Of a stretch of DNA of 64,000 bases, positions 1-64,000 are shown in pieces. The notes beneath the pieces were generated by a model that saw only the letters and a program-made list of their open reading frames with translations, was not told the origin of the DNA and made no database searches. This stretch comes from a virus: positions 1 through 64,000 of the IMG/VR virus record IMGVR_UViG_3300008259_000017; one strand, 5' to 3'. The position numbers and the translations under genes are program-made. The stretch's first letter is position 1; the number at the start of each line of letters is the position of its first letter.

Positions 1-114
1 GATGAGTTGGTTCAAATGAAGGAAGCTGCAATAAAAGAAGGCAATAAAAAGTTAGCTTACAAAATAGAAAGAACCATTGACGAGTTGCTTTCAGTGGAGG
101 TAGTATGCGAATAA
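1..114 (+). CDS. 3' end of a hypothetical protein (truncated by window start)
   Basis: Frame 1 open from base 1 (DELVQMKEAAIKEGNKKLAYKIERTIDELLSVEVVCE) to TAA at 112-114; overlaps the next start and contains its GGAGG RBS. Confidence 0.75.
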   Translation, partial: DELVQMKEAAIKEGNKKLAYKIERTIDELLSVEVVCE

Positions 115-2903
115 ATTCAGCAACCAGATCTGATGTATTTAATGAATATGCCAAAATAATTTCAAATTATAATAAAAAACATGGAATCAATAAAGCAGCA
201 ACACCAGTGCCAAAATTGATTATGCCTGGTGAAGCAGCAGGGACTGTGGCAGAAGGCGTAGACGAAGCCATTAAAGTAATTAAACAATTAGAGCCAGCGC
301 TCCAACCAAATGAGGCTTTTAAAATAATTGAAAACAATAAATCATTTTTTGATTTTACGGCAATAACTGGCAAGAGTGATGCTAGTATTGAAGATTTCAG
401 AAGTGCCAAACAGATTTTGGAAAAAGACCTTTATAAGGCTCCTAATGGAAAATTTACAATAAGAGCCAAACATAACAACGTGCCAAATGAACTAGTAACT
501 GATCTAGACATAATTACTTCTGGAAGAGATGCTATGCTCAAAGAAAAAAAAATTAACCCAGAAAAAGTAAGAAAATTTTATAAACAACTTACGGAAAAAG
601 GTATGCCTTCAGAGGAATTCCTTACCGAAGAAGCAAAAAATGTACTTAAAAAGATTGAGCCAGAAGAGGCTGCCAAAGTTACAGATAGGGAAGTTGCTTC
701 GGGTTCAAATCCTCCTGCTGAAAATCCTACAGCAACAGTTCAGGGTGAAGCACCTGCAAAAATAGTGGAGCCAGCCGTACCTACAGCACAACCACCTAAC
801 CAAAAACTAAATAGTCTTTTGGATGGAAATCTTGAATTAACACAGTTTAAGGCTGGTGGAGATATTCATAAATTACTAGATGATGACCAAAAAACTGCAG
901 TAAATGAAGTGCTAGAAGCTGCAGGAAAAGCGGACGTAAATACTTATAAAAAAAGTGTAATAAACATTAAAGATCCAAAACTAAGATCAAAACTTGATGA
1001 ACTAATTAAAAAAGAAAATCCAAATTTTGGTGCTAAACTAAAAGATAGTACAGTTAGAGCAGTGGAAGCAGCAAAGGAGCAAGCTGAAAATGCAGCAGTT
1101 AAGCTAGAGCAAGAAGAACCAGCATTGAAGGGAGCACCCACTGTAGGAGTGCCTGCTGGAGAAACATTAGCAACGCCAGGTCAAGCAGAAAGAGTAGTTA
1201 GAAAGCTTGATAATTTTAAATTTACTAGTCAATCTTTAAGTGCAGTCGCAACAAATATTAATAATCAAGCTTTGGCATCACTTAAAGCTCAGGTTAATAA
1301 TATTTCGACAAAACTTGAAGCTCTTTCAGCAAAGCCACCTCAGGAAATAACTGGAGAAATTAATAATGCCTTAGCTCCAATAATAGCAGATCTAAAAAAT
1401 CTTAAAGCTTCATTAGATACAACACAAGCAAGTCCACAGGCAGTTGTGGAAAGTGCAGCAAAAGCACAAGGTATTTTTTCAAAAGTAAAAGATATGCTCA
1501 GTGAAAGATTTGTAAATTATTTTAGAGCAAACCCAGAAAAATCAAAAGAAATAAAAGCATTAACAGAAAAGTTAGCTGAAGCTGAAAAAAGAGCGAAATT
1601 GATATCAGAAAGCGCCTCAAAGGCAGGCGAGGCTGCAAAGGCTGCAAAGGCCGCAGAAGTGGCAACAAACCCAGCCCAAAGAGAAGCATCAGAAGTCCTA
1701 TCCAAAGGCCTTTTATCTTCAGCTTTAATAACCATAGTAAAAGTCGGGCTACCTATTGCAGCCCTTGCCGGAATTTATTATATGATGACTGGTGAGGAAA
1801 TGCCAGAGGAGATTTCAGAGGGAATTGTTGTTCCACCAGAGGTTGGAGATCTTAATCCATCTGTAAATCCTATAAATCCAAATAATGTATCAGAAATAGG
1901 CAGTGCACTATCAACCCCAGATGGAAGAGCCTCAATTCAAAATCAATTAAATGATTTGCTAACTTCAAATCCAAATGCTTACAATAAATTATTAAGCTCT
2001 GTGGCAAAATTAAAAAATGCTACAGATGGATATAAATTAGAGAGACCAATAAGAATTGGTGGAGAAAGAATTGAATACGTTTATCCAAGGCAGGCAGCAG
2101 GATCTAGAAATCCTCTTGATCCAGGTAGGGCAAAGGCTACAGAAGAGTATATGTATAAGCTATTGGAAAATAACGGAAGAAAAGCCTTAAATATAAAGGG
2201 AAGAATTTTAACTGATGCAAATTCTAAAGATCCATTAGATATTGCAAGTTATATGTTTTCAACAATTGCAAATAAAGGATTGTTTAAGGGCTTAGCAACA
2301 GGCAGAGCAGGAAGATACGGAAGAGGTGCAGGCATTGGAGAAAACGAAAATAAAGGTTTCTCAGGATCACAAGAGGAAAGAATGACCAGGAAAGAAAGAA
2401 GAGCATTAAGAGGTATAAGTAGAGATCAGTTTGATCAAACAGAATCTGAGACTCCAATGGATTCTTTTGCATCTGGTTATAATGAATTATTTGAAAAATA
2501 TTCAAATGATTTAGATAATTCTATTAATAATTCTGAAATAATGAAGAAAGCTGATAAAACTTCTAAAAGATATTTTAAAGATGCCGTAAAGGATCTTTCA
2601 TCTGATAGTTTTATGAGCGATTATTATGCAGGGTTTTCAAAACTGTATGATAGCAAGGTTAAAAAGAGAAAATCAGACTACAACAAACTATATGATGTCC
2701 AAGAAGAAACTGGCTCAGATAGAATTCATAAAGCACATCCTGAAGCTATAGTAGTTGCGGATGCAATAGGAAATGGTGGTTTGGTTGAAAATGCATCAGA
2801 ATCAAGCAAGGCAATGCAAGAAGTAGCATCAAGAATGCCTACAGGAAATTACAGAGCCAGATATGCTTTTATTCAAAATGCTTTAAAGAAAGCAAGTTCA
2901 TAA
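105..2903 (+). CDS. 932-aa head-associated protein (internal head/scaffold-like), with coiled-coil segments and one predicted TM helix
   Basis: Long ORF with GGAGG RBS, directly upstream of the capsid genes; Ala/Glu/Lys-rich helical sequence; hydrophobic LLSSALITIVKVGLPIAALAGIYYMM at ~1710-1790. Function inferred from position only. Confidence 0.5.
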   Translation: MRINSATRSDVFNEYAKIISNYNKKHGINKAATPVPKLIMPGEAAGTVAEGVDEAIKVIKQLEPALQPNEAFKIIENNKSFFDFTAITGKSDASIEDFRSAKQILEKDLYKAPNGKFTIRAKHNNVPNELVTDLDIITSGRDAMLKEKKINPEKVRKFYKQLTEKGMPSEEFLTEEAKNVLKKIEPEEAAKVTDREVASGSNPPAENPTATVQGEAPAKIVEPAVPTAQPPNQKLNSLLDGNLELTQFKAGGDIHKLLDDDQKTAVNEVLEAAGKADVNTYKKSVINIKDPKLRSKLDELIKKENPNFGAKLKDSTVRAVEAAKEQAENAAVKLEQEEPALKGAPTVGVPAGETLATPGQAERVVRKLDNFKFTSQSLSAVATNINNQALASLKAQVNNISTKLEALSAKPPQEITGEINNALAPIIADLKNLKASLDTTQASPQAVVESAAKAQGIFSKVKDMLSERFVNYFRANPEKSKEIKALTEKLAEAEKRAKLISESASKAGEAAKAAKAAEVATNPAQREASEVLSKGLLSSALITIVKVGLPIAALAGIYYMMTGEEMPEEISEGIVVPPEVGDLNPSVNPINPNNVSEIGSALSTPDGRASIQNQLNDLLTSNPNAYNKLLSSVAKLKNATDGYKLERPIRIGGERIEYVYPRQAAGSRNPLDPGRAKATEEYMYKLLENNGRKALNIKGRILTDANSKDPLDIASYMFSTIANKGLFKGLATGRAGRYGRGAGIGENENKGFSGSQEERMTRKERRALRGISRDQFDQTESETPMDSFASGYNELFEKYSNDLDNSINNSEIMKKADKTSKRYFKDAVKDLSSDSFMSDYYAGFSKLYDSKVKKRKSDYNKLYDVQEETGSDRIHKAHPEAIVVADAIGNGGLVENASESSKAMQEVASRMPTGNYRARYAFIQNALKKASS

Positions 2904-2935
2904 TTTAAAAACAATTTAATTAAGGAGATTTAAAC

Positions 2936-3589
2936 ATGGCATTAAAACTATTACAGCCAGGTCTACAGCCAGCCGGACAGTTCGATCTAAAGGATCCAAC
3001 TCCAGGTTCATCATCACAGACAATTTACGGTGGTGAGTATGTTCAGCTAGCAGCCGCATCAGATTATGCAGCATATGACGTAACTCAGTCTATGTCACCA
3101 GCATTCTATATGGAGCCAAGCATTAGAAATTTGGCAGCATCAGTAAGGTTTGGCGGACTAGCAGATGACGGTGTTTCAGGATACGGTACTTCATTTGGTA
3201 CCTTAATTGGCGCAACCGTAGGCCAGGGAACTGGATTTGGAACTCTAAGCACCACAGGTGTTGTAGTAATTGGTCCACAGACAACTACTGGCTCAGGAAA
3301 AGTTACAGTATGGCACGCACCAGGTCTATATGGTGTATCTGGAAAGCCAGCAACAGATGCAGCAGTAGCGCCTCTAAGTGGTCTGGCAGCAAACTTTAAC
3401 GTAGAGTCAGAGGCAGCAACAGGTTATCTAGGCGGAACAGGAACTGGAGCAGGAGCAACCGTTGGTGTAACCGTTGGAGCAGTAAAAGATCAGTCAATGG
3501 TCTCAACTTCAACATTTGCAGCAACTGGTACAGCTTCAACTGAATTCTATGCAATCTACATGACTGCAATCAACGGCCTAAGCGTCTAA
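2936..3589 (+). CDS. Putative capsid decoration/cement protein
   Basis: AAGGAG RBS; Gly/Ala/Thr-rich 217 aa directly before the major capsid gene; shares its high-expression codon bias. Confidence 0.65.
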   Translation: MALKLLQPGLQPAGQFDLKDPTPGSSSQTIYGGEYVQLAAASDYAAYDVTQSMSPAFYMEPSIRNLAASVRFGGLADDGVSGYGTSFGTLIGATVGQGTGFGTLSTTGVVVIGPQTTTGSGKVTVWHAPGLYGVSGKPATDAAVAPLSGLAANFNVESEAATGYLGGTGTGAGATVGVTVGAVKDQSMVSTSTFAATGTASTEFYAIYMTAINGLSV

Positions 3590-3614
3590 TCAAATAAGGA
3601 CAAGGAGATTTAAA

Positions 3615-4649
3615 ATGTCAAATATATTCAATTCAAACGGCGAAGTAAACGCCTCCTCAGTTCAGGACGCATTATCAGCTATCGTAAAATACGCAAGTAT
3701 CATCGAAGATCTACAGCCATCTTCAAATGCACAGGCAATGTCAGCTTCTCTAACCGATGGTCAGAGAGATGACATGATCAAGCAGGCACTTCTAACCTCA
3801 GAAGGTAAGATTGCTCTAGGTCAGGCAATGGCTAACCCAATCCGTAGAAACTTGGACTACCAAGGTGTTGCTAGAAAGGCATTCGTAGTAGATCCTCTAC
3901 CACAGGGTTCACTAGCAATCTACGACAGAGATATCGACGTTTCAGCAGTCGTTATTTCTTCAAACGGTACAGCACCAGAGTCAAGAGTCTTTGGCGACAG
4001 AGTAACAGTTCCAGAGTTTGAAATTGTTTCAAATCCAACTGTAAGAATCTCTGAAGTTCAGAGAAGAAGATTCAACGTAATTGACCGTGCTCAGCAGAAG
4101 GCAAGAATGGAAATTCAGGCACAGGAAGACGGTAACGCCTTTACTGCCCTAGAGTTTGCTGGCGATTCAACAAAGGGTGGCGAGAACACTCTAGTTGCTC
4201 TAGATTCACCAGGTCCTTCAGGCTCACCAGCAGCACCAGGAAGTCTAACCAAGTCTGGTATGCTAGGCCTAAAGAAGCAGATTGATCGTTGGGACTTGGT
4301 AACCTCCAAGTACTTCCTAAACATCAATCAGTTTACTGATATTCTAGATTGGGAGTCAGCAGGTGCCGCAGGTGCTTCATCAGTAGATCCAGTAACTCAG
4401 AGAGAGCTACTACAGACCGGTCTATATGGTCACATCTTTGGTGCAGACATCATCGTAAGCAAGGTTGTTCCAGTAAACAAGGCATTTGCTTGCGCAGATC
4501 CTGAGTTTGTAGGCGTAATGCCAATCAGACAGGACATCGAAGTTCTACCAGCAGATGAGCCAAAGCAGCTAAAGCTAGGTTGGGTAATCAGCGAGATCAT
4601 CGGTATCGCAGTTGTAAACCCAAGAGGCGTTGCAGCAGGTGATATGTAA
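3615..4649 (+). CDS. Major capsid protein (HK97 fold)
   Basis: 344 aa; MANPIRRNLDYQGVARK, PEFEIVSNPTV, backbone helix RRFNVIDRAQQKARMEIQAQED, GHIFGADIIVS, C-terminal IGIAVVNPRGV; strong codon bias, AAGGAG RBS, terminator downstream. Confidence 0.9.
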   Translation: MSNIFNSNGEVNASSVQDALSAIVKYASIIEDLQPSSNAQAMSASLTDGQRDDMIKQALLTSEGKIALGQAMANPIRRNLDYQGVARKAFVVDPLPQGSLAIYDRDIDVSAVVISSNGTAPESRVFGDRVTVPEFEIVSNPTVRISEVQRRRFNVIDRAQQKARMEIQAQEDGNAFTALEFAGDSTKGGENTLVALDSPGPSGSPAAPGSLTKSGMLGLKKQIDRWDLVTSKYFLNINQFTDILDWESAGAAGASSVDPVTQRELLQTGLYGHIFGADIIVSKVVPVNKAFACADPEFVGVMPIRQDIEVLPADEPKQLKLGWVISEIIGIAVVNPRGVAAGDM

Positions 4650-4670
4650 AATCTTACTAACGTAAGTTAA

Positions 4671-4705
4671 AAAAGGGCGACAGTAAAATGTCGCCCTTTT
4701 TATTT
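4671..4705 (+). terminator. Rho-independent terminator after the capsid operon
   Basis: AAAAGGGCGACA-GTAAAA-TGTCGCCCTTTT followed by TATTT. Confidence 0.9.
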
Positions 4706-4712
4706 GCTAATA
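4705..4712 (+). promoter_or_regulatory. Putative late promoter motif TGCTAATA
   Basis: Matches the recurrent T(A/G)CTAAT(A/T) motif; sits just after a terminator and ~27 nt before the next ATG. Confidence 0.5.
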
Positions 4713-4738
4713 AATTTTCACCTTACATAGGTGATACA

Positions 4739-5248
4739 ATGAATTACAATAGATTAAGAGAAAGACAAACAGCAATCAAAGCAACTCCACTACCAAATAG
4801 GGCAGTATCTGGGATCTTAAATAGAAGGCAGCTTCCTAAAAATGATTTAAATATGGAAGATCCCGTCGATAGAGCTTATCCAAATTTTTTTGAATTTGAA
4901 GAAGACTTGTCAAAAATTAAATCTTCTGCAGAATTATTTGAAGAAATTGAAAAAAAGAATTTAGAAAAAGAAACTACAGAGTTAATTGCATTAGAGCCTT
5001 TAAATAATATTATTAACTATAATCATGTAACAAATAATACTAATAATATTTCAGAAGATGTAGACACGACAGATTCTTTGGAAGAATTTTACCAACCAGA
5101 ATCTGAGCCAACTATAATGGAAGAGTTGGAGGAAATACAGAGTTATGAAGCGCAATTTATTCAGTGTGAATTTATAAAACAAAATGGTGAAAGATGCAAG
5201 AGGCAGGCACCAAAAAATCATAAATTATGTTCTAAGCATAAAATTTAA
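4739..5248 (+). CDS. Acidic protein with C-terminal C3H zinc finger
   Basis: C-terminal CEFIKQNGERCKRQAPKNHKLCSKH; start moved from 4688 (inside the terminator) to ATG 4739, which has an AGGTGA RBS. Confidence 0.7.
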   Translation: MNYNRLRERQTAIKATPLPNRAVSGILNRRQLPKNDLNMEDPVDRAYPNFFEFEEDLSKIKSSAELFEEIEKKNLEKETTELIALEPLNNIINYNHVTNNTNNISEDVDTTDSLEEFYQPESEPTIMEELEEIQSYEAQFIQCEFIKQNGERCKRQAPKNHKLCSKHKI

Positions 5249-5351
5249 CATTAGTTTATTTTTTTGAAACAAAAAATAATAATTTACTTTTTTAAAGATC
5301 AAACGACATAATAAATGTATATACTAAATTTTTTCAATTAAGGCGAATATC

Positions 5352-5573
5352 ATGAATACATTTAAAACATCAGACTTATCACTATCAGCCTACCTTTCAA
5401 TGATGGGTCTTAAAATTATAAAGGCAGAGAAAGACTCAAATAATAAATTTTTATTTGAGTTTGACGATCCAGATGGATTGGCAAAAGATTATTCTATTAG
5501 TTTTTTAAAAAGTGATTTTATAAAATACGACAATAGCTTAAGAAATCTTAAACGAATGTTGTATATTAAATAA
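5352..5573 (+). CDS. Small DUF5659-like protein
   Basis: FKTSDLSLSAYL..G.KI.......FLFEF pattern recalled as DUF5659-like; AAGG RBS; TACTAAAT motif at 5322. Confidence 0.6.
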   Translation: MNTFKTSDLSLSAYLSMMGLKIIKAEKDSNNKFLFEFDDPDGLAKDYSISFLKSDFIKYDNSLRNLKRMLYIK

Positions 5574-5628
5574 ATTATAAGTTTAAAGTTATACGTTAAG
5601 GAATCAAACTAAATAGGAGTAATTATAA

Positions 5629-8322
5629 ATGGCAAGATCATTTACAACCAAAATCGCTGGCGATCAGATTATTCTAGAGAATAACTCTAATCTGAGCACA
5701 CAGGATGGTGGTCTATCAGTAAGCGCAACCGGTGGTCTAAAAGTAGACTTCGCAGTTGTAGCACACAAGTCAACAGTAAACCAGAACCTAGCAGACGAAA
5801 TCGTAGCAAGAACCTCAGCAGTTCTAGCCGAAGAGAATGCAAGAATCGCTGGTGATTCAGTACTAACCTCAAATCTAGCAGTAGAAATTTCAGCAAGAGC
5901 TTCAGCAGTTCTAGCAGAAGAGACCGCAAGAATTGCAGGTGATTCAGTATTAACCTCAAATCTAAACGTAGAAATCTCAGCAAGAGCATCAGCTGTTCTA
6001 GCAGAAGAGAACGCAAGAATTGCAGGCGATTCAGTACTAACTTCAAATCTAGCAGTAGAAGTATCAACAAGAGCATCAGCAGTTGCAGCCGAAGAAGCAG
6101 CAAGAATCGCTGGTGATTCAGTACTAACTTCAAACCTAGCAGTAGAAGTAGCCGCAAGATCAACCGCAGTTGCAGCAGAAGAGTCAGCAAGAATTGCTGG
6201 TGATTCAGTTCTAACTTCAAATCTAGCAGTAGAAGTTTCCGCAAGAGCTTCAGCTGTACTAGCAGAAGAGAATGCAAGAATTGCAGGTGACTCAGTTCTA
6301 ACCTCAAATCTAGCAGTCGAAGTAGCAGCAAGATCAACCGCAGTTGCAGCAGAAGAGTCAGCAAGAATTGCCGGTGACTCAGTATTAACTTCAAACCTAG
6401 CAGTTGAAGTTTCTGCAAGAGCATCAGCAGTACTAGCAGAAGAGACTGCAAGAATTGCAGCAGACTCAGTGCTAACTTCAGATCTAGCAGTAGAAGTCTC
6501 AGCAAGAGCATCAGCTGTTGCCGCAGAGTCAACAGCAAGATCAGCTGCAGATTCAGCACTAGCTTCAGATCTAGCAGTAGAAGTTGCTGCAAGATCAACA
6601 GCAGTAGCTGCAGAGCAGTCATCAAGAATCGCTGCAGATTCAGTATTAACTTCAGACCTAGCAGTCGAAGTTTCAGCAAGAATCTCAGACGTTGGTGCAC
6701 TAGATCTAAGAATCGACAGAGTTGAAGCAGGTCTAACCAAGGGCGTACAGTTCAAGGCTGCTATTAGCGGTGCTGACGAGTCAGCAGTTCTATCAGCAAT
6801 CAAGAGCGCAATCGAGGCAGATCCAACTCACGTTGAGACAATCACAGCTGGCGTTCTAACCATTCTAGATCCAGTAACCAACGCAGGCGTAAGCCCAGTA
6901 GGTTGGGCTTACTACGATGAGACTGGCGCAGACACCTACGTACTAGTAGAAGGTGCAGCAGATGCAGCACTAGGCAAGCTAGCACTACCAGGCATCACAA
7001 GCCACTCAGTAGTAAAGTTTGCTAACTACAAGGAACTAGCAGATTATGCAACAGCAGCAGTTTCAGTTGCTCAGTCAACTCTAACTTCTTCACTAAATGC
7101 AGAAATCTCAGCAAGAATCTCAGTAGTTGCAGTAGAAGAAGCAGCAAGAATTGCAGCAGACTCAGTTCTAACTTCAGACCTAGCAGTCGAAGTTTCAACA
7201 AGAGCTTCAGCAATTGCAGCAGAATCAACAGCAAGATCAGCAGCAGACTCAGCTCTAGCTTCAGATCTAGCAGTTGAAGTATCTACAAGAGCTTCAGCAA
7301 TCGCAGCAGAATCAACCGCAAGATCAGCAGCAGACTCAGCTCTGGCATCTGACCTAGCAGTAGAAGTAGCAGCAAGATCAACAGCAGTAGCAGCTGAGCA
7401 GTCAGCAAGAATTGCAGCAGATTCTGTTCTAACTTCAGATCTAGCAGCAGAAGTTCTAGCAAGATCTACAGCAATGGCAGCAGAGGAGTCAGCAAGAATT
7501 GCTGGTGATTCAGTTCTAACTTCAGGTCTAAACGCAGAAATCTCCGCAAGAATTTCTGTAATGGCAATCGAAGAAGCAGCTAGAATCGCAGCAGATTCAA
7601 CTCTAACTGCAAACCTAAATGCAGAGATTTCAGCAAGAACATCAGCAGTTGCAGCAGAACAGTCAGCAAGAATTGCAGCAGACTCAGTACTAACTTCAAG
7701 CCTAGCAGCTGAAGCTTCAATGAGATTCGCAGCAGATCTATTCGAAGAGACCGCAAGAATTGCAGCAGATTCAACTCTAACTGCAAACCTAGCAGCAGAA
7801 GCTTCAATGAGATTTGCAGCAGATCTATTCGAAGAGACAGCAAGAATTGCAGCAGACTCAACTCTAACTGCAAATCTAGCAGCAGAAGCTTCAATGAGAG
7901 CAGCAGCAGACACAGCACTTGGCTCAAACGGAACAATGAGAGTATTCTCAGGCTCCTTTACAGCAACTGATGCGCTAAAGCTACTAGCATTTGAAGTAGG
8001 TGCAGGCAAGACTCTACTAAACGGATTCAACCTAGAGCATGTAATTGATCCAATCGTAGTAAACAGCAAGGTTCCAGTAAGCTTTGAACTATATGTCAAC
8101 GGCCTACTACTAGCCCCAATGTACGATGGAGCAAACTTCAAGGTATTCGGAACAGCAGATGTAGATGCAGGCGATGCAACAAAGATCGACGGTACCAAGT
8201 TCCTAACAGGTGATTACGCATTCTACAGAAATGTAACTGGACCACAGTTCAGAATTGCATTCAAGTTTGCACTACTATCAACTGACGTAGTAACAATCAA
8301 GTACAACAAGCTTCACTACTAA
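5629..8322 (+). CDS. 897-aa Ala/Ser-rich coiled-coil fibre protein with 29-aa repeats
   Basis: Two repeat blocks (consensus NLAVEVSARASAVAAEESARIAADSVLTS) separated by a ~120-aa globular segment; beta-type C-terminal domain (FELYVNGLLL...GDY...DVVTIKY); AGGAG RBS, capsid-like codon bias, own terminator. Confidence 0.8.
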   Translation: MARSFTTKIAGDQIILENNSNLSTQDGGLSVSATGGLKVDFAVVAHKSTVNQNLADEIVARTSAVLAEENARIAGDSVLTSNLAVEISARASAVLAEETARIAGDSVLTSNLNVEISARASAVLAEENARIAGDSVLTSNLAVEVSTRASAVAAEEAARIAGDSVLTSNLAVEVAARSTAVAAEESARIAGDSVLTSNLAVEVSARASAVLAEENARIAGDSVLTSNLAVEVAARSTAVAAEESARIAGDSVLTSNLAVEVSARASAVLAEETARIAADSVLTSDLAVEVSARASAVAAESTARSAADSALASDLAVEVAARSTAVAAEQSSRIAADSVLTSDLAVEVSARISDVGALDLRIDRVEAGLTKGVQFKAAISGADESAVLSAIKSAIEADPTHVETITAGVLTILDPVTNAGVSPVGWAYYDETGADTYVLVEGAADAALGKLALPGITSHSVVKFANYKELADYATAAVSVAQSTLTSSLNAEISARISVVAVEEAARIAADSVLTSDLAVEVSTRASAIAAESTARSAADSALASDLAVEVSTRASAIAAESTARSAADSALASDLAVEVAARSTAVAAEQSARIAADSVLTSDLAAEVLARSTAMAAEESARIAGDSVLTSGLNAEISARISVMAIEEAARIAADSTLTANLNAEISARTSAVAAEQSARIAADSVLTSSLAAEASMRFAADLFEETARIAADSTLTANLAAEASMRFAADLFEETARIAADSTLTANLAAEASMRAAADTALGSNGTMRVFSGSFTATDALKLLAFEVGAGKTLLNGFNLEHVIDPIVVNSKVPVSFELYVNGLLLAPMYDGANFKVFGTADVDAGDATKIDGTKFLTGDYAFYRNVTGPQFRIAFKFALLSTDVVTIKYNKLHY
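5785..6684 (+). repeat. Coding tandem repeat, 87-bp unit, ~10 full copies plus a partial
   Basis: Recurrent gcaagaattgcaggtgattcagtactaacttcaaatctagcagtagaa every 87 bp, with synonymous variation. Confidence 0.95.
7090..7920 (+). repeat. Coding tandem repeat, 87-bp unit, ~9 full copies plus a partial
   Basis: Second block of the same 29-aa repeat; final copies switch to EASMRFAADLFEETAR. Confidence 0.95.
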
Positions 8323-8340
8323 TTAACTTAGTATAAGCTA

Positions 8341-8370
8341 AGGGTGGCAGGCAACTGCCACCCTTTTTTG
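8341..8370 (+). terminator. Rho-independent terminator after the fibre gene
   Basis: AGGGTGGCAG-GCAA-CTGCCACCCT (GNRA loop) followed by a T run. Confidence 0.92.
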
Positions 8371-8412
8371 TTTTTATTTTTAGCATAAAGTAAAATACTG
8401 TAGAGGTTGTAT

Positions 8413-8742
8413 ATGAGCAAAGATTCAAAAGTTAAAAGTTTAATTTCAAAGATAGAGACTTCAAAGATTGAGGCAGTAAAAGCACAGGCCTACTCTGAAG
8501 GATATTTTGATTGTATCAGTGATTTTATGGAAGGAAGGTTAGAGGAAATTACAAAGGTATTTGATGCAAAATATGATGGCTCAATTAGATTGCAAGTATA
8601 TAGTGAAATTCTTCCAACTCTAAAAGATATAGATGCATCAGAATCTGCTAAGCAAGAGCAGGCACCGCAAACACCACCTATTGATCCTAATCACCCATCA
8701 GTTAGGGCCAAGGAGTTTATGGCAAGACTAGAGGGCAGGTAA
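8413..8742 (+). CDS. Hypothetical protein
   Basis: AGAGG RBS favours ATG 8413 over TTG 8407; TAAAAT -10-like element at ~8391. Confidence 0.7.
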   Translation: MSKDSKVKSLISKIETSKIEAVKAQAYSEGYFDCISDFMEGRLEEITKVFDAKYDGSIRLQVYSEILPTLKDIDASESAKQEQAPQTPPIDPNHPSVRAKEFMARLEGR

Positions 8743-9044
8743 TGCCTGTTTTTACAAAATCAGTGAAAATACTTTCAGAGGAAAGGGCGGCTATTGATGG
8801 AGCCTCTCATTATTCTGATATTCTTAATCAATACGAAGGAATATATAATAGTGAAAAAGACACCGAAAGCTTTCAAGATTTATTAAGATTAAGAAAATGG
8901 ATTGCTTTATATGTAAAATGGGCAGAAAAATGGCACATGGAAAATATGAAGCCTGGTGATGATATGTTTGTAAATAAAGAGGATTTTATGGGATATCCTC
9001 CAAGACCCACTGCCCCTAGAAAAAATCCATTTGAACCATTATAA
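8742..9044 (+). CDS. Hypothetical protein
   Basis: TAATG stop/start coupling with the upstream gene; ends at a terminator. Confidence 0.7.
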   Translation: MPVFTKSVKILSEERAAIDGASHYSDILNQYEGIYNSEKDTESFQDLLRLRKWIALYVKWAEKWHMENMKPGDDMFVNKEDFMGYPPRPTAPRKNPFEPL

Positions 9045-9070
9045 AAAAGCGCCCAGTTGGGCGCTTTTTT
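9043..9070. terminator. Bidirectional terminator between convergent genes
   Basis: AAAAAAGCGCCCA-GT-TGGGCGCTTTTTT with A and T runs on either side. Confidence 0.92.
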
Positions 9071-9071
9071 A

Positions 9072-10142
9072 TTATATTGATTTTATTAAATCTTTATACA
9101 TCTTCTGAACAGCTGGATTTTTAATTGAAAATTTCCAAAGGACTTCTTTTGCAGCATGTAATGATTTTTGAGACATATGATCATTTGTTTCAATTGCTTG
9201 TTTTAATTTTTCTTTTCCAATGTTGACATTAAACTTTGGATAAAAATAACCAGCTTCTTTGCAAAACTCACTATTATGAACAATTGGATAATTTAAATAT
9301 AAAGATTCCAAAGTTACATAATTTAGATCATTATAAAAATGGTTAGAAACTATTACTCCAAATTTCTTTTGATCAAGTAATTTTATTAAAGAATATCTTA
9401 ATTCTGGTTTTAATTTTTTTGCTTTAAATAAATCTGTATTTTCAATCATTTTTTTAAAATTCAAATCTGTTTCTAAATGTTTTGATCCATATAAATACAT
9501 TGTCTCTATTAAAGAGTTATCCTCTCTTTCTAAAGCTTCTGCTATGTAAAGAGGGGTAATATAATTCTTTGAAATACTTATGTTTGGCTCAAGGCAAGCC
9601 ACATTCTTTTTGTTTGTTATATTGGAAAATTTTTCATTTATTTTATATTCTGGTTTTATACTTCCATCAATAAACCAAGGCTCCCAAATATAAGGAAGTA
9701 TTTTTACTTTTGCCTTGCTTGTAGCCTCGACAAATGATTTATAAAATTCATAATGTGGAGATATCCATGTTTCAACACCTTCTCTATGTATTCCAACTCC
9801 AGAGTCTGGATTGTGTAGCATTCCCTCTATTAAATAGAATAAAGAATTTCCATAATTTATAGATACAACTTTTATATTTTTTTCTATACATATATTTACT
9901 ATGCTTGTTTCTATCATGTATGCTGCTTCAAGGATTAAGAAATATTTATCTACAGAATCAGCAGTTAGTTTTTCTTGCTTCATATCCATAAAATATGTAT
10001 TATCTTCTTCTGCTCTTGTTAATGCAACAACATCATAGCCCATATTTTTTAATAGTTTAATTAAAAAATAACAATTTTGATTTAATCCATTTGACCATAT
10101 TTTGCTAGAGTCATTTGTTGTTATTCCAATTTTTTTTATCAT
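9072..10142 (-). CDS. DUF2827-like protein (putative GT-B glycosyltransferase)
   Basis: KIGIT...IWSNGLNQNCYFL, WISPH, PYIWEP, LEPNISISK, NDLNYVTLESLYLNYPIVHNS..AGYFY motifs recalled as DUF2827. Confidence 0.8.
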   Translation of the reverse strand: MIKKIGITTNDSSKIWSNGLNQNCYFLIKLLKNMGYDVVALTRAEEDNTYFMDMKQEKLTADSVDKYFLILEAAYMIETSIVNICIEKNIKVVSINYGNSLFYLIEGMLHNPDSGVGIHREGVETWISPHYEFYKSFVEATSKAKVKILPYIWEPWFIDGSIKPEYKINEKFSNITNKKNVACLEPNISISKNYITPLYIAEALEREDNSLIETMYLYGSKHLETDLNFKKMIENTDLFKAKKLKPELRYSLIKLLDQKKFGVIVSNHFYNDLNYVTLESLYLNYPIVHNSEFCKEAGYFYPKFNVNIGKEKLKQAIETNDHMSQKSLHAAKEVLWKFSIKNPAVQKMYKDLIKSI

Positions 10143-11206
10143 TTTATTAATTCCTTAATTAAATTTTCAATTCTTTCTTGATTACTTTTATTGTCAGTAG
10201 AATGGCTCTCAATTTTATTTAAATATTTATTTTTATGATCATTGTAATCAAAATTTAATATAGCTTTTTTTAATTGTTTTGCACCTTCAATTGCGTCAAA
10301 GTCATTATAAAAATAACCAACATCTTTAAAAGACATGCTATTATGAACTAATGGTCTTTTGTAGAATAACAACTCTAAATAATAATAATTATTTTCATTA
10401 CATACTTGATGAGCAATAAAAGTGTTTAAAACATCATTTGAAAGAATAACATGTAAAGGTATTCTTTTGTGTGCAAATACTTTTTTATTTTTCACTATAT
10501 CAAGCTTATCATAAAAACTTTTAAACATTTTATTCTCTAGTTTTTTATCTATAGATCCAATGTAAACTCTTTCTACAAGCTCTGGATTGGTATAGTTTAA
10601 GCCTTCCGCTATTCCAATTGGAACAATTGAAGTCTTGTAAAAGTTATAATTAGAATCAATTGTTCCAATTTTCTTTAACTGCTCTTTTGATTTTAAGTCA
10701 CAATTTTTATAAAAATCTTTATCATTTTTTATTAGAAAATCTGGATCCCATAAAAAAGGAATTGTATCTACATCAGTTCTGGTCATCGTAGATATTAAGC
10801 TTGAAAATTCCTCATGAGCTTCTTGTATCCAAATATTACAAGAATTTGAAAAATTTGATTTTGATAAAGAAGTATTTAATTCTTTATTATTTACAGCCTC
10901 AAATTGATTCATCATCATATTGTGATGAATATTTAAAACTATTTTTTTTCCTTTTGATGATATCTGATTGAAAATTTCATCTTGATTTATCTTGCTGCAG
11001 TTTATAAAAAAATCATAATTTTTTATTTTTGAAAAGTTTAAGTTTTTGGTCTCTTCTTCAAAAAATTCAATTTTTCTATAAAAAGAGACTATATCAACAT
11101 CATGCTTTAATTTTTTCAATATTTTGTTTAAAAAGTAAGCATTTTGATCTGCGCCATCAACCCATGGCTGAGTTATGTTATCGCATATTATTCCTATTTT
11201 TGACAT
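10139..11206 (-). CDS. Second, more divergent DUF2827-like protein
   Basis: KIGII...WVDGADQNAYFL, PFLWDP, NNYYYLELLFYKRPLVHNS..VGYFY; colinear paralog of the adjacent gene; ATGA overlap; GAGG RBS. Confidence 0.75.
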   Translation of the reverse strand: MSKIGIICDNITQPWVDGADQNAYFLNKILKKLKHDVDIVSFYRKIEFFEEETKNLNFSKIKNYDFFINCSKINQDEIFNQISSKGKKIVLNIHHNMMMNQFEAVNNKELNTSLSKSNFSNSCNIWIQEAHEEFSSLISTMTRTDVDTIPFLWDPDFLIKNDKDFYKNCDLKSKEQLKKIGTIDSNYNFYKTSIVPIGIAEGLNYTNPELVERVYIGSIDKKLENKMFKSFYDKLDIVKNKKVFAHKRIPLHVILSNDVLNTFIAHQVCNENNYYYLELLFYKRPLVHNSMSFKDVGYFYNDFDAIEGAKQLKKAILNFDYNDHKNKYLNKIESHSTDNKSNQERIENLIKELIK

Positions 11207-11227
11207 TTTAAAACCTCATATTAATAT

Positions 11228-11235
11228 TATTAGTA
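11228..11235 (-). promoter_or_regulatory. Putative late promoter motif TACTAATA driving the DUF2827 pair
   Basis: + strand TATTAGTA reads TACTAATA on the - strand, ~22 nt upstream of the 11206 start; identical to the motif before the sheath gene. Confidence 0.55.
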
Positions 11236-11268
11236 ATATTAATTACTATAATATAGGAAATTAATAAA

Positions 11269-11535
11269 GTGGCAACAATTAATATTACTACAGGACAAGT
11301 TACCCAAGAATATATTAAAGAAGATCTTTCTAATTCTTTGGTCTCTGGAGTTCAAACATATAATACAGCTTATAAATTTAAACAATCCACACTAGAAGTT
11401 CATTATAATGGACTCTTATTAAGAGAATTGCATGAATATGTGGAAAATTCAAATAGAACTTCATTTACTTTTTTGCCCGAAATAAACTTTGTGTTAAATG
11501 ATAACAGTTTAATTATCAAATATGTAAGAGGATAG
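11269..11535 (+). CDS. Small beta-domain virion protein
   Basis: GTG start; LEVHYNGLLL...EY.E...FTF...LIIKY resembles the C-terminal domain of the 897-aa fibre. Confidence 0.6.
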   Translation: MATINITTGQVTQEYIKEDLSNSLVSGVQTYNTAYKFKQSTLEVHYNGLLLRELHEYVENSNRTSFTFLPEINFVLNDNSLIIKYVRG

Positions 11536-11544
11536 GAGGATTTA

Positions 11545-11880
11545 ATGGCACTAGGAAGTTATTTTTTGGGAGCAAAAGTTAGAATTCCAATAAATGTCAC
11601 CGTTGATGGAACTCCTTTGCTTGGGGTTATTCCAGTTATAGAAAGAATTATACTGCCAAACGGAGCAATAGAAACTGGATTTCCAAAAACTATGATAGCA
11701 ACTCATCAAAATTCTTCTATATATTATTTGGATTATACACCAAAAACAATAGGAGACTATATTGTAATATCTAAAATTACATATATGGGAAAAGATTATA
11801 ATACAATTGAAAATTTTACTGTAAACGATAGTGTACTAAAAGTTGTATCTAAAACACCACCAAGATCAGTAGCGAGTTAA
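11545..11880 (+). CDS. Ig-like small virion protein
   Basis: AGGAGG RBS; IYYLDYTPKTIGDYIV is an Ig-like E/F-strand pattern. Confidence 0.6.
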   Translation: MALGSYFLGAKVRIPINVTVDGTPLLGVIPVIERIILPNGAIETGFPKTMIATHQNSSIYYLDYTPKTIGDYIVISKITYMGKDYNTIENFTVNDSVLKVVSKTPPRSVAS

Positions 11881-11885
11881 TAACA

Positions 11886-12797
11886 ATGGCAAATGCACGA
11901 GGAAGAGCAGTAATAGGTCAAGTTGTTGATTTGACTGTAACATTTTATGGATTTGATGGAGCTCCAACAAATACCGATAATTTTCCAACTATACAGATTG
12001 CAGACCAGAATGGCGCAATATTAGTTACAACGACTTCTGCAGGAATTACAAATACGTCAGATGGCGTATATAAGTATTCTTACATGGTTCCATCACAATC
12101 ATCAATTGGCATGTGGAAAGACACATGGGATGCATCAATTGACGGATCTAGAGTTTTAAATGAATTTACATTTTTAGTTGTAAATGAAGCAAGCTCAGTT
12201 CCCATTGGAGAAGTAAAGCTAGGAGATGAGGTGCTATTCGATTTTAGCCAGCAAGAATTGGAAGGTATCAATGTGCTGCTAAAGTATTTAAAAGCTAGAC
12301 TTCGCTCTGACGGCAAAAAACCAAAGAGAGATAAGTTTGGAGCATTTGTTTATGATTCATATGGCGAACTTGTTACCGAGGATTGCAACGTATTCACCGA
12401 TGAAATTTTAGTATGCTTTTTGTGCCAATCCTTATCCGAATTCAATTCTACCCCGTTCTTTACATCCTATCTTTTTTCCGACCAGATAATTTATAAAACC
12501 TTTGCCAATATAATCGTAGAGGGAGCTTACGTTGTGGCATTAGCATCACAAGCATTGGTAGAAAAGGGTAGGGACTTTACCATAAGTGACGGCGGTATCT
12601 CCTACCAGCCACCAGCCCTTGGAGATTTTTTGCAAAGCCACTATCAAAATTGGTTGACAACCTACCGCGATAGGCTTAAGTTTATTAAGGCTTCCATTCG
12701 CCCTGGTCCTGTATCGTTCGGAACCTACACAAACCTTGGAAGTAACAATCCTGCCTTCACGAGGCTGAGGCACATGCGTTCAAGAAGAATTATATAA
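11886..12797 (+). CDS. Putative head-tail adaptor with N-terminal Ig-like domain
   Basis: N-terminal GVYKYSY.VP...GMWKDTW Ig pattern; C-terminal helical domain with FTDEIL...QSLSEFN..P and DFTISDGGISY, typical of adaptor proteins; position between head and tail genes. Confidence 0.65.
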   Translation: MANARGRAVIGQVVDLTVTFYGFDGAPTNTDNFPTIQIADQNGAILVTTTSAGITNTSDGVYKYSYMVPSQSSIGMWKDTWDASIDGSRVLNEFTFLVVNEASSVPIGEVKLGDEVLFDFSQQELEGINVLLKYLKARLRSDGKKPKRDKFGAFVYDSYGELVTEDCNVFTDEILVCFLCQSLSEFNSTPFFTSYLFSDQIIYKTFANIIVEGAYVVALASQALVEKGRDFTISDGGISYQPPALGDFLQSHYQNWLTTYRDRLKFIKASIRPGPVSFGTYTNLGSNNPAFTRLRHMRSRRII

Positions 12798-12873
12798 GTT
12801 CTTGATGGAATAGTATAGTATAAGATTGAGGAGTTTTGTACTGTGCTAAGTAGAATAAAAATGGAAGGTTTAA

Positions 12874-13383
12874 ATGTTTTTAAAGGTAGCCAAGAAAAGC
12901 AAAATTGAAGAGAAGCAAAAGTTATTTGCAGAAATAAGAAAGCATATGAAGAATTCTGATATTGCAAAAGAATGTCTAAAGGAAAAAAAGATAGGATCAT
13001 GGATATTTGATGCATTTCCGCTTGACTTTGATGACATTGATGTAACTGCAAAAACAGTAAATGGAACAATATATTTGAATCCTAAAGTTTTAAAAATGGA
13101 TTTTAAAATAGTAATGAGATATGTAATTCATGAGTTTGTTCATGTGTTACAGCATATTAATGAGGAAAAAAAAGGCGATAAGAAAAGCGATAAAAATCAA
13201 GACTATTTAGATAGAGAGGACGAAATTGAAGCTTTTCAGAAGCAAATAAAATTTGATGCAAAAGTAAGAGGGCCGGAGGCTGCAGAAAAATATGTTGATG
13301 AGCTTCTTGAGTTTCATGAGATTGACAATAAAAAAGAAAAGAAAAAGAAAAAAACCTTGTTATTAGGAGAAGTTGTTGATTAA
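12874..13383 (+). CDS. HExxH zincin-like metallopeptidase
   Basis: IYLNP...YVIHEFVHVLQH...YLDREDEIEAF (HExxH plus downstream ExEA). Confidence 0.7.
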   Translation: MFLKVAKKSKIEEKQKLFAEIRKHMKNSDIAKECLKEKKIGSWIFDAFPLDFDDIDVTAKTVNGTIYLNPKVLKMDFKIVMRYVIHEFVHVLQHINEEKKGDKKSDKNQDYLDREDEIEAFQKQIKFDAKVRGPEAAEKYVDELLEFHEIDNKKEKKKKKTLLLGEVVD

Positions 13384-13391
13384 CTGTACGC

Positions 13392-13399
13392 TACTAATT
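13392..13399 (+). promoter_or_regulatory. Putative late promoter motif TACTAATT
   Basis: In a 39-bp intergenic gap, ~24 nt before the ATG at 13423. Confidence 0.5.
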
Positions 13400-13422
13400 G
13401 TTGGCATTAAGTAGGAGATATA

Positions 13423-15444
13423 ATGATAGTTATAGCGGGACAGTCACCAGCACCATCAGAAGCAATGGTAGCTCCAACAGAAGTTGTTTCTTTTCAGCTT
13501 ATTGAAAAGCAATCTGTTACAATAGATTTGGCAAAAACTGTTGTTTATATAAATGAAGACTTAGCGTTTAAAGAATCAGAGTTTTTACCACAATTTGATG
13601 GAATAGAGTCATCTGTAGATAGGGTAGATCAAACAATTTTATTTGTTTTTGATCCTATTAGTCAGTTTAGACTTGGAGCTACAGTTGGAGTTAGAATCCA
13701 AACTAAAGACTTGGATGGAAAAAGTTATAATTTTTCATATGTATTTAAAACAATTCCGGCAACTCCAGTTCTTGTAGAGTCAAATCCGCAAGAGCTGCAG
13801 GAGCTTACAAATCATGAAATTATATATCTTCACTTTGAAGATGTAATAGATGATGTAAATCCTGCTTCAGTAAATATATATTTAAATGATATTAAAATAG
13901 TCTCAGACGGATCATTTGATCTAAATATAGCAACATCAAAGTCGATAATAAATAAGATTACAGACGGAGTAGTTGTAAGAATTGATACAAAAGATCCATT
14001 AAAAGATGGTAAATATAAGCTAAAATATTTTGCAGAAGATTTTTCTGGAAATAAATTATTTGGTGAATTAAAGTTTTCAATAAAGTTATTAGAGCCAGTT
14101 TTGCCAGATATATTTCCTCAAATTTTTTATGAAGGTGGTGTAAGAGGTTTGGATAGAGTTGCAAATCTTGGCATAGGCGACTCAGTGCAAGTTCAATGGC
14201 ATAGGCCTCTTCCTAGATCTTATAATGGTGAGGTATTTTTTGCAATATATCAAACAGAATCAAGATTGTCTATTTTTGATGAAAACCCAAAATATATTGG
14301 ATTACCATCTTTAAGCAGCGCAATAGTTTCTGGACTCATAACAAATAGGACCTATAACTTCGCTGGAAGGGCATTTGAGGTGTATGCTGGAACGCTTGAC
14401 CTATCTGGTATGGATATGATGTCGGACCAGCTATATATCGTTCCAGAGCCTTGCAGGATGACTTCAAATGCAACAACAACAGATCTTATATTAAATGTAG
14501 ATTCAACTGCCGGCTATCCAGCATCTGGAATACTTATTATAAATAAAACAGAAGTTGTTAGATACGAAACAAAAACTGATACAACATTTGTATTGGCAAG
14601 CAATGGAAGAGGCTTGAGCGGAAGCCCTCCATCAATGTTTATACCTGGTGATAAAGTTGAAATGTTCTTTGCCTGTCAGGATAAAAACTCAAACTTAATT
14701 ACATCAACTCCAACTGGAAGCGACGGCTATGCAATAGGCAGAGCTATTAATGAAATTGGAATATTAACACCAGATTATTCAGATGAAGAGAAAAAATTCT
14801 TCCAAGGGTTTGACTTTTGCGGATATCATAGAGCAATGCCTCAGAAAACATTGCAAGGTGTTGATGACTGCCCTTCTTATTTGGGAGGGGAATTTAATGG
14901 CTTTAGGGGATTCAATCTTTATGATAGAATGTTAAATAGGGAAGAAGTATTGCTTGATCAAACTGGAGAGCCAACAATTCTATTAAGAAGAATTTGGAAT
15001 GGAACAACATGTTCTTGTGCTGACGCAAGAAGGCAGCATCCAAAGGTTAAATCATGTCAGGATTGCTATGGGACAACCTTTGAGGGAGGATACGATCAAT
15101 ATCAATATAAGAGAAGACTTGATGGAAGAGTTATGGTAAAGTTTGGCGATACAACCGAAGACCTAAAGCTTGGCGCACAATCGCATATGCAAGTAGAATA
15201 TGAGCCATCATGTTGGACTCTTCCTAATCCAGCAGTAAGAGATAGAGACTTAATATTAAGATTTGACTATACTAATGATATTGAATATATTTATGAAGTG
15301 CTAGATGTTACTAAAGAAAAATTAGTATTTAGGCATTTTACAAGACAAAGACTAAAATTAAAAAGACTGGATAAAACAGACATTGTTTATACATATCCTG
15401 TAAATTATGATCTAGTAAGGAGGTTCGGTGAGTTTTTGGGTTAA
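13423..15444 (+). CDS. Putative head-closure/neck protein with N-terminal Ig/FN3-like domains and a Zn-binding loop
   Basis: Two Ig-like repeats (P.LVESNP...IYLHFED...VNPASVNIYLN); C-terminal TGEPTILLRR...CSC...CQDCYGTTFEGGY...RDRDLI...YEV, characteristic of myophage closure proteins. Confidence 0.65.
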   Translation: MIVIAGQSPAPSEAMVAPTEVVSFQLIEKQSVTIDLAKTVVYINEDLAFKESEFLPQFDGIESSVDRVDQTILFVFDPISQFRLGATVGVRIQTKDLDGKSYNFSYVFKTIPATPVLVESNPQELQELTNHEIIYLHFEDVIDDVNPASVNIYLNDIKIVSDGSFDLNIATSKSIINKITDGVVVRIDTKDPLKDGKYKLKYFAEDFSGNKLFGELKFSIKLLEPVLPDIFPQIFYEGGVRGLDRVANLGIGDSVQVQWHRPLPRSYNGEVFFAIYQTESRLSIFDENPKYIGLPSLSSAIVSGLITNRTYNFAGRAFEVYAGTLDLSGMDMMSDQLYIVPEPCRMTSNATTTDLILNVDSTAGYPASGILIINKTEVVRYETKTDTTFVLASNGRGLSGSPPSMFIPGDKVEMFFACQDKNSNLITSTPTGSDGYAIGRAINEIGILTPDYSDEEKKFFQGFDFCGYHRAMPQKTLQGVDDCPSYLGGEFNGFRGFNLYDRMLNREEVLLDQTGEPTILLRRIWNGTTCSCADARRQHPKVKSCQDCYGTTFEGGYDQYQYKRRLDGRVMVKFGDTTEDLKLGAQSHMQVEYEPSCWTLPNPAVRDRDLILRFDYTNDIEYIYEVLDVTKEKLVFRHFTRQRLKLKRLDKTDIVYTYPVNYDLVRRFGEFLG

Positions 15445-15712
15445 AAATACAAATAAAAAAGAAGATGCAATGTTAACCTTTGCAACAATTTCTTTTGCAG
15501 TTACAACAATTTGCTTTATTCTATCAATTATAAGTGTAATATCTCTTGGAGATTTTAAACTTGAATTAAAATCAGTTGACTCGGGACTAATGTCAGTTTA
15601 TCTTGGAGCGACCTTTTCAGCATATGTAGCTAGAAGATGGACAGATAAAAGATACCAACCTTCTATAGACGCAGAGGATAAAACCGAAGAGGTAGAAGTT
15701 GCGCCTAAATAA
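15428..15712 (+). CDS. Holin-like membrane protein (2 TM helices)
   Basis: GTG start with AAGGAGG RBS; two hydrophobic segments followed by RRW and a charged tail. Confidence 0.5.
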   Translation: MSFWVKNTNKKEDAMLTFATISFAVTTICFILSIISVISLGDFKLELKSVDSGLMSVYLGATFSAYVARRWTDKRYQPSIDAEDKTEEVEVAPK

Positions 15713-16028
15713 GTTTTATGTAAAAAAATGGATTAAAAAAAATAAATCACTTATTACATTATTGTTTTTTATAGCTCTAATACCAATGGTCGCTATTATA
15801 GCATTTGGTAATAAAGATAATGTTTTATTTAAAAAAATAGTGAAACTTATAGACGAAGAAGAAAAAAAGTTTATTAATTTATCAAAAGAAGAGACTGAGG
15901 AAACAAAATCTGAGATTAAAGATTTAGAATCAGAAGTAGAAAAAACAAAAGAAAAAATTAAAGAAATAGAGAATACAAAAAGTAAAAAAGAGGATCTAGA
16001 TTCATTTTTTGATGAGAGGCTGAAATGA
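15699..16028 (+). CDS. i-spanin-like protein (N-terminal TM plus coiled coil)
   Basis: Basic N-terminus, LITLLFFIALIPMVAIIAFG helix, Glu/Lys coiled coil; overlaps the holin-like gene. Confidence 0.45.
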   Translation: MRLNKFYVKKWIKKNKSLITLLFFIALIPMVAIIAFGNKDNVLFKKIVKLIDEEEKKFINLSKEETEETKSEIKDLESEVEKTKEKIKEIENTKSKKEDLDSFFDERLK

Positions 16029-16228
16029 TTGATATTTTGAAAAAATTTGCACAAGAGTTAAAACCAGAAAATCAAGCAGTATTCAATAAGAGTATTGATG
16101 AATTTAATAAAGGTCTTGAAAACAAAAAATATATGGTTATAGATATAAAAAAAATGGAATCTATGTTTGACCAGGAAAAGGTAGAAGAAGTTGAGCCTTT
16201 AGAGCCTTTTGTTATGGATCTAAAATGA
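16025..16228 (+). CDS. Hypothetical protein
   Basis: ATGA-coupled at both ends; GAGG RBS. Confidence 0.65.
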   Translation: MIDILKKFAQELKPENQAVFNKSIDEFNKGLENKKYMVIDIKKMESMFDQEKVEEVEPLEPFVMDLK

Positions 16229-16629
16229 TAAAAGCACTATTCTTAGGCGCAATATTTGCAGGTGATATTATGCCTGCAAAAACTGTTTTACAATCAGAGT
16301 CTTATGTTCTTTCCATAGAAGAGGCGGAAAAGCTTAAAGCAAAAATTGAAGATTTAGAAAAAAAAGAAAAACTTTTATCCGAATATATCAATCTTGAAAA
16401 TTTAAGAGAAAAGCAAGTATCTGGCTATAAACAGGTTGTAGAATTCCAAGATTTGCAAATTGAAAAGTATAATATAGTAATAAGCTCTAAAGATAAGCAA
16501 ATAAAAACATTGCTTAAAAGAAGCGATAATAGTTTTTTAAAAAATGCAATATTATTTAGTTCTGGAGCTTTATTAACTGCAGGATCAATTTATGCAGCAG
16601 ATAAATTGGACGATTCTATTGAAAAATAA
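16225..16629 (+). CDS. Membrane-associated coiled-coil protein (possible second spanin component)
   Basis: Short hydrophobic N-terminus, central coiled coil, C-terminal Gly/Ala hydrophobic helix AILFSSGALLTAGSIYA; no lipobox Cys. Confidence 0.4.
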   Translation: MIKALFLGAIFAGDIMPAKTVLQSESYVLSIEEAEKLKAKIEDLEKKEKLLSEYINLENLREKQVSGYKQVVEFQDLQIEKYNIVISSKDKQIKTLLKRSDNSFLKNAILFSSGALLTAGSIYAADKLDDSIEK

Positions 16630-16641
16630 ATAGAGGAAATA

Positions 16642-19600
16642 ATGGGAAAATCTAAATATCCAGAAAAATATGATACATCTATTGAAATACCTGTAATAAG
16701 AGGAAATATAAATGAATTAAGTGTTGATTACATTAATTCATTAAGATCTGCTTTGCTGCAAATTCAGCATACACTTGGTATTATGCCACAGGGTGCTGCA
16801 ATTGGTACTGTTGCAGATAGGCTTTCTAAATCATTAGACTCATCTGGATCTATAAAAAAAGAAGCATTAGATTCTGCTGGTGTTATTTATGGTCCAATAA
16901 CAAATGATAACATTTCCAAAGTTGCAGCAATTGATGAAGCAAAATTAAAACTAGATTTTCCAACCAAGATTCTTCAAACCGAATATTCATTATTGAATTC
17001 AAAGCTAAACGAGGTAATAACGGATTTAGAAGAGGTTATTTCTAAACTTGGATCACACGTATATGTTGACGCTGTAAATAGACATTCTGGAAAATCAATA
17101 AAAATATCTGAGATTTTAGTAACTCCATCTGATTTAGCAATTGCAGAGTTAGCAGTAACAAATGCGCAAGATGCAATTGAGGCTATTTTTTCAAAGCACA
17201 TAAATTATTCTGGTGCAAATATCTCAAGCGAAAATAATTCGCATTTGTCAAAACAAATATTTTTTGATAATACATCTGTTGCTGATGATATTCTAGGATC
17301 AGATTTACAAACAGTTGTAGAAGAGTTAGTTCCAATTTCAAGAAATTCACAGATTAAGCATCAAAATATATTCCATTCAAATGGGTATTTAAGATCTGGA
17401 CTTATATCATTAGCTAAAACCTCTACGAGTATAGCATCTGATATATCAGTTGTATTTTTTAAATCTAATATTAGTGATACAAATAGAAAAACAAAAATTA
17501 CACTAACCTCTCCACAAGAAGTTTTTGATATAAAAGAATATAATTATATTTCATTAAACTTGTCAAGTGGAACATTTTATTATATAATATCTGATATAGA
17601 ATTTGACTCAAGTAACTTGGTTCAGTCAATTTATATATATGGAAGTATTGACGAAGATTCAACTGGATCAAGTGTAATTTCCATATTTAAAAGTGAAAAT
17701 GCACCTACATCAGCGTGGGGCTTGGCCACCACAATAGTAGAATCACCGTCTTTATTATCAGCAAATATTCTAAAGATAGCAGATCCAAATTCACCAGGAG
17801 CCGTTTCTATTGGGTTTAAAACTAATGCTATAACCTCAGCAAATAGATATATTGGTTTAGAAGTATCTGGTAAGCTTTATCAAATAAATTGTTATAATAA
17901 TTTAAAAGACTATCAAACTATTGACTCTGTAATATCAACAATGAATGAATCTCTAACTGAATCTGGAGCCCCAGCTTTGGCATACAAAGTTCCTGGAGTA
18001 GAAACAGATCAATTAGAAATTGCAATAGTTTTAAATATAAAAGAAAAAGATTCATATTTAAAGTTATATAGAATAGATGATGCAATAGATTTAATTGGAT
18101 TTTCAAAATATGAAGATATTGAAATTTATCCAACAACAGGAAATCTTCATGTTATAAATGGTGTCCCTTATGAGGGATCTCTTGAGTTAATGAATTTAAC
18201 TGGATTGCAGCTTGATGCTAGTGCATCAATTTCTGGCGCAAACTTTTTAAATTATAATTTAAAAATAAATGACATACTAAATATAGTTGGAACAGATAGC
18301 GATGATGGAAGCTATATTATAGTAAATATAACTAGCACAAGGCTATATGTGAATTCAGCTCAATTATCAGGCGGCACATGGGCCGGAATATCATCTGCAA
18401 CGTCAAAGTTTATTGTATATAATGATGTGCAGTCATTTGATAATTATAACTTTATAAAGACATCTGGATCTCCAGCAGGATTATTATTTGAGTTAATTTT
18501 AAATGAAAATAATAAATTACACTACAGAACAATAGCAGAATATCAATCTCCTATTTGGTTTGGAACATCATTATTTTCAATAATAGAATGTGAGCAAGAA
18601 GCAGAGGTTGTAGAGAAGACTATAAATTTTGAAATAATAAATTCTGATTTATATTGCTACATAGAATCTTCTAATAAAATAAAAATTACAAATTATAAAA
18701 ATTATCCATTATCTTTATCAAATAACGAATATGATTCATTGCTAAAGCTATATATTTACAATGGAAGTCAAATAATTGGATATATGACATCTCTTGGTGT
18801 AACAAGTCTTTCTATACTTACAACTATTTATGAAAAGAAAAGTTATGAAAATATATTGTCATTGGCAACCGCATCATTTTATTCAACAAATGGAAGGATG
18901 GAGGGCGGTCCAGAAAGAACTCCATATATAAAGAGTGCACTAGATGTTGGATCGATATCTACAGATCAAATATCTCAAAAGGTAAGAAAAGAATTACAAG
19001 AAAGTATTTTTAAAGATACAAGATCAAACGGTATGACTAGGGGTCTTGAATTACTTTCAGTAGACGCAGACATTGTAACTGGTAGTTATATAGTTTCTAT
19101 ATCATCAGGTGTTGCGTATGTAAACGGAAGAAGATTTAAAATAGATTCAATAACTAATTGGTCTACAAATATAGCTCATGCAGACTTTGATAAAATTATT
19201 TTGGCTGTAAATAGCGATGGTCTGATTATAGCAGATGCTGCAAACTCAGCAGACTGTGTATTTTATATAAACCAGGAAGAATATGCTATAATTGGAACCG
19301 CAGAATATAACGGATCTAATATATCTATAATTGATCAAAGATTATTTATAAGTGAGCTAGATCTAAAACTGGTAAATTCTGTTACAGTAAGTCCTCAATA
19401 TGGTCTTGGTCATTTTACAAATATAAATAAAGCACTAAAGTATGCAAAAAGATTTTCTCAGATATTTCCAGATGCTGGCACACCAGAGGTACTATTAAAG
19501 GCAGGATTGCATAAGCTGGTAGTTGACACAGGAGTAGACTATGGACTCTCAACAAACCAAACCTTGATAGACTCAGCAGATAATTATGGCATTTTGATAG

Positions 19601-21054
19601 ATTTTCCTGTAAAAATAATAGGAGAAGGTGATTCTTCTATTGTAGATATAATGACTATTTATAATGATTATCCAGAAAGTGGCGATGATAGATCTACAGA
19701 TGCAATAAATAAAGGTTATATTGTAATTATAGGTAGCGGTGCTTCCACTTATCATTCTCCATTTTCAACAGATAAATTAAATCTTGATTCTGTTGTATTA
19801 AAAGATTTTAAAATAAAAAATTCAACTATATTGTATTTAGATCCAAAACTTTCAGTTGCTGGAGATTCAACTGAGAATTATCAATATCTAAAAATAGAAA
19901 ATATATACTTTGACTGGTCAAATATAGAATATGTAGCCACGTTTTTAACGTCGTATTACTTTACAAATGCAAATGCATTTTTGCTAGGATTATATGATGT
20001 AGCATCTGGATATGTCGGAGGATTTTCAATAAAAGATTGCACGTTTGATAATTGTTTTATTGACCTATCAACCTCCGGAGTTTCATACAAGAATATTACA
20101 GTCTCTGGAAATCAATTTTTCTCCAGAGGACAGTATAGCAATCCTTTGTATCCATCAATATTGATTAAGACTGAGTCGGGATCACTTTTAAATGATGGAC
20201 CTGTTATATTTAATAATAGTGGAAAAATCTTAGGAATAGGAAACTGTATTTTTTATTCTGCAGATGGAACAGAAATATTAAACAACTCAAGTGCATTGTT
20301 ATGGAATGGAAATTTACTATTAGGAGATAGCTCAATATCTTTAGATGGAACTTTATCAGTAACAGATTCTATTCAGGCAAGTAGCTCTGGTTTCGTAGTA
20401 ACAGCTCCTGCAACATTTAACGGAGCTGCCACCTTTTCAAGCGCAATAACGGCTGATGGTATATCAACATTTAACGGCGAAACAATATTTAATGCAGAAG
20501 CAACATTTGATGCTGATGCAATATTTAATTCTGCAGTTGATATAGCAGGCGTTTTAACTGTTACTGGAAACTTATCAGTATCTGGAGCTCTATGCTATAT
20601 AGATACGCTTCTTGCTGTAACACAAAATGCATCATTTCAGCAAGATGCTTTTGTAGTTGGAGATTTGACTGTAACTGGCGCATTATCAGTATCTGGATCA
20701 AAGTCTTTTAAGATAAATCATCCTGATCCTAAAAAAGAAGATATGTATTTAGTTCACTCGGTAGTTGAAACAAATACTGCCGGTGACAACATGTATAGAT
20801 GGTCGCTTGATTTAGAGCAAGGAGATAATTTTATAAAACTTGAAGATTATCATCCTTATTTAAATGGAAATGAAATGATTTGGGTTTCACCAGCTGCAAG
20901 CTTTGGCGTTGGTTATGGAACTATAGATAAAGATAAAAATGAATTAATAATAACTGTTAATAATAAAGGTAAATATAATATATTATTAATGTGCACAAGA
21001 ATAGACCCTGATGCAAAACTATGGAAGGGTGTAGAGATATTAAAAAAGGAATAA
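16642..21054 (+). CDS. Large appendage/tailspike protein (paralog 1) with beta-helix domain
   Basis: N-terminal anchor-type motif SKYP..D...INSLRSAL.QIQ.TLG; GHFTNINKALKYA...LLKAG...IIGEG pectin-lyase-type beta-helix entry; G.LTVTG.LSVSG repeats; C-terminal GSKSFKINHP..LVHS domain common at fibre ends. Confidence 0.7.
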   Translation: MGKSKYPEKYDTSIEIPVIRGNINELSVDYINSLRSALLQIQHTLGIMPQGAAIGTVADRLSKSLDSSGSIKKEALDSAGVIYGPITNDNISKVAAIDEAKLKLDFPTKILQTEYSLLNSKLNEVITDLEEVISKLGSHVYVDAVNRHSGKSIKISEILVTPSDLAIAELAVTNAQDAIEAIFSKHINYSGANISSENNSHLSKQIFFDNTSVADDILGSDLQTVVEELVPISRNSQIKHQNIFHSNGYLRSGLISLAKTSTSIASDISVVFFKSNISDTNRKTKITLTSPQEVFDIKEYNYISLNLSSGTFYYIISDIEFDSSNLVQSIYIYGSIDEDSTGSSVISIFKSENAPTSAWGLATTIVESPSLLSANILKIADPNSPGAVSIGFKTNAITSANRYIGLEVSGKLYQINCYNNLKDYQTIDSVISTMNESLTESGAPALAYKVPGVETDQLEIAIVLNIKEKDSYLKLYRIDDAIDLIGFSKYEDIEIYPTTGNLHVINGVPYEGSLELMNLTGLQLDASASISGANFLNYNLKINDILNIVGTDSDDGSYIIVNITSTRLYVNSAQLSGGTWAGISSATSKFIVYNDVQSFDNYNFIKTSGSPAGLLFELILNENNKLHYRTIAEYQSPIWFGTSLFSIIECEQEAEVVEKTINFEIINSDLYCYIESSNKIKITNYKNYPLSLSNNEYDSLLKLYIYNGSQIIGYMTSLGVTSLSILTTIYEKKSYENILSLATASFYSTNGRMEGGPERTPYIKSALDVGSISTDQISQKVRKELQESIFKDTRSNGMTRGLELLSVDADIVTGSYIVSISSGVAYVNGRRFKIDSITNWSTNIAHADFDKIILAVNSDGLIIADAANSADCVFYINQEEYAIIGTAEYNGSNISIIDQRLFISELDLKLVNSVTVSPQYGLGHFTNINKALKYAKRFSQIFPDAGTPEVLLKAGLHKLVVDTGVDYGLSTNQTLIDSADNYGILIDFPVKIIGEGDSSIVDIMTIYNDYPESGDDRSTDAINKGYIVIIGSGASTYHSPFSTDKLNLDSVVLKDFKIKNSTILYLDPKLSVAGDSTENYQYLKIENIYFDWSNIEYVATFLTSYYFTNANAFLLGLYDVASGYVGGFSIKDCTFDNCFIDLSTSGVSYKNITVSGNQFFSRGQYSNPLYPSILIKTESGSLLNDGPVIFNNSGKILGIGNCIFYSADGTEILNNSSALLWNGNLLLGDSSISLDGTLSVTDSIQASSSGFVVTAPATFNGAATFSSAITADGISTFNGETIFNAEATFDADAIFNSAVDIAGVLTVTGNLSVSGALCYIDTLLAVTQNASFQQDAFVVGDLTVTGALSVSGSKSFKINHPDPKKEDMYLVHSVVETNTAGDNMYRWSLDLEQGDNFIKLEDYHPYLNGNEMIWVSPAASFGVGYGTIDKDKNELIITVNNKGKYNILLMCTRIDPDAKLWKGVEILKKE

Positions 21055-21057
21055 CAA

Positions 21058-24000
21058 ATGTCAAAATCATTATTTCCAGGTAAGATAGACTCATCAAAAG
21101 AGTTGCCAATAGTTAGAAACAATGTAACTGAAATAAATGCAGAAGTAATAAATTCCTTAAGGGATGCAATTATTCAGATTGAAAAAACCCTTGGAATAAA
21201 CCCACAGGGTAGCTCAACTGTATCAGAAAGAATATCTGGGATAATGGACTCCTATGGATCTTTGAAAAAAGATGCATTAGATGAGGCGGGAGTTATTTAT
21301 GGACCAATAACAAATGATAATATATCCAAAGTTGCAGCAATTGATGAGGCAAAACTTAAGTTAGACTTTCCTACAAAAGTTCTTCAAACAGAATATTCAT
21401 TGGTAAAAAAAGAGCTTGACAGCTTTATTGCTACATTAACAGAAGTTTCCGCAAAGTTATCATCACATTTAAATGCAAACTCTTCCTCTAGGCATAATTC
21501 AAGAAATATATATGTTTTGGCAAATACTGCAGCTGAAAGTGAGGTTGCACTACAGTCATTTATAGGCGGCTCTTTGGAAGAGTTTATAAATGACTTTTTT
21601 AATTCACATGTTAATTTCCTAGGAAATACATCTCAGGATAATAGATCTCATAATGCTTCACAAATATATTATGATAACTCAAAGACATCATCAGCAATTA
21701 CGTCTGTAGATGTTCAGGGAGCAATTGATGATTTAGCAAGCAAAGAATCTATTCTTCTTAAGACAAATCTTTTTGCAACAAATTCAAATGGAATTCCAAG
21801 GCACTTTAAGGCAATAGATATTTTAAATAATTTAAATGGAAAGTTAATATTAAATAGCTCAGTAGTCACTTACTCTGCAAATAATACATCATTACAAGTT
21901 TTAACTTTTTCAACTCCACAAGCTTTATTATATGATATAGAAAAATTTGACATAGCAGTATTGTCAAATTCTTTTGACATAAATGATGATAAAGAATATC
22001 TAATTTTAGATTACTCACTAGATGGTAGCGGAAATCTTCAATCAATAACTATTTTGGGTGGAACAAAAAATGATTCAATCGAAACATCTTCTGTAGAAAT
22101 AGTTAAAAATCCATATCAATATACAAACATAAATGCTTACAACACAACTGTAAGACCAAGATATAACAGGACAAATACTCCCGACGTAATTGTGGCTCAT
22201 CCAAATTCTGCTACAATTATATCTAGTGGAATCTGCCCAGAGAAAATAAACTCTGCTGTAAAATTTTTAAATTTGGAAATAGATGGGGCCACTTATTCAA
22301 TTGATATGTATGATGTTCTAAACCCATATCAAACTATTGATACTATAGTATGGTCATTAAATACATATTTTTCTGATAACAGAGTTCCAGCATTTGCTTA
22401 TAAACAAAGAGTTTCCAGCTGTTATGAGATTGCAATATCTCATTTGATCCCAACATGGACTGACTCAAGTTTAAATAGGTATATTAAGGTAAAAGAAAGC
22501 AACACAAATGATGCATCCGCTGTATTAGGTTTTTCAAATTTTATAGATAAGGAAATATACGGAAGCTATGGAAATTCCATTTTAATAAATGGAATAACAA
22601 TTTCTGATCCAGGATTTATTTCCTCTTATACTTCTTCAGATGTTGAGCTTGTAGTTGGAACAAATAATGTTTTATTTAATACAGCAAATCCACTACAACT
22701 TGGAATTAAAATTGGAAACTTATGCCATATAGATAACGTTGGAACATATAGAGTAATAGGTGTTTATAGCGGCTATATAGTGCTAGATGATCAAGATTAT
22801 TTATTTACTGCAAATATTGCAGCTGGTGAAAAGTTATTTATATATAGCGGAACAGTTTCACTGGAGGCATTGGAATTCTCAGAGATAGTGGGCCCAGATG
22901 GATCTATATTATTAGATATATTTATGACAGAGCAGTCAAAACTAGGTTATAGCATAAGGGCAACTATAGAGGGGTCACTTCAGGATTCAGCATTTTATGG
23001 TGCAATAACAGATATTTCGAGAAATTATTCAATAGGCCTATCGGATGTTATTACAATATCAACTGCAGGCATTGCAACTGTAGACAATGGACTTGAAACA
23101 TCATCTGGTGACAAGATATATAACTCTGGAGAATATGCTGTAAGATCTCCGGATGGAGCTTCCTTCTATAAGATAAATGTAACTGGAGGCTTCCCCACAG
23201 TTAATACCTCAGTTACTGTAACTGGAGTTTCAGAGGTGGCATATGGAAACTTTCAACTATCAAGGGTGCTTTATTCGACTTCTCTAGGATTTATTTTAGG
23301 AGACTCAAATATTGGAATACCATCTGTATTAGATAAAAGAGCCACTGGAACAACAAACGAGATAATAATTTCTCCTTCATTAATAGAGAAGTATATAGAA
23401 GGTCCAAGATCAGAATTAAGAGGGGATGGAGTTGTAAGTGGAATGGAGGTAACTCTAGCAGACGTTACTCCAACAGAATGCACAATAAGTATATCAGCAG
23501 GGTTTGTTTATATATCAGGAATAAGATACAAGTTTGATGGAATAGAGGAATTGCCATTTACACATGATGGTCTAAATTTTTATATTGTAGTTGACAAGAA
23601 TGGATGTCTAAGAGTTTCGCAGGAAATACAAGAGCCATCAAGTTCTAATTATGTATCGCCATTTTTTGGACTAAGAGTTGCTTATGTTCTATATGCTGAA
23701 TATGTATTATCAAGTTTTACACTTGTAGATCTGCGAAAGAGCATTGCAGCTATAGATAAAAAAATAAATGAAATAATTGTTGCAGAGGAAGAGTCAGCAG
23801 GGCATTTTACATCTATAAAAAAAGCAGTAGATTATGCAAGGGTTTATAAAAAACTCTATGAAGTAAGTGCAAGACCTTCTATTTTAATAAAAAATGGAAC
23901 ATATATAGTAGATGAACCAATATGGCTGGACTTTGATATATCTATATCTGGAAGCGGTCCAGAAACAATAATAACTAAATCTTCTGATATGTTAGATGTT

Positions 24001-24645
24001 TCAAATACATTTTTATCTGTTTTCTCAGAAGATGATTACCAGCATGCAGCATTTATAATTGGCTCTCCTACAGCAGACTATTATCAATCAGAAGATATTG
24101 TTTATGGAATAACTATATCCAATCTGACATGTTTAACACCTAGTGACATTTCTTCTTTAACTAATAGTTATTTTAACTTTTTCTTTTTAATTTTGCAATA
24201 TAAAAATTATAGCGAATTTGCTTCTTATAAGTTTAATAATATAAACTTTATAGGAAACTCATCAATGATGGGAAGCGACAATAATGATCCTGCAACATTA
24301 AATGGCGAAAGGCAAGATCTTTCAATTGTATTTGCTAATGCACATGGACAGCCATACCCTCCAACATACGGAGCTTTGTTTGTAAGTAATTGTTTCTTTA
24401 GCTATTCTGGAACCGAATGGGCAGCTCTTGGTTGCTTATTTACCTATGCAGGCATTTATGCTATAAGGGACGTAATTATAACTTCAAATATTTTTAAAAA
24501 ATGCTCACCAAATATAGAAAATGTAGCATCAGGAGATTATGAAATTTTTGGAATCTCTGATAACTATACGCTAACAAATCCCTCTGTTTCGATCCCATTC
24601 TTGGAATCTGAAATTATTGTTGCTAACAATGCTACAGCTGATTAA
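21058..24645 (+). CDS. Large appendage/tailspike protein (paralog 2) with beta-helix domain
   Basis: Colinear with paralog 1 for ~950 aa; GHFTSIKKAVDYA...ILIKNGTY...ISGSGPETII beta-helix motif; different C-terminus. Confidence 0.7.
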   Translation: MSKSLFPGKIDSSKELPIVRNNVTEINAEVINSLRDAIIQIEKTLGINPQGSSTVSERISGIMDSYGSLKKDALDEAGVIYGPITNDNISKVAAIDEAKLKLDFPTKVLQTEYSLVKKELDSFIATLTEVSAKLSSHLNANSSSRHNSRNIYVLANTAAESEVALQSFIGGSLEEFINDFFNSHVNFLGNTSQDNRSHNASQIYYDNSKTSSAITSVDVQGAIDDLASKESILLKTNLFATNSNGIPRHFKAIDILNNLNGKLILNSSVVTYSANNTSLQVLTFSTPQALLYDIEKFDIAVLSNSFDINDDKEYLILDYSLDGSGNLQSITILGGTKNDSIETSSVEIVKNPYQYTNINAYNTTVRPRYNRTNTPDVIVAHPNSATIISSGICPEKINSAVKFLNLEIDGATYSIDMYDVLNPYQTIDTIVWSLNTYFSDNRVPAFAYKQRVSSCYEIAISHLIPTWTDSSLNRYIKVKESNTNDASAVLGFSNFIDKEIYGSYGNSILINGITISDPGFISSYTSSDVELVVGTNNVLFNTANPLQLGIKIGNLCHIDNVGTYRVIGVYSGYIVLDDQDYLFTANIAAGEKLFIYSGTVSLEALEFSEIVGPDGSILLDIFMTEQSKLGYSIRATIEGSLQDSAFYGAITDISRNYSIGLSDVITISTAGIATVDNGLETSSGDKIYNSGEYAVRSPDGASFYKINVTGGFPTVNTSVTVTGVSEVAYGNFQLSRVLYSTSLGFILGDSNIGIPSVLDKRATGTTNEIIISPSLIEKYIEGPRSELRGDGVVSGMEVTLADVTPTECTISISAGFVYISGIRYKFDGIEELPFTHDGLNFYIVVDKNGCLRVSQEIQEPSSSNYVSPFFGLRVAYVLYAEYVLSSFTLVDLRKSIAAIDKKINEIIVAEEESAGHFTSIKKAVDYARVYKKLYEVSARPSILIKNGTYIVDEPIWLDFDISISGSGPETIITKSSDMLDVSNTFLSVFSEDDYQHAAFIIGSPTADYYQSEDIVYGITISNLTCLTPSDISSLTNSYFNFFFLILQYKNYSEFASYKFNNINFIGNSSMMGSDNNDPATLNGERQDLSIVFANAHGQPYPPTYGALFVSNCFFSYSGTEWAALGCLFTYAGIYAIRDVIITSNIFKKCSPNIENVASGDYEIFGISDNYTLTNPSVSIPFLESEIIVANNATAD

Positions 24646-24665
24646 ACTAGGGTTGGCGGTAGAAA

Positions 24666-25151
24666 ATGGAAAAAGAATATTCAGCTATAGACATAATTTA
24701 TAATCTTTATGAAAAATTTGAATCTTTTGAAAAAAGATTGCAAGCAATAGACGACAATATTAAAATACTTAACAATAAAGTTACCAAGATAAACAAGGTT
24801 GGAAATCAGCTTGTTGAGCATAAGCCAACTGCAATGCCTGCAAACCCTGTTGTGCAGGAGGACTTGGTGCAAGATATTAAGGTTGGAACACCAGAAAAGT
24901 TGGTACTTGGATCTGTAAAAGTTTTTGGATATATAGTAAACAGAATGAAGGAGCCAGTTCAGGATGTTGTTATAAATATATATGATAATGAAAATAAGTT
25001 GATTAAATCTGCAAAATCTAATGGCGATGGATATTGGGACTTTAGACTTCCCTCTGGAAGCTATTCAATGCAATATATTCATTCTAAATTTAAACCAATA
25101 AATAGAACTATAAAAATTCCAGAAAATGTAAAAGAATTTGAGGTAAGGTAA
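24666..25151 (+). CDS. Coiled coil plus carboxypeptidase-regulatory-like (prealbumin-fold) domain protein
   Basis: VFGYIVN..EPVQDVVINIYD...SNGDGYW.F.LPSGSY.M...H..FKP. Confidence 0.7.
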   Translation: MEKEYSAIDIIYNLYEKFESFEKRLQAIDDNIKILNNKVTKINKVGNQLVEHKPTAMPANPVVQEDLVQDIKVGTPEKLVLGSVKVFGYIVNRMKEPVQDVVINIYDNENKLIKSAKSNGDGYWDFRLPSGSYSMQYIHSKFKPINRTIKIPENVKEFEVR

Positions 25152-25504
25152 TGTTTTCAATTTCAATAAAAACTAATGAAACAATAAATGATATATTATC
25201 TTCAACAGTTAATACAATTAATAGCTATATAAAAACTAAATTGTCAAAAAAGACATCACTAATTAGTGATGAAAAAATTGTAAATATAACCTCTGGAAAT
25301 ATACTTTCTAATAGAGATCCAGAAAAAGTTGTTGCAGAAATAAATTTTAAATATGAATTCTTAATAGATAAAGATAAGCTTGAAGATAAAGAAGAATTAG
25401 ATAAGTTTATTTTTTACATAAAAAAATGTATATCTAATCTTTCTGATATAGAAAAGGAGATGTATATTCCTTTGCATATGAGAGGTAAAGCTGATGATAG
25501 ATGA
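25151..25504 (+). CDS. Hypothetical protein
   Basis: TAATG coupling to the upstream gene; fills the operon. Confidence 0.65.
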   Translation: MFSISIKTNETINDILSSTVNTINSYIKTKLSKKTSLISDEKIVNITSGNILSNRDPEKVVAEINFKYEFLIDKDKLEDKEELDKFIFYIKKCISNLSDIEKEMYIPLHMRGKADDR

Positions 25505-26303
25505 GATTAATTTGCCAGGACTTGGAACGAATGCTGACCACATCGTTTACTCAAGTTATTTTAATGATAATCATATAATTCAGCAAACTGCAATAGTCCA
25601 TCCAAAGTTTTTACTTATAGATGGACTTAGAAAAGTTTTCAGATCAGATTCTATCTATACATATAGAGATGATCAATATGGTTATCCATTGACTCCAGAC
25701 TTGACAGGCCTGACAATTGATTCTCCATTAACAACAAAAATTTTAATATCAGATTCCTATAGATATGAAACAAAATTTTATCCCGCTATAATAATAAAAG
25801 CATCAGGCGGATCTTACAAGCCAAACTCATTTAACCAAGACATGACCCTTAAATACAGGCATGATGTGATAACAAATGAGTTTGGTGGAAGAAGAAATGT
25901 TTCTACTCCAACCCACAGAGTTTACTCTGGAAGGTGGGAGTTGGGATTTGACATACAGATATATTCAGAAAGTTTATCAGAATTAAATGAACTTGTTGAT
26001 ATAACTTCTCTTATTTTACAATTTACTTTGTTTAATGAACTCAGATCTTCAGGACTTGTTATAACCAGATTAAATATTGGATCTGAAAATGCAGAGGCAT
26101 ATGCTAATGATTATGTATATAATACTAGTATAACACTGAATACACTCTCTGAGTGGAGAGCTGAAATACCTATAGATAATTTAGTTGAAAAAATAGTTTT
26201 GAAAATTGAACCAACTTTTCACAGAGTGCCTGGAACGACTGCTTTATCACCTGAACTTACTAGTAAGTATAAAGATATATTAGAAATTACACAGATAACA
26301 TAA
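25494..26303 (+). CDS. Putative tail terminator/completion protein
   Basis: Directly before the sheath; YPAIIIK...FDIQIYSES..ELNELVD pattern of the terminator fold. Confidence 0.65.
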   Translation: MIDEINLPGLGTNADHIVYSSYFNDNHIIQQTAIVHPKFLLIDGLRKVFRSDSIYTYRDDQYGYPLTPDLTGLTIDSPLTTKILISDSYRYETKFYPAIIIKASGGSYKPNSFNQDMTLKYRHDVITNEFGGRRNVSTPTHRVYSGRWELGFDIQIYSESLSELNELVDITSLILQFTLFNELRSSGLVITRLNIGSENAEAYANDYVYNTSITLNTLSEWRAEIPIDNLVEKIVLKIEPTFHRVPGTTALSPELTSKYKDILEITQIT

Positions 26304-26322
26304 CTATGTTTTTAATTACAAC

Positions 26323-26330
26323 TACTAATA
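26323..26330 (+). promoter_or_regulatory. Putative late promoter motif TACTAATA
   Basis: Intergenic, upstream of the sheath RBS. Confidence 0.55.
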
Positions 26331-26366
26331 ATAATAAAATTATTGTAAAGCATATCGGAGGATTTG

Positions 26367-29300
26367 ATGGCTAATATTCCAGGTATTTCAGGATACATTC
26401 AACCTGGCGCATTCGCAAGGGATAGAGTAATTTCTAAGGCAGCTAGTATTCCTGGCGGCCTAAGAGTTGCTGCTATCATGGGCGAAGGAATGAGAGAAGA
26501 GGTTATAGTAGAATCCGCTGTAGGTGGCGGAGAAGACGGAGTTGCATCATGCTCTCCAAGTGGAAGCGGAGAAAGTAGATACTTTAAGTTATCAAGATTT
26601 CCAGTAGTCTCTGGTAGAACAGAGCTGTATCTAAATGGTACAAAGCTATTTGGAAAGGAAGAAGTTGTTGATGAATCAGTTTTATCATCTGAATATGATT
26701 ACAGACTGGACATAGAAACAGGCTGTATTGAACTTCAGAAGGCAACAATAAAAGATCAAAATGGAAAAGTATATTCAGCAAGCGGAACAAATGTTGGAAA
26801 CGGAATAATTCCAGATTCACAGTCAGATGCATGTCAGACTGTAGATATAGTTGATTCATCAGCACCAACAGAAAGGTGGACTCTAAAGTGTGTCTCAGTT
26901 GTAAGAGACTCATCTGGATCACCAATTCCAGGAAGAGCTACTTTTTCAGTAACCGGTTCTTCATCAGGACAGGTATATGACGATGCAGGAAGTCCAATAT
27001 TTTTCCATAGCACTTACTTTACATCATCAAGTGGAGCAGTATCTGGAAATGCAGATCCATCAGTAGACGGCTATGTTGTAGCATCTTCAGATGGATATGG
27101 ACTAGCATCTCCAATAGCAGATGGTGGAGCAACACCAACAACTACAAATACAGTAACAATTCCAGCCGATTTAGTATCAGATGGTCAGGCCCTTGTAGGC
27201 GATTATCTAGTTCTAGATGATGGTACATATGGACAAATTTCATCAATATCATATGACTCTGGATCATCAGAAACCACGATAGTTGTATCAACAGACTCTC
27301 TAGGCAGCGTTGGCGATACAGTAGACTGGAAGATTAGAGCTGTAAACGCATTTGTAGATCAAACAATGGGCGGAAGCTTTACAGGTCTAGACCTAGGAAA
27401 GATCTTAGTTGTATGTCCAGCGGGAAATTTTGCAGGTGGTAAATTTTTAATTACAAAGGTAACTTCCAATACAACAGTGAGAGTAGAAAAGTATGGAGAG
27501 CCTGGAGTAGTTTATCCTTCGCAGGAAGCTACCGACACTGCTGTAGGTTTGGCTTACGAAGACTTAACTTTCTACATGGTAGAGACAAACGGTATAATTC
27601 AGGCAGGAATACAAGAGGGTGCTATTTCTTTCGAAGTTGGTGATAGACTATTTATTGATGTTTCATCTAGAGCAATGGGCCCAGGCGATAGACTAGTTGC
27701 AAACTATATATATGAAGCAGATTTGAATGATCCAGAGTTATTTACAGATGCAGAATCATTATTTGCAAAGCATGGTTTTCCATCAGTAGAAAACACTTTA
27801 TCATTGGGAGCACAGATTGCATTTGAAAATGGTGCACCAGCAATTCTAGCTGTTCAGTGCAAGCCTTCAATTCCAAGAAGAACTTCTGCAACTCTATTAT
27901 CACAGATAAGCGCAGCCGGCGTTGGAGGCTTTACAGGCTGTCTATCATCAGGTGGTGTAGCAGATGATTCGCTATGTGGATTGGAAGACTTAAGATTTAT
28001 TATTCCAACTCCTACAACTGGTCTTCTAAAAGGAAGACCAGCACAGGATACAAGAGTAAATATATTTATAAAGAGAAGCGGAGTAGAGACTCAAATATTC
28101 CCAAATAAGGTCGATTTCTATAATAGTCAACTAGAGACTGATGCTCAGCAGCTAGCGTTTATTTCAGGTGATGAGAATCCATACTCATACACAATAGTAA
28201 ATAGTGATACAAATACTTTATTTACTGGAGAGGACGGAGTTCTCACAACTGGAATAGCCGGAACAACATTCTCAAGCTTGTTTATCAATCTTGATAGAGA
28301 TCATGTTGGATCAACAATAGTAATCGAATCTATGGAAGATGCATTAACTGGAACTGTTTACACTAGCGTAGCTGATATTTCAGAGCAGCTATACGGTGTA
28401 GGCTTAGGAGTAACCGAAACAGCAGAGGTTGTAATAGATAGTATAACATCTGATACAAAAGCAGTTGTAATTGGTGCAGAATCAAATACACTAACTGTTT
28501 CTGATAAGTTTGTAAATATTCAATTCTTTATAAAAGGAGAGAATACATCAAATGTTAGTGCATCATTACTACTTCACAAAGATCTAGTAAAGAGCGGAAC
28601 CTTAAAGAAGGGAGACGGAATTAGGATCACCTATATTGATGAGAATGATTCAAACTTCTATGATACAAATTGGTTTACAGCATTTGAGAAGCTAGAGGCT
28701 GTAGATGCTCAAATTATAGTTCCACTTCCTTCAAGCACAATTTCTGCTATATTCCAGTCAGCAGTAACACACTGCGAGACAATGTCATCTATTGCAAACA
28801 GAAAAGAAAGAGTTGCAATTATAGGCGCTCAATCAGGCCTGTCAACTGATGCAATCTTAGGTCTAAAAGATGTTGCAGTAGAAGATATTGGAATTATAGA
28901 AGGAATTCAGGGAGATGATCCTCTAGAGCTTCTTTCTGGAGATGTAGAGGACTTGGCAGATTACAAACTAAGTAACTCATATGATAGCAGCAGAGCAGTA
29001 TATCTATATCCAGATTCAATCGTAAGAAATGTATCAGGTACAAATGTACAGTTGCACGGATTCTATATGGCAACAGCAGTAGCCGGATTACTATCAGCAA
29101 ACCAGAATGTTTCAATTCCAATAACAAACAAGAGCCTAACCGGATTCTCTCTAACAAGAGATAAAGTATATAGGCCAGTAATACTAGACAAGCTAGGTGG
29201 AGAAGGAGCAACAGTCGTTCAGCCAATTCCAGGTGGCGGAAGAATTCTAGCAGGAAGAACCACAAGTCAGTCAGGTATTGTAGAGGAAGAGGAGATCTCA

Positions 29301-29576
29301 ATAGTCTTTATTAGAGATAGAGTAAAGCAGGTACTAAGAAATTCACTAAAATCATTTATTGGTGGAGTTCAGGGTCCAGATACTCTAAGTCTAATGTCAG
29401 CAAAAGTAAAGACAATTATGACAGGTCTTTCATCACAGGGTCTAATAACATCATTTTCTAATATCAGAGTTGCAAGAGATAAGGTCGATCCAAGACAGCT
29501 AAATGTATTCTTACAGTTCGTACCAGCATACCCAATCAACTTCGTATTTATTGACATTGAAATCGGAATAGCATAA
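26367..29576 (+). CDS. Contractile tail sheath protein (enlarged)
   Basis: N-terminal GYIQPGAF; HCETMS...KERVAIIG, AVAGL, GRTT...EEISIVFIRD, C-terminal DPRQLNVFLQFVPAYPINFVFI; GGAGG spacing favours ATG 26367 over TTG 26364. Confidence 0.93.
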   Translation: MANIPGISGYIQPGAFARDRVISKAASIPGGLRVAAIMGEGMREEVIVESAVGGGEDGVASCSPSGSGESRYFKLSRFPVVSGRTELYLNGTKLFGKEEVVDESVLSSEYDYRLDIETGCIELQKATIKDQNGKVYSASGTNVGNGIIPDSQSDACQTVDIVDSSAPTERWTLKCVSVVRDSSGSPIPGRATFSVTGSSSGQVYDDAGSPIFFHSTYFTSSSGAVSGNADPSVDGYVVASSDGYGLASPIADGGATPTTTNTVTIPADLVSDGQALVGDYLVLDDGTYGQISSISYDSGSSETTIVVSTDSLGSVGDTVDWKIRAVNAFVDQTMGGSFTGLDLGKILVVCPAGNFAGGKFLITKVTSNTTVRVEKYGEPGVVYPSQEATDTAVGLAYEDLTFYMVETNGIIQAGIQEGAISFEVGDRLFIDVSSRAMGPGDRLVANYIYEADLNDPELFTDAESLFAKHGFPSVENTLSLGAQIAFENGAPAILAVQCKPSIPRRTSATLLSQISAAGVGGFTGCLSSGGVADDSLCGLEDLRFIIPTPTTGLLKGRPAQDTRVNIFIKRSGVETQIFPNKVDFYNSQLETDAQQLAFISGDENPYSYTIVNSDTNTLFTGEDGVLTTGIAGTTFSSLFINLDRDHVGSTIVIESMEDALTGTVYTSVADISEQLYGVGLGVTETAEVVIDSITSDTKAVVIGAESNTLTVSDKFVNIQFFIKGENTSNVSASLLLHKDLVKSGTLKKGDGIRITYIDENDSNFYDTNWFTAFEKLEAVDAQIIVPLPSSTISAIFQSAVTHCETMSSIANRKERVAIIGAQSGLSTDAILGLKDVAVEDIGIIEGIQGDDPLELLSGDVEDLADYKLSNSYDSSRAVYLYPDSIVRNVSGTNVQLHGFYMATAVAGLLSANQNVSIPITNKSLTGFSLTRDKVYRPVILDKLGGEGATVVQPIPGGGRILAGRTTSQSGIVEEEEISIVFIRDRVKQVLRNSLKSFIGGVQGPDTLSLMSAKVKTIMTGLSSQGLITSFSNIRVARDKVDPRQLNVFLQFVPAYPINFVFIDIEIGIA

Positions 29577-29586
29577 GGAGTAAAAA

Positions 29587-30225
29587 ATGGCATCTTATCC
29601 ATATACAGGAACTTTGTTTGACTCAGAAGCAGTCACTGGTGCAAAAACAAGAACTGGTTTAAGTACTCAGGTTGTTGTTTATGTAAATAATCAGCCAGTA
29701 GGCGCAATTCAAAACTTTCAGGAAAGTCAGGGAAGACCTACACAGAGAATAAAGGAAGTAGGAACAGATGGGACAATAGAAATTGTACCTACCGGTGTTG
29801 CAACAGTAGACCTCACAGTAAATCGAATCTACTTCGATGGTCTGTCACTTCCAGAGTCTATGGCAAGAGGATTCAGAAATATCCATGCTCAAAGAATTCC
29901 TTTTGATATAGTTGTAATTGATAGATTTACTGGAACAGAAGATGAGGGTGGAGCAATAGTAACAACCTATCATAACTGCTGGTTTAAATCACTCGGAAAA
30001 TCATATTCTGCAGATAACTATTTGATAACAGAAAATTGTAATATAGAAGTAGAGTCTATAAGCACTGAAAGAAATGGAGCACCAGTTGCTTCAAGTCAAG
30101 GAGTTGGAGGCGGAAGAGACTTAGGATCTGAAGGTAGACAGATTGATGCAGTTGAGCAGGCTGCTGATTATGGAACCTACAGAGGAAGCTTGGACTTCCC
30201 AGGCCTAATAAAAGCAGCATTCTAA
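29587..30225 (+). CDS. Tail tube protein
   Basis: Follows the sheath; VYVNNQPVGAIQ...EVGTDGTIEIVP...PFDIVVID...TTYHNCWF...YSADNYLITE. Confidence 0.88.
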   Translation: MASYPYTGTLFDSEAVTGAKTRTGLSTQVVVYVNNQPVGAIQNFQESQGRPTQRIKEVGTDGTIEIVPTGVATVDLTVNRIYFDGLSLPESMARGFRNIHAQRIPFDIVVIDRFTGTEDEGGAIVTTYHNCWFKSLGKSYSADNYLITENCNIEVESISTERNGAPVASSQGVGGGRDLGSEGRQIDAVEQAADYGTYRGSLDFPGLIKAAF

Positions 30226-30242
30226 GTAAATAAAATATTTAC

Positions 30243-30270
30243 AAAAAACCCCTCTAAATGAGGGGTTTTT
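30243..30270 (+). terminator. Rho-independent terminator after the sheath-tube operon
   Basis: AAAAACCCCTC-TAAAT-GAGGGGTTTTT. Confidence 0.9.
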
Positions 30271-30273
30271 ATT

Positions 30274-30282
30274 TGGTATAAT
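30274..30282 (+). promoter_or_regulatory. Extended -10 promoter (TGnTATAAT) for the tail chaperone gene
   Basis: TGGTATAAT right after the terminator, 18 nt before ATG 30301. Confidence 0.55.
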
Positions 30283-30300
30283 CTAGCAAAGGGTATTGAT

Positions 30301-30738
30301 ATGTCAAAAGTAGAAGCAACAATGGTAAAACCTCAGCCAAAAGAGGCAGTGATAAAAAAACAAGAATTTAAGTCTCTAAAAGATCTAATTTTTTTAGGCA
30401 GAATTGAAAAGAAGATTAATATTTCAGGCTATGAAATAGGGTTAAGAAGTTTAACTATTCAAGACAATAAATATATTATAGAGAAAATATTATTATCAGA
30501 TAATGCATCTAAATTTGTTGATGCAAAAATACTATCAATTGTAACCCACATAAATACAATAAATGAGGTTCCAGTAGAAAACTTGTGTGAAGATGATTCC
30601 ATTGTAAATATAATGGATAGAAAGCTAAATGTTGTATCAAATTTTCAGCTTTCTCTTGTTGAGAAGCTATATGAGATTTGTAATAAAATTGATGAAGAGT
30701 CTGGAAGAGAAGTTGAAATAGAAGAAATAAAAAAATAA
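30301..30738 (+). CDS. Tail assembly chaperone (lambda gpG analogue)
   Basis: Between tube and tape measure genes; IGLRSLT...VEKLY; ends in a slippery A run. Confidence 0.8.
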   Translation: MSKVEATMVKPQPKEAVIKKQEFKSLKDLIFLGRIEKKINISGYEIGLRSLTIQDNKYIIEKILLSDNASKFVDAKILSIVTHINTINEVPVENLCEDDSIVNIMDRKLNVVSNFQLSLVEKLYEICNKIDEESGREVEIEEIKK

Positions 30739-30774
30739 CAGAGGGTCCGGAATCAGATATTATCTGGACCCTCT
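30729..30774 (+). other. -1 programmed ribosomal frameshift signal (A AAA AAA plus downstream hairpin)
   Basis: Heptamer 30729-30735; stem AGAGGGTCCGGA/TCTGGACCCTCT at 30740-30774; the -1 frame is open into the next ORF. Confidence 0.85.
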
Positions 30775-31163
30775 CAAAGATGTGGAACTGTCCAATAGAT
30801 GACGATAAGCTGAAGAATATTAACAAAAATCAACTTATATGGTATTCTATTATGATTAATAATGATAAAAAAGAAAAAGCAGAATCCATGTTTGCAGTTG
30901 CAGAATATTTGGCATCATTTATAAACCCAAGCGCAGTCTCAAAAATAAAAGAAGCAAGAAAGGAAGCTGAGAGTAAAAACTTTGCATCTGATAATGAATT
31001 TAAGTCTATGCTTGATAATAAGGAATTCTTAAAAGACCTAGCAAACAGAGCTCCAAAAGAAGAACAAAAAAATAATCTTATTAATAAAAGAAAGTCTATT
31101 AGAGAAACAAAATTGCCAAAAAATCTTGGCAATATAATGAAGATTAATAGAGATAATTTTTAA
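30735..31163 (+). CDS. Frameshift extension of the tail chaperone (gpT analogue; fusion ~287 aa)
   Basis: -1 frame reads ITEGPESDIIWTLSK then MWNCPIDD...; ATG 30780 has no RBS. Confidence 0.8.
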   Translation: MTEGPESDIIWTLSKMWNCPIDDDKLKNINKNQLIWYSIMINNDKKEKAESMFAVAEYLASFINPSAVSKIKEARKEAESKNFASDNEFKSMLDNKEFLKDLANRAPKEEQKNNLINKRKSIRETKLPKNLGNIMKINRDNF

Positions 31164-31181
31164 TATTTACTGGAGAGGTAC

Positions 31182-33008
31182 ATGTCAGTAGACAGCGGAA
31201 TAAGCCAACTTGGAGACACAGCTAAACAGACTGGAGAGAATATCAATGAGCTTACAAAGTATATTGATAGTTTTTCTAATGTAAATAATGCTTTATATAG
31301 ATCTCTTGGAAGTAGCACTACAGCCATGAAGTCTTTTAGCGAAACTGTAACAGGCCTTACAAACATTGCAACCGGTCCATTGAAGATTTTTGGAAGTTTA
31401 GCTGGTAAGGTTGGTGAAGATGGAATCGCTGCAGCGCTTGGCTCGACAACAAGGCTTTTAGAAGATTTCTCAAAACTTATTGGTGAAGATGTTGTTAAGT
31501 CTGGCGCAGCAGCGCTAGGAATACTTGATAGTCAATCAGAAGGGTTTAGGAAATTAGACAAAGAATACCTGGCTTATACAAAATCATTTGGTATGGGTCT
31601 TGATAGAGCTAAAGAGCTTTCATCCTCACTTTCTTCAGAGAGAATAAGTGAATTTGGAAAAGCATTTAATATGACTGCAGAAGAAGTATCTGCATTTAAT
31701 GCTTCGCTATTAAGGACTAATATAGGTTTGGAAACTTCTTTTTCAAATATTGAAGTTGGCGGAACGAGCATGAAGTTTTACTCAGCTGCAATGGCGGCTG
31801 CACAAGCTTCTGGTTTGGATGCCACAGCGGCAATAAGAAACTTAAATGACATGATATCTAAGCAAGGAATGTCCTCAAAAGCAGCGCTTGAGGCTCTTGC
31901 CGGATATTCAGAAATTTCAAAAGAAACTGGATTAAATACTGATAGCGTTTCAAACGCATTATTACAGTCAATTTCTGGCTTTCAAAAGATGGGAACAACC
32001 ATTGACTTTGGAAAGCCTATATTGAAAGGTTTTGCAGAGTCCTTTAAGGAAGTAGGCCTTGGTATTGAGGGTGCATCTGATGCAGCTCAATCATTTACTC
32101 AAAGTTTAGCAAGAATGTCTACTGACTATGCAATGTCATATATCTTAAATCAAAAAGGTGGAATGGGTGGACAGCCAGGTGGTACGATACTAAGCTCGTC
32201 AATAGAAACTAGAGCTAAGATGCTTGAAGCTGGTGACGATACCGGCAAGCAAGCAGATATTGCAGTTGATATGGCAAAAAGTCTAAAAGAATCCATAGAA
32301 TCATTTACTGGATCTGGCTTAATTACATTAAAAGAAGCAGCAAAAGATCAATCACTTCAGCAAACATTTTATCTCCAAGAGCAAATGATCTCTAAGTTTA
32401 CCGGAACAAGTGATGTTGCTTCTTTGGATAGAATAATGGAAATGCTTCCAAAGATTGCAAGAATGGAAAAGTCTGGAGACCAAGAGGGTGCTCAACAGCT
32501 TTCAAAGTCATTGCAGGATATAATATCTCAAAGAGATTACACAATGGGTGAGGGCGAGAAGTTTGGAGTTGGGTTGCAAAATCAAGTAGCAGAACAGATG
32601 AATAGAACAAGAGAGGTTGCAGAATCTGCCACAAATCTTGCAAAAGAAGTAACGAATCTGATCTCTATAAAGGAAGATACCTTTGAATTATTAGCAAAAG
32701 GTTATTTAGCACTCAATGATGAGGCATACAAACCTCTGACTGAAAAGATCAGAAACGGTGATCTTGATAAGTCACAATTTTTTGAGGCCTTTAAGGAGTT
32801 TTTTAATGATGCTAATGCCGCTAAAGAAGCGGTAAAAGATGAAGTTAATGAAATATCAACCTCATTTGACGGCTTTTTAGATAAATTTTCACAAATGTTA
32901 GAAAGTAAATTTCCAGGAGGAAAACTAATTGTTGATCTAAGTCAGGAAGCAAAGGAGCTTCTATCTGTTGGATCTTCGAGTACCAGACCTATTTCTGGAC
33001 CAAAATAA
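31182..33008 (+). CDS. Tape measure protein (short, 608 aa)
   Basis: Follows the G/GT pair; Ala/Ser/Gly-rich helical sequence; GGAGAGG RBS. Confidence 0.75.
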   Translation: MSVDSGISQLGDTAKQTGENINELTKYIDSFSNVNNALYRSLGSSTTAMKSFSETVTGLTNIATGPLKIFGSLAGKVGEDGIAAALGSTTRLLEDFSKLIGEDVVKSGAAALGILDSQSEGFRKLDKEYLAYTKSFGMGLDRAKELSSSLSSERISEFGKAFNMTAEEVSAFNASLLRTNIGLETSFSNIEVGGTSMKFYSAAMAAAQASGLDATAAIRNLNDMISKQGMSSKAALEALAGYSEISKETGLNTDSVSNALLQSISGFQKMGTTIDFGKPILKGFAESFKEVGLGIEGASDAAQSFTQSLARMSTDYAMSYILNQKGGMGGQPGGTILSSSIETRAKMLEAGDDTGKQADIAVDMAKSLKESIESFTGSGLITLKEAAKDQSLQQTFYLQEQMISKFTGTSDVASLDRIMEMLPKIARMEKSGDQEGAQQLSKSLQDIISQRDYTMGEGEKFGVGLQNQVAEQMNRTREVAESATNLAKEVTNLISIKEDTFELLAKGYLALNDEAYKPLTEKIRNGDLDKSQFFEAFKEFFNDANAAKEAVKDEVNEISTSFDGFLDKFSQMLESKFPGGKLIVDLSQEAKELLSVGSSSTRPISGPK

Positions 33009-33014
33009 TAATAA

Positions 33015-33022
33015 TGCTAATA
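33015..33022 (+). promoter_or_regulatory. Putative late promoter motif TGCTAATA
   Basis: In a 28-bp gap, 14 nt before ATG 33037, which lacks an SD. Confidence 0.5.
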
Positions 33023-33036
33023 TTATAAACTAATAT

Positions 33037-34095
33037 ATGTCACTAAAAAGAAAAACAATTATATTTTACCTTCCATTATCAATGGAATCTTTAACAAAGG
33101 ACTTGGTAGCTACAAGTTCTATCCCAAGCATATCTGGAGGGGTATCTGAAAAGCCTTTGGCAAATTCAAAAGATACAACAAATGGTATATATTGGGATAA
33201 AAAAAGAATGTATGTAAATCCGGATTCATTTAATATATCTAATACAAAGATAATAAAAGAGTCTCAAACAAAAGGCGGATTTATGATTCAATACTGGGGA
33301 GAGCAACTAACTAACGTTGAGTTAAGGGGAACAACTGGATCAGCAGGTATAGAGGGAATAAATATATTAAAAGATATCTATAGACATGAGCAGCTACAGA
33401 TTGCAAAGGTAATAGAAGAAAGGGATAGAAGACTGGCACAAGAAGCTATAGATCAATCAATTAACTCTTATAAAAATTTAAATAATAAAGGGCTAGGAGT
33501 AGCTGCACTTGAAATTGCTGATGCTATACTTACAGATGGGGCTATAACAAATCTAGTAGGAGGCTTGAAGTCAACTGTTGAGTCAATATCAAACATATTT
33601 GACTCGGGAAATGCTGATTACACACCTTCTATGACTCCAGCAGTGCCAACTCTTGCAGCATTTGCAACAAATATACAGATGTATCATGACGGTGTTTTTT
33701 ATAGAGGATATTTTTCAGCTTTTTCATATAATGAAATATCTGAAAAGCCAGGTATTTTTGATTACAACCTTTCTTTTAAATGCACAAGAACTTATGGGGA
33801 AAGAAAGAATTTTATGCCATGGCATAGAGATCCATTGGATTATTCTGGAAATACAGTTCCCGCAGATAGCTCTGGAGTTTCAAAAGGAACATACCCATCG
33901 GTAAATAGATTATCAATACCATTGACACCAGTTGAGAGTAATGAGGCCTTTGTGCAGAAGGATTATAACAATATTTACAAAGATGAGAATAGTAATAAGT
34001 TTATTGGAGAGTCTGACCAGAAGTCTGCCTTCTCTAGCTCTGGAAACGATGGAGCAAATAAAACATCCTTTAGAAGAAAATTAATAACAGGATAA
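33037..34095 (+). CDS. Baseplate tube-initiator-like protein (gp48/gp54 type)
   Basis: MYVNPDSFNI...QTKGGFMIQYWGE...LRGTTG and YRGYF..FSYNE..PGIFDYNLSF tube-fold motifs; follows the tape measure gene. Confidence 0.7.
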   Translation: MSLKRKTIIFYLPLSMESLTKDLVATSSIPSISGGVSEKPLANSKDTTNGIYWDKKRMYVNPDSFNISNTKIIKESQTKGGFMIQYWGEQLTNVELRGTTGSAGIEGINILKDIYRHEQLQIAKVIEERDRRLAQEAIDQSINSYKNLNNKGLGVAALEIADAILTDGAITNLVGGLKSTVESISNIFDSGNADYTPSMTPAVPTLAAFATNIQMYHDGVFYRGYFSAFSYNEISEKPGIFDYNLSFKCTRTYGERKNFMPWHRDPLDYSGNTVPADSSGVSKGTYPSVNRLSIPLTPVESNEAFVQKDYNNIYKDENSNKFIGESDQKSAFSSSGNDGANKTSFRRKLITG

Positions 34096-34108
34096 GTATA
34101 ATTTTTAA

Positions 34109-37100
34109 ATGAATAATCAATTACTTTTAAAGATATCAAAAACATTACAAAAAACAAGGAAAGATATATCTGGTGGTACAAAATTTGTAATGCCAGAGGA
34201 GAAATATATTGAAACAGGGTTTCAAACATATTTGGATGAAGGTCTTTTAAACACAACTTCTCCAAATACAAGAAAGGTTACTTCTTTATCACCAGAGGCT
34301 ACAATTCTTGTAAAGAAAAAAGCATTCTCATCACTTGTATCTAACAATGATATTAGATTTTTTGACAAAACAGAAAGAATGCTTATGAGGGCTTCAAAGG
34401 CTTTATTTGCCTATAAAGTTCAGCAAATAAGAGCTTATGAAAGTTTAACAAAATTTGAAACATATTATACAAAGACTGGAACTTATAGTATGAACTTGCT
34501 GGCTTCAATGTTAAGGCAAAGTTCATTCTTAGCAAAAGATGTAGAATCTTTTCAAACGCTATTTCAGAAAAAATTAAAATTTAATACTGCAGAAGATTAT
34601 GCAAATGAAATGCTAAAAGAATGGCTTTTAAAGCCATCCGATTTAAGTGTTGATGAGTCAATATCTGTAATTGCATCAGACATAAAAGTAAAAAATGGAA
34701 TATTAAAAAAGGAAGTAATAACTCCAACAACAAATCAGCAGTATTTAAATCAATTACCATCAACTCAAGCTAAGTATATTTTAGATAAAAAATGGGAAGA
34801 ATTTAGAGCACAATTTTCTTCTGAAATAACAAAAGATGTCATAAGCATAGATAATTATATAGAGTCCTTATCTACAAATGAAAAATGGAAAGAGGGCATT
34901 AAAAATGAATATGCAAACATGCAGCTTATAGATATTATAGAGGTAATCAAGCGTGCTGCTTATTCAAATGATTCGAACCTAACAACATGGATTGTTGATG
35001 CTGATAGTTTGGATAACTATCTAACTGGACCAGGAACAGGGGTGATAGAAATCTGTTCTTTTACAAATTTTAGCACATCATGCACAAAAGACCCATCTCC
35101 AGCATCCGCAAGTTTTAGTTTAGAGTATCCATACGGTATATCTTTTATATCAGAAGATGACATAGAAATCGCAATAGAAGAGGCCTTAAAGGGAACCCTT
35201 GGTATATTCGCAGATCTAGTAACGAATGGTTTTAAAAGCTCTACAAACGGTATTACCAAACCAGGAGTTGATGGCCTTTCATTTTTGGGAGCATCGGCAC
35301 TCTTGAATGGCTATGATTTAATAGATAGCACTGTAGACTCGAACTATATAAGAAAAAGTTTAAGGACTTTTTATCTTGGAAAGCCAATAGTAAACGCTTC
35401 AGATGTTTGTCATTTTTATATAAGAGGAAATAGATTCAAGCAAAGCTTTGGATCAAGTAGCAATAACTTATCAACAGATCAATCTGAATATTCAATAAGT
35501 GATTCTGTATTTAAAGCAGAATATGAATTATATACAACAAAGTCTTTATCATATGATGACTATAAGAGACTAAGGCAGGAGCAGGATAATTCACTTGGAA
35601 TGATACATGTTTATGCTGGTTATGTAACCGGGGTAACAGAGACTTATGGTGGGGGATTTAGAACTATATCAGTATCATGTTCTGACAATATGGGATGGTT
35701 ATCATGGAGTAATGTACCTAAACAGCCAGCAATAGCAGATGTAACAAATATATTGGAAGATCCATTGACGCCATACAAATTAGTTACAGATGATATGTAT
35801 TCCTTAGATTATGAAAAAATAACATTGCTGGATGAAAATAAGCAGCTATTATCGGAAGGATTTTTATCTTATTCAAATGGGTTATTGGCTGGAAAAAATT
35901 CAACAATAGATAATCTATATCAAGGGCAGTATAGAGGTATTGGATCTTTAGATGGATCAAAAATTATGCAACATGCAGATGGATTTGTTTATAGATGGAA
36001 AACTGGAATAATGACTGCAACCGCTGGTTTTCAAACAACCGGATCTAGAAGTACAAAAGAGTTGCAGCAGTTTACTCAGTATTATTCTATATCTTCTGTT
36101 AAAAATCCAGTTAATAATCTTGATATTGCAAATATTATATCCGTTTTAATTACTGGAGAGCCATATAATATACTTTCATTCTTAGAGAAAACTGGATCAA
36201 CTGGAGTTAAGTCAGATAGATTTTCAACAACTTTAAATTCACAAGATCCTCTTACTGGATATTTAGAATCTATAAAGAAGCAAAATAAAATATATGGAAA
36301 CTTTAAGCCATATAGATTGTTTACTCAGAATTCTTATACATTAAATATTTTAAGACTGCAGGGCAAAAAACAAGAACTAAATAATGATGTTAAAAAGTTA
36401 TTAGATAGAAAAAATAAATTAAATGATCAGATTATAAAATTAAAGAATACTATAAAGTCAAGTAATAGTCCAATCATATTAACTATACAATCTGAAATAA
36501 AATCAATAGATATAGCTATTGATAGTAAGATTGGTGAAGCAACAGAGGCTGCAAATACTCTAAACTCAGCACAGCTAACTTCTCAAGGGCTTATGGTGTC
36601 TGCTTTGTTTGGCAATGGAGATGCTATACCTTTTTATCTAGGCAGTACAAAGGAAGAGCATGAGGAGACTGTAAGGGCTATATCAAAAGTTGGAGCCACA
36701 AGAAGAATAGAGGATGTGAGGTTAAATAGAGATAATAATCTTTTAATTATCTCTGATCAATACGATACATCTGATATAAGACCATTTATTTTAGGATTAA
36801 ATAGTTCACAGTTTAAAAAATTCGACGGCGAATATGAATCATTAGACCAGCTATGTAGAGAGGCTGCTCAGTATATTCATATGGAATTTTTTTGTAATTC
36901 ACAGGGACATATTGAATTAAGGCCTCCGCAGTGGAATAAGACGCCGCTTTCTCTTTTGAGAAATCTAGTTAGATATAAGAAGTTAACTGGAAAAAATATA
37001 ATTCCTGATTTTATAATAAAAAACTTTGAAACTAGAGAAAAGTCAATATATGAAAATATATATTACTATAACATTAGAATAGTTTTAATTTCCTTATTAC

Positions 37101-39148
37101 TGGGAAGATTTCCAGACGAATCTTTGATTCCATCATTAAAATTCTCCTCTGTAACAACAAAGATTTATGAAGATTCAGACTCAAAAATGTCATTAACAAA
37201 TTCTTTGCAATTTTTTGGTGTATCAATGAGAGGGGAAAATGATGGGGCAAAGATAAGAAAATCAACTTATGAAGATAAGGGTTCTGAAACTGCAAGTGGA
37301 AAAAAATCAGTATTAAATAGTATTAAAAAAAATCTTTATCTAAGTGCAACTTATTTAGAAGATTTCAAGTCAATAAATGCAGATACGGATACAATACTTG
37401 GCAGTATTGAGTCTATAAATTTGGCTCAAAATAATCTAACTGAAGATATACAAAATGCAGCACTTGGATCTGGATCTCCTGTTGCAGCAAGCTTTGCAAC
37501 TTCAGAGAATCTAAATAATATAAGAAATCAATTTAAGAAGTTATCAGGAAGAGATGCTGGATCAGGATTATCATCAAATGATTCATTTAATGATAATGAT
37601 TTTGTATTTAAAATATCAGAAGGAAAAGCAAATGATAGCTATGGAGACATCTCTGTAAAAGTAGACTCACTATTGTCAGAATTAAATAAGGCAATATCAG
37701 GAAGAGATTCATTTGTAAGATTGCTAAAATCAAACAAAGAAAGGCAGCAGGAGTTAGAGGGAGTTATAGGGGTTATAGATGAGGAGGGTATAAATGCGCA
37801 AGATCAGACCACTTTTGTTGGTACATCTACAACTGCAAATATACTAGGAAGAGTTCAGCAAACATTAGAAAGAACATCAGATGCAATTCAAACTGTTTTG
37901 GATGTAATAACTGGAGATTCATATAAATCAAGCCCATTTGATAATTTAATAGAGGATGACTTTGTTAATGATCTTGGATATGGATCTGGTAAAAGATACA
38001 TAATACATGATGAAGATATTATAGATGCAACATTTACTGAGAAACCACCTGATTTCACAAGAGTTGATATAATTGGTGATACACCACTTGGATTGACTTC
38101 TGAAATTCAAAGTCAGACAGATGGAACTCTTCTTTGGGCAGGGGCAACAGACTTTGATTTGTGGAGACAATACGGGTATAAGGCAAAGCCTATGAATATA
38201 CCATTCATAACAGACTCAGAAACAATGGGCAAGCCATATGCAATACTTGAGCTTATACTGCAAAGCGCAGAGGTTAATTCAGCCTCAATAACAGTGGTTG
38301 GAAATGAATTTTATCAACCAGGAGATACGGTATATGTACCTTCCAAGAATCTTATATATTATGTAGCAGGAGTATCTCATTCATTTACATATGGTCAGCA
38401 GTTCTCTACTCGTTTAGATTTAAAGATGGGCAGACCTCCAGGCGTATATATACCTAATCCAATGGATATTCTAGGACAAAGTGTTCTTGGGTCTTTAGAT
38501 ACTCCGTCATTAATATATAGATCAAGTCAATCAGATGATAATTATAGACCATTAAATCCAGAGTCAAGTATTAAAATTCCGCAGTGCATTTACGATGGCT
38601 CTTGCGGCCAAAATGAAATGGTTAAATTATTATCTTATCAGGAGAATAATTCAAGATTTACATCTATGATGTCTCATTTAAGTACAGGAGTTTTGACAAA
38701 CAATTACTTCTTGCTTTTAAGAGCCTTTGTTAGATCGTCCGAAGATAATTCTGCAATAAGTATGGCAAACAAGTCTCTTGAAAAGATAGCCAGTCTATTT
38801 CAAAATCCAATTCAATATAGGGAAAATGGTTTAAGTGGCGAAGCTCAAAAGATGACCTTGCCAAATATGAGACCGGTAATTCCAATTAATGCAGATAAAA
38901 TAATTAGACAAATAAGCTTTATAAAGAAGGGAGAAGATTCTTCGAATAATCAAATACAATGTCTTGATATAAAGCTACTTGGAGCTATAGAAAATTTTTC
39001 ACATGAATATGATAATCTATTTCCAAAAGATGGTCCAAGGCAAACTACATGGCTGTCAATAAGAGATGACTTTAGAGGTCAGTTAAGTGCAAATGGCTTA
39101 TTAGATGTAATTGAAGTTGGTATAATATACATTCCGGATATAGAATAA
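34109..39148 (+). CDS. Baseplate hub protein (gp27-like) with large insertions
   Basis: YAGYVTGV...ISVSCSDNMGWL, MEFFCNSQGHIELRPP, YII.DEDII, ASITVVGN..YQPGD.V...YYVAGVSHSF....FSTRLDL. Confidence 0.75.
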   Translation: MNNQLLLKISKTLQKTRKDISGGTKFVMPEEKYIETGFQTYLDEGLLNTTSPNTRKVTSLSPEATILVKKKAFSSLVSNNDIRFFDKTERMLMRASKALFAYKVQQIRAYESLTKFETYYTKTGTYSMNLLASMLRQSSFLAKDVESFQTLFQKKLKFNTAEDYANEMLKEWLLKPSDLSVDESISVIASDIKVKNGILKKEVITPTTNQQYLNQLPSTQAKYILDKKWEEFRAQFSSEITKDVISIDNYIESLSTNEKWKEGIKNEYANMQLIDIIEVIKRAAYSNDSNLTTWIVDADSLDNYLTGPGTGVIEICSFTNFSTSCTKDPSPASASFSLEYPYGISFISEDDIEIAIEEALKGTLGIFADLVTNGFKSSTNGITKPGVDGLSFLGASALLNGYDLIDSTVDSNYIRKSLRTFYLGKPIVNASDVCHFYIRGNRFKQSFGSSSNNLSTDQSEYSISDSVFKAEYELYTTKSLSYDDYKRLRQEQDNSLGMIHVYAGYVTGVTETYGGGFRTISVSCSDNMGWLSWSNVPKQPAIADVTNILEDPLTPYKLVTDDMYSLDYEKITLLDENKQLLSEGFLSYSNGLLAGKNSTIDNLYQGQYRGIGSLDGSKIMQHADGFVYRWKTGIMTATAGFQTTGSRSTKELQQFTQYYSISSVKNPVNNLDIANIISVLITGEPYNILSFLEKTGSTGVKSDRFSTTLNSQDPLTGYLESIKKQNKIYGNFKPYRLFTQNSYTLNILRLQGKKQELNNDVKKLLDRKNKLNDQIIKLKNTIKSSNSPIILTIQSEIKSIDIAIDSKIGEATEAANTLNSAQLTSQGLMVSALFGNGDAIPFYLGSTKEEHEETVRAISKVGATRRIEDVRLNRDNNLLIISDQYDTSDIRPFILGLNSSQFKKFDGEYESLDQLCREAAQYIHMEFFCNSQGHIELRPPQWNKTPLSLLRNLVRYKKLTGKNIIPDFIIKNFETREKSIYENIYYYNIRIVLISLLLGRFPDESLIPSLKFSSVTTKIYEDSDSKMSLTNSLQFFGVSMRGENDGAKIRKSTYEDKGSETASGKKSVLNSIKKNLYLSATYLEDFKSINADTDTILGSIESINLAQNNLTEDIQNAALGSGSPVAASFATSENLNNIRNQFKKLSGRDAGSGLSSNDSFNDNDFVFKISEGKANDSYGDISVKVDSLLSELNKAISGRDSFVRLLKSNKERQQELEGVIGVIDEEGINAQDQTTFVGTSTTANILGRVQQTLERTSDAIQTVLDVITGDSYKSSPFDNLIEDDFVNDLGYGSGKRYIIHDEDIIDATFTEKPPDFTRVDIIGDTPLGLTSEIQSQTDGTLLWAGATDFDLWRQYGYKAKPMNIPFITDSETMGKPYAILELILQSAEVNSASITVVGNEFYQPGDTVYVPSKNLIYYVAGVSHSFTYGQQFSTRLDLKMGRPPGVYIPNPMDILGQSVLGSLDTPSLIYRSSQSDDNYRPLNPESSIKIPQCIYDGSCGQNEMVKLLSYQENNSRFTSMMSHLSTGVLTNNYFLLLRAFVRSSEDNSAISMANKSLEKIASLFQNPIQYRENGLSGEAQKMTLPNMRPVIPINADKIIRQISFIKKGEDSSNNQIQCLDIKLLGAIENFSHEYDNLFPKDGPRQTTWLSIRDDFRGQLSANGLLDVIEVGIIYIPDIE

Positions 39149-41589
39149 TGTCATCAATAAATAATTTAATAAATAAAATAAAATATGATATAGAAGAGAC
39201 AATGGTTACAACCATTCCATCTGAAGCTATTGTTAAGAATGTAGCTAAAGATGGAAGAATTGTTTTTAAACATATTTCATCACCAAGTGAAATGATTGAT
39301 ACTGAGCTAGGCTCTTTAACTGGTGGATCACATGGCTTATTCTATAAACCATTAGAAGGTTCAAAAATATTACTTACAAGAGTTTATCCGGGTAGTACAA
39401 ACCATACTCAGGTATTGCGAGTTATAAATAATCCAGCTAGACTTCAGCATGATAGCTATGAAAATCCATTACCAGATACTGATCCAGGTTATATCCATGA
39501 TGGAAACTTTGAAATAGAACCTGGCGATGTAATGATTAGATCTATTGTAAACGGAAAGGTTAAGCTTACTAAGATTGGTAATGATGGAGAGCTCATTGAG
39601 ATTATAGATTCTAATAATTCCGGATTTTATATCTCTACTGGATTTTCAGAAACAAAAATATCAGAAGTCTCTGATTACAAGCAAGAGGTCAACTCATCAG
39701 GAAGAAAGGTAGCTGGAAAGATAAATAATATAAAAAAGAATGTTTTAAATCAAGAATTAAATCATGAATACTTTGTTGATAAAGATGTAATTTTTGATTT
39801 TGACAAAACACTAGGGATTTATGGCCCAACAGCTAGAGATTTTTATAGTCAAAATGAAGCAAGAAATCCAGCATTAACAGTTCAAAAACTTGTAGTAAAT
39901 CAGATAAACGAAGGAGCAAGATTTATAGGCTTTGATAAAGAGCTGGAGCTTATAAATAGCAAGCTTATAGATAAATCTTACTCTAGTATAGAATTAGCAA
40001 GATATTTAAATGCAAGAAAAGATGATAATTTATTTTTTATGACACCAGATCAAATAATCCAAGTTATAGCTGGTACTGCAGCGGTTGATGACTTTGATTC
40101 CATAAATATAAATTATAATAAAACAGAAATAAAAGATTTTAAAAATCATAGAGATTACTTTTTAGTAAAAAATACTCAAAATAATATTTTCAATAAAATA
40201 AAATCATCATTCAAAAGAGGCATAGGATATCACTTTCAGCTAAATACTCATAATTCAATTTTAGATGATTTTTCTTCACTAAACAATACAAGATTTATTT
40301 TAGATAAGGAAGGAGTTTTAAAAGTTAACATACCAAAGTCTTCAAAAACTGGAAATATACTATATGTAGATCAAACTTATTTTATGAAAGGGCAAGGACA
40401 AACAAGCCCTTCTATATCCCCTGGATTTGCTAATCAGACAAGAACTGAGCAAATACCAGTAACATTAAGAGATTCCGATGGCAAGGTTGTATTTCCAAAG
40501 AGAACTCAGCAGGAGGCAACTTCTAGAAGATTAACAGTTACAAGGCAAACTGGAATTGAATTTTTAAACTCAAATGGTTATTTTGGAGATCAAGGGTCTG
40601 ATTTAAACAGAGTAAGGGTGAATACAACAAGATGGCATAATATGCCAGCAGCATGTGAGCTTCTAACTGCAAACTATATAGAAGATGTTTCAATACCAAC
40701 AGTAACATCATCAGAGATAGCCCCGCATCTTTTGATAGGAAATATGTATGAAAAGACATTTGAGAGGTATGGGCAGTCTTTCAAGTCAAGCGTTACAAGG
40801 CCTGGAAACCCAGCATTCCACTCTGATATTATGGCAACAGTAAGGGTTGCTCCAACTCCTCCAGTTATAAATCCAGGTGGATTGCAGTATATTTCCGGAG
40901 ACAAATATGGAAATGATATACCGTATACAAATGATGATCAAGGACTAAATGAATCAACAAAAACCTATAGCGGAGTAAGTGCAAATATAAATTTTGAAGG
41001 ATCTTTAGAGGCATCTGTAGGCGCAGATGATGCAGATGGAAAAAGCATAACTCTTGATACGCAGGGTTCAGCAGTTGCTTGGTTTGGAAAGGATAAGCAA
41101 GGCAGAAGCGTAGCAATGCAAACAGATGGAAGTGTCATGGTTAATATTGGTGGTCATGATTCCTCTGGAAAATTTAACATCGGAAGACTTGATCTAAGAG
41201 TAAACCTTACAGATAAAGGTATTCTAAGTGAGAATGAAACGCAAAAACCAACTAACTATAAAGATGGTGATTCTGACTTCCTGATTTCTATCAGCGAAAA
41301 GGGTATTATAATTTCAGGAATGAAAAAAGAAGTTCCTATGATTATAAATAACTCTGGAAAGATATGTTTGCAGTCACCTTCTGGTATTGATTTAAATGGT
41401 GGAGCAGGAGGTGTAACAATTACTGAAAAGCAATTGGCACCAAGACCTACATATATGAGCCCAGAGTCAAAGAACACGGATTCTACTCAAAACCCTGGCG
41501 AGCTATCAGATATTGAGACAATCCAAAAAATGTTAACAGAACTCGCTGCAGAAATAGAATCATTAAAGAGTGGAAAACAAGAATACTAG
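39148..41589 (+). CDS. Central spike-like protein (gp5/gpV type)
   Basis: Follows the hub; N-terminal GLFYKPLEGSKILL and EPGDVMIRS OB-fold-type motifs; C-terminal beta repeats (FEGSLEASVG, TQGSAVAWFG, TDGSVMVNIG). Confidence 0.6.
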   Translation: MSSINNLINKIKYDIEETMVTTIPSEAIVKNVAKDGRIVFKHISSPSEMIDTELGSLTGGSHGLFYKPLEGSKILLTRVYPGSTNHTQVLRVINNPARLQHDSYENPLPDTDPGYIHDGNFEIEPGDVMIRSIVNGKVKLTKIGNDGELIEIIDSNNSGFYISTGFSETKISEVSDYKQEVNSSGRKVAGKINNIKKNVLNQELNHEYFVDKDVIFDFDKTLGIYGPTARDFYSQNEARNPALTVQKLVVNQINEGARFIGFDKELELINSKLIDKSYSSIELARYLNARKDDNLFFMTPDQIIQVIAGTAAVDDFDSININYNKTEIKDFKNHRDYFLVKNTQNNIFNKIKSSFKRGIGYHFQLNTHNSILDDFSSLNNTRFILDKEGVLKVNIPKSSKTGNILYVDQTYFMKGQGQTSPSISPGFANQTRTEQIPVTLRDSDGKVVFPKRTQQEATSRRLTVTRQTGIEFLNSNGYFGDQGSDLNRVRVNTTRWHNMPAACELLTANYIEDVSIPTVTSSEIAPHLLIGNMYEKTFERYGQSFKSSVTRPGNPAFHSDIMATVRVAPTPPVINPGGLQYISGDKYGNDIPYTNDDQGLNESTKTYSGVSANINFEGSLEASVGADDADGKSITLDTQGSAVAWFGKDKQGRSVAMQTDGSVMVNIGGHDSSGKFNIGRLDLRVNLTDKGILSENETQKPTNYKDGDSDFLISISEKGIIISGMKKEVPMIINNSGKICLQSPSGIDLNGGAGGVTITEKQLAPRPTYMSPESKNTDSTQNPGELSDIETIQKMLTELAAEIESLKSGKQEY

Positions 41590-41597
41590 AGGTTTAA

Positions 41598-44500
41598 ATG
41601 TCATCAATATTATCAGTTGTAGCTGGAGCAATAAATAAGCAAGAAGTAAATGTATCAATAGATATAAATTGTAATCCAGTAGATCCAGCAACTGTTGGAG
41701 CAGATTTATTTGGAAATCCAATATATGAAGTAATATCTCCAATAAACACTGAAAACTTAGTACCACTAAATGGCGGCTCAGTACTAAAGGTATATGGAAA
41801 TCCAGGATTTACAATTGGAATAGATGGCAGCGGAAGTCAGACAAGCTCTTATGCTTCCAAAATAAGAGCAATAAAGTCGATCATATCATCAGAGCTAGAA
41901 CAAAGTTCATTAAAAGAAAGAGCTTTTGATGGATATAAATCAATGTCCTGGATTAGAACTAGGATAAATAAATGTCTAGCCTCAATATCAAATTATATAT
42001 CTAGCGTTCCTTACGATAAAAGTATTTATCAAGAAGATAAGGTTCCAGAATTTATATTAAGCAGAAGGTATTTTACAGCTGCAAATGACATAAAAACAAC
42101 TACAGATAGCTATAAAAATTATTTAAGTGGACTAGGAAAGAGAGATGAAGAGCTAAATCCATTTGGATATTTTTGCTTTATACCATTTGAAGCCATTCTT
42201 TATATATTTGAACTTTTATCAAATATTTCACCAGATGGATTAACTGGAACTGGATTATTTTCTGCAAATGCATTATCTCCAGACTCAGAAAGAATAACCT
42301 TCAAGAGCATATATGATGCGCTGCTAGATGTAAGTGTAAATGGAGTTAGCTGGTCAAATAAGACTAGTGCTGTATTAGCTAGTGCTGTACTAGAGCTATT
42401 CTCCGTAATAAGATTTGACGAAAACTCTTATTACACAGATGCATCAGATAAAAATAAATTAGCCGGATATTATACATTTTTAAATGGTACTTTTTATTTA
42501 AAAACTCCAAATTTAAGCGGAAAGGATTCAAGGGAATCTTATAGTGACTTTATTTACATTGATAATGATGGATCATTAGAGCTGCTGCAATTTGTATTAG
42601 AAATTCTACTTCCAGAAGATTCATTAAGCAAGTCTTTGCCAATCTTATACAGTCAGCTACCAAATTTGTCTATTATAAATGTAACAATAGACTATACAGA
42701 TGGAGCTAGTGAGCAAGCGAATAGAAACATTACTTTAGAAAAAATGAATAAGAAAGCTTATGGGGAGCTTAAGGATTATTCATTTAAGTTATCGCCTATT
42801 ATAAAATCATCATTAAGAAATAATAATATATTAAATACTATAAGTAAGTTTAATCAGAGCTGTAGCGGATTAGCTATAAATAAAGATCAAGCAATTGAAG
42901 CTTTTCCAATTCCAGTTGATATAAACTTTAAATATTTTAATCAAGTAAAAGACTATAATCAAAAAGCAGAAGATCTTTTTAAATTATATAATTCAGTACC
43001 TTTGCATCTTGATGTTTCAAAATCAATAACCAGAGTAGATTCTCTTGATTCCTATTTGTCTGCAATAAATAGACCAGAATTAATCTTGTCAGATAGAGAC
43101 TCAGAGATTACTACTAATCAATTAGAGAAGAATGATTTAGCATTATTTTCTACAAGTAATCAATACTCAAGGATAGCGCTGTCTGGGTCTAAGCCAGAGT
43201 ATTTATTTAAATTTGAAAAAGGTCTAGAATTACCTCCAGTTCCAAATATAGATAGTCAAAATGCTTACCCTTTACACTGGCTAAGTCTAAATCAATCAGA
43301 AGGAGAGAATGAATTTAGTCTGAGCTTATCACAAGATTCAGTAGCTAAGTTGAATTCTATTTACTCAATTGAAAAAGAAACTGGAAATGGAATTATAAAC
43401 CTATTAGATGTTGAATTTGCACTATATATTATTCACAATGCAACTGGCCAATTCTTAAGATTGCCTGGTCCAAATATATTAATAAACGTAGCAGAGTCTT
43501 CTATAACTCAGATAATACCGGACGGATTTTATGGTGGTAAACCAATAACTCCATCTGACAATCTTTCCTTCAAGATAGTAGGAGAGAATTTAGAAAACGC
43601 ACAAGGCGTTTATATAGCTCTGGAAACAGAAGATAGGCTAATAATAGGTTCAAACGAACCAGGCTTTATAGCTACAAATAATCAGATATCTGTATTTTCT
43701 ACAAAATTATGGTCCGAGGTTCTTTCGCTTATTGGAAAGTTTAAAGTATTTGTAAAAACAATAAAAACTGCAAATAAAAAAACCAATACAAAAGAAATAA
43801 ATATAAGTGCTGATGGCACATCAGCGCAAAACCTAGAAAGAAATATAAATACAAAGTTATTTTTTACATCATTAAATTCAATTTATTCTTCAGTAGAAGG
43901 TAAGCCTAAAAAACTAGCCAATAATGTTATTAATAATAAATCACCAGATTCAATACCTCTAGCTCTAGATGGAACTAGCGTATCACTATCTTTAAAATCA
44001 AAAGATACATATGTTTTTTCTGAATCATCAAGGGGAGGTTTATATTGCTATCTTGCTGTAAAAGATGAGGATATAGCAAACTCTGTAGGCTTAAAAAGTG
44101 ATGTAGCAAAAGTAACAGTTGCTGGTGAAAATTACTACTTTAATAAAAAACTAGAATGGGCATATGGATCTGAATATTTTAAAAAATCAAAAATAGGAAA
44201 TCTTGTAGAACTTTCTATTCCAGGTCCGGCAAAAAATACTCCATTAAATTTATCAAAATTTATAGAAACTACTGGTGCTCATAAGTCGTATCTTATATTT
44301 ACAAATTCAAAAATAACTAGCAATACCGAATTTGATATAACATCCTCCACAAGTGAATTTCCAGTATCAATATTGCAGCTAGGAAAAGATCAATTAGATA
44401 AGCCAGCATTTATAACTCCTCCATATATATTGGGCTTATTTGCAGATATTGATAAGGAGTCTGGTGGTGCGGCAGATTTTAATATAAGCGAAGCTTATAA

Positions 44501-47500
44501 TGCACAGGAAGGTTTATTTTTAAAAATTAAAAACGCAATACCATCTGGAATGTTATCAAGTGATGTTATTGTTAAAATAAATGGATCAGAGTCAATATCT
44601 GCAAAAGACAATATTAAATATTTAATGGTCTTGTTTAAATCTCCAAATAGAAAGTCAAATATATTATCAAAGTACCATAATTTTTATATAGAGAGTTTAA
44701 AGATAAATAAGTTTAGATTTAGAAAAGTAAAATATCTAGAAAAAAATATTGCAGTAGCTATATTTAAAAATATAAATAATTTGCCAAAGATAGGTTATTC
44801 TGAAGTTAAAATATTAAGACAGAACCTAGAACACTTTGGCACAACTTCATCCGACCTTTATACCAAGGTATCAAAGAGAATAAATACTGTACAGCCTGAT
44901 GGTAATGATATAATTTTAAACACCGATGTGCGTAGTCTTGATTCTTACAATGTACTCAATGGGAAGCTTATACCAGAAAATTGTATAGTCCCAATAAATA
45001 CAAACTCCGTATATTCTGGAATCCTGCAATACTTTGGGTATTTGACGCCTGCCGCATTAGCTCCAAGATGGTCAGCAAATGAGGGCTTGGAGGATATATC
45101 AAGAGATCCACCTCCTTATATAAGATTTTCTAATCCAGTTATAATAAAAACAAACATAGATCTCTTTGTAGGTGACGAATCATCTAATCCTTATGGTGCA
45201 GTGCTATCAGATCAGAAGGTTGAGGACGGTGCTACAAAAGAGGACTATGTAAAGCTTTCATCTGAAAAAATTTATCCAATTGTAAGCAGAGAGTATGCTG
45301 AATCAAAAGCTGCTTTGCAAAAAAAGGAATCAGAGCAAAAGTTAAACAATATAACATCATCAAATGAAAAAATTAAAGATAGCGATACAGCGACCGAGGA
45401 AGATAAGGCTGCCGCAGAAAGTTCATCTTTAATAGTCACTGATATAGCAGGGCTTCAAGGTGAGCTAGATGCACTACTGGCAAATGTAAACTCAGCTACT
45501 GCTGAGATAATGGCTAAGATAGAGCAGATAAATGAATTGCTAAGGAAGGCTTCGGCAATTGCTGATAAGCTATCGAGTGGTGTGTTTGCAGCCTTAGACT
45601 CAATAGAGGAAATGATAGGAAATACAAGTAGGCCAGAAGATGTATCTGCTATATCACAGTATAGGTGCTTGATACCAGATACTATTGCAAAAAACTCTTC
45701 TTACTCAAGCTATGATGGTTCTGAGTTTTTTATAACTATAACAACACATATTGCAAAAGCACACTCAATTAAGCAAAGAATTCCAGAAATTTTAAAAATA
45801 TCTATAGATGGCAAAGAATACAATTCCGATAACTATAAAGATATAACAATTGGATCAAATCCAATTGTTATAAATATATATGTAAAAGATGGTGATAAAG
45901 ATTTAAAAATAGAGCTATCTAAGTTTAGAGTTTCATCTACATTTAAAGAAAAAACATCGGATGGAATATTTATTTACACAGCTACAATAAATCCAAGCGA
46001 TAGAATTCAGTTATTTGAGACAAATGATTGTATAAAACTATCAGTTAGTACGACCAACAAAGATCGCTTGAATATAAACAGAACTATATCTCCAGAATTC
46101 GGACAAGATATTGATAGAGCGATGGATAGGGCAAAGGGTGGTATAGATAAGTTTAAGAAAAAATCAAAAAAGAAAATTGATGATAAAATTAAGCAAGCAA
46201 AGCTAAAGGTAGGTCCATGGATAACTGACGCTTCTCTTGCTGCGCAAGATGTAATAAGAAGCTTTTGCGACTTCTCATTTCATTTAACGGCAGAAATTGC
46301 ATTCCAGTTAAAAGCACTGAGAATTATTTATGTTCCTATAAAAGTTATCTTCTGTATAATTGATGTTTTATGTGCCTTAACAAATCCTGTCAAATTGGCT
46401 TTGGCAATCATAAGATTGTTTGTATGTTTGTTTGATCTACTATTACTATTGCCACAGCTTGCACTTCCTGTTTTATTCCTAACTCTTTTGATCCACATAT
46501 TGGAACTATTACTCTGTGTAATCCAGAAGATTATAACAATGGTGGTTGCAACAAATGAGATAATAGATGCTTTGGAAAGAGCTGTAAAAGAAAGATCATT
46601 TGAAGCTATAAAAAACCTAGAAATAGCTTTAGAAGAGCATTTAATAACAATCGAAGCAGACTTACAAGTAATGGAGCCGATTCTTCAGATAATTGCATTA
46701 ATACAAGAGTTATTGCAGCTTGTATTTGCATTTCCATGTCAAGTAAATCAAGATCCCGACGACCCAGGTTGTATAGATCCTTCTATGCTGGCCGGATTGA
46801 TTGTAGGAAAGGTTGCTCCAAGTGGGCAGCTAGTTCCAGATGCAATGATTCCAATGGCACAGGCATATACAAACCTTTCATCTCAAAGAACTGGAACAGA
46901 AGGCAATACACCAGATTCTCCTGATCATGATCCAGAAGATGTAACTGATATAGATTATAATTCACCTCCAAAGAATGAGGCTGGAAATAAAATATCAAAC
47001 GTGCTATATAAAACTACTGAGGCAATTGATGCAAATAGTGATGTTATAGTATCCAACAACTCGTTATTTGCTGGTAATGCTCTCCCTGATTTGATAGACT
47101 CTCAGACTCAGCTTCCAAAGACTGTTCAACCTGGTGGCTATTTCTCTGGTGATTCAGATGGAGATGGAAAGATTGATAATATAAATTATGAGAAGTTGAG
47201 ATTTAAAAATGGAGATTTTAATGCAACATTTACAATGTCTTGCACAAAAGCTAAAAAGAAATTTAGCTTTGGACTTCCATTTCTAAATCCAAAAAATGAC
47301 CCAAGATTTGTTGAATTTAGATTTAATAACAGAGGCTTAACAAATAACTTTATATTTGGCAAATTTGCAAACTTCTTTGGAATCAAAGGCAAAGTAATTG
47401 ATGAGAACTTTCCATTGGATTCAAACCCAACATTCTTATCTGCAAATGGAAATGAGCTAAAAATCTTTTCACAGGCATCCTCTTCATTTAATTCAGACAA

Positions 47501-49433
47501 AATAAAGCTAATAAGCCCAATTGATGGATTCTCAGACTTTATAGAGTATGTAGGCGTTGATAGCGGGTTTGGAGATACTATATATTCATTTAAGCCAAAG
47601 CCATTGGTTGCAACTGTTGACGTCTATGAAAGTGGTGTAGATCCAGTTACAGGAGAGGCTACTGTAACTTCTAGACAGGTAACAAAGACGTTTGGAGGTA
47701 TACCATCGTTTGCGATAGTTGATGATAGATTTAATGTTTATTTTATAGAAGATGGCGGATTAAATATAAAACTTGAACAAACAGATGACGGAAGATATAC
47801 TCCTGTAATTGATACAATATTTGCAAAAATGATTAACTATCCAGCCGCAACTTCTAGATCTTTTGATAAAGAAGAGGAGTCTATAACAAGAAAGACGAAC
47901 GCCTATGTTGGTGGTAATAAAAAAGTTAGAGCGGACATAACAAAGAACTTGTTAGCATATTCCGGAGGAGATGAAGTAAAGCAAAATAGATCTAGTGGAT
48001 ATGGAGATGATCTTGGTGATGCAATGCTTAAGATGCAAGAGAATGCATCATTTTTCCAGTCATTAACTGCCCAACAGTATATAGAGATAAATGACAATGG
48101 TGGGGACAGTATAGTAGAAAGAGATACTGATGAGACTTTATTTGGATCATCAAAGCCATTCTTTGTTGCTGGACCAAATGGCGGTCCATATACAATTTAT
48201 ATAAATTATAACAAACTAAACGACAATCTATTTAATGATGGAGCAATAACTTCTTCTGGTAATTACGTAGGAAAGAATGGAGCAAGAGATTTAAAGATAT
48301 ATTTAAATACATTTCTTCCTGATAATCCTATACAAGCAGATCCTCCATATCCAGAGTATGGCGTATATGAGTTTATAAATGGAACTGTACTTGAAAATGA
48401 TGATTTAAGATATGCCGTAACAAATATAGACGTATTTGTATTTCCTCAGATTTACTTTGTAGACATGAGGCAGGTTGCAGATGATATAGCTGCAGCCTGT
48501 GGAACATCGCAAGCAAACCAGCTATTATTGGATATGCCGGGCTTTACAATGGACTTCAACGCAGACGTAGTTGAGCCGTACAATAGGTGTTTAAATGACT
48601 TTATGGGCTTCTTTTTGGATGAGGAAAAGGGGGTCGTTTCAAAGGCAAGGGCAACTATGGCAGCAGGCGGAATACCAGAAAAGATATCTATAGCAGATAT
48701 AAAATCTGTATATGACTCTTTTGTAATTTGTACAAATCTTGCAATTGATGACTCATGTAAGTTTACAGTAAATCCACTAAATACAAGCTTTAAGTTAATG
48801 GGAGACTTAGATGAAACCCCATTGGATGGATATATAGATCCAGCGAATACAATAACAGAGGTCGAACTTGACGGTGCTGTATCAACCATGCCTACAATAA
48901 CTGGCGCAATGGAGTATGCATCAGGAATAGGTGACTCTGTAACTGTAAATGCAAAATCAAGAGCAATTATCCAAATAATCCCAAGAGATTCTTATGATGA
49001 TCAAATTATTGACACACTTGATTTAAGAAATAAAATAAGAGTTGATATAATTTCTGATAGCACAAGCTCTGGGGCTAAGCTTGAAAAAATTGATGTTGAT
49101 CAGGATTTATTAATTAAAAAAGAAGGATCTATATATACACTAGCTATATCCTCTAATACTCCAGGTAAAGTAACAATTAAAGCAAGCATTTGTGATGTTA
49201 CAATCCAGGCGGTAACAGAGAGAGGTATAAAAATAGATACTATTGATCAGAATTGCATACCAAATATAGAAGAAAATGATACAGAATTATTTGCACCAGG
49301 TTCATTGATAAAGGTTGATAGAATTCTTACTGTATTATTTATCGCTCCAAAAGCTCAGACTATGTTTGAATCTAATAATGATGGCGCATCAGTTACAATA
49401 CCACAAGTAGTATTTACAGACATGGCAAATTAA
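41598..49433 (+). CDS. 2611-aa baseplate-locus protein with Ig-like domains, coiled coil and a long hydrophobic helical region
   Basis: IPT-like ITQIIP...FKIVGENLEN; hydrophobic Cys-containing stretch at ~46260-46790; DSDGDGKID EF-hand-like loop; C-terminal Big-type Ig (IQIIPRDSYD...IYTLAISSNTPGKVTIKASI). Confidence 0.6.
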   Translation: MSSILSVVAGAINKQEVNVSIDINCNPVDPATVGADLFGNPIYEVISPINTENLVPLNGGSVLKVYGNPGFTIGIDGSGSQTSSYASKIRAIKSIISSELEQSSLKERAFDGYKSMSWIRTRINKCLASISNYISSVPYDKSIYQEDKVPEFILSRRYFTAANDIKTTTDSYKNYLSGLGKRDEELNPFGYFCFIPFEAILYIFELLSNISPDGLTGTGLFSANALSPDSERITFKSIYDALLDVSVNGVSWSNKTSAVLASAVLELFSVIRFDENSYYTDASDKNKLAGYYTFLNGTFYLKTPNLSGKDSRESYSDFIYIDNDGSLELLQFVLEILLPEDSLSKSLPILYSQLPNLSIINVTIDYTDGASEQANRNITLEKMNKKAYGELKDYSFKLSPIIKSSLRNNNILNTISKFNQSCSGLAINKDQAIEAFPIPVDINFKYFNQVKDYNQKAEDLFKLYNSVPLHLDVSKSITRVDSLDSYLSAINRPELILSDRDSEITTNQLEKNDLALFSTSNQYSRIALSGSKPEYLFKFEKGLELPPVPNIDSQNAYPLHWLSLNQSEGENEFSLSLSQDSVAKLNSIYSIEKETGNGIINLLDVEFALYIIHNATGQFLRLPGPNILINVAESSITQIIPDGFYGGKPITPSDNLSFKIVGENLENAQGVYIALETEDRLIIGSNEPGFIATNNQISVFSTKLWSEVLSLIGKFKVFVKTIKTANKKTNTKEINISADGTSAQNLERNINTKLFFTSLNSIYSSVEGKPKKLANNVINNKSPDSIPLALDGTSVSLSLKSKDTYVFSESSRGGLYCYLAVKDEDIANSVGLKSDVAKVTVAGENYYFNKKLEWAYGSEYFKKSKIGNLVELSIPGPAKNTPLNLSKFIETTGAHKSYLIFTNSKITSNTEFDITSSTSEFPVSILQLGKDQLDKPAFITPPYILGLFADIDKESGGAADFNISEAYNAQEGLFLKIKNAIPSGMLSSDVIVKINGSESISAKDNIKYLMVLFKSPNRKSNILSKYHNFYIESLKINKFRFRKVKYLEKNIAVAIFKNINNLPKIGYSEVKILRQNLEHFGTTSSDLYTKVSKRINTVQPDGNDIILNTDVRSLDSYNVLNGKLIPENCIVPINTNSVYSGILQYFGYLTPAALAPRWSANEGLEDISRDPPPYIRFSNPVIIKTNIDLFVGDESSNPYGAVLSDQKVEDGATKEDYVKLSSEKIYPIVSREYAESKAALQKKESEQKLNNITSSNEKIKDSDTATEEDKAAAESSSLIVTDIAGLQGELDALLANVNSATAEIMAKIEQINELLRKASAIADKLSSGVFAALDSIEEMIGNTSRPEDVSAISQYRCLIPDTIAKNSSYSSYDGSEFFITITTHIAKAHSIKQRIPEILKISIDGKEYNSDNYKDITIGSNPIVINIYVKDGDKDLKIELSKFRVSSTFKEKTSDGIFIYTATINPSDRIQLFETNDCIKLSVSTTNKDRLNINRTISPEFGQDIDRAMDRAKGGIDKFKKKSKKKIDDKIKQAKLKVGPWITDASLAAQDVIRSFCDFSFHLTAEIAFQLKALRIIYVPIKVIFCIIDVLCALTNPVKLALAIIRLFVCLFDLLLLLPQLALPVLFLTLLIHILELLLCVIQKIITMVVATNEIIDALERAVKERSFEAIKNLEIALEEHLITIEADLQVMEPILQIIALIQELLQLVFAFPCQVNQDPDDPGCIDPSMLAGLIVGKVAPSGQLVPDAMIPMAQAYTNLSSQRTGTEGNTPDSPDHDPEDVTDIDYNSPPKNEAGNKISNVLYKTTEAIDANSDVIVSNNSLFAGNALPDLIDSQTQLPKTVQPGGYFSGDSDGDGKIDNINYEKLRFKNGDFNATFTMSCTKAKKKFSFGLPFLNPKNDPRFVEFRFNNRGLTNNFIFGKFANFFGIKGKVIDENFPLDSNPTFLSANGNELKIFSQASSSFNSDKIKLISPIDGFSDFIEYVGVDSGFGDTIYSFKPKPLVATVDVYESGVDPVTGEATVTSRQVTKTFGGIPSFAIVDDRFNVYFIEDGGLNIKLEQTDDGRYTPVIDTIFAKMINYPAATSRSFDKEEESITRKTNAYVGGNKKVRADITKNLLAYSGGDEVKQNRSSGYGDDLGDAMLKMQENASFFQSLTAQQYIEINDNGGDSIVERDTDETLFGSSKPFFVAGPNGGPYTIYINYNKLNDNLFNDGAITSSGNYVGKNGARDLKIYLNTFLPDNPIQADPPYPEYGVYEFINGTVLENDDLRYAVTNIDVFVFPQIYFVDMRQVADDIAAACGTSQANQLLLDMPGFTMDFNADVVEPYNRCLNDFMGFFLDEEKGVVSKARATMAAGGIPEKISIADIKSVYDSFVICTNLAIDDSCKFTVNPLNTSFKLMGDLDETPLDGYIDPANTITEVELDGAVSTMPTITGAMEYASGIGDSVTVNAKSRAIIQIIPRDSYDDQIIDTLDLRNKIRVDIISDSTSSGAKLEKIDVDQDLLIKKEGSIYTLAISSNTPGKVTIKASICDVTIQAVTERGIKIDTIDQNCIPNIEENDTELFAPGSLIKVDRILTVLFIAPKAQTMFESNNDGASVTIPQVVFTDMAN

Positions 49434-51415
49434 TGAATTTTGAAAATATAGATAAAATAACAAAACTATTACAAGATCAGAACAGTACTGTTAATCCTGA
49501 TTTGATTCAGACGCTTGAGCAAGCAAGGGTTTTGCTTTCTGAAATCTATGATGTAGAAGAATCTAATGCAGAATCTGCAGAGGCAAAAGGTGCAGAAAAT
49601 AATATTTATGAATTTGCATACAATAAAATTAATGCAGAATTTGATAAATTATTTAATGAAATAGAAAACAACAGATCTAGTTATATGCCATACAGCTTGT
49701 ATAAACAAGTTTTAAAATTTTCAGAAGAAGATACTAGTGGATCAAGCGAAGTATTAAATGAATCAACTATAATTGAAAGCCCTCAAAACGCATTCTATAG
49801 AATGGTTGGACTTCCATCGTCAGAGGACTTGGAGGTTAGCTATAAACTTCCAATAATAAATACCAGTGGTGAGCTAAAAGATAATGTAGTTAGTGCTCGC
49901 AATATTTATAACTTTTTAGACTCAAGGCAGGCTGCTTATTCTATTAGCTGCTCTAATGCCATATCTCAATATAATATATACAATCAAAGATCATCAGAAG
50001 ATATATTGAAAAAAAGTTATCACCTAAGTGATGATAAGTATGACGATGTAATTAATATGTCAAATTTGATTGGCAGTCTTTTACTTTCAACTAGTGAAAA
50101 CTACTCTCAAAATTTTACAGCTACTTTGCAAGAAATAAACAGCTATAAAGAAGATGTTGTTTTACTTGAAGAGAGTACTGATGGATTAAACCCTTCGCTA
50201 TTTGATAAGATTATTTCAGATATGGATGGTATGAAGTTTGAAGAAGGTATACAATATATATCTAATAACTTATTTTTATTTTATGGAAGCTTTCTAACTT
50301 TTATTTATTTGATCAGCAACCCAAACAACCAGCAAGATGAGGCTCCAAATATAAGTGATATATCTTTTCTTTTAAATGATTTGGTTTTTAAAAAAGAAGT
50401 TGACGAAACTGTAAACAATATTGAAAATATATTCTTTAATTATAGCTCATTTTTATTTCCAATGGTTCAAGACGGAAGAATTGCAAAATGTATAAATGAT
50501 CCTGAAAAAATAATTGCAGAGCCATTCTCTCCAAAAAGCAAGCGAGTGATAAATGGAAAGGGATTGAAATCTTCATTACTTGAGACAATAATAAGAATAA
50601 GGAGTGATGTAAATTCTGGAACTAAAAAGTATTTATTTGATGATTTTAAAATATCCAATAATCAAAATATAGTAACAAATGAGGATATATCTGGACCTAC
50701 ACTAGGTTATATAGAGTCTTTGTTAATAATTAGAATGCTAGATTCGTTATCCTTACTTGCTAAAAATGTAAGAAACTCTATAAATACAATTTCTAAGTCA
50801 CAAAGAAAGAATAAAATAGGGTTATACTCAAGCTGCAACAAAATAAGGAGGTCCAATCCAACTACAGCTTCAGGTCATGAAACAATCCAAGATAAGCCAG
50901 AGGCAGAAAGATTAAATGCAATGCTTCTTATAGAAGATTCTTTGATGCTGGTACTTGGAACTGGAGAGGAGCAGGGAGTTGTAGATCTTCAGGTTGGAAC
51001 TGCAAGAAATTCATCAATATCAAACTCAGTATTAATGCCATCATTATTAAATGTTGCTCAAGTTCCTAGAAACTATATAAATAATAGGCTTTTAGAGATA
51101 AAGAAAGATGGACATTCGTCAACCTCAACTGGAAACAAATCACAGGGAGGTATAGAGACTGCGATAGGCATTGCAAGCGGAATAGGTATGGTTGACTTTA
51201 TAGTTTTAACATTATCACTTTTAACTATAGACGAGGTCAGCTTGATAGCTCTTTTGAACAAATCCCAAAGAGAAGCCATGTTTAATGAGTTGAAAACTTT
51301 ATCTGGATTTAGAAAATCTGTTGAAGAGCAAACTATATATAGCTCTGTAAATAGATTAACCCAAATAACTCACTCTTATTACAATATCTTTATAGATTTG
51401 CTAAAGAACATATAA
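49433..51415 (+). CDS. 660-aa helical hypothetical virion protein
   Basis: TAATG coupling; mostly helical; hydrophobic C-terminal AIGIASGIGMVDFIVLTLSLL. Confidence 0.6.
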   Translation: MNFENIDKITKLLQDQNSTVNPDLIQTLEQARVLLSEIYDVEESNAESAEAKGAENNIYEFAYNKINAEFDKLFNEIENNRSSYMPYSLYKQVLKFSEEDTSGSSEVLNESTIIESPQNAFYRMVGLPSSEDLEVSYKLPIINTSGELKDNVVSARNIYNFLDSRQAAYSISCSNAISQYNIYNQRSSEDILKKSYHLSDDKYDDVINMSNLIGSLLLSTSENYSQNFTATLQEINSYKEDVVLLEESTDGLNPSLFDKIISDMDGMKFEEGIQYISNNLFLFYGSFLTFIYLISNPNNQQDEAPNISDISFLLNDLVFKKEVDETVNNIENIFFNYSSFLFPMVQDGRIAKCINDPEKIIAEPFSPKSKRVINGKGLKSSLLETIIRIRSDVNSGTKKYLFDDFKISNNQNIVTNEDISGPTLGYIESLLIIRMLDSLSLLAKNVRNSINTISKSQRKNKIGLYSSCNKIRRSNPTTASGHETIQDKPEAERLNAMLLIEDSLMLVLGTGEEQGVVDLQVGTARNSSISNSVLMPSLLNVAQVPRNYINNRLLEIKKDGHSSTSTGNKSQGGIETAIGIASGIGMVDFIVLTLSLLTIDEVSLIALLNKSQREAMFNELKTLSGFRKSVEEQTIYSSVNRLTQITHSYYNIFIDLLKNI

Positions 51416-51481
51416 AGTCTATGACTATTTTAAAGCCTAAATATCTATTATTTTTATTTGAATATTTAGGTTATACAAAAA

Positions 51482-51910
51482 ATGTCATTTGATTTAAAAA
51501 TAGCAAAAGGAGACTTGCAGCTAAATCCTGATGGAACTGCATCAATTGCAAGCGGCAATCAAAAGTTAAGACAAGATATATTGAAAATATTGCTTACATC
51601 TTTTGGTGATAATAAATATCATCCAGGCTATGGAAGTAATCTGAGTATGCTTGAGATTGGATCATCAGACATTGTAATTGCTGAAAATGAAATTAAAAGT
51701 TCAGTAATATCATCTATAAATACTTTAATGAGCATGCAGAGATCTCAAGCAAAATATCAAACACTTTATCCATCTGAAGTTATAGTATCTATATTGGATG
51801 TTCAAGTAGGAAGAGATTCTCTTGATCCAAGAATGTATAATTTAAGAATATCCATATTGACTCAGCAACTTACTGAGGTATTTGATAATATAACAATAAG
51901 ATTATTATAG
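51482..51910 (+). CDS. gp25-like baseplate wedge/sheath initiator
   Basis: DLKIAKGDL...LRQDILKILLT..G...HPGYGSNL...DPR. Confidence 0.85.
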   Translation: MSFDLKIAKGDLQLNPDGTASIASGNQKLRQDILKILLTSFGDNKYHPGYGSNLSMLEIGSSDIVIAENEIKSSVISSINTLMSMQRSQAKYQTLYPSEVIVSILDVQVGRDSLDPRMYNLRISILTQQLTEVFDNITIRLL

Positions 51911-51919
51911 GATTAAAAA

Positions 51920-54900
51920 ATGGCAACAACAAGAGGATTTAGTGAAATAGTAAACTCAATGATTGAGAGGCTAAAGGTTAGCCAGCCAAATCTAGACACA
52001 AAGCCTGGTACAGTATCTAGAGATTTGTTTATTGATCTGCCAGCAGATCAATTATCAAAATTTTACAGTTTATTAAATATAATAGCAGGCAAGCAGTCAT
52101 TGGCAACGTCCTCTGGTCAGGATTTAGACCTTCTTGCTGGAAATTTTGGAATTGGAAGAACTACTGGATCTCCAGCTTCAGGATATGTAGTGCTATGTAT
52201 TAATACTTTAAATTCAGACATTCCAATTCCAACTGGAACTATAGTTACCGCAAGAAATGGTTTTACATATAAAGTTCTTGGAAATTATTCATTATCTGTA
52301 TCTGATAAGGGAAGGTTATCATCAAATGCAAATAGATTAAGAAAAGCGCTAAATATTGCAGGCATATCCTCAAACTATGCACTAGAGATACCGGTAGAGT
52401 GCTCTAGGGTGGGCGAAGCTGGAAACATATCTTCGATGCAGATAGTATCAATAGACCTAGAGGCAAACGGATTAAGTGTAACAAATCTTTCCTCATTTTC
52501 TGGTGGAACATCAAGAGAACAGGATGATTCTTTTAGATCTAGGATTTTATCAGTATTTAGTGGTGCAAACATAGGAACAAGTGCAAGCTACAGAAACACT
52601 GCTATATCAGTCAATGGAGTTCAGGATGCGTTAGTTGTCGAGCCTGGAAGTTCTCTTATGCTAAGAGATGGCACTGAAGTTATTTCAGTATCTGATAATT
52701 CAAAGAGAATTATAAACTCAGGAACAGGTGGAAAAGTAGACTTATATGTTCTTGGCTCAAAAACTAGTCAGGTATCTGAAACATATATTTATACAGATCT
52801 TTCTGGCAAAGGAGATGCAACAAGAGAGGAAAATGATTATATTCTTGGACAAGCTAACCAAGACCTAACTAGAACTGTTGCAGAAAGAAGAGTTTTATCA
52901 CTAAAAACTGGAAACATACCTTTGCAACCAGTATCGAGTATGGTATCAGTAGTGGGAAGTTCATCTGGTGAGCTTGTAGAGAAGTATACTGATGCATCTG
53001 GTGCGGTAGTTGGAAATTATGAGCTGATAAAAGATACATCAGATGATGTTGGTGGAAGTCCATTCGGCTTTGACAAGATTCATTTTATATCAAATATTAA
53101 AAAAATTGAAGGAGAGATTGTAGCAAAGGGGCTTAATAATAGCGTTGATCCTGTTTTATTTACAGAGCTAAATAACATTAACTCTGTTTACTCTGATGTA
53201 ATAGAGACTTCAGATTCAGGCATAGTAAGTAAGGCAGCAAAAAATATAATAAAGGTAAATCATTATCCAGTTGTAAGAGTTAGTAGAGTTCAGAATATAA
53301 CAACTGGAGAGGTTTATATAATTTCAAATCAAAATTTTGATTCTGTAACTGGTTTAAATTTAACTGGCGAGTTTTATATATCTGGAAAACAACTACCATC
53401 TCCTTCTGATATTATATCTGTAAATTATACATGGAGAAAATACTTTAATCCAGCAATAGACTATGCTGGTTATAAAAATATATCTACATTTTATTACTCA
53501 ACGTCTACTGATATAGTAGACTGGACAACTCCAAATGGAATAATAAAAGAAGAATCTACAGTTGAATTAAGTGGCGATGGATTAGAATATATAGTAAGTC
53601 TTTCAAATAATATATCTGCTGTGTCATCAGTCTATACTGACACAGAAGCTTCTGGAACAGTTGAGCAATTTGTAATTGATGGCGATACATTATATGGTGT
53701 GAACATACTATCACCTGTTGACAATGTAGTAAGCGCAAAAAGAGAAGACGGATTGGAATTATTTAATACAACTAAATCAGATGGAAAAATAGTTGGATAT
53801 AAAATTATTTTCCCAAGCGATTCACAGGCATCAGTTGGAGACTTAGTAACTATAAACTATAATAAAATAGAACTGTATAATTTTGATGAATCTGATGCAA
53901 GTTATTCAAATGAAATAATTACTTTGCCAGGACAATCAGTTAGAGAGGCTAATGATTTAGAATCAATTATAACAACTTTGTATACAAATAATCTTCCAGT
54001 TTATATAAACTATGTTGCAAATATAAACCAACTTGTATCTCAAGTTGATTTATCAAAGCTTCCTATACAGTCTATATCAGGATCAAATAATTTATCCTTG
54101 GCAGTTGATACTGTAGATACATTAAGGCAGCCAATGGATCTTTCTTATGTTGATGGTATAGTTAATGATGTAATTAGATTTAGTCCATCACAATTAAGAT
54201 TTGTAGCTACGAATATTTCAAATCCAGGAAAAATAAGAATACAAGGAACGTCTTTTAATACTTATATCCTAACAGTTCCTGGAAAAGATTCATCTGGAAA
54301 GGTTATAAACATTCTTAATGCTCTAAAGGAAGCAACGGGATTACAGAGCCTTCCATCCTATGGAATAGCAAGGGTAAATAATATAGAGGTAACATCTGGA
54401 TTAAAAACTACAACATTAGATATCCATGGATATGGATTGAATAACAATATATATGATAATAAAAGATGCTATAAAGATTCACTGCTAAGCCCATTTGAGG
54501 TTTCTATACCAAGCATTTCTGAAAATCCATCATCATTTAATTCAGGTGACTCAATAGCCATAACATGTCAAGTTTTCAATACTCTTGCGCAAGAAGAGAT
54601 TTCTATAAGATCATCTGGAATAAAAACAACGGTTATGTCATATGGGATTATAAATAAAATATCTATATCTTCCGGATTCAAGAGTCCTGCAGGAATTTTA
54701 AAAGGTAATATAGAGGTTCTGACTTATACTCAGCCTTTAAGCTCTACAAATTATTATTGTAATTATGATTTTATCGCTCCAAAAAATGGAGAAAGATTGA
54801 CAATATCTTATAATCTAAATAACTTAATTATAGATGTTACACAGCAGATAGAGCAGTACAGACCTGTTACTGCAGATGTACTTGTAAAAGAGGCGTTTAA

Positions 54901-55216
54901 CATACAAGTAGATGTCGTGGGAACAATACTTGTAAATGATGATTTTATTTCAGAAGCTGATACAATAGAGCAGAATGTAATAACTGCTATATCAGGACTT
55001 TTAAATACCGGAACATTAGGATCCAGGGTTGATTATTCTGATGCAATATACGCGTCTGCAAATGTAAGAGGCGTTGATTCAGTTAATATTTCTTTATTTA
55101 ATGAATCAGGAAAAGTTGGAAGAAAAGCTTTTATTTCTTCTTTAGAGAATCAGACTATTGTACCTGGTACAATTACAATTAAAGCTGTATCTAAAGATAA
55201 ATTTAAAATTAATTAA
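51920..55216 (+). CDS. Baseplate J / gp6-like wedge protein (enlarged)
   Basis: DTKPGTVSRDLF, GQDLD.LA.NFGI.R...A.G.V, IPTGT.V, GEAGNI, GG...E.DDSFRSRI, VNGVQDA.V; C-terminal LGSRVDYSD...VRGVDSV. Confidence 0.9.
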   Translation: MATTRGFSEIVNSMIERLKVSQPNLDTKPGTVSRDLFIDLPADQLSKFYSLLNIIAGKQSLATSSGQDLDLLAGNFGIGRTTGSPASGYVVLCINTLNSDIPIPTGTIVTARNGFTYKVLGNYSLSVSDKGRLSSNANRLRKALNIAGISSNYALEIPVECSRVGEAGNISSMQIVSIDLEANGLSVTNLSSFSGGTSREQDDSFRSRILSVFSGANIGTSASYRNTAISVNGVQDALVVEPGSSLMLRDGTEVISVSDNSKRIINSGTGGKVDLYVLGSKTSQVSETYIYTDLSGKGDATREENDYILGQANQDLTRTVAERRVLSLKTGNIPLQPVSSMVSVVGSSSGELVEKYTDASGAVVGNYELIKDTSDDVGGSPFGFDKIHFISNIKKIEGEIVAKGLNNSVDPVLFTELNNINSVYSDVIETSDSGIVSKAAKNIIKVNHYPVVRVSRVQNITTGEVYIISNQNFDSVTGLNLTGEFYISGKQLPSPSDIISVNYTWRKYFNPAIDYAGYKNISTFYYSTSTDIVDWTTPNGIIKEESTVELSGDGLEYIVSLSNNISAVSSVYTDTEASGTVEQFVIDGDTLYGVNILSPVDNVVSAKREDGLELFNTTKSDGKIVGYKIIFPSDSQASVGDLVTINYNKIELYNFDESDASYSNEIITLPGQSVREANDLESIITTLYTNNLPVYINYVANINQLVSQVDLSKLPIQSISGSNNLSLAVDTVDTLRQPMDLSYVDGIVNDVIRFSPSQLRFVATNISNPGKIRIQGTSFNTYILTVPGKDSSGKVINILNALKEATGLQSLPSYGIARVNNIEVTSGLKTTTLDIHGYGLNNNIYDNKRCYKDSLLSPFEVSIPSISENPSSFNSGDSIAITCQVFNTLAQEEISIRSSGIKTTVMSYGIINKISISSGFKSPAGILKGNIEVLTYTQPLSSTNYYCNYDFIAPKNGERLTISYNLNNLIIDVTQQIEQYRPVTADVLVKEAFNIQVDVVGTILVNDDFISEADTIEQNVITAISGLLNTGTLGSRVDYSDAIYASANVRGVDSVNISLFNESGKVGRKAFISSLENQTIVPGTITIKAVSKDKFKIN

Positions 55217-55224
55217 GGATTAAA

Positions 55225-58200
55225 ATGGCTCTAAGACCGGTTAGCTTACAGATAAATTCATCTACAACAGTAGAAATATCATTTAATAAAAATTTAAATA
55301 CCTTAATAAGTGTAGATAATTTTGAAATATCTTCCGCGTCTGGCGTAGAAGACGATATATCAGTTGTAAGTATTTTTATAACGGAAAAGACAGTAATACT
55401 AACTACAAGGCCGCAAAATCAAGATAATTTATATATAATAACTTTAAAAGATGGTCTGCAAAAATTTTCAGCAGAAGATGGCGACAGACTAGTAAATGAC
55501 GATATAAGCAGAGTTCTATATTTTGTTGGAGCTGATAGTTTTAATCCAGTAAGAGATAGGATGCTGTCAAATGTTCCAAAGACTTATTCTTTGGAGGGAA
55601 CTGTAGTAAAAAACGTAGTATCAAATACTGCAGAAGAATTATATACGCTTCAAAAGAATATTGGAGAGGTTTTATCTGATAACTATATATCTGCCAGATC
55701 TGAAAACGAAGTAAGAATAAGAAACTCTGGCGCTAAAGATAGATTGGCAAACGAAAATGCTTATATGGTTGAATATGTATCAAGATATAGAAGTGGTGAG
55801 AATTTATTATTTGGCGAACTATTACTAAACAGCTCTGCTATTGCCCCATCTCAAACAGTAGTATCTAATTATCCAATATCACTTCAGCAGGTTTTAAATA
55901 CAGAGGAGTTTGTATTTTCAAATTTAGACTCAAATATATCTGGATATTTAATTACATTATCAAAAAATAATATATTAAAACTAGAAAGTATAACAATAAA
56001 AAAAGCATCTACAGAAGAATGCGAAGACTCTGATTATACATATAATATAGAAAGTTTTAAATATTCTATTAAGGATAACAGATATGATCCTTATAGATCT
56101 TATTCTTTTAGTGAGCTAGGGTCTAATCAAATATTGCTATCTGAATCATCTGGCTTTGCAATGCCATCAGCTGGCGATACAGTAATTATATCATATCTAT
56201 ACAAAGATTTATCAAGAAATGTATCTACAGATTCAATAGAAGTCTTTTCAATTGAGTCTACTCAATCAGAATTAATTCCACAAAACATATCAAGATTCTT
56301 TTTAAAAAATGCACCAATAACTGATCAATCTGGGGATATACTTTCTTTTGGAAATATAGCTTTTAATTCTTTATCACAATATATTGAAAATCCATTTCAA
56401 ATTGAAATTCAGTTTAGTACATCAAAACTTCCATCTAATTATGGTGAATATTCAGTAAATTACTCTACTGGAGAAGTAATAGTATTTGGAACTGTTTCCG
56501 CAACTGGTACTGGTTTTGGGCAATACTTAGCAAGCTATACTTACAGAAGGCAGTTCAAAGGAAATCTAGATTATTACTTATCAGGTTACGACTTTGCTGC
56601 AACATCCGGTAGAGATTTAGCAGGAGCAGAGGCTGTAATTAGGTTTACATATCAACAAATCTTTGTTGATGGTGTTGATTATAAATCAGAATGTCATATA
56701 GAAGTTTTAAATGAAGAAGTTACTAATAACGTTACATCTTCGTTTTCTTTAAAAACAAAGAATCATCCAATAACAAAAGTATTTAATATATCAAATCAAA
56801 CAACTGGCGAGGTATATAAGCTCCTTTATTTCTATAAAAATCAAATATTCTTTACAGGAATAAATCCTCCAAGGTTTGTATCAAGTAAGAACAAAATTCC
56901 AAGGTTTGATATTGCTCAGGACGAGAAGATCTCTCCTTACTTTAAATTTGTAAGTCCAATACATAAATTTAAAATAACAAATAACGATAGCATAAACAAT
57001 ATACAGATATATCCGCCAATCCAATCACACTTGGTAGATACCACTTCTTCGCAGTATGTTCTAAAGACTTCCTCTGGTGAGCTTCAAAATATGAATGTAA
57101 AATTCTTTGGCCCAGAAGATGGAAATGGAAATATAAATTATATAGCATTAACCACTTCTTCTGACTTGCCAGATGTAAATGCGGAATATTATATAGGATT
57201 AATATCATTATCAGTAAAGTTAAAAAACAAATATATTCTAAATAAGCTAGAGGATTCAATTGGATCGGTTGTAGATTCATCGCTGCATCTGGATAAAGAT
57301 ATTTTTATAACTGAAAAAGTATTCTCTACTGATATTGAATATTATTTAGCTATAAAGAATTTTTACTCAAGTGAAAATATATCAGCAACTTACAATTCTT
57401 CTACTGCTAGACTGCAGAATGTTGGAGATTACGTAGTAGATTATTCAACTGGAACAATACATGTTGCAGTTGGAAACGTATACGATATAGATATAGGAAG
57501 GGCAACTTATTCTTACTCAAAAATAGCTTTAAATGGTCTAAATATAGTAACATCTGATGGGATATCAAAAAAGAAAAATTACATAGATAATCCATCTGTT
57601 GTATTTGAGAAGACAAAAATAGATAATGGAATTATTATAGAGGATTTAAATAATTATCTAGAGATTGCAAGCGAAAACAAAATTATATTAGATGATGGAA
57701 CAGAAGAGTATACATGCGCTGTAACCTCTGACTATGGTATTTACACTAAATATAAGCCAACGCAAGTAAAGGGTGTTTGGACATTGCAAGATCTATTTGG
57801 AAGGTCATCATCAGTTGCAGCATCAAGAGTTACCTCTGGAACTTACGAAAACCTAATTCCATCGAAAGATTTGGGCGGTAGAAATTTAATAAATGGCTCA
57901 GCATCAGTTGAGGACTTCTTTATTGATCTAAAAACATATGTAAAGACAAAGGCAAGGTTTTACTCTGGATATACATTTGTTGTATATGACGAGCTATTTG
58001 GATCAGTATTTGATGTAGTAAACGCAACAACTGGCGCTAGCTTATTGGCTAGCGCAGCAATTAGCTATGTTGATGGATACTTAGAAATATTTATTCCAGA
58101 TGGATCTGGATTATTCTCTGGAAATGATGTAGTAATATCATATGTAAAAAGCTATATACCAGCGCCCGGAACCAGAGTCTCTGCAGCTTACTCTGCCGGA

Positions 58201-61200
58201 AGCTTATTCCATGATTATACAGAAGTACTAGATACGCTAATGGTATCGTATGAATACGGTGATAATGAGCTAAACTGGCAAATATCTGGATCATTGTCAG
58301 AGGGTGAGGTATATTACGTAACATATAGATACGGAGCATTAAGAGATGCTCTTAAGAATAACTTTGGAATATTAACAAAGATTCCTTTCTTTACAAAATT
58401 TACACCATCTACAGATAGAGAGCTATACAGAAGGGCTCTCCAGGGAACCATAGAGTCTTTTGCAAGAGGTCCTACAAAAGAGTCATTTGATAATCTAATT
58501 AGAAAGTTTACTGATCAATCACCAGAGATAACCGAATCAGTATTTGGAGAATGGATACTTGGAAGAGATTTTGTAAATCCTTCTGAATTGAGTTATTCTG
58601 GTGCATTAAAATTCGAATCAGGAAGATTTGAATCGGGCATTTTAATAGACGGAGATACAGTTATAAAGGCTCCAGCTCTAACAAGCCTGAATATCAATGA
58701 AGGAACTTTTAGTACTTGGATTAGAAATGATTGGTATGGAATAAGTAATGATGCAGATATATCATTTGATTTCTCATCAATGGGCAAAATACAATATTCA
58801 TTAATTTTAAATCAAGATATATTTAAAAAAGATAATTTTGAGCTATTTGCATCCAATGATAGATTTGGCTTTACAGATTGGACCGGAAGCAATATTTCAA
58901 TGGTAAATTATTCAAATATATCAGAAGATACATTTGTTGGTCCATATGGAATAACAAAGTATCATGATAGACTAACACCTTTTAAAAAGTCAAGTCATGA
59001 ATTTGTTTTAAAAGCAGAATCTCTAGATACAAATGAATATTTAACTAGTTTTTATGATAAGATAACAAGTTTGTCAGAACGACTATCAGGTATTGGAATA
59101 CCAAGCTTCTCTTCTGCTATAGGCATGTCAACAAGAGGATTCTTTACATTAAATCTTGAAATACTATTGGATTATTATTCAAGTCCAATAACAGTATCAA
59201 TTGGCGATGGTGAAAAAGTATTTATGGCAATAGGAGCATTTACTCCTATTAAAGATCCAGATACAGGCAGAGTAAGAGTATTCTCACTTGATGAATTAGA
59301 AGTAACGCAAAATACAATGCCAAATTACGATGGACCCTTCTTAATAAAAAATTGCAACTGTATTGATTATGAAGATATGGAGTCACTAGAAAAATTCAAT
59401 GATCCTGTATTTAACATGGCAAAAATTGTATTTGATGAAAATATAGATATAGGCTATTTAACAACAGAATATGAAATACTAAATTATAATCTTTCTGGTT
59501 TGAAATTTATATCAAATAATGGAAGACTATATTCAGTATTAAGCTTGCTAGATGTGAGTGGTAATGAATTTACCGATATATCTGAATCAACTATAGTATC
59601 AGGGTTTGTTATAAATAAACTACCAGACAATGAACGAAACACTACAGCCCTTGGAAGCGAAGCTATAAACACTGCATTGCCAACAGGCTCTGGTGCATTA
59701 TTGTTTACTGCAATTTCGGTTATAAAAGAGTCATCAGACTCAGAGACTAAATATGGATATAACCCCCTTCCAAAGCTCGTAGACTTTACCTCAAAGACAT
59801 TTTCATTAAAAGTAGATCGTAATCCTCTTGAAAATAAAGTAGATTATACACTAAATACGTCATCATATAATATGGTATATTCAGATTTGCTTTCAGCTGG
59901 AAATTACAATAATGTTTTCGAGATATTAAACCTAACCTCATGGTTTGCATCCGATGCAGGTTTATCTTCTGAAATAGATGGAATATCTGATTTAGATAAT
60001 AAAATGTTTGTAGGAACCTTAGATCCTATGTCCAAGTCAAGAGTAAGTATTTACTCTATTTCTTATAATATAGAAGAATCATTAAACAAATCAAATGTAT
60101 ATATTGGTAGTTTATTAAGAAATCCAGCTTCATTAAAATTTTCATTAAACAAAGAATCGGAAAATGTATCTGGTATTGGAACTATAAACTCTTCAGAAAA
60201 AGGAGTTTATATATGGTTTGATAATGATTGCAAAGTTGATGATAATAAAGTAGGAAGCTGGAGAGTAAGAACGATAATTCCAAATCAAAAGTCTATTCCA
60301 GCCGGCATAGATGTTGATGGTTATACAATATATGAGGCATCTGAAAAGCTTGATTATATAGAAGGATACATAACAACCAATGGAACCTACTCATATGCAA
60401 AATCAAGATCATTAGATTTGGACTGCTCTGATGAAGATTGCAAAGGAAGCTTTAGGTTTTGTGGTCAAGATTTATTAGAGTCTACTGGATGGAAGTCTAT
60501 AACTGACTCAAATTCTGAAATTATCAACACTATAATTGGCGGAATGCAAACTACAGCAAGTAGCTGGTTAAAGGTTGGAAACTTTGATACTGCAATTCAA
60601 AATAATATTTATACAATAGATAATATAACATCATACGATTATCTTTATCTGCCATTAAACTGCATTCAGAGTGCCAACTATTCAATATCTTTTAAAGTTA
60701 CAAGCTTTGATGCTGGAATAATTGGTTCAAGCTATGGACAATTTTCTGGATCAGTAAGTGGAAATATAATTGGCACAAATATTGCAGAAATCTATAATGG
60801 AACAAAATGGATTAAGCTGTCGCTTGCTGCAACAAATACTGAAAAGTATATAGCAATTCTAGATGGTTATGATAATTCGATAATAGATTTGTTCTTGTTT
60901 AATTGGGATAATTTACTATATAATAACTTAACAGTATCTCTTGACTCATCAAATGAAATAATTACAATTTATTCATCTGAAATTGTCAAGTCTAGAATAA
61001 AGTATTCTGCTTTTAAAGATATAACAGTTGATTGTAATAATCAAATTGAAAAAGGAATATTTATAAGACTTGTTGATAGCAGCATAGTAGATGATATGTT
61101 CTTTACTGCAATAGAGCCTATAAAATTAAATATAGATTTAATTGAGCTATCACTAACATCTAAAAATCAAATTGAGACAATAGAGGAGGCAGACTCCTTA

Positions 61201-64000
61201 GTTATCTCTTCAGACAATATTCATTTTAAATTTTATAACAAAGCAGATGGATACTTGGACTCATATGGATATATGGAGCAGGGATCTGATATTGATGATA
61301 TAGTATTTGTATCAGATAAAGAAAGATATATATTAGACTCTGGTGAGGCAGTTAATAAAAATAGATTATCTATCTTTAAAGATGGCTTTGGCTACTTAAA
61401 CTTTAGAGTGTACGATTCATTATATCCAGATAAGAAATCATCTTATTATAATATATCATCAAGTATAAAAAATTTCCTGCCTGGCGAGTTCCACCACATA
61501 GCAGCAAGTTGGAGATTTAATACTGATTATAGCAAAGATGAAATGCACTTGTTTATAGATGGCCAGGAAGTTCCATCTTTGTACAAGTTTGGCGGATTTA
61601 TATCTGCAAATTTTGACTCAATGGTCGGAGATGTTGCAAAGGAAATTATACAGAATTTCTCCAATACAAAGATAAGCTTTAATGATTCTTATAGTGATGG
61701 AGTAATCTTGGCTGGATCCAGTATATTGTCTTCTTTATCAGCAGCATTTAGCCAATCAGATATAGGAAGATCAATTATATTTAAGGATCCAACTTTAGCA
61801 TTAGAGTTGGATAAAAAAGCATTTGTTATAATAGGTGTAGACGGTTCAGATGCTATAATCGGCGACATAGATACATTATCAGAATACTCTTTTACTACTT
61901 CAGAGTCTGGATTGACGTTTGAATTTCCACCCTATATATCATCAGGATCATTAAATACAGAGCTTTCAACGACAAAGTATGAGGTTTTCAAAAGAACATG
62001 TGAAGATATTATTACTGAGCTTGGAGGAGTTCAGTATACAGTTAGCGATGGGCTAATTAATGTAGTGGATAATAAAAATATAAAAAATAATTACAGAGCA
62101 AACATATCAAATGGATATATAGAATTCATAAAGAAAAACAATGATTGCTCTTGGTCAGGCTCAGTAGATGTATCTGATCTAGATATATGGCTGGAAACAT
62201 TTGGATTAACAAAAACAAGGGTATCAGAAAAAATAAATTACTCTAGCAAGAGTTTAATGGGCGACTTGTATCTTGATGGTATGAGCGCATTTATAACTAA
62301 TTTACCAGAGCCAATTGATTTAACAGCTACATCTATCAAGAAGATTATTGTTGATAACACAATTCCCGAAGGATCAGTATCTCTAAATGTCTTTAGCTTT
62401 TCCATTGACTTGGAATCTTATACTTCTTCTCAGTTTGCATCTATAAACAATGGAAGACTTGTAAAATTAAATTTTGAATCAGATAATATAAAGTTCTGTT
62501 TAGATGGATATACCTTATCAAACTATATTACAGTGACCGGCCTAACAACAAGCGGTCTAACAACTGAGACATTATATATAACAGATTCAAAAAGCTATAT
62601 TTTAGAAAATTCATTTATAAGTATAACAAATATATCTGGATCTTTTGAGATTACAGATGAGAACTATGAGCCATGCATGATTTCCATTGAAGAGGTGGAT
62701 GCAATAACTATTCAAAATGCATCCGGATCATATCCTATAATATCAGAGTATTCAAATGGTGTATTTATTTTCAATGACAGCTCAAATGAATCTGAAATAT
62801 TTGTTTTGTCAAAGGGTGTTTACAAGTTTGAATATTCAGCTTATTTAAGAATAAAGATTCCAAATCTAGGAAAATATTTATTCTTTGGATCAGATATTAA
62901 TGGTGAAAATAAATTAAATGGATTAGTTGATGAAACAAAGATAGTCACAGAGATGTCAGGAGATACAAGGGTATATGAGTATTCTTCACTCTTCTCAAGA
63001 AGCATAACTGAGGAATTTATATCGCAAGATAGTCCATGTTTGGATCTTCAAACTATATTCTTATCACATTTTGACAATCCAGAGTCTATGCAACTAAGAA
63101 GACTAAGAAACAAAATATTTTTAAATTCAACTGAAAACTTTAAATATAAATTAAGTAAATCAGATATTGAAAAGTTATATCCTTACTTGAATGATAGAAA
63201 TAATTTCATATCAACTATGTTAAAGATGGGATACTCTGAGGCAATATCCGAAGAAACATTCGTTGAGGTACACTATGCAGATGGTGGCCCATTATTTAAT
63301 GAAGCAAGGTATAAAAATAATAGCGAACTTACTGTTGGTTTTAATAGCGTAAATGAAGGCTTTGGCAATTCTGCAAAATTCTTTGGATCAAGACCAGAGA
63401 TTTATACAGCTCCAAATGTAATAAATAATTCATTAGGAAATATTGAGTTTTGGGTAAGTCCTCTTCTTTCTACAAAGACTGATAAAACAAAAAGAGTTTT
63501 ATTTGATTCATATGCAATAAAGACGGCCTTTATAACACCAACTACTACAAACTTATTATATCTACCAGAGGCTGCATCAAAAATAATTTCTATAACCCTT
63601 CCTCAGCAAAAAGACAGCAAAATATATTCAACTAGCAGATACGATGAGATAACAAGATCATCTCTAACCGGCAGATTATCTGGCGGAACTGGAGTTTTGA
63701 ATGATTTCTCTTCTGAATGCAAACTAAAAAATGATGGAACTATTATTGTCCTAAAGACAAACTTAATTTCAAATGATCCAGTTATTGTAAGATATATAGA
63801 CAAGGCATCTAGTGGTTCAAGAATTCAAATATTCTTGGAGAATAATAAAATATTCTTTGTTATAAATAATAATAATATTTCTTATTCAGTATTTGCAGCA
63901 ACTGATTGGCAAAGAAATACATGGCATAGAGTATCTGCAAGTTGGAAAGCAAATACAGGAAGAGACTTTTTAAAACTAGTTGTAGATGGAACATCATATG
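55225..64000 (+). CDS. Giant (>2900 aa, runs off the window) baseplate wedge/receptor-binding protein with Ig-like and LamG domains
   Basis: ATG 55225 after AAGGA (MALRPVSLQINSSTTVEISFN...); no stop in the stretches I translated, and its absence from the ORF track fits an unterminated frame; wedge motif DRELYRRAL...GPTKESF...PEITE at ~58410; LamG motifs GEFHHIAASW...HLFIDG and WHRVSASW...LVVDG. Confidence 0.85.
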   Translation, partial: MALRPVSLQINSSTTVEISFNKNLNTLISVDNFEISSASGVEDDISVVSIFITEKTVILTTRPQNQDNLYIITLKDGLQKFSAEDGDRLVNDDISRVLYFVGADSFNPVRDRMLSNVPKTYSLEGTVVKNVVSNTAEELYTLQKNIGEVLSDNYISARSENEVRIRNSGAKDRLANENAYMVEYVSRYRSGENLLFGELLLNSSAIAPSQTVVSNYPISLQQVLNTEEFVFSNLDSNISGYLITLSKNNILKLESITIKKASTEECEDSDYTYNIESFKYSIKDNRYDPYRSYSFSELGSNQILLSESSGFAMPSAGDTVIISYLYKDLSRNVSTDSIEVFSIESTQSELIPQNISRFFLKNAPITDQSGDILSFGNIAFNSLSQYIENPFQIEIQFSTSKLPSNYGEYSVNYSTGEVIVFGTVSATGTGFGQYLASYTYRRQFKGNLDYYLSGYDFAATSGRDLAGAEAVIRFTYQQIFVDGVDYKSECHIEVLNEEVTNNVTSSFSLKTKNHPITKVFNISNQTTGEVYKLLYFYKNQIFFTGINPPRFVSSKNKIPRFDIAQDEKISPYFKFVSPIHKFKITNNDSINNIQIYPPIQSHLVDTTSSQYVLKTSSGELQNMNVKFFGPEDGNGNINYIALTTSSDLPDVNAEYYIGLISLSVKLKNKYILNKLEDSIGSVVDSSLHLDKDIFITEKVFSTDIEYYLAIKNFYSSENISATYNSSTARLQNVGDYVVDYSTGTIHVAVGNVYDIDIGRATYSYSKIALNGLNIVTSDGISKKKNYIDNPSVVFEKTKIDNGIIIEDLNNYLEIASENKIILDDGTEEYTCAVTSDYGIYTKYKPTQVKGVWTLQDLFGRSSSVAASRVTSGTYENLIPSKDLGGRNLINGSASVEDFFIDLKTYVKTKARFYSGYTFVVYDELFGSVFDVVNATTGASLLASAAISYVDGYLEIFIPDGSGLFSGNDVVISYVKSYIPAPGTRVSAAYSAGSLFHDYTEVLDTLMVSYEYGDNELNWQISGSLSEGEVYYVTYRYGALRDALKNNFGILTKIPFFTKFTPSTDRELYRRALQGTIESFARGPTKESFDNLIRKFTDQSPEITESVFGEWILGRDFVNPSELSYSGALKFESGRFESGILIDGDTVIKAPALTSLNINEGTFSTWIRNDWYGISNDADISFDFSSMGKIQYSLILNQDIFKKDNFELFASNDRFGFTDWTGSNISMVNYSNISEDTFVGPYGITKYHDRLTPFKKSSHEFVLKAESLDTNEYLTSFYDKITSLSERLSGIGIPSFSSAIGMSTRGFFTLNLEILLDYYSSPITVSIGDGEKVFMAIGAFTPIKDPDTGRVRVFSLDELEVTQNTMPNYDGPFLIKNCNCIDYEDMESLEKFNDPVFNMAKIVFDENIDIGYLTTEYEILNYNLSGLKFISNNGRLYSVLSLLDVSGNEFTDISESTIVSGFVINKLPDNERNTTALGSEAINTALPTGSGALLFTAISVIKESSDSETKYGYNPLPKLVDFTSKTFSLKVDRNPLENKVDYTLNTSSYNMVYSDLLSAGNYNNVFEILNLTSWFASDAGLSSEIDGISDLDNKMFVGTLDPMSKSRVSIYSISYNIEESLNKSNVYIGSLLRNPASLKFSLNKESENVSGIGTINSSEKGVYIWFDNDCKVDDNKVGSWRVRTIIPNQKSIPAGIDVDGYTIYEASEKLDYIEGYITTNGTYSYAKSRSLDLDCSDEDCKGSFRFCGQDLLESTGWKSITDSNSEIINTIIGGMQTTASSWLKVGNFDTAIQNNIYTIDNITSYDYLYLPLNCIQSANYSISFKVTSFDAGIIGSSYGQFSGSVSGNIIGTNIAEIYNGTKWIKLSLAATNTEKYIAILDGYDNSIIDLFLFNWDNLLYNNLTVSLDSSNEIITIYSSEIVKSRIKYSAFKDITVDCNNQIEKGIFIRLVDSSIVDDMFFTAIEPIKLNIDLIELSLTSKNQIETIEEADSLVISSDNIHFKFYNKADGYLDSYGYMEQGSDIDDIVFVSDKERYILDSGEAVNKNRLSIFKDGFGYLNFRVYDSLYPDKKSSYYNISSSIKNFLPGEFHHIAASWRFNTDYSKDEMHLFIDGQEVPSLYKFGGFISANFDSMVGDVAKEIIQNFSNTKISFNDSYSDGVILAGSSILSSLSAAFSQSDIGRSIIFKDPTLALELDKKAFVIIGVDGSDAIIGDIDTLSEYSFTTSESGLTFEFPPYISSGSLNTELSTTKYEVFKRTCEDIITELGGVQYTVSDGLINVVDNKNIKNNYRANISNGYIEFIKKNNDCSWSGSVDVSDLDIWLETFGLTKTRVSEKINYSSKSLMGDLYLDGMSAFITNLPEPIDLTATSIKKIIVDNTIPEGSVSLNVFSFSIDLESYTSSQFASINNGRLVKLNFESDNIKFCLDGYTLSNYITVTGLTTSGLTTETLYITDSKSYILENSFISITNISGSFEITDENYEPCMISIEEVDAITIQNASGSYPIISEYSNGVFIFNDSSNESEIFVLSKGVYKFEYSAYLRIKIPNLGKYLFFGSDINGENKLNGLVDETKIVTEMSGDTRVYEYSSLFSRSITEEFISQDSPCLDLQTIFLSHFDNPESMQLRRLRNKIFLNSTENFKYKLSKSDIEKLYPYLNDRNNFISTMLKMGYSEAISEETFVEVHYADGGPLFNEARYKNNSELTVGFNSVNEGFGNSAKFFGSRPEIYTAPNVINNSLGNIEFWVSPLLSTKTDKTKRVLFDSYAIKTAFITPTTTNLLYLPEAASKIISITLPQQKDSKIYSTSRYDEITRSSLTGRLSGGTGVLNDFSSECKLKNDGTIIVLKTNLISNDPVIVRYIDKASSGSRIQIFLENNKIFFVINNNNISYSVFAATDWQRNTWHRVSASWKANTGRDFLKLVVDGTSY

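Follow-up and report, generated by a model that had tools for sequence, protein, structure and literature searches.

The first 64,000 nt of the virus record IMGVR_UViG_3300008259_000017 (hereafter the window) come from an uncultured giant freshwater phage and raise a question of virion decoration: do two antisense genes of the DUF2827 family, located near a long repeat-fibre gene, encode glycosyltransferases acting on that fibre? The phage is a jumbo myovirus of ~320 kb and a remote relative of Bacillus phage G. Its major capsid protein (3615..4649, plus strand; phrog_2522 major head protein, E 2e-69) shares 49.2% identity with phage G gp27 (E 2e-87). The record itself is 22% complete.

The ORF directly 5' of the capsid gene codes for a 217-aa Gly/Thr/Ala-rich protein (2936..3589, plus strand), which has no match in Pfam or PHROG family searches and, by gene-order comparison, occupies the slot of the phage G decoration gene gp26. 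Downstream of the capsid gene is a DUF5659 gene (5352..5573, plus strand; cluster c31), whose tentative family assignment in the first-pass annotation is borne out by Pfam (PF18903, E 5.9e-10, 39.3 bits against a cut-off of 23.6). It lies directly 5' of the fibre gene in the window as well as in relatives L003, L005-L010 and L048; the term DUF5659 was not found in the literature searched. The fibre gene (5629..8322, plus strand) is separated from the DUF2827 pair by two small conserved genes encoding 111 and 100 aa (8407..9044, plus strand; clusters c30 and c29), which gave no match in family searches and keep their synteny in L003-L010. A hairpin at 9041..9072 (14-pair stem, 6 G-C, A-/T-runs on both sides) separates the pair from the plus-strand genes converging on it and could act as a terminator for both units. 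On the other side of the pair, a 62-nt divergent intergenic region (11207..11268) leads to an 88-aa gene conserved by synteny (11269..11535, plus strand; cluster c23), the product of which has a 16-aa local similarity only (E 0.006) to the C-terminal domain of the fibre.

The 897-aa fibre ORF contains the 29-residue repeats already noticed. TRF detected two plus-strand arrays of an 87-nt (29-aa) unit, one of 10.1 copies with 81% matches (5805..6681) and another of 9.1 copies with 77% matches (7099..7894). They are embedded in an architecture consisting of an N-terminal stretch of ~45 aa (MARSFTTKIAGDQ...), array 1, a central globular domain of ~120 aa, array 2 and a C-terminal domain of ~135 aa, which is retained in eight relatives (alignment A2). 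Of the generic features of virion fibres, the gene shows the long tandem-repeat shaft with distinct terminal domains and the position within the structural module. Both PHROG matches (phrog_30948 and phrog_21070) are annotated as unknown function, and the sole named similarity is to Xanthomonas phage OP1, namely its deduced tail fibre (30.5% over 221 aa, E 2e-5). Within the repeat, all 18 of 18 units share D3, S4, L6, L10, E13 and R17; when the 29-mer is compared to its 18-mer relatives, hydroxyl positions are not conserved and invariance is limited to E, R, D and L. The strongest hydrophobic periods in the arrays are 7.25, 4.83 and 4.14 (4.5 in an 18-mer relative). An alpha-helical coiled coil, for which a period of 3.5-3.67 is expected, is not supported, the power at 3.62 being 61-70 versus 145-183 for the top peaks.

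The fibre had also been described as Ser/Thr/Ala-rich. This is correct for Ala (22.9%), whereas its S+T content (19.0%) is like that of the sheath (18.4%) and of the baseplate J-like protein (19.9%). The fibres of relatives contain 25-31% S+T, and the proposed analogy to serine-rich adhesins suits them better than the Ala-rich fibre of the window.

The fibre looks abundant, judging from codon usage and RNA-library contigs, in agreement with the high copy number suggested earlier. Its RSCU and that of the capsid gene correlate with r 0.96, the top value among the 28 other genes compared, followed by the 217-aa gene (0.85), the sheath gene (0.81) and the remainder (-0.01 to 0.59). RNA-library contigs from four runs in three studies cover 2900-4660, including the 217-aa gene, and 5532-8311. 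In two studies contigs start at 5532 (X6) and 5537 (X4), right after the octamer TATAAAAT at 5520-5527, a weak hint that this plus-strand segment (5520..5537) comprises the fibre promoter and 5' end. At the other end, fibre-region contigs stop at 8270-8311, before a strong intrinsic-terminator-like hairpin (8340..8365, plus strand; 11-pair stem with 7 G-C, then the T-run TTTTTGTTTTT); the terminator attributed to this gene is there.

Gene order and expression suggest that the fibre may be located on the phage head. Head fibres are represented by gp8.5 of phi29 and reportedly occur in phage 7-7-1. The likeness lies in the fibre gene following the capsid gene and in an abundant capsid appendage serving first host contact; sequence similarity between the window fibre and either of these head fibres was not found. 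A family of shorter fibres found at related loci has a match (E 2.1e-10) in phrog_19577, annotated as "minor head protein".

The two DUF2827 genes are the only credible minus-strand genes in the window, as previously noted. Fifteen minus-strand ORFs of at least 100 aa were checked in the 64 kb: four are antisense frames within the fibre repeats, nine are frames of 100-145 aa inside plus-strand genes, and family matches were obtained for the pair only. The first gene of the operon (10139..11206, minus strand) codes for 355 aa (Pfam E 6.9e-45, 153.9 bits) and the second (9072..10142, minus strand) for 356 aa (E 2e-59, 201.8 bits), both clearing the curated threshold of 25 bits. The two matches span positions 10-356 and 4-361, respectively, of the 362-position profile (PF10933), and a separate genome search recovered both genes. 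The genes overlap by 4 nt (ATGA), suggesting coupled translation, and their products are 25% identical to each other; the description of overlapping DUF2827 paralogs is thus accurate. The family is uncharacterised and includes 1,448 representatives at 50% identity. None of its members were found among 50,697 GenBank phage records.

A GT-B fold had been predicted for the pair, and modelling supports it. The AF2 model of the DUF2827 protein (pLDDT 90.0, pTM 0.89) has two Rossmann-like alpha/beta domains and superposes over the whole chain on solved GT-B enzymes; 500 or more PDB entries were matched by Foldseek with E <= 0.001, retaining enzymes of GT4 type being at the top. At the sequence level no link to the GT4 / Glycos_transf_1 family was found: at E <= 0.01 Pfam returned DUF2827 only, with no match to PF00534 or PF13692. 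Comparing the DUF2827 alignment A1 by hhalign with the PF00534 protein that the phage itself encodes gave a probability of 0.3%, and the A1 profile found no match among PDB sequences at E <= 10. GT4 enzymes carry an E-x7-E motif in the C-terminal domain; DUF2827 has N271-x7-E279, followed by P-x-x-H-N-S.

The first-pass annotation regarded one paralog as catalytic and the other as degenerate, on the model of GtfA/GtfB, the O-GlcNAc transferase complex acting on serine-rich repeat adhesins of streptococci. An obligate heterodimer of this type, with the downstream paralog as the enzyme and the upstream one as a non-catalytic acceptor-binding chaperone, would be in line with the gene overlap and with the presence of GtfA (4pqg) among the fold matches (E 1.2e-7, rank 45). 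The downstream paralog has all family motifs intact, while the upstream one in this clade differs at about ten near-invariant sites, including N18D, G98H, SPH128-130 to QEA, E185D, S266A, L273N, H320F and Y349I. However, both paralogs keep 15 of 15 family-invariant residues, those of the N-x7-E stretch and of the HNS motif included, and both are under purifying selection (dN/dS 0.08 for the downstream and 0.12 for the upstream paralog, 0.124 versus L003). The loss of several near-invariant residues stands, but degeneracy is unproven. In the largest phage group every conserved motif is retained in both paralogs. On a tree of 80 representatives the first and second position in the operon require 7 and 5 changes versus ~25 in shuffles, a sign that the pair is conserved. 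Duplication happened separately two or three times at the least, which speaks against the GtfA/GtfB model. GtfA/GtfB-type systems are further characterised by a serine-rich repeat substrate and accessory Sec genes. Common to both are the GT-B fold, the pairing of the proteins and a substrate, here presumed, in the form of a repeat adhesin. In contrast, a Pfam search found neither a DUF1975-type insertion in the window pair nor accessory Sec genes, Sec-type matches being absent from the cassette; nor is the partner plainly degenerate or the fibre rich in serine. We consider such a heterodimer unlikely.

Co-regulation of the pair with late structural genes had been proposed because the same motif, TACTAATA, precedes the pair and the sheath gene. 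The positions are right (22 nt 5' of the pair and 34 nt 5' of the sheath gene), but the motif occurs at chance level in the window (4 sites versus 5.75 expected), so the proposed co-regulation does not follow from it. A shared 11-mer, TACTAATAATA, is likewise no commoner than chance, with three exact sites, and seven with one mismatch versus 5.9 expected; its copy before the pair is at 11225-11235 on the minus strand, within the 62-nt intergenic region. The same region contains the palindrome ATATTAATAT (11218-11227), which adjoins the ribosome-binding site of the pair and is the sole such site in the window (two of its four matches are the same site on both strands). The sequence TATTAATAT 5' of the pair is conserved in L003-L006 and L009-L011. 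In this lineage the pair is antisense and has a conserved upstream element of its own and ordinary codon usage, so that co-expression with the fibre does not follow.

Genomic association between the pair and repeat fibres is real: numerous viral lineages show it, whichever of the two the search starts from, as the first-pass annotation anticipated. The forward survey covered 48 dereplicated viral lineages carrying DUF2827, of which 32 have at least two DUF2827 genes. A repeat-fibre gene is present in the locus in 22 lineages (within 5 kb in 19), multi-glycosyltransferase genes in 20, and one or the other in 32; the remaining 16 have neither, some of these loci being incomplete. Among all neighbour genes, the strongest internal repeats are mostly from the fibre family. 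In the reverse direction, 8 of 12 loci with the long fibre are on contigs with the DUF2827 pair, and the other four are short contigs ending in or just past the fibre gene. The short fibre family is accompanied by the pair at 29 of 44 loci; ten of the other 15 have less than 3 kb upstream, which leaves 29 of 34 informative loci with the pair. The remaining five include two whose contig carries the pair at a distance of 13.6 and 17.4 kb, two with other glycan genes (WavE-like, HAD-nucleotidyltransferase, GT4, GT9-like) and one with none. The linkage occurs in at least six different gene orders. It may partly reflect synteny conserved inside a few phage clades; the loci are therefore phylogenetically non-independent.

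Since a sugar-transferase-like fold is encoded next to an abundant fibre, the phage probably glycosylates its own fibre. Whether the two enzymes modify it in the infected cell, alone or among other virion proteins, we regard as about evenly balanced. The adjacent fibre could be a mere neighbour, with the pair acting on the capsid, the 217-aa protein, the sheath or other fibres. In one large phage group the pair is located 17-30 nt after the sheath gene, and the 217-aa protein, as rich in S/T (21.2%) as the fibre and with capsid-like codon usage, is an alternative candidate acceptor. Mycobacteriophage enzymes are reported to glycosylate capsid and tail tube (cited in PMC12619734). Still, the most constant non-enzyme neighbour across gene orders is the fibre family, and bacterial DUF2827 genes are described as adjoining fibrous adhesins (bioRxiv 10.64898/2026.01.22.700529), so we give this reading a rather slim chance.

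The fold itself does not point to one acceptor, as glycosyltransferases for small molecules, lipids, teichoic acid and DNA are all among the best matches. BshA, MshA, PimA, WaaG and TarM are the best structural matches listed, which would suit remodelling of a polysaccharide, a lipid or a small molecule, e.g., for superinfection exclusion or with a BshA/MshA-like acceptor. Domain and gene context support a glycan role of the family. Among long DUF2827 proteins, 15 of 24 have further glycosyltransferase domains (GT2, GT32-type DXD, GT25, GT11, GT31, Fringe, GT41, PLOD-GT) and two have methyltransferases; multi-glycosyltransferase genes with GT25, GT32, GT34 and pyruvyl transferase domains overlap the pair at numerous viral loci. 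The LPS-type GT25 fusions and the pyruvyl transferase neighbours favour a non-protein acceptor, while fusions to the protein-glycosylating GT41, PLOD-GT and Fringe point the other way. One GT4-type gene is found elsewhere in the same record (68,999-70,081 of the record), and a near-complete relative has six GT4-type matches elsewhere in its genome; the latter fit the same alternative, and the clade's other glycosyltransferases could serve a different pathway. The conserved place of the pair in virion modules, beside fibres, and the lack of membrane segments or flippase genes seen beside it in this window make a non-protein acceptor quite unlikely.

Glycosylation of phage DNA against restriction, as by the T4 alpha- and beta-glucosyltransferases, is highly improbable. 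A "DNA alpha-glucosyltransferase" ranks 17th among the BFVD matches, and DNA hypermodification by multiple glycosyltransferases has been published (Pyle et al., 2024, cited in PMC12619734). However, a gene of the Thymidylat_synt family (hydroxymethylase type) was found in none of three related records, including both that are at least 90% complete (a relative 94% complete, with an 82% identical capsid protein, and a DUF2827 phage 100% complete); the control search was positive in 10 of 14 genomes. The pair is located in the structural module and not among replication genes, and adhesins adjoin its bacterial homologues (bioRxiv 10.64898/2026.01.22.700529).

For fibre glycosylation we propose the following scheme. 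A long repeat fibre, anchored by its N-terminus, with 29-residue arrays on either side of a central knob and a tip domain at the C-terminus, would be made in bulk from a separately transcribed gene between the capsid and the following structural genes. The antisense operon would supply, presumably late, two paralogous cytoplasmic GT-B glycosyltransferases, whose putative activity would be to move sugars from nucleotide-sugar donors onto the fibre as the likely acceptor, before or during assembly. The enzymes may form a complex or work sequentially, as SdgB and then SdgA do, and the resulting virion would bear glycosylated fibres. SdgB/SdgA of Staphylococcus aureus is a possible parallel, as structure 7vfm is among the DUF2827 fold matches. 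There is no sequence-level relationship, and SdgB/SdgA modifies Ser-Asp dipeptide repeats (PMC3794999), whereas the window fibre has 29-residue Ala-rich ones.

The closest known system is bacterial. According to bioRxiv 10.64898/2026.01.22.700529, genes of the same Pfam family, often two or three of them in a row, adjoin trimeric autotransporter adhesins in Burkholderia, Veillonellales and Pasteurellales. The neighbour there is a secreted adhesin and here a phage virion fibre, both systems being known from genes alone; similarity between the window fibre and trimeric autotransporter adhesins was not detected. Self-glycosylation of phage virions is reported for a few mycobacteriophages, whose glycosyltransferases modify their own structural proteins (Freeman et al., 2023, cited in PMC12619734). 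Their glycans decorate capsid and tail-tube subunits at the C-terminus, as tested experimentally (cited in PMC12619734), whereas the window has another enzyme family and, as deduced from its genes, a separate repeat fibre as the presumed target.

The gene order of dozens of lineages of uncultured aquatic phages ties an uncharacterised GT-B family to fibres. Should this tie be functional, both enzyme and substrate are named, phages have a widespread means to change their surface, with effects on stability, on how hosts are recognised and on protection from immunity or proteases, and a DUF found beside virulence-associated adhesins in Burkholderia gains a function. More tentatively, and with more doubt than belief, DUF2827 may be a new family of protein-fibre glycosyltransferases common to phages, giant viruses and bacteria, the pair here decorating an abundant, separately transcribed fibre encoded beside the capsid gene. 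Glycosylated head fibres would then number in the hundreds per virion and give a tailed phage a glycan coat for attachment, protease resistance or shielding.

Virion self-glycosylation is established in eukaryotic giant viruses, which glycosylate autonomously (e.g., chlorovirus capsid glycans and mimivirus fibrils). The likeness would be in virus-encoded, cytoplasmic multi-enzyme glycosylation of the virion surface; the hosts are eukaryotic, and the enzymes and fibril proteins characterised there are of other families. DUF2827 is also present in the giant-virus contigs L049, L069, L071 and L074, and its best BFVD match is a protein of Pyramimonas orientalis virus (TM 0.88).

The cassette begins downstream of the major capsid gene (3615-4649; phrog_2522, E 2e-69) and runs in the order capsid gene, DUF5659 gene, fibre gene, two small genes and the antisense DUF2827 pair. 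Nearly all structural statements made on it in the first-pass annotation hold, and the feature is real. The DUF5659 gene is located at 5352-5573 (E 5.9e-10). The repeat fibre is encoded by an ORF of 897 aa (5629-8322, plus strand) in which 87-nt repeats form two arrays (10.1 and 9.1 copies); a terminator of its own follows, a strong hairpin with a T-run at 8340-8365. The two minus-strand genes, 9072-10142 (downstream paralog) and 10139-11206 (upstream paralog), match DUF2827 (E 2e-59 and 6.9e-45), overlap in ATGA and encode proteins with a mutual identity of 25%. They are the sole credible minus-strand genes, giving the only family matches among 15 minus-strand ORFs of at least 100 aa. A second, symmetrical hairpin (9041-9072; 14 pairs, with A-runs and T-runs on both sides) separates the convergent transcription units and looks like a bidirectional terminator serving the plus-strand genes and the pair.

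Four antisense ORFs (5664-6803, 5687-6700, 7071-8198 and 7580-7936) were rejected as genes, being low-complexity mirror frames of the fibre repeats; such minus-strand frames within 5664-8198, up to 379 aa long, could mislead gene callers. NCBIfam gave nothing on the cassette, Rfam nothing over 4600-12000, and a permissive Pfam search of the fibre domains and small genes nothing below E 0.02. A Cas1 match from PADLOC (E 0.0043) was treated as chance, and the similarity of the 88-aa gene product to the fibre tip covers just 16 aligned residues (E 0.006).

The 72.9-kb IMG/VR record, whose first 64 kb make up the window, has a CheckV completeness of 22%. Its relatives show the phage to be a jumbo myovirus of roughly 320 kb: the capsid protein shares 49% identity with gp27 of Bacillus phage G (497 kb), the same cassette is carried by a viral contig of 316.7 kb (94% complete) together with a capsid protein 82% identical to that of the window, and contigs of 245-378 kb carry close homologues of the window's DUF2827 gene. 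Only the capsid protein matched when 18 proteins of the window were compared with the phage G locus by tblastn, and a blastn search of phages with the cassette region gave no hit. Near-identical DNA for the cassette region is present in metagenome runs labelled as lake water and estuary. The sheath gene (26364-29576, phrog_279) and baseplate genes are located downstream of the cassette. Very large structural genes (1470, 1195, 1070, 1679, 813, 2611, 660, 1098, 3071 and 1494 aa) run through 16642-55216 and on through positions 226-13982 of L092, a locus on the same record; almost all of them lack a Pfam or PHROG match.

The glycosyltransferase-like nature ascribed to the DUF2827 proteins was examined on an AlphaFold2 model of the downstream paralog, built from a 33-sequence alignment. 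The model is confident (pLDDT 90.0, pTM 0.89) and Foldseek returned at least 500 PDB matches at E <= 0.001, GT4-type retaining glycosyltransferases foremost, which establishes the GT-B fold for this paralog. Which acceptor is used cannot be read from the fold. In sequence the family stands apart: the window's proteins have no Glycos_transf_1 match in Pfam, PDB sequences searched with the profile of the larger DUF2827 alignment gave no match at E <= 10, and profile comparison with the phage's own GT4-type protein showed no similarity. The family comprises 1,448 representatives at 50% identity (E <= 0.001), with no members in 50,697 GenBank phage records. Among its long members, 15 of 24 carry further glycosyltransferase domains, including those of GT41, Fringe and PLOD-GT, families that modify proteins; methyltransferases are found on two, and seven have nothing more. 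These fusions point to glycan assembly. Of the predicted viral structures, that of an uncharacterised protein from the cultured Pyramimonas orientalis virus 01B matches best (BFVD entry A0A7L9AXF5; TM 0.88, 23% identity). In giant-virus metagenome bins (GVMAG contigs L049, L069, L071 and L074) DUF2827 occurs as a single gene, followed by a gene for 1,443-1,680 aa.

A genomic association between DUF2827 and fibres of this kind was found across at least six gene orders and in both search directions. Clustering of 1,403 neighbouring genes from 76 loci gave two top companions, a repeat-fibre family that includes the window's fibre and accounts for the majority of the strongest internal repeats in the whole set, and a family of multi-domain glycosyltransferases (GT25, GT32-type, GT34-type and pyruvyl transferase domains). 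The fibre family is present in 22 of 48 dereplicated groups, within 5 kb in 19 of these 22, the multi-domain glycosyltransferases in 20 and one or the other in 32; several groups with neither are loci cut by contig ends, and the counts ignore kinship, many loci representing few clades with conserved synteny. Other arrangements include sheath gene, pair, multi-domain glycosyltransferase, fibre and a J-domain-like gene; giant tail protein gene, pair, multi-domain glycosyltransferase and fibre; and the pair followed directly by two fibres. The J-domain-like gene (e.g., L025:15303-15986, L034:15904-16587, L048:6022-6663; about 227 aa, 'THPDK/THPDL' motif, no Pfam match) comes after the fibre gene in 12 of the 48 groups and is absent from the window; its product may be a fibre-specific co-chaperone. 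In another locus, L056, a single DUF2827 gene stands beside a 1,044-aa repeat fibre, and long collagen-like or GTS-triplet repeats with up to 41% Ser plus Thr are encoded by three genes, at 2148-5399, 11182-11907 and 15649-17562.

Searching in reverse with the long fibre, the window's family, found 12 loci, eight of them on contigs that also carry the pair and four on short contigs ending in or just past the fibre gene. For the short fibre, a second family, 29 of 44 loci hold the pair. Among the remaining 15, ten have less than 3 kb upstream, two have the pair 13.6 and 17.4 kb off, and one has neither the pair nor substitute glycan genes. In L135 (7326-15463) and L136 (7185-9779) the short fibres are flanked by a WavE-like gene and a HAD-nucleotidyltransferase fusion, in L135 also by GT4- and GT9-like genes, so that other glycan enzymes look to have replaced DUF2827 beside the same kind of fibre. 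In bacteria, a 2026 preprint (bioRxiv 10.64898/2026.01.22.700529) independently reports trimeric autotransporter adhesins adjoining 327 DUF2827 genes, often in two or three copies, and proposes adhesin glycosylation by DUF2827. We take this association from that source, since our scan of bacterial genome contigs with a smaller DUF2827 alignment gave 108 pattern matches, none coding for a relative.

Glucosylation of DNA by the pair is disfavoured: the pair is housed in a structural module, adhesins flank the bacterial homologues, and a thymidylate-synthase-family gene is absent from both near-complete DUF2827 phages, the control search being positive in 10 of 14 genomes. A Tet_JBP search gave no match, and its controls were equally without one.

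The first-pass annotation regarded the fibre as glycosylated by the phage's own enzymes, which is plausible; for the more specific proposition that the pair glycosylates the fibre we see the chances as evenly balanced. The fibre is not Ser/Thr-rich as had been described: Ser plus Thr make up 19.0%, the same as in sheath and baseplate proteins, and Ala 22.9%. Relatives with 18- or 36-residue repeats, at 25-31%, exceed it. Eight relatives share the layout of an N-terminus (about 45 residues, beginning MAR-x-F-x-TKI), array 1, a central domain (about 120), array 2 and a C-terminal domain (about 135). Invariant positions of the repeat are limited to E, R, D and L; its hydroxyl positions are not conserved from the 29-mer to the 18-mers. 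The 29-residue unit can be read as an 18-mer with 11 residues added. Its profile matched only L003 and L004, the two closest relatives; the 29-residue period is therefore lineage-specific, relatives using 18 or 36. A canonical coiled coil is unsupported because the hydrophobic periodicity (4.1-4.8 or 7.25 residues) departs from 3.5-3.67. The ESM Atlas model is poor (pLDDT 0.41), and Atlas matches to the C-terminal domain (scores <= 0.86) are leads only. No PDB sequence matched at E <= 1, and the one named protein with any similarity, a weak one (E 2e-5), is the deduced tail fibre of Xanthomonas phage OP1. The PHROG matched by the short-fibre family is named minor head protein. Homology of the short to the long family is weak (hhalign E 6.6e-4, probability 27%), in an alignment that starts at residue 1 of both N-termini. 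With a dN/dS of 0.31, the fibre evolves faster than the DUF2827 enzymes.

At least two DUF2827 copies are present in 32 of the 48 groups, mostly as overlapping tandem genes. In a tree of 80 representatives, first and second genes form separate clades within each major phage group and position labels require 7 and 5 changes versus about 25 in shuffles; the topology implies at least two or three separate duplications. On the suggestion that one partner is catalytic and the other degenerate, the evidence is divided: in the window's clade the upstream paralog has about ten near-invariant residues replaced, SPH128-130 among them, but none of the 15 family-invariant residues is missing from either window paralog, and dN/dS against L003 (83-90% identical) is 0.12 for the upstream and 0.08 for the downstream one. 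Neither is decaying, and the ratios indicate purifying selection on both. In the largest phage group all conserved residues are kept in both paralogs. Two enzymes with different acceptor steps fit these data at least as well as an enzyme with a dead partner.

As had been claimed, the fibre gene shares the strong codon bias of the capsid gene, with the best RSCU correlation of 28 genes (r 0.96, a value inflated because the repeats make its codons non-independent, the direction being clear); the 217-aa gene upstream of the capsid gene reaches 0.85, the sheath gene 0.81 and the DUF2827 genes 0.16 and 0.48. Contigs from four metatranscriptome runs of three studies, which cannot rank expression and whose libraries can hold DNA, span 2900-4660 (217-aa and capsid genes) and 5532-8311 (fibre). 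Two studies gave contig starts at 5532 and 5537, just past TATAAAAT at 5520-5527, and the fibre contigs stop shortly 5' of the terminator. Together with codon usage and the terminator, the contigs fit a separate, strongly expressed fibre transcript. Gene order and these capsid-like expression signals are what suggests a head location for the fibre. The four runs yielded no contigs over 8912-12900 (the pair and following genes), which is uninformative on their expression. Elsewhere, in the largest of the other phage groups, 17-30 nt separate the sheath gene from the pair behind it, and the glycosyltransferase gene that comes next overlaps the pair, an operon-like placement among structural genes.

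The motif TACTAATA, read earlier as a sign of co-regulation, precedes the pair by 22 nt and the sheath gene by 34 nt. Its four occurrences in the window compare with 5.75 expected, and an 11-mer extending it has seven sites with one mismatch versus 5.9 expected; these near-chance counts give no evidence of co-regulation. The element conserved upstream of the pair is a different one, the perfect palindrome ATATTAATAT, which lies at 11218-11227 against the pair's ribosome-binding site and nowhere else in the window. Its core, TATTAATAT, is retained 5' of the pair where relatives' enzymes share only about 42% identity, and the palindrome could serve as an operator or in the control of translation.

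In its proposed working the system would resemble the adhesin glycosyltransferase pairs SdgB/SdgA and GtfA/GtfB, as well as phage and giant-virus self-glycosylation, but by sequence and defining accessory features it falls outside all of them. Neither 'DUF2827' in the phage literature nor 'DUF5659' was found by name in the literature searched. New here are a phage-G-like jumbo clade in which the DUF2827 pair is antisense and has a conserved palindrome of its own upstream, a fibre variant with Ala-rich 29-mers, evidence that this fibre is expressed, and evidence of purifying selection on both paralogs.

The pair may instead modify another virion protein, a polysaccharide or a small molecule. 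The clade carries further GT4-type genes, which could serve a different pathway. One, outside the window at record positions 68,999-70,081 (L092:14000-15082; Glycos_transf_1, E 9e-13), directly follows two very large fibre-like genes (3,071 aa, with a Laminin_G_3/ConA-like domain, and 1,494 aa); the near-complete relative G001 has six Glycos_transf_1-type matches in two clusters. Directly before the capsid gene, at 2936-3589, lies the gene for the 217-aa Gly/Thr/Ala-rich protein, which has no family match and occupies the position of the phage G decoration protein gp26. It is a candidate decoration protein and a possible alternative target of glycosylation.
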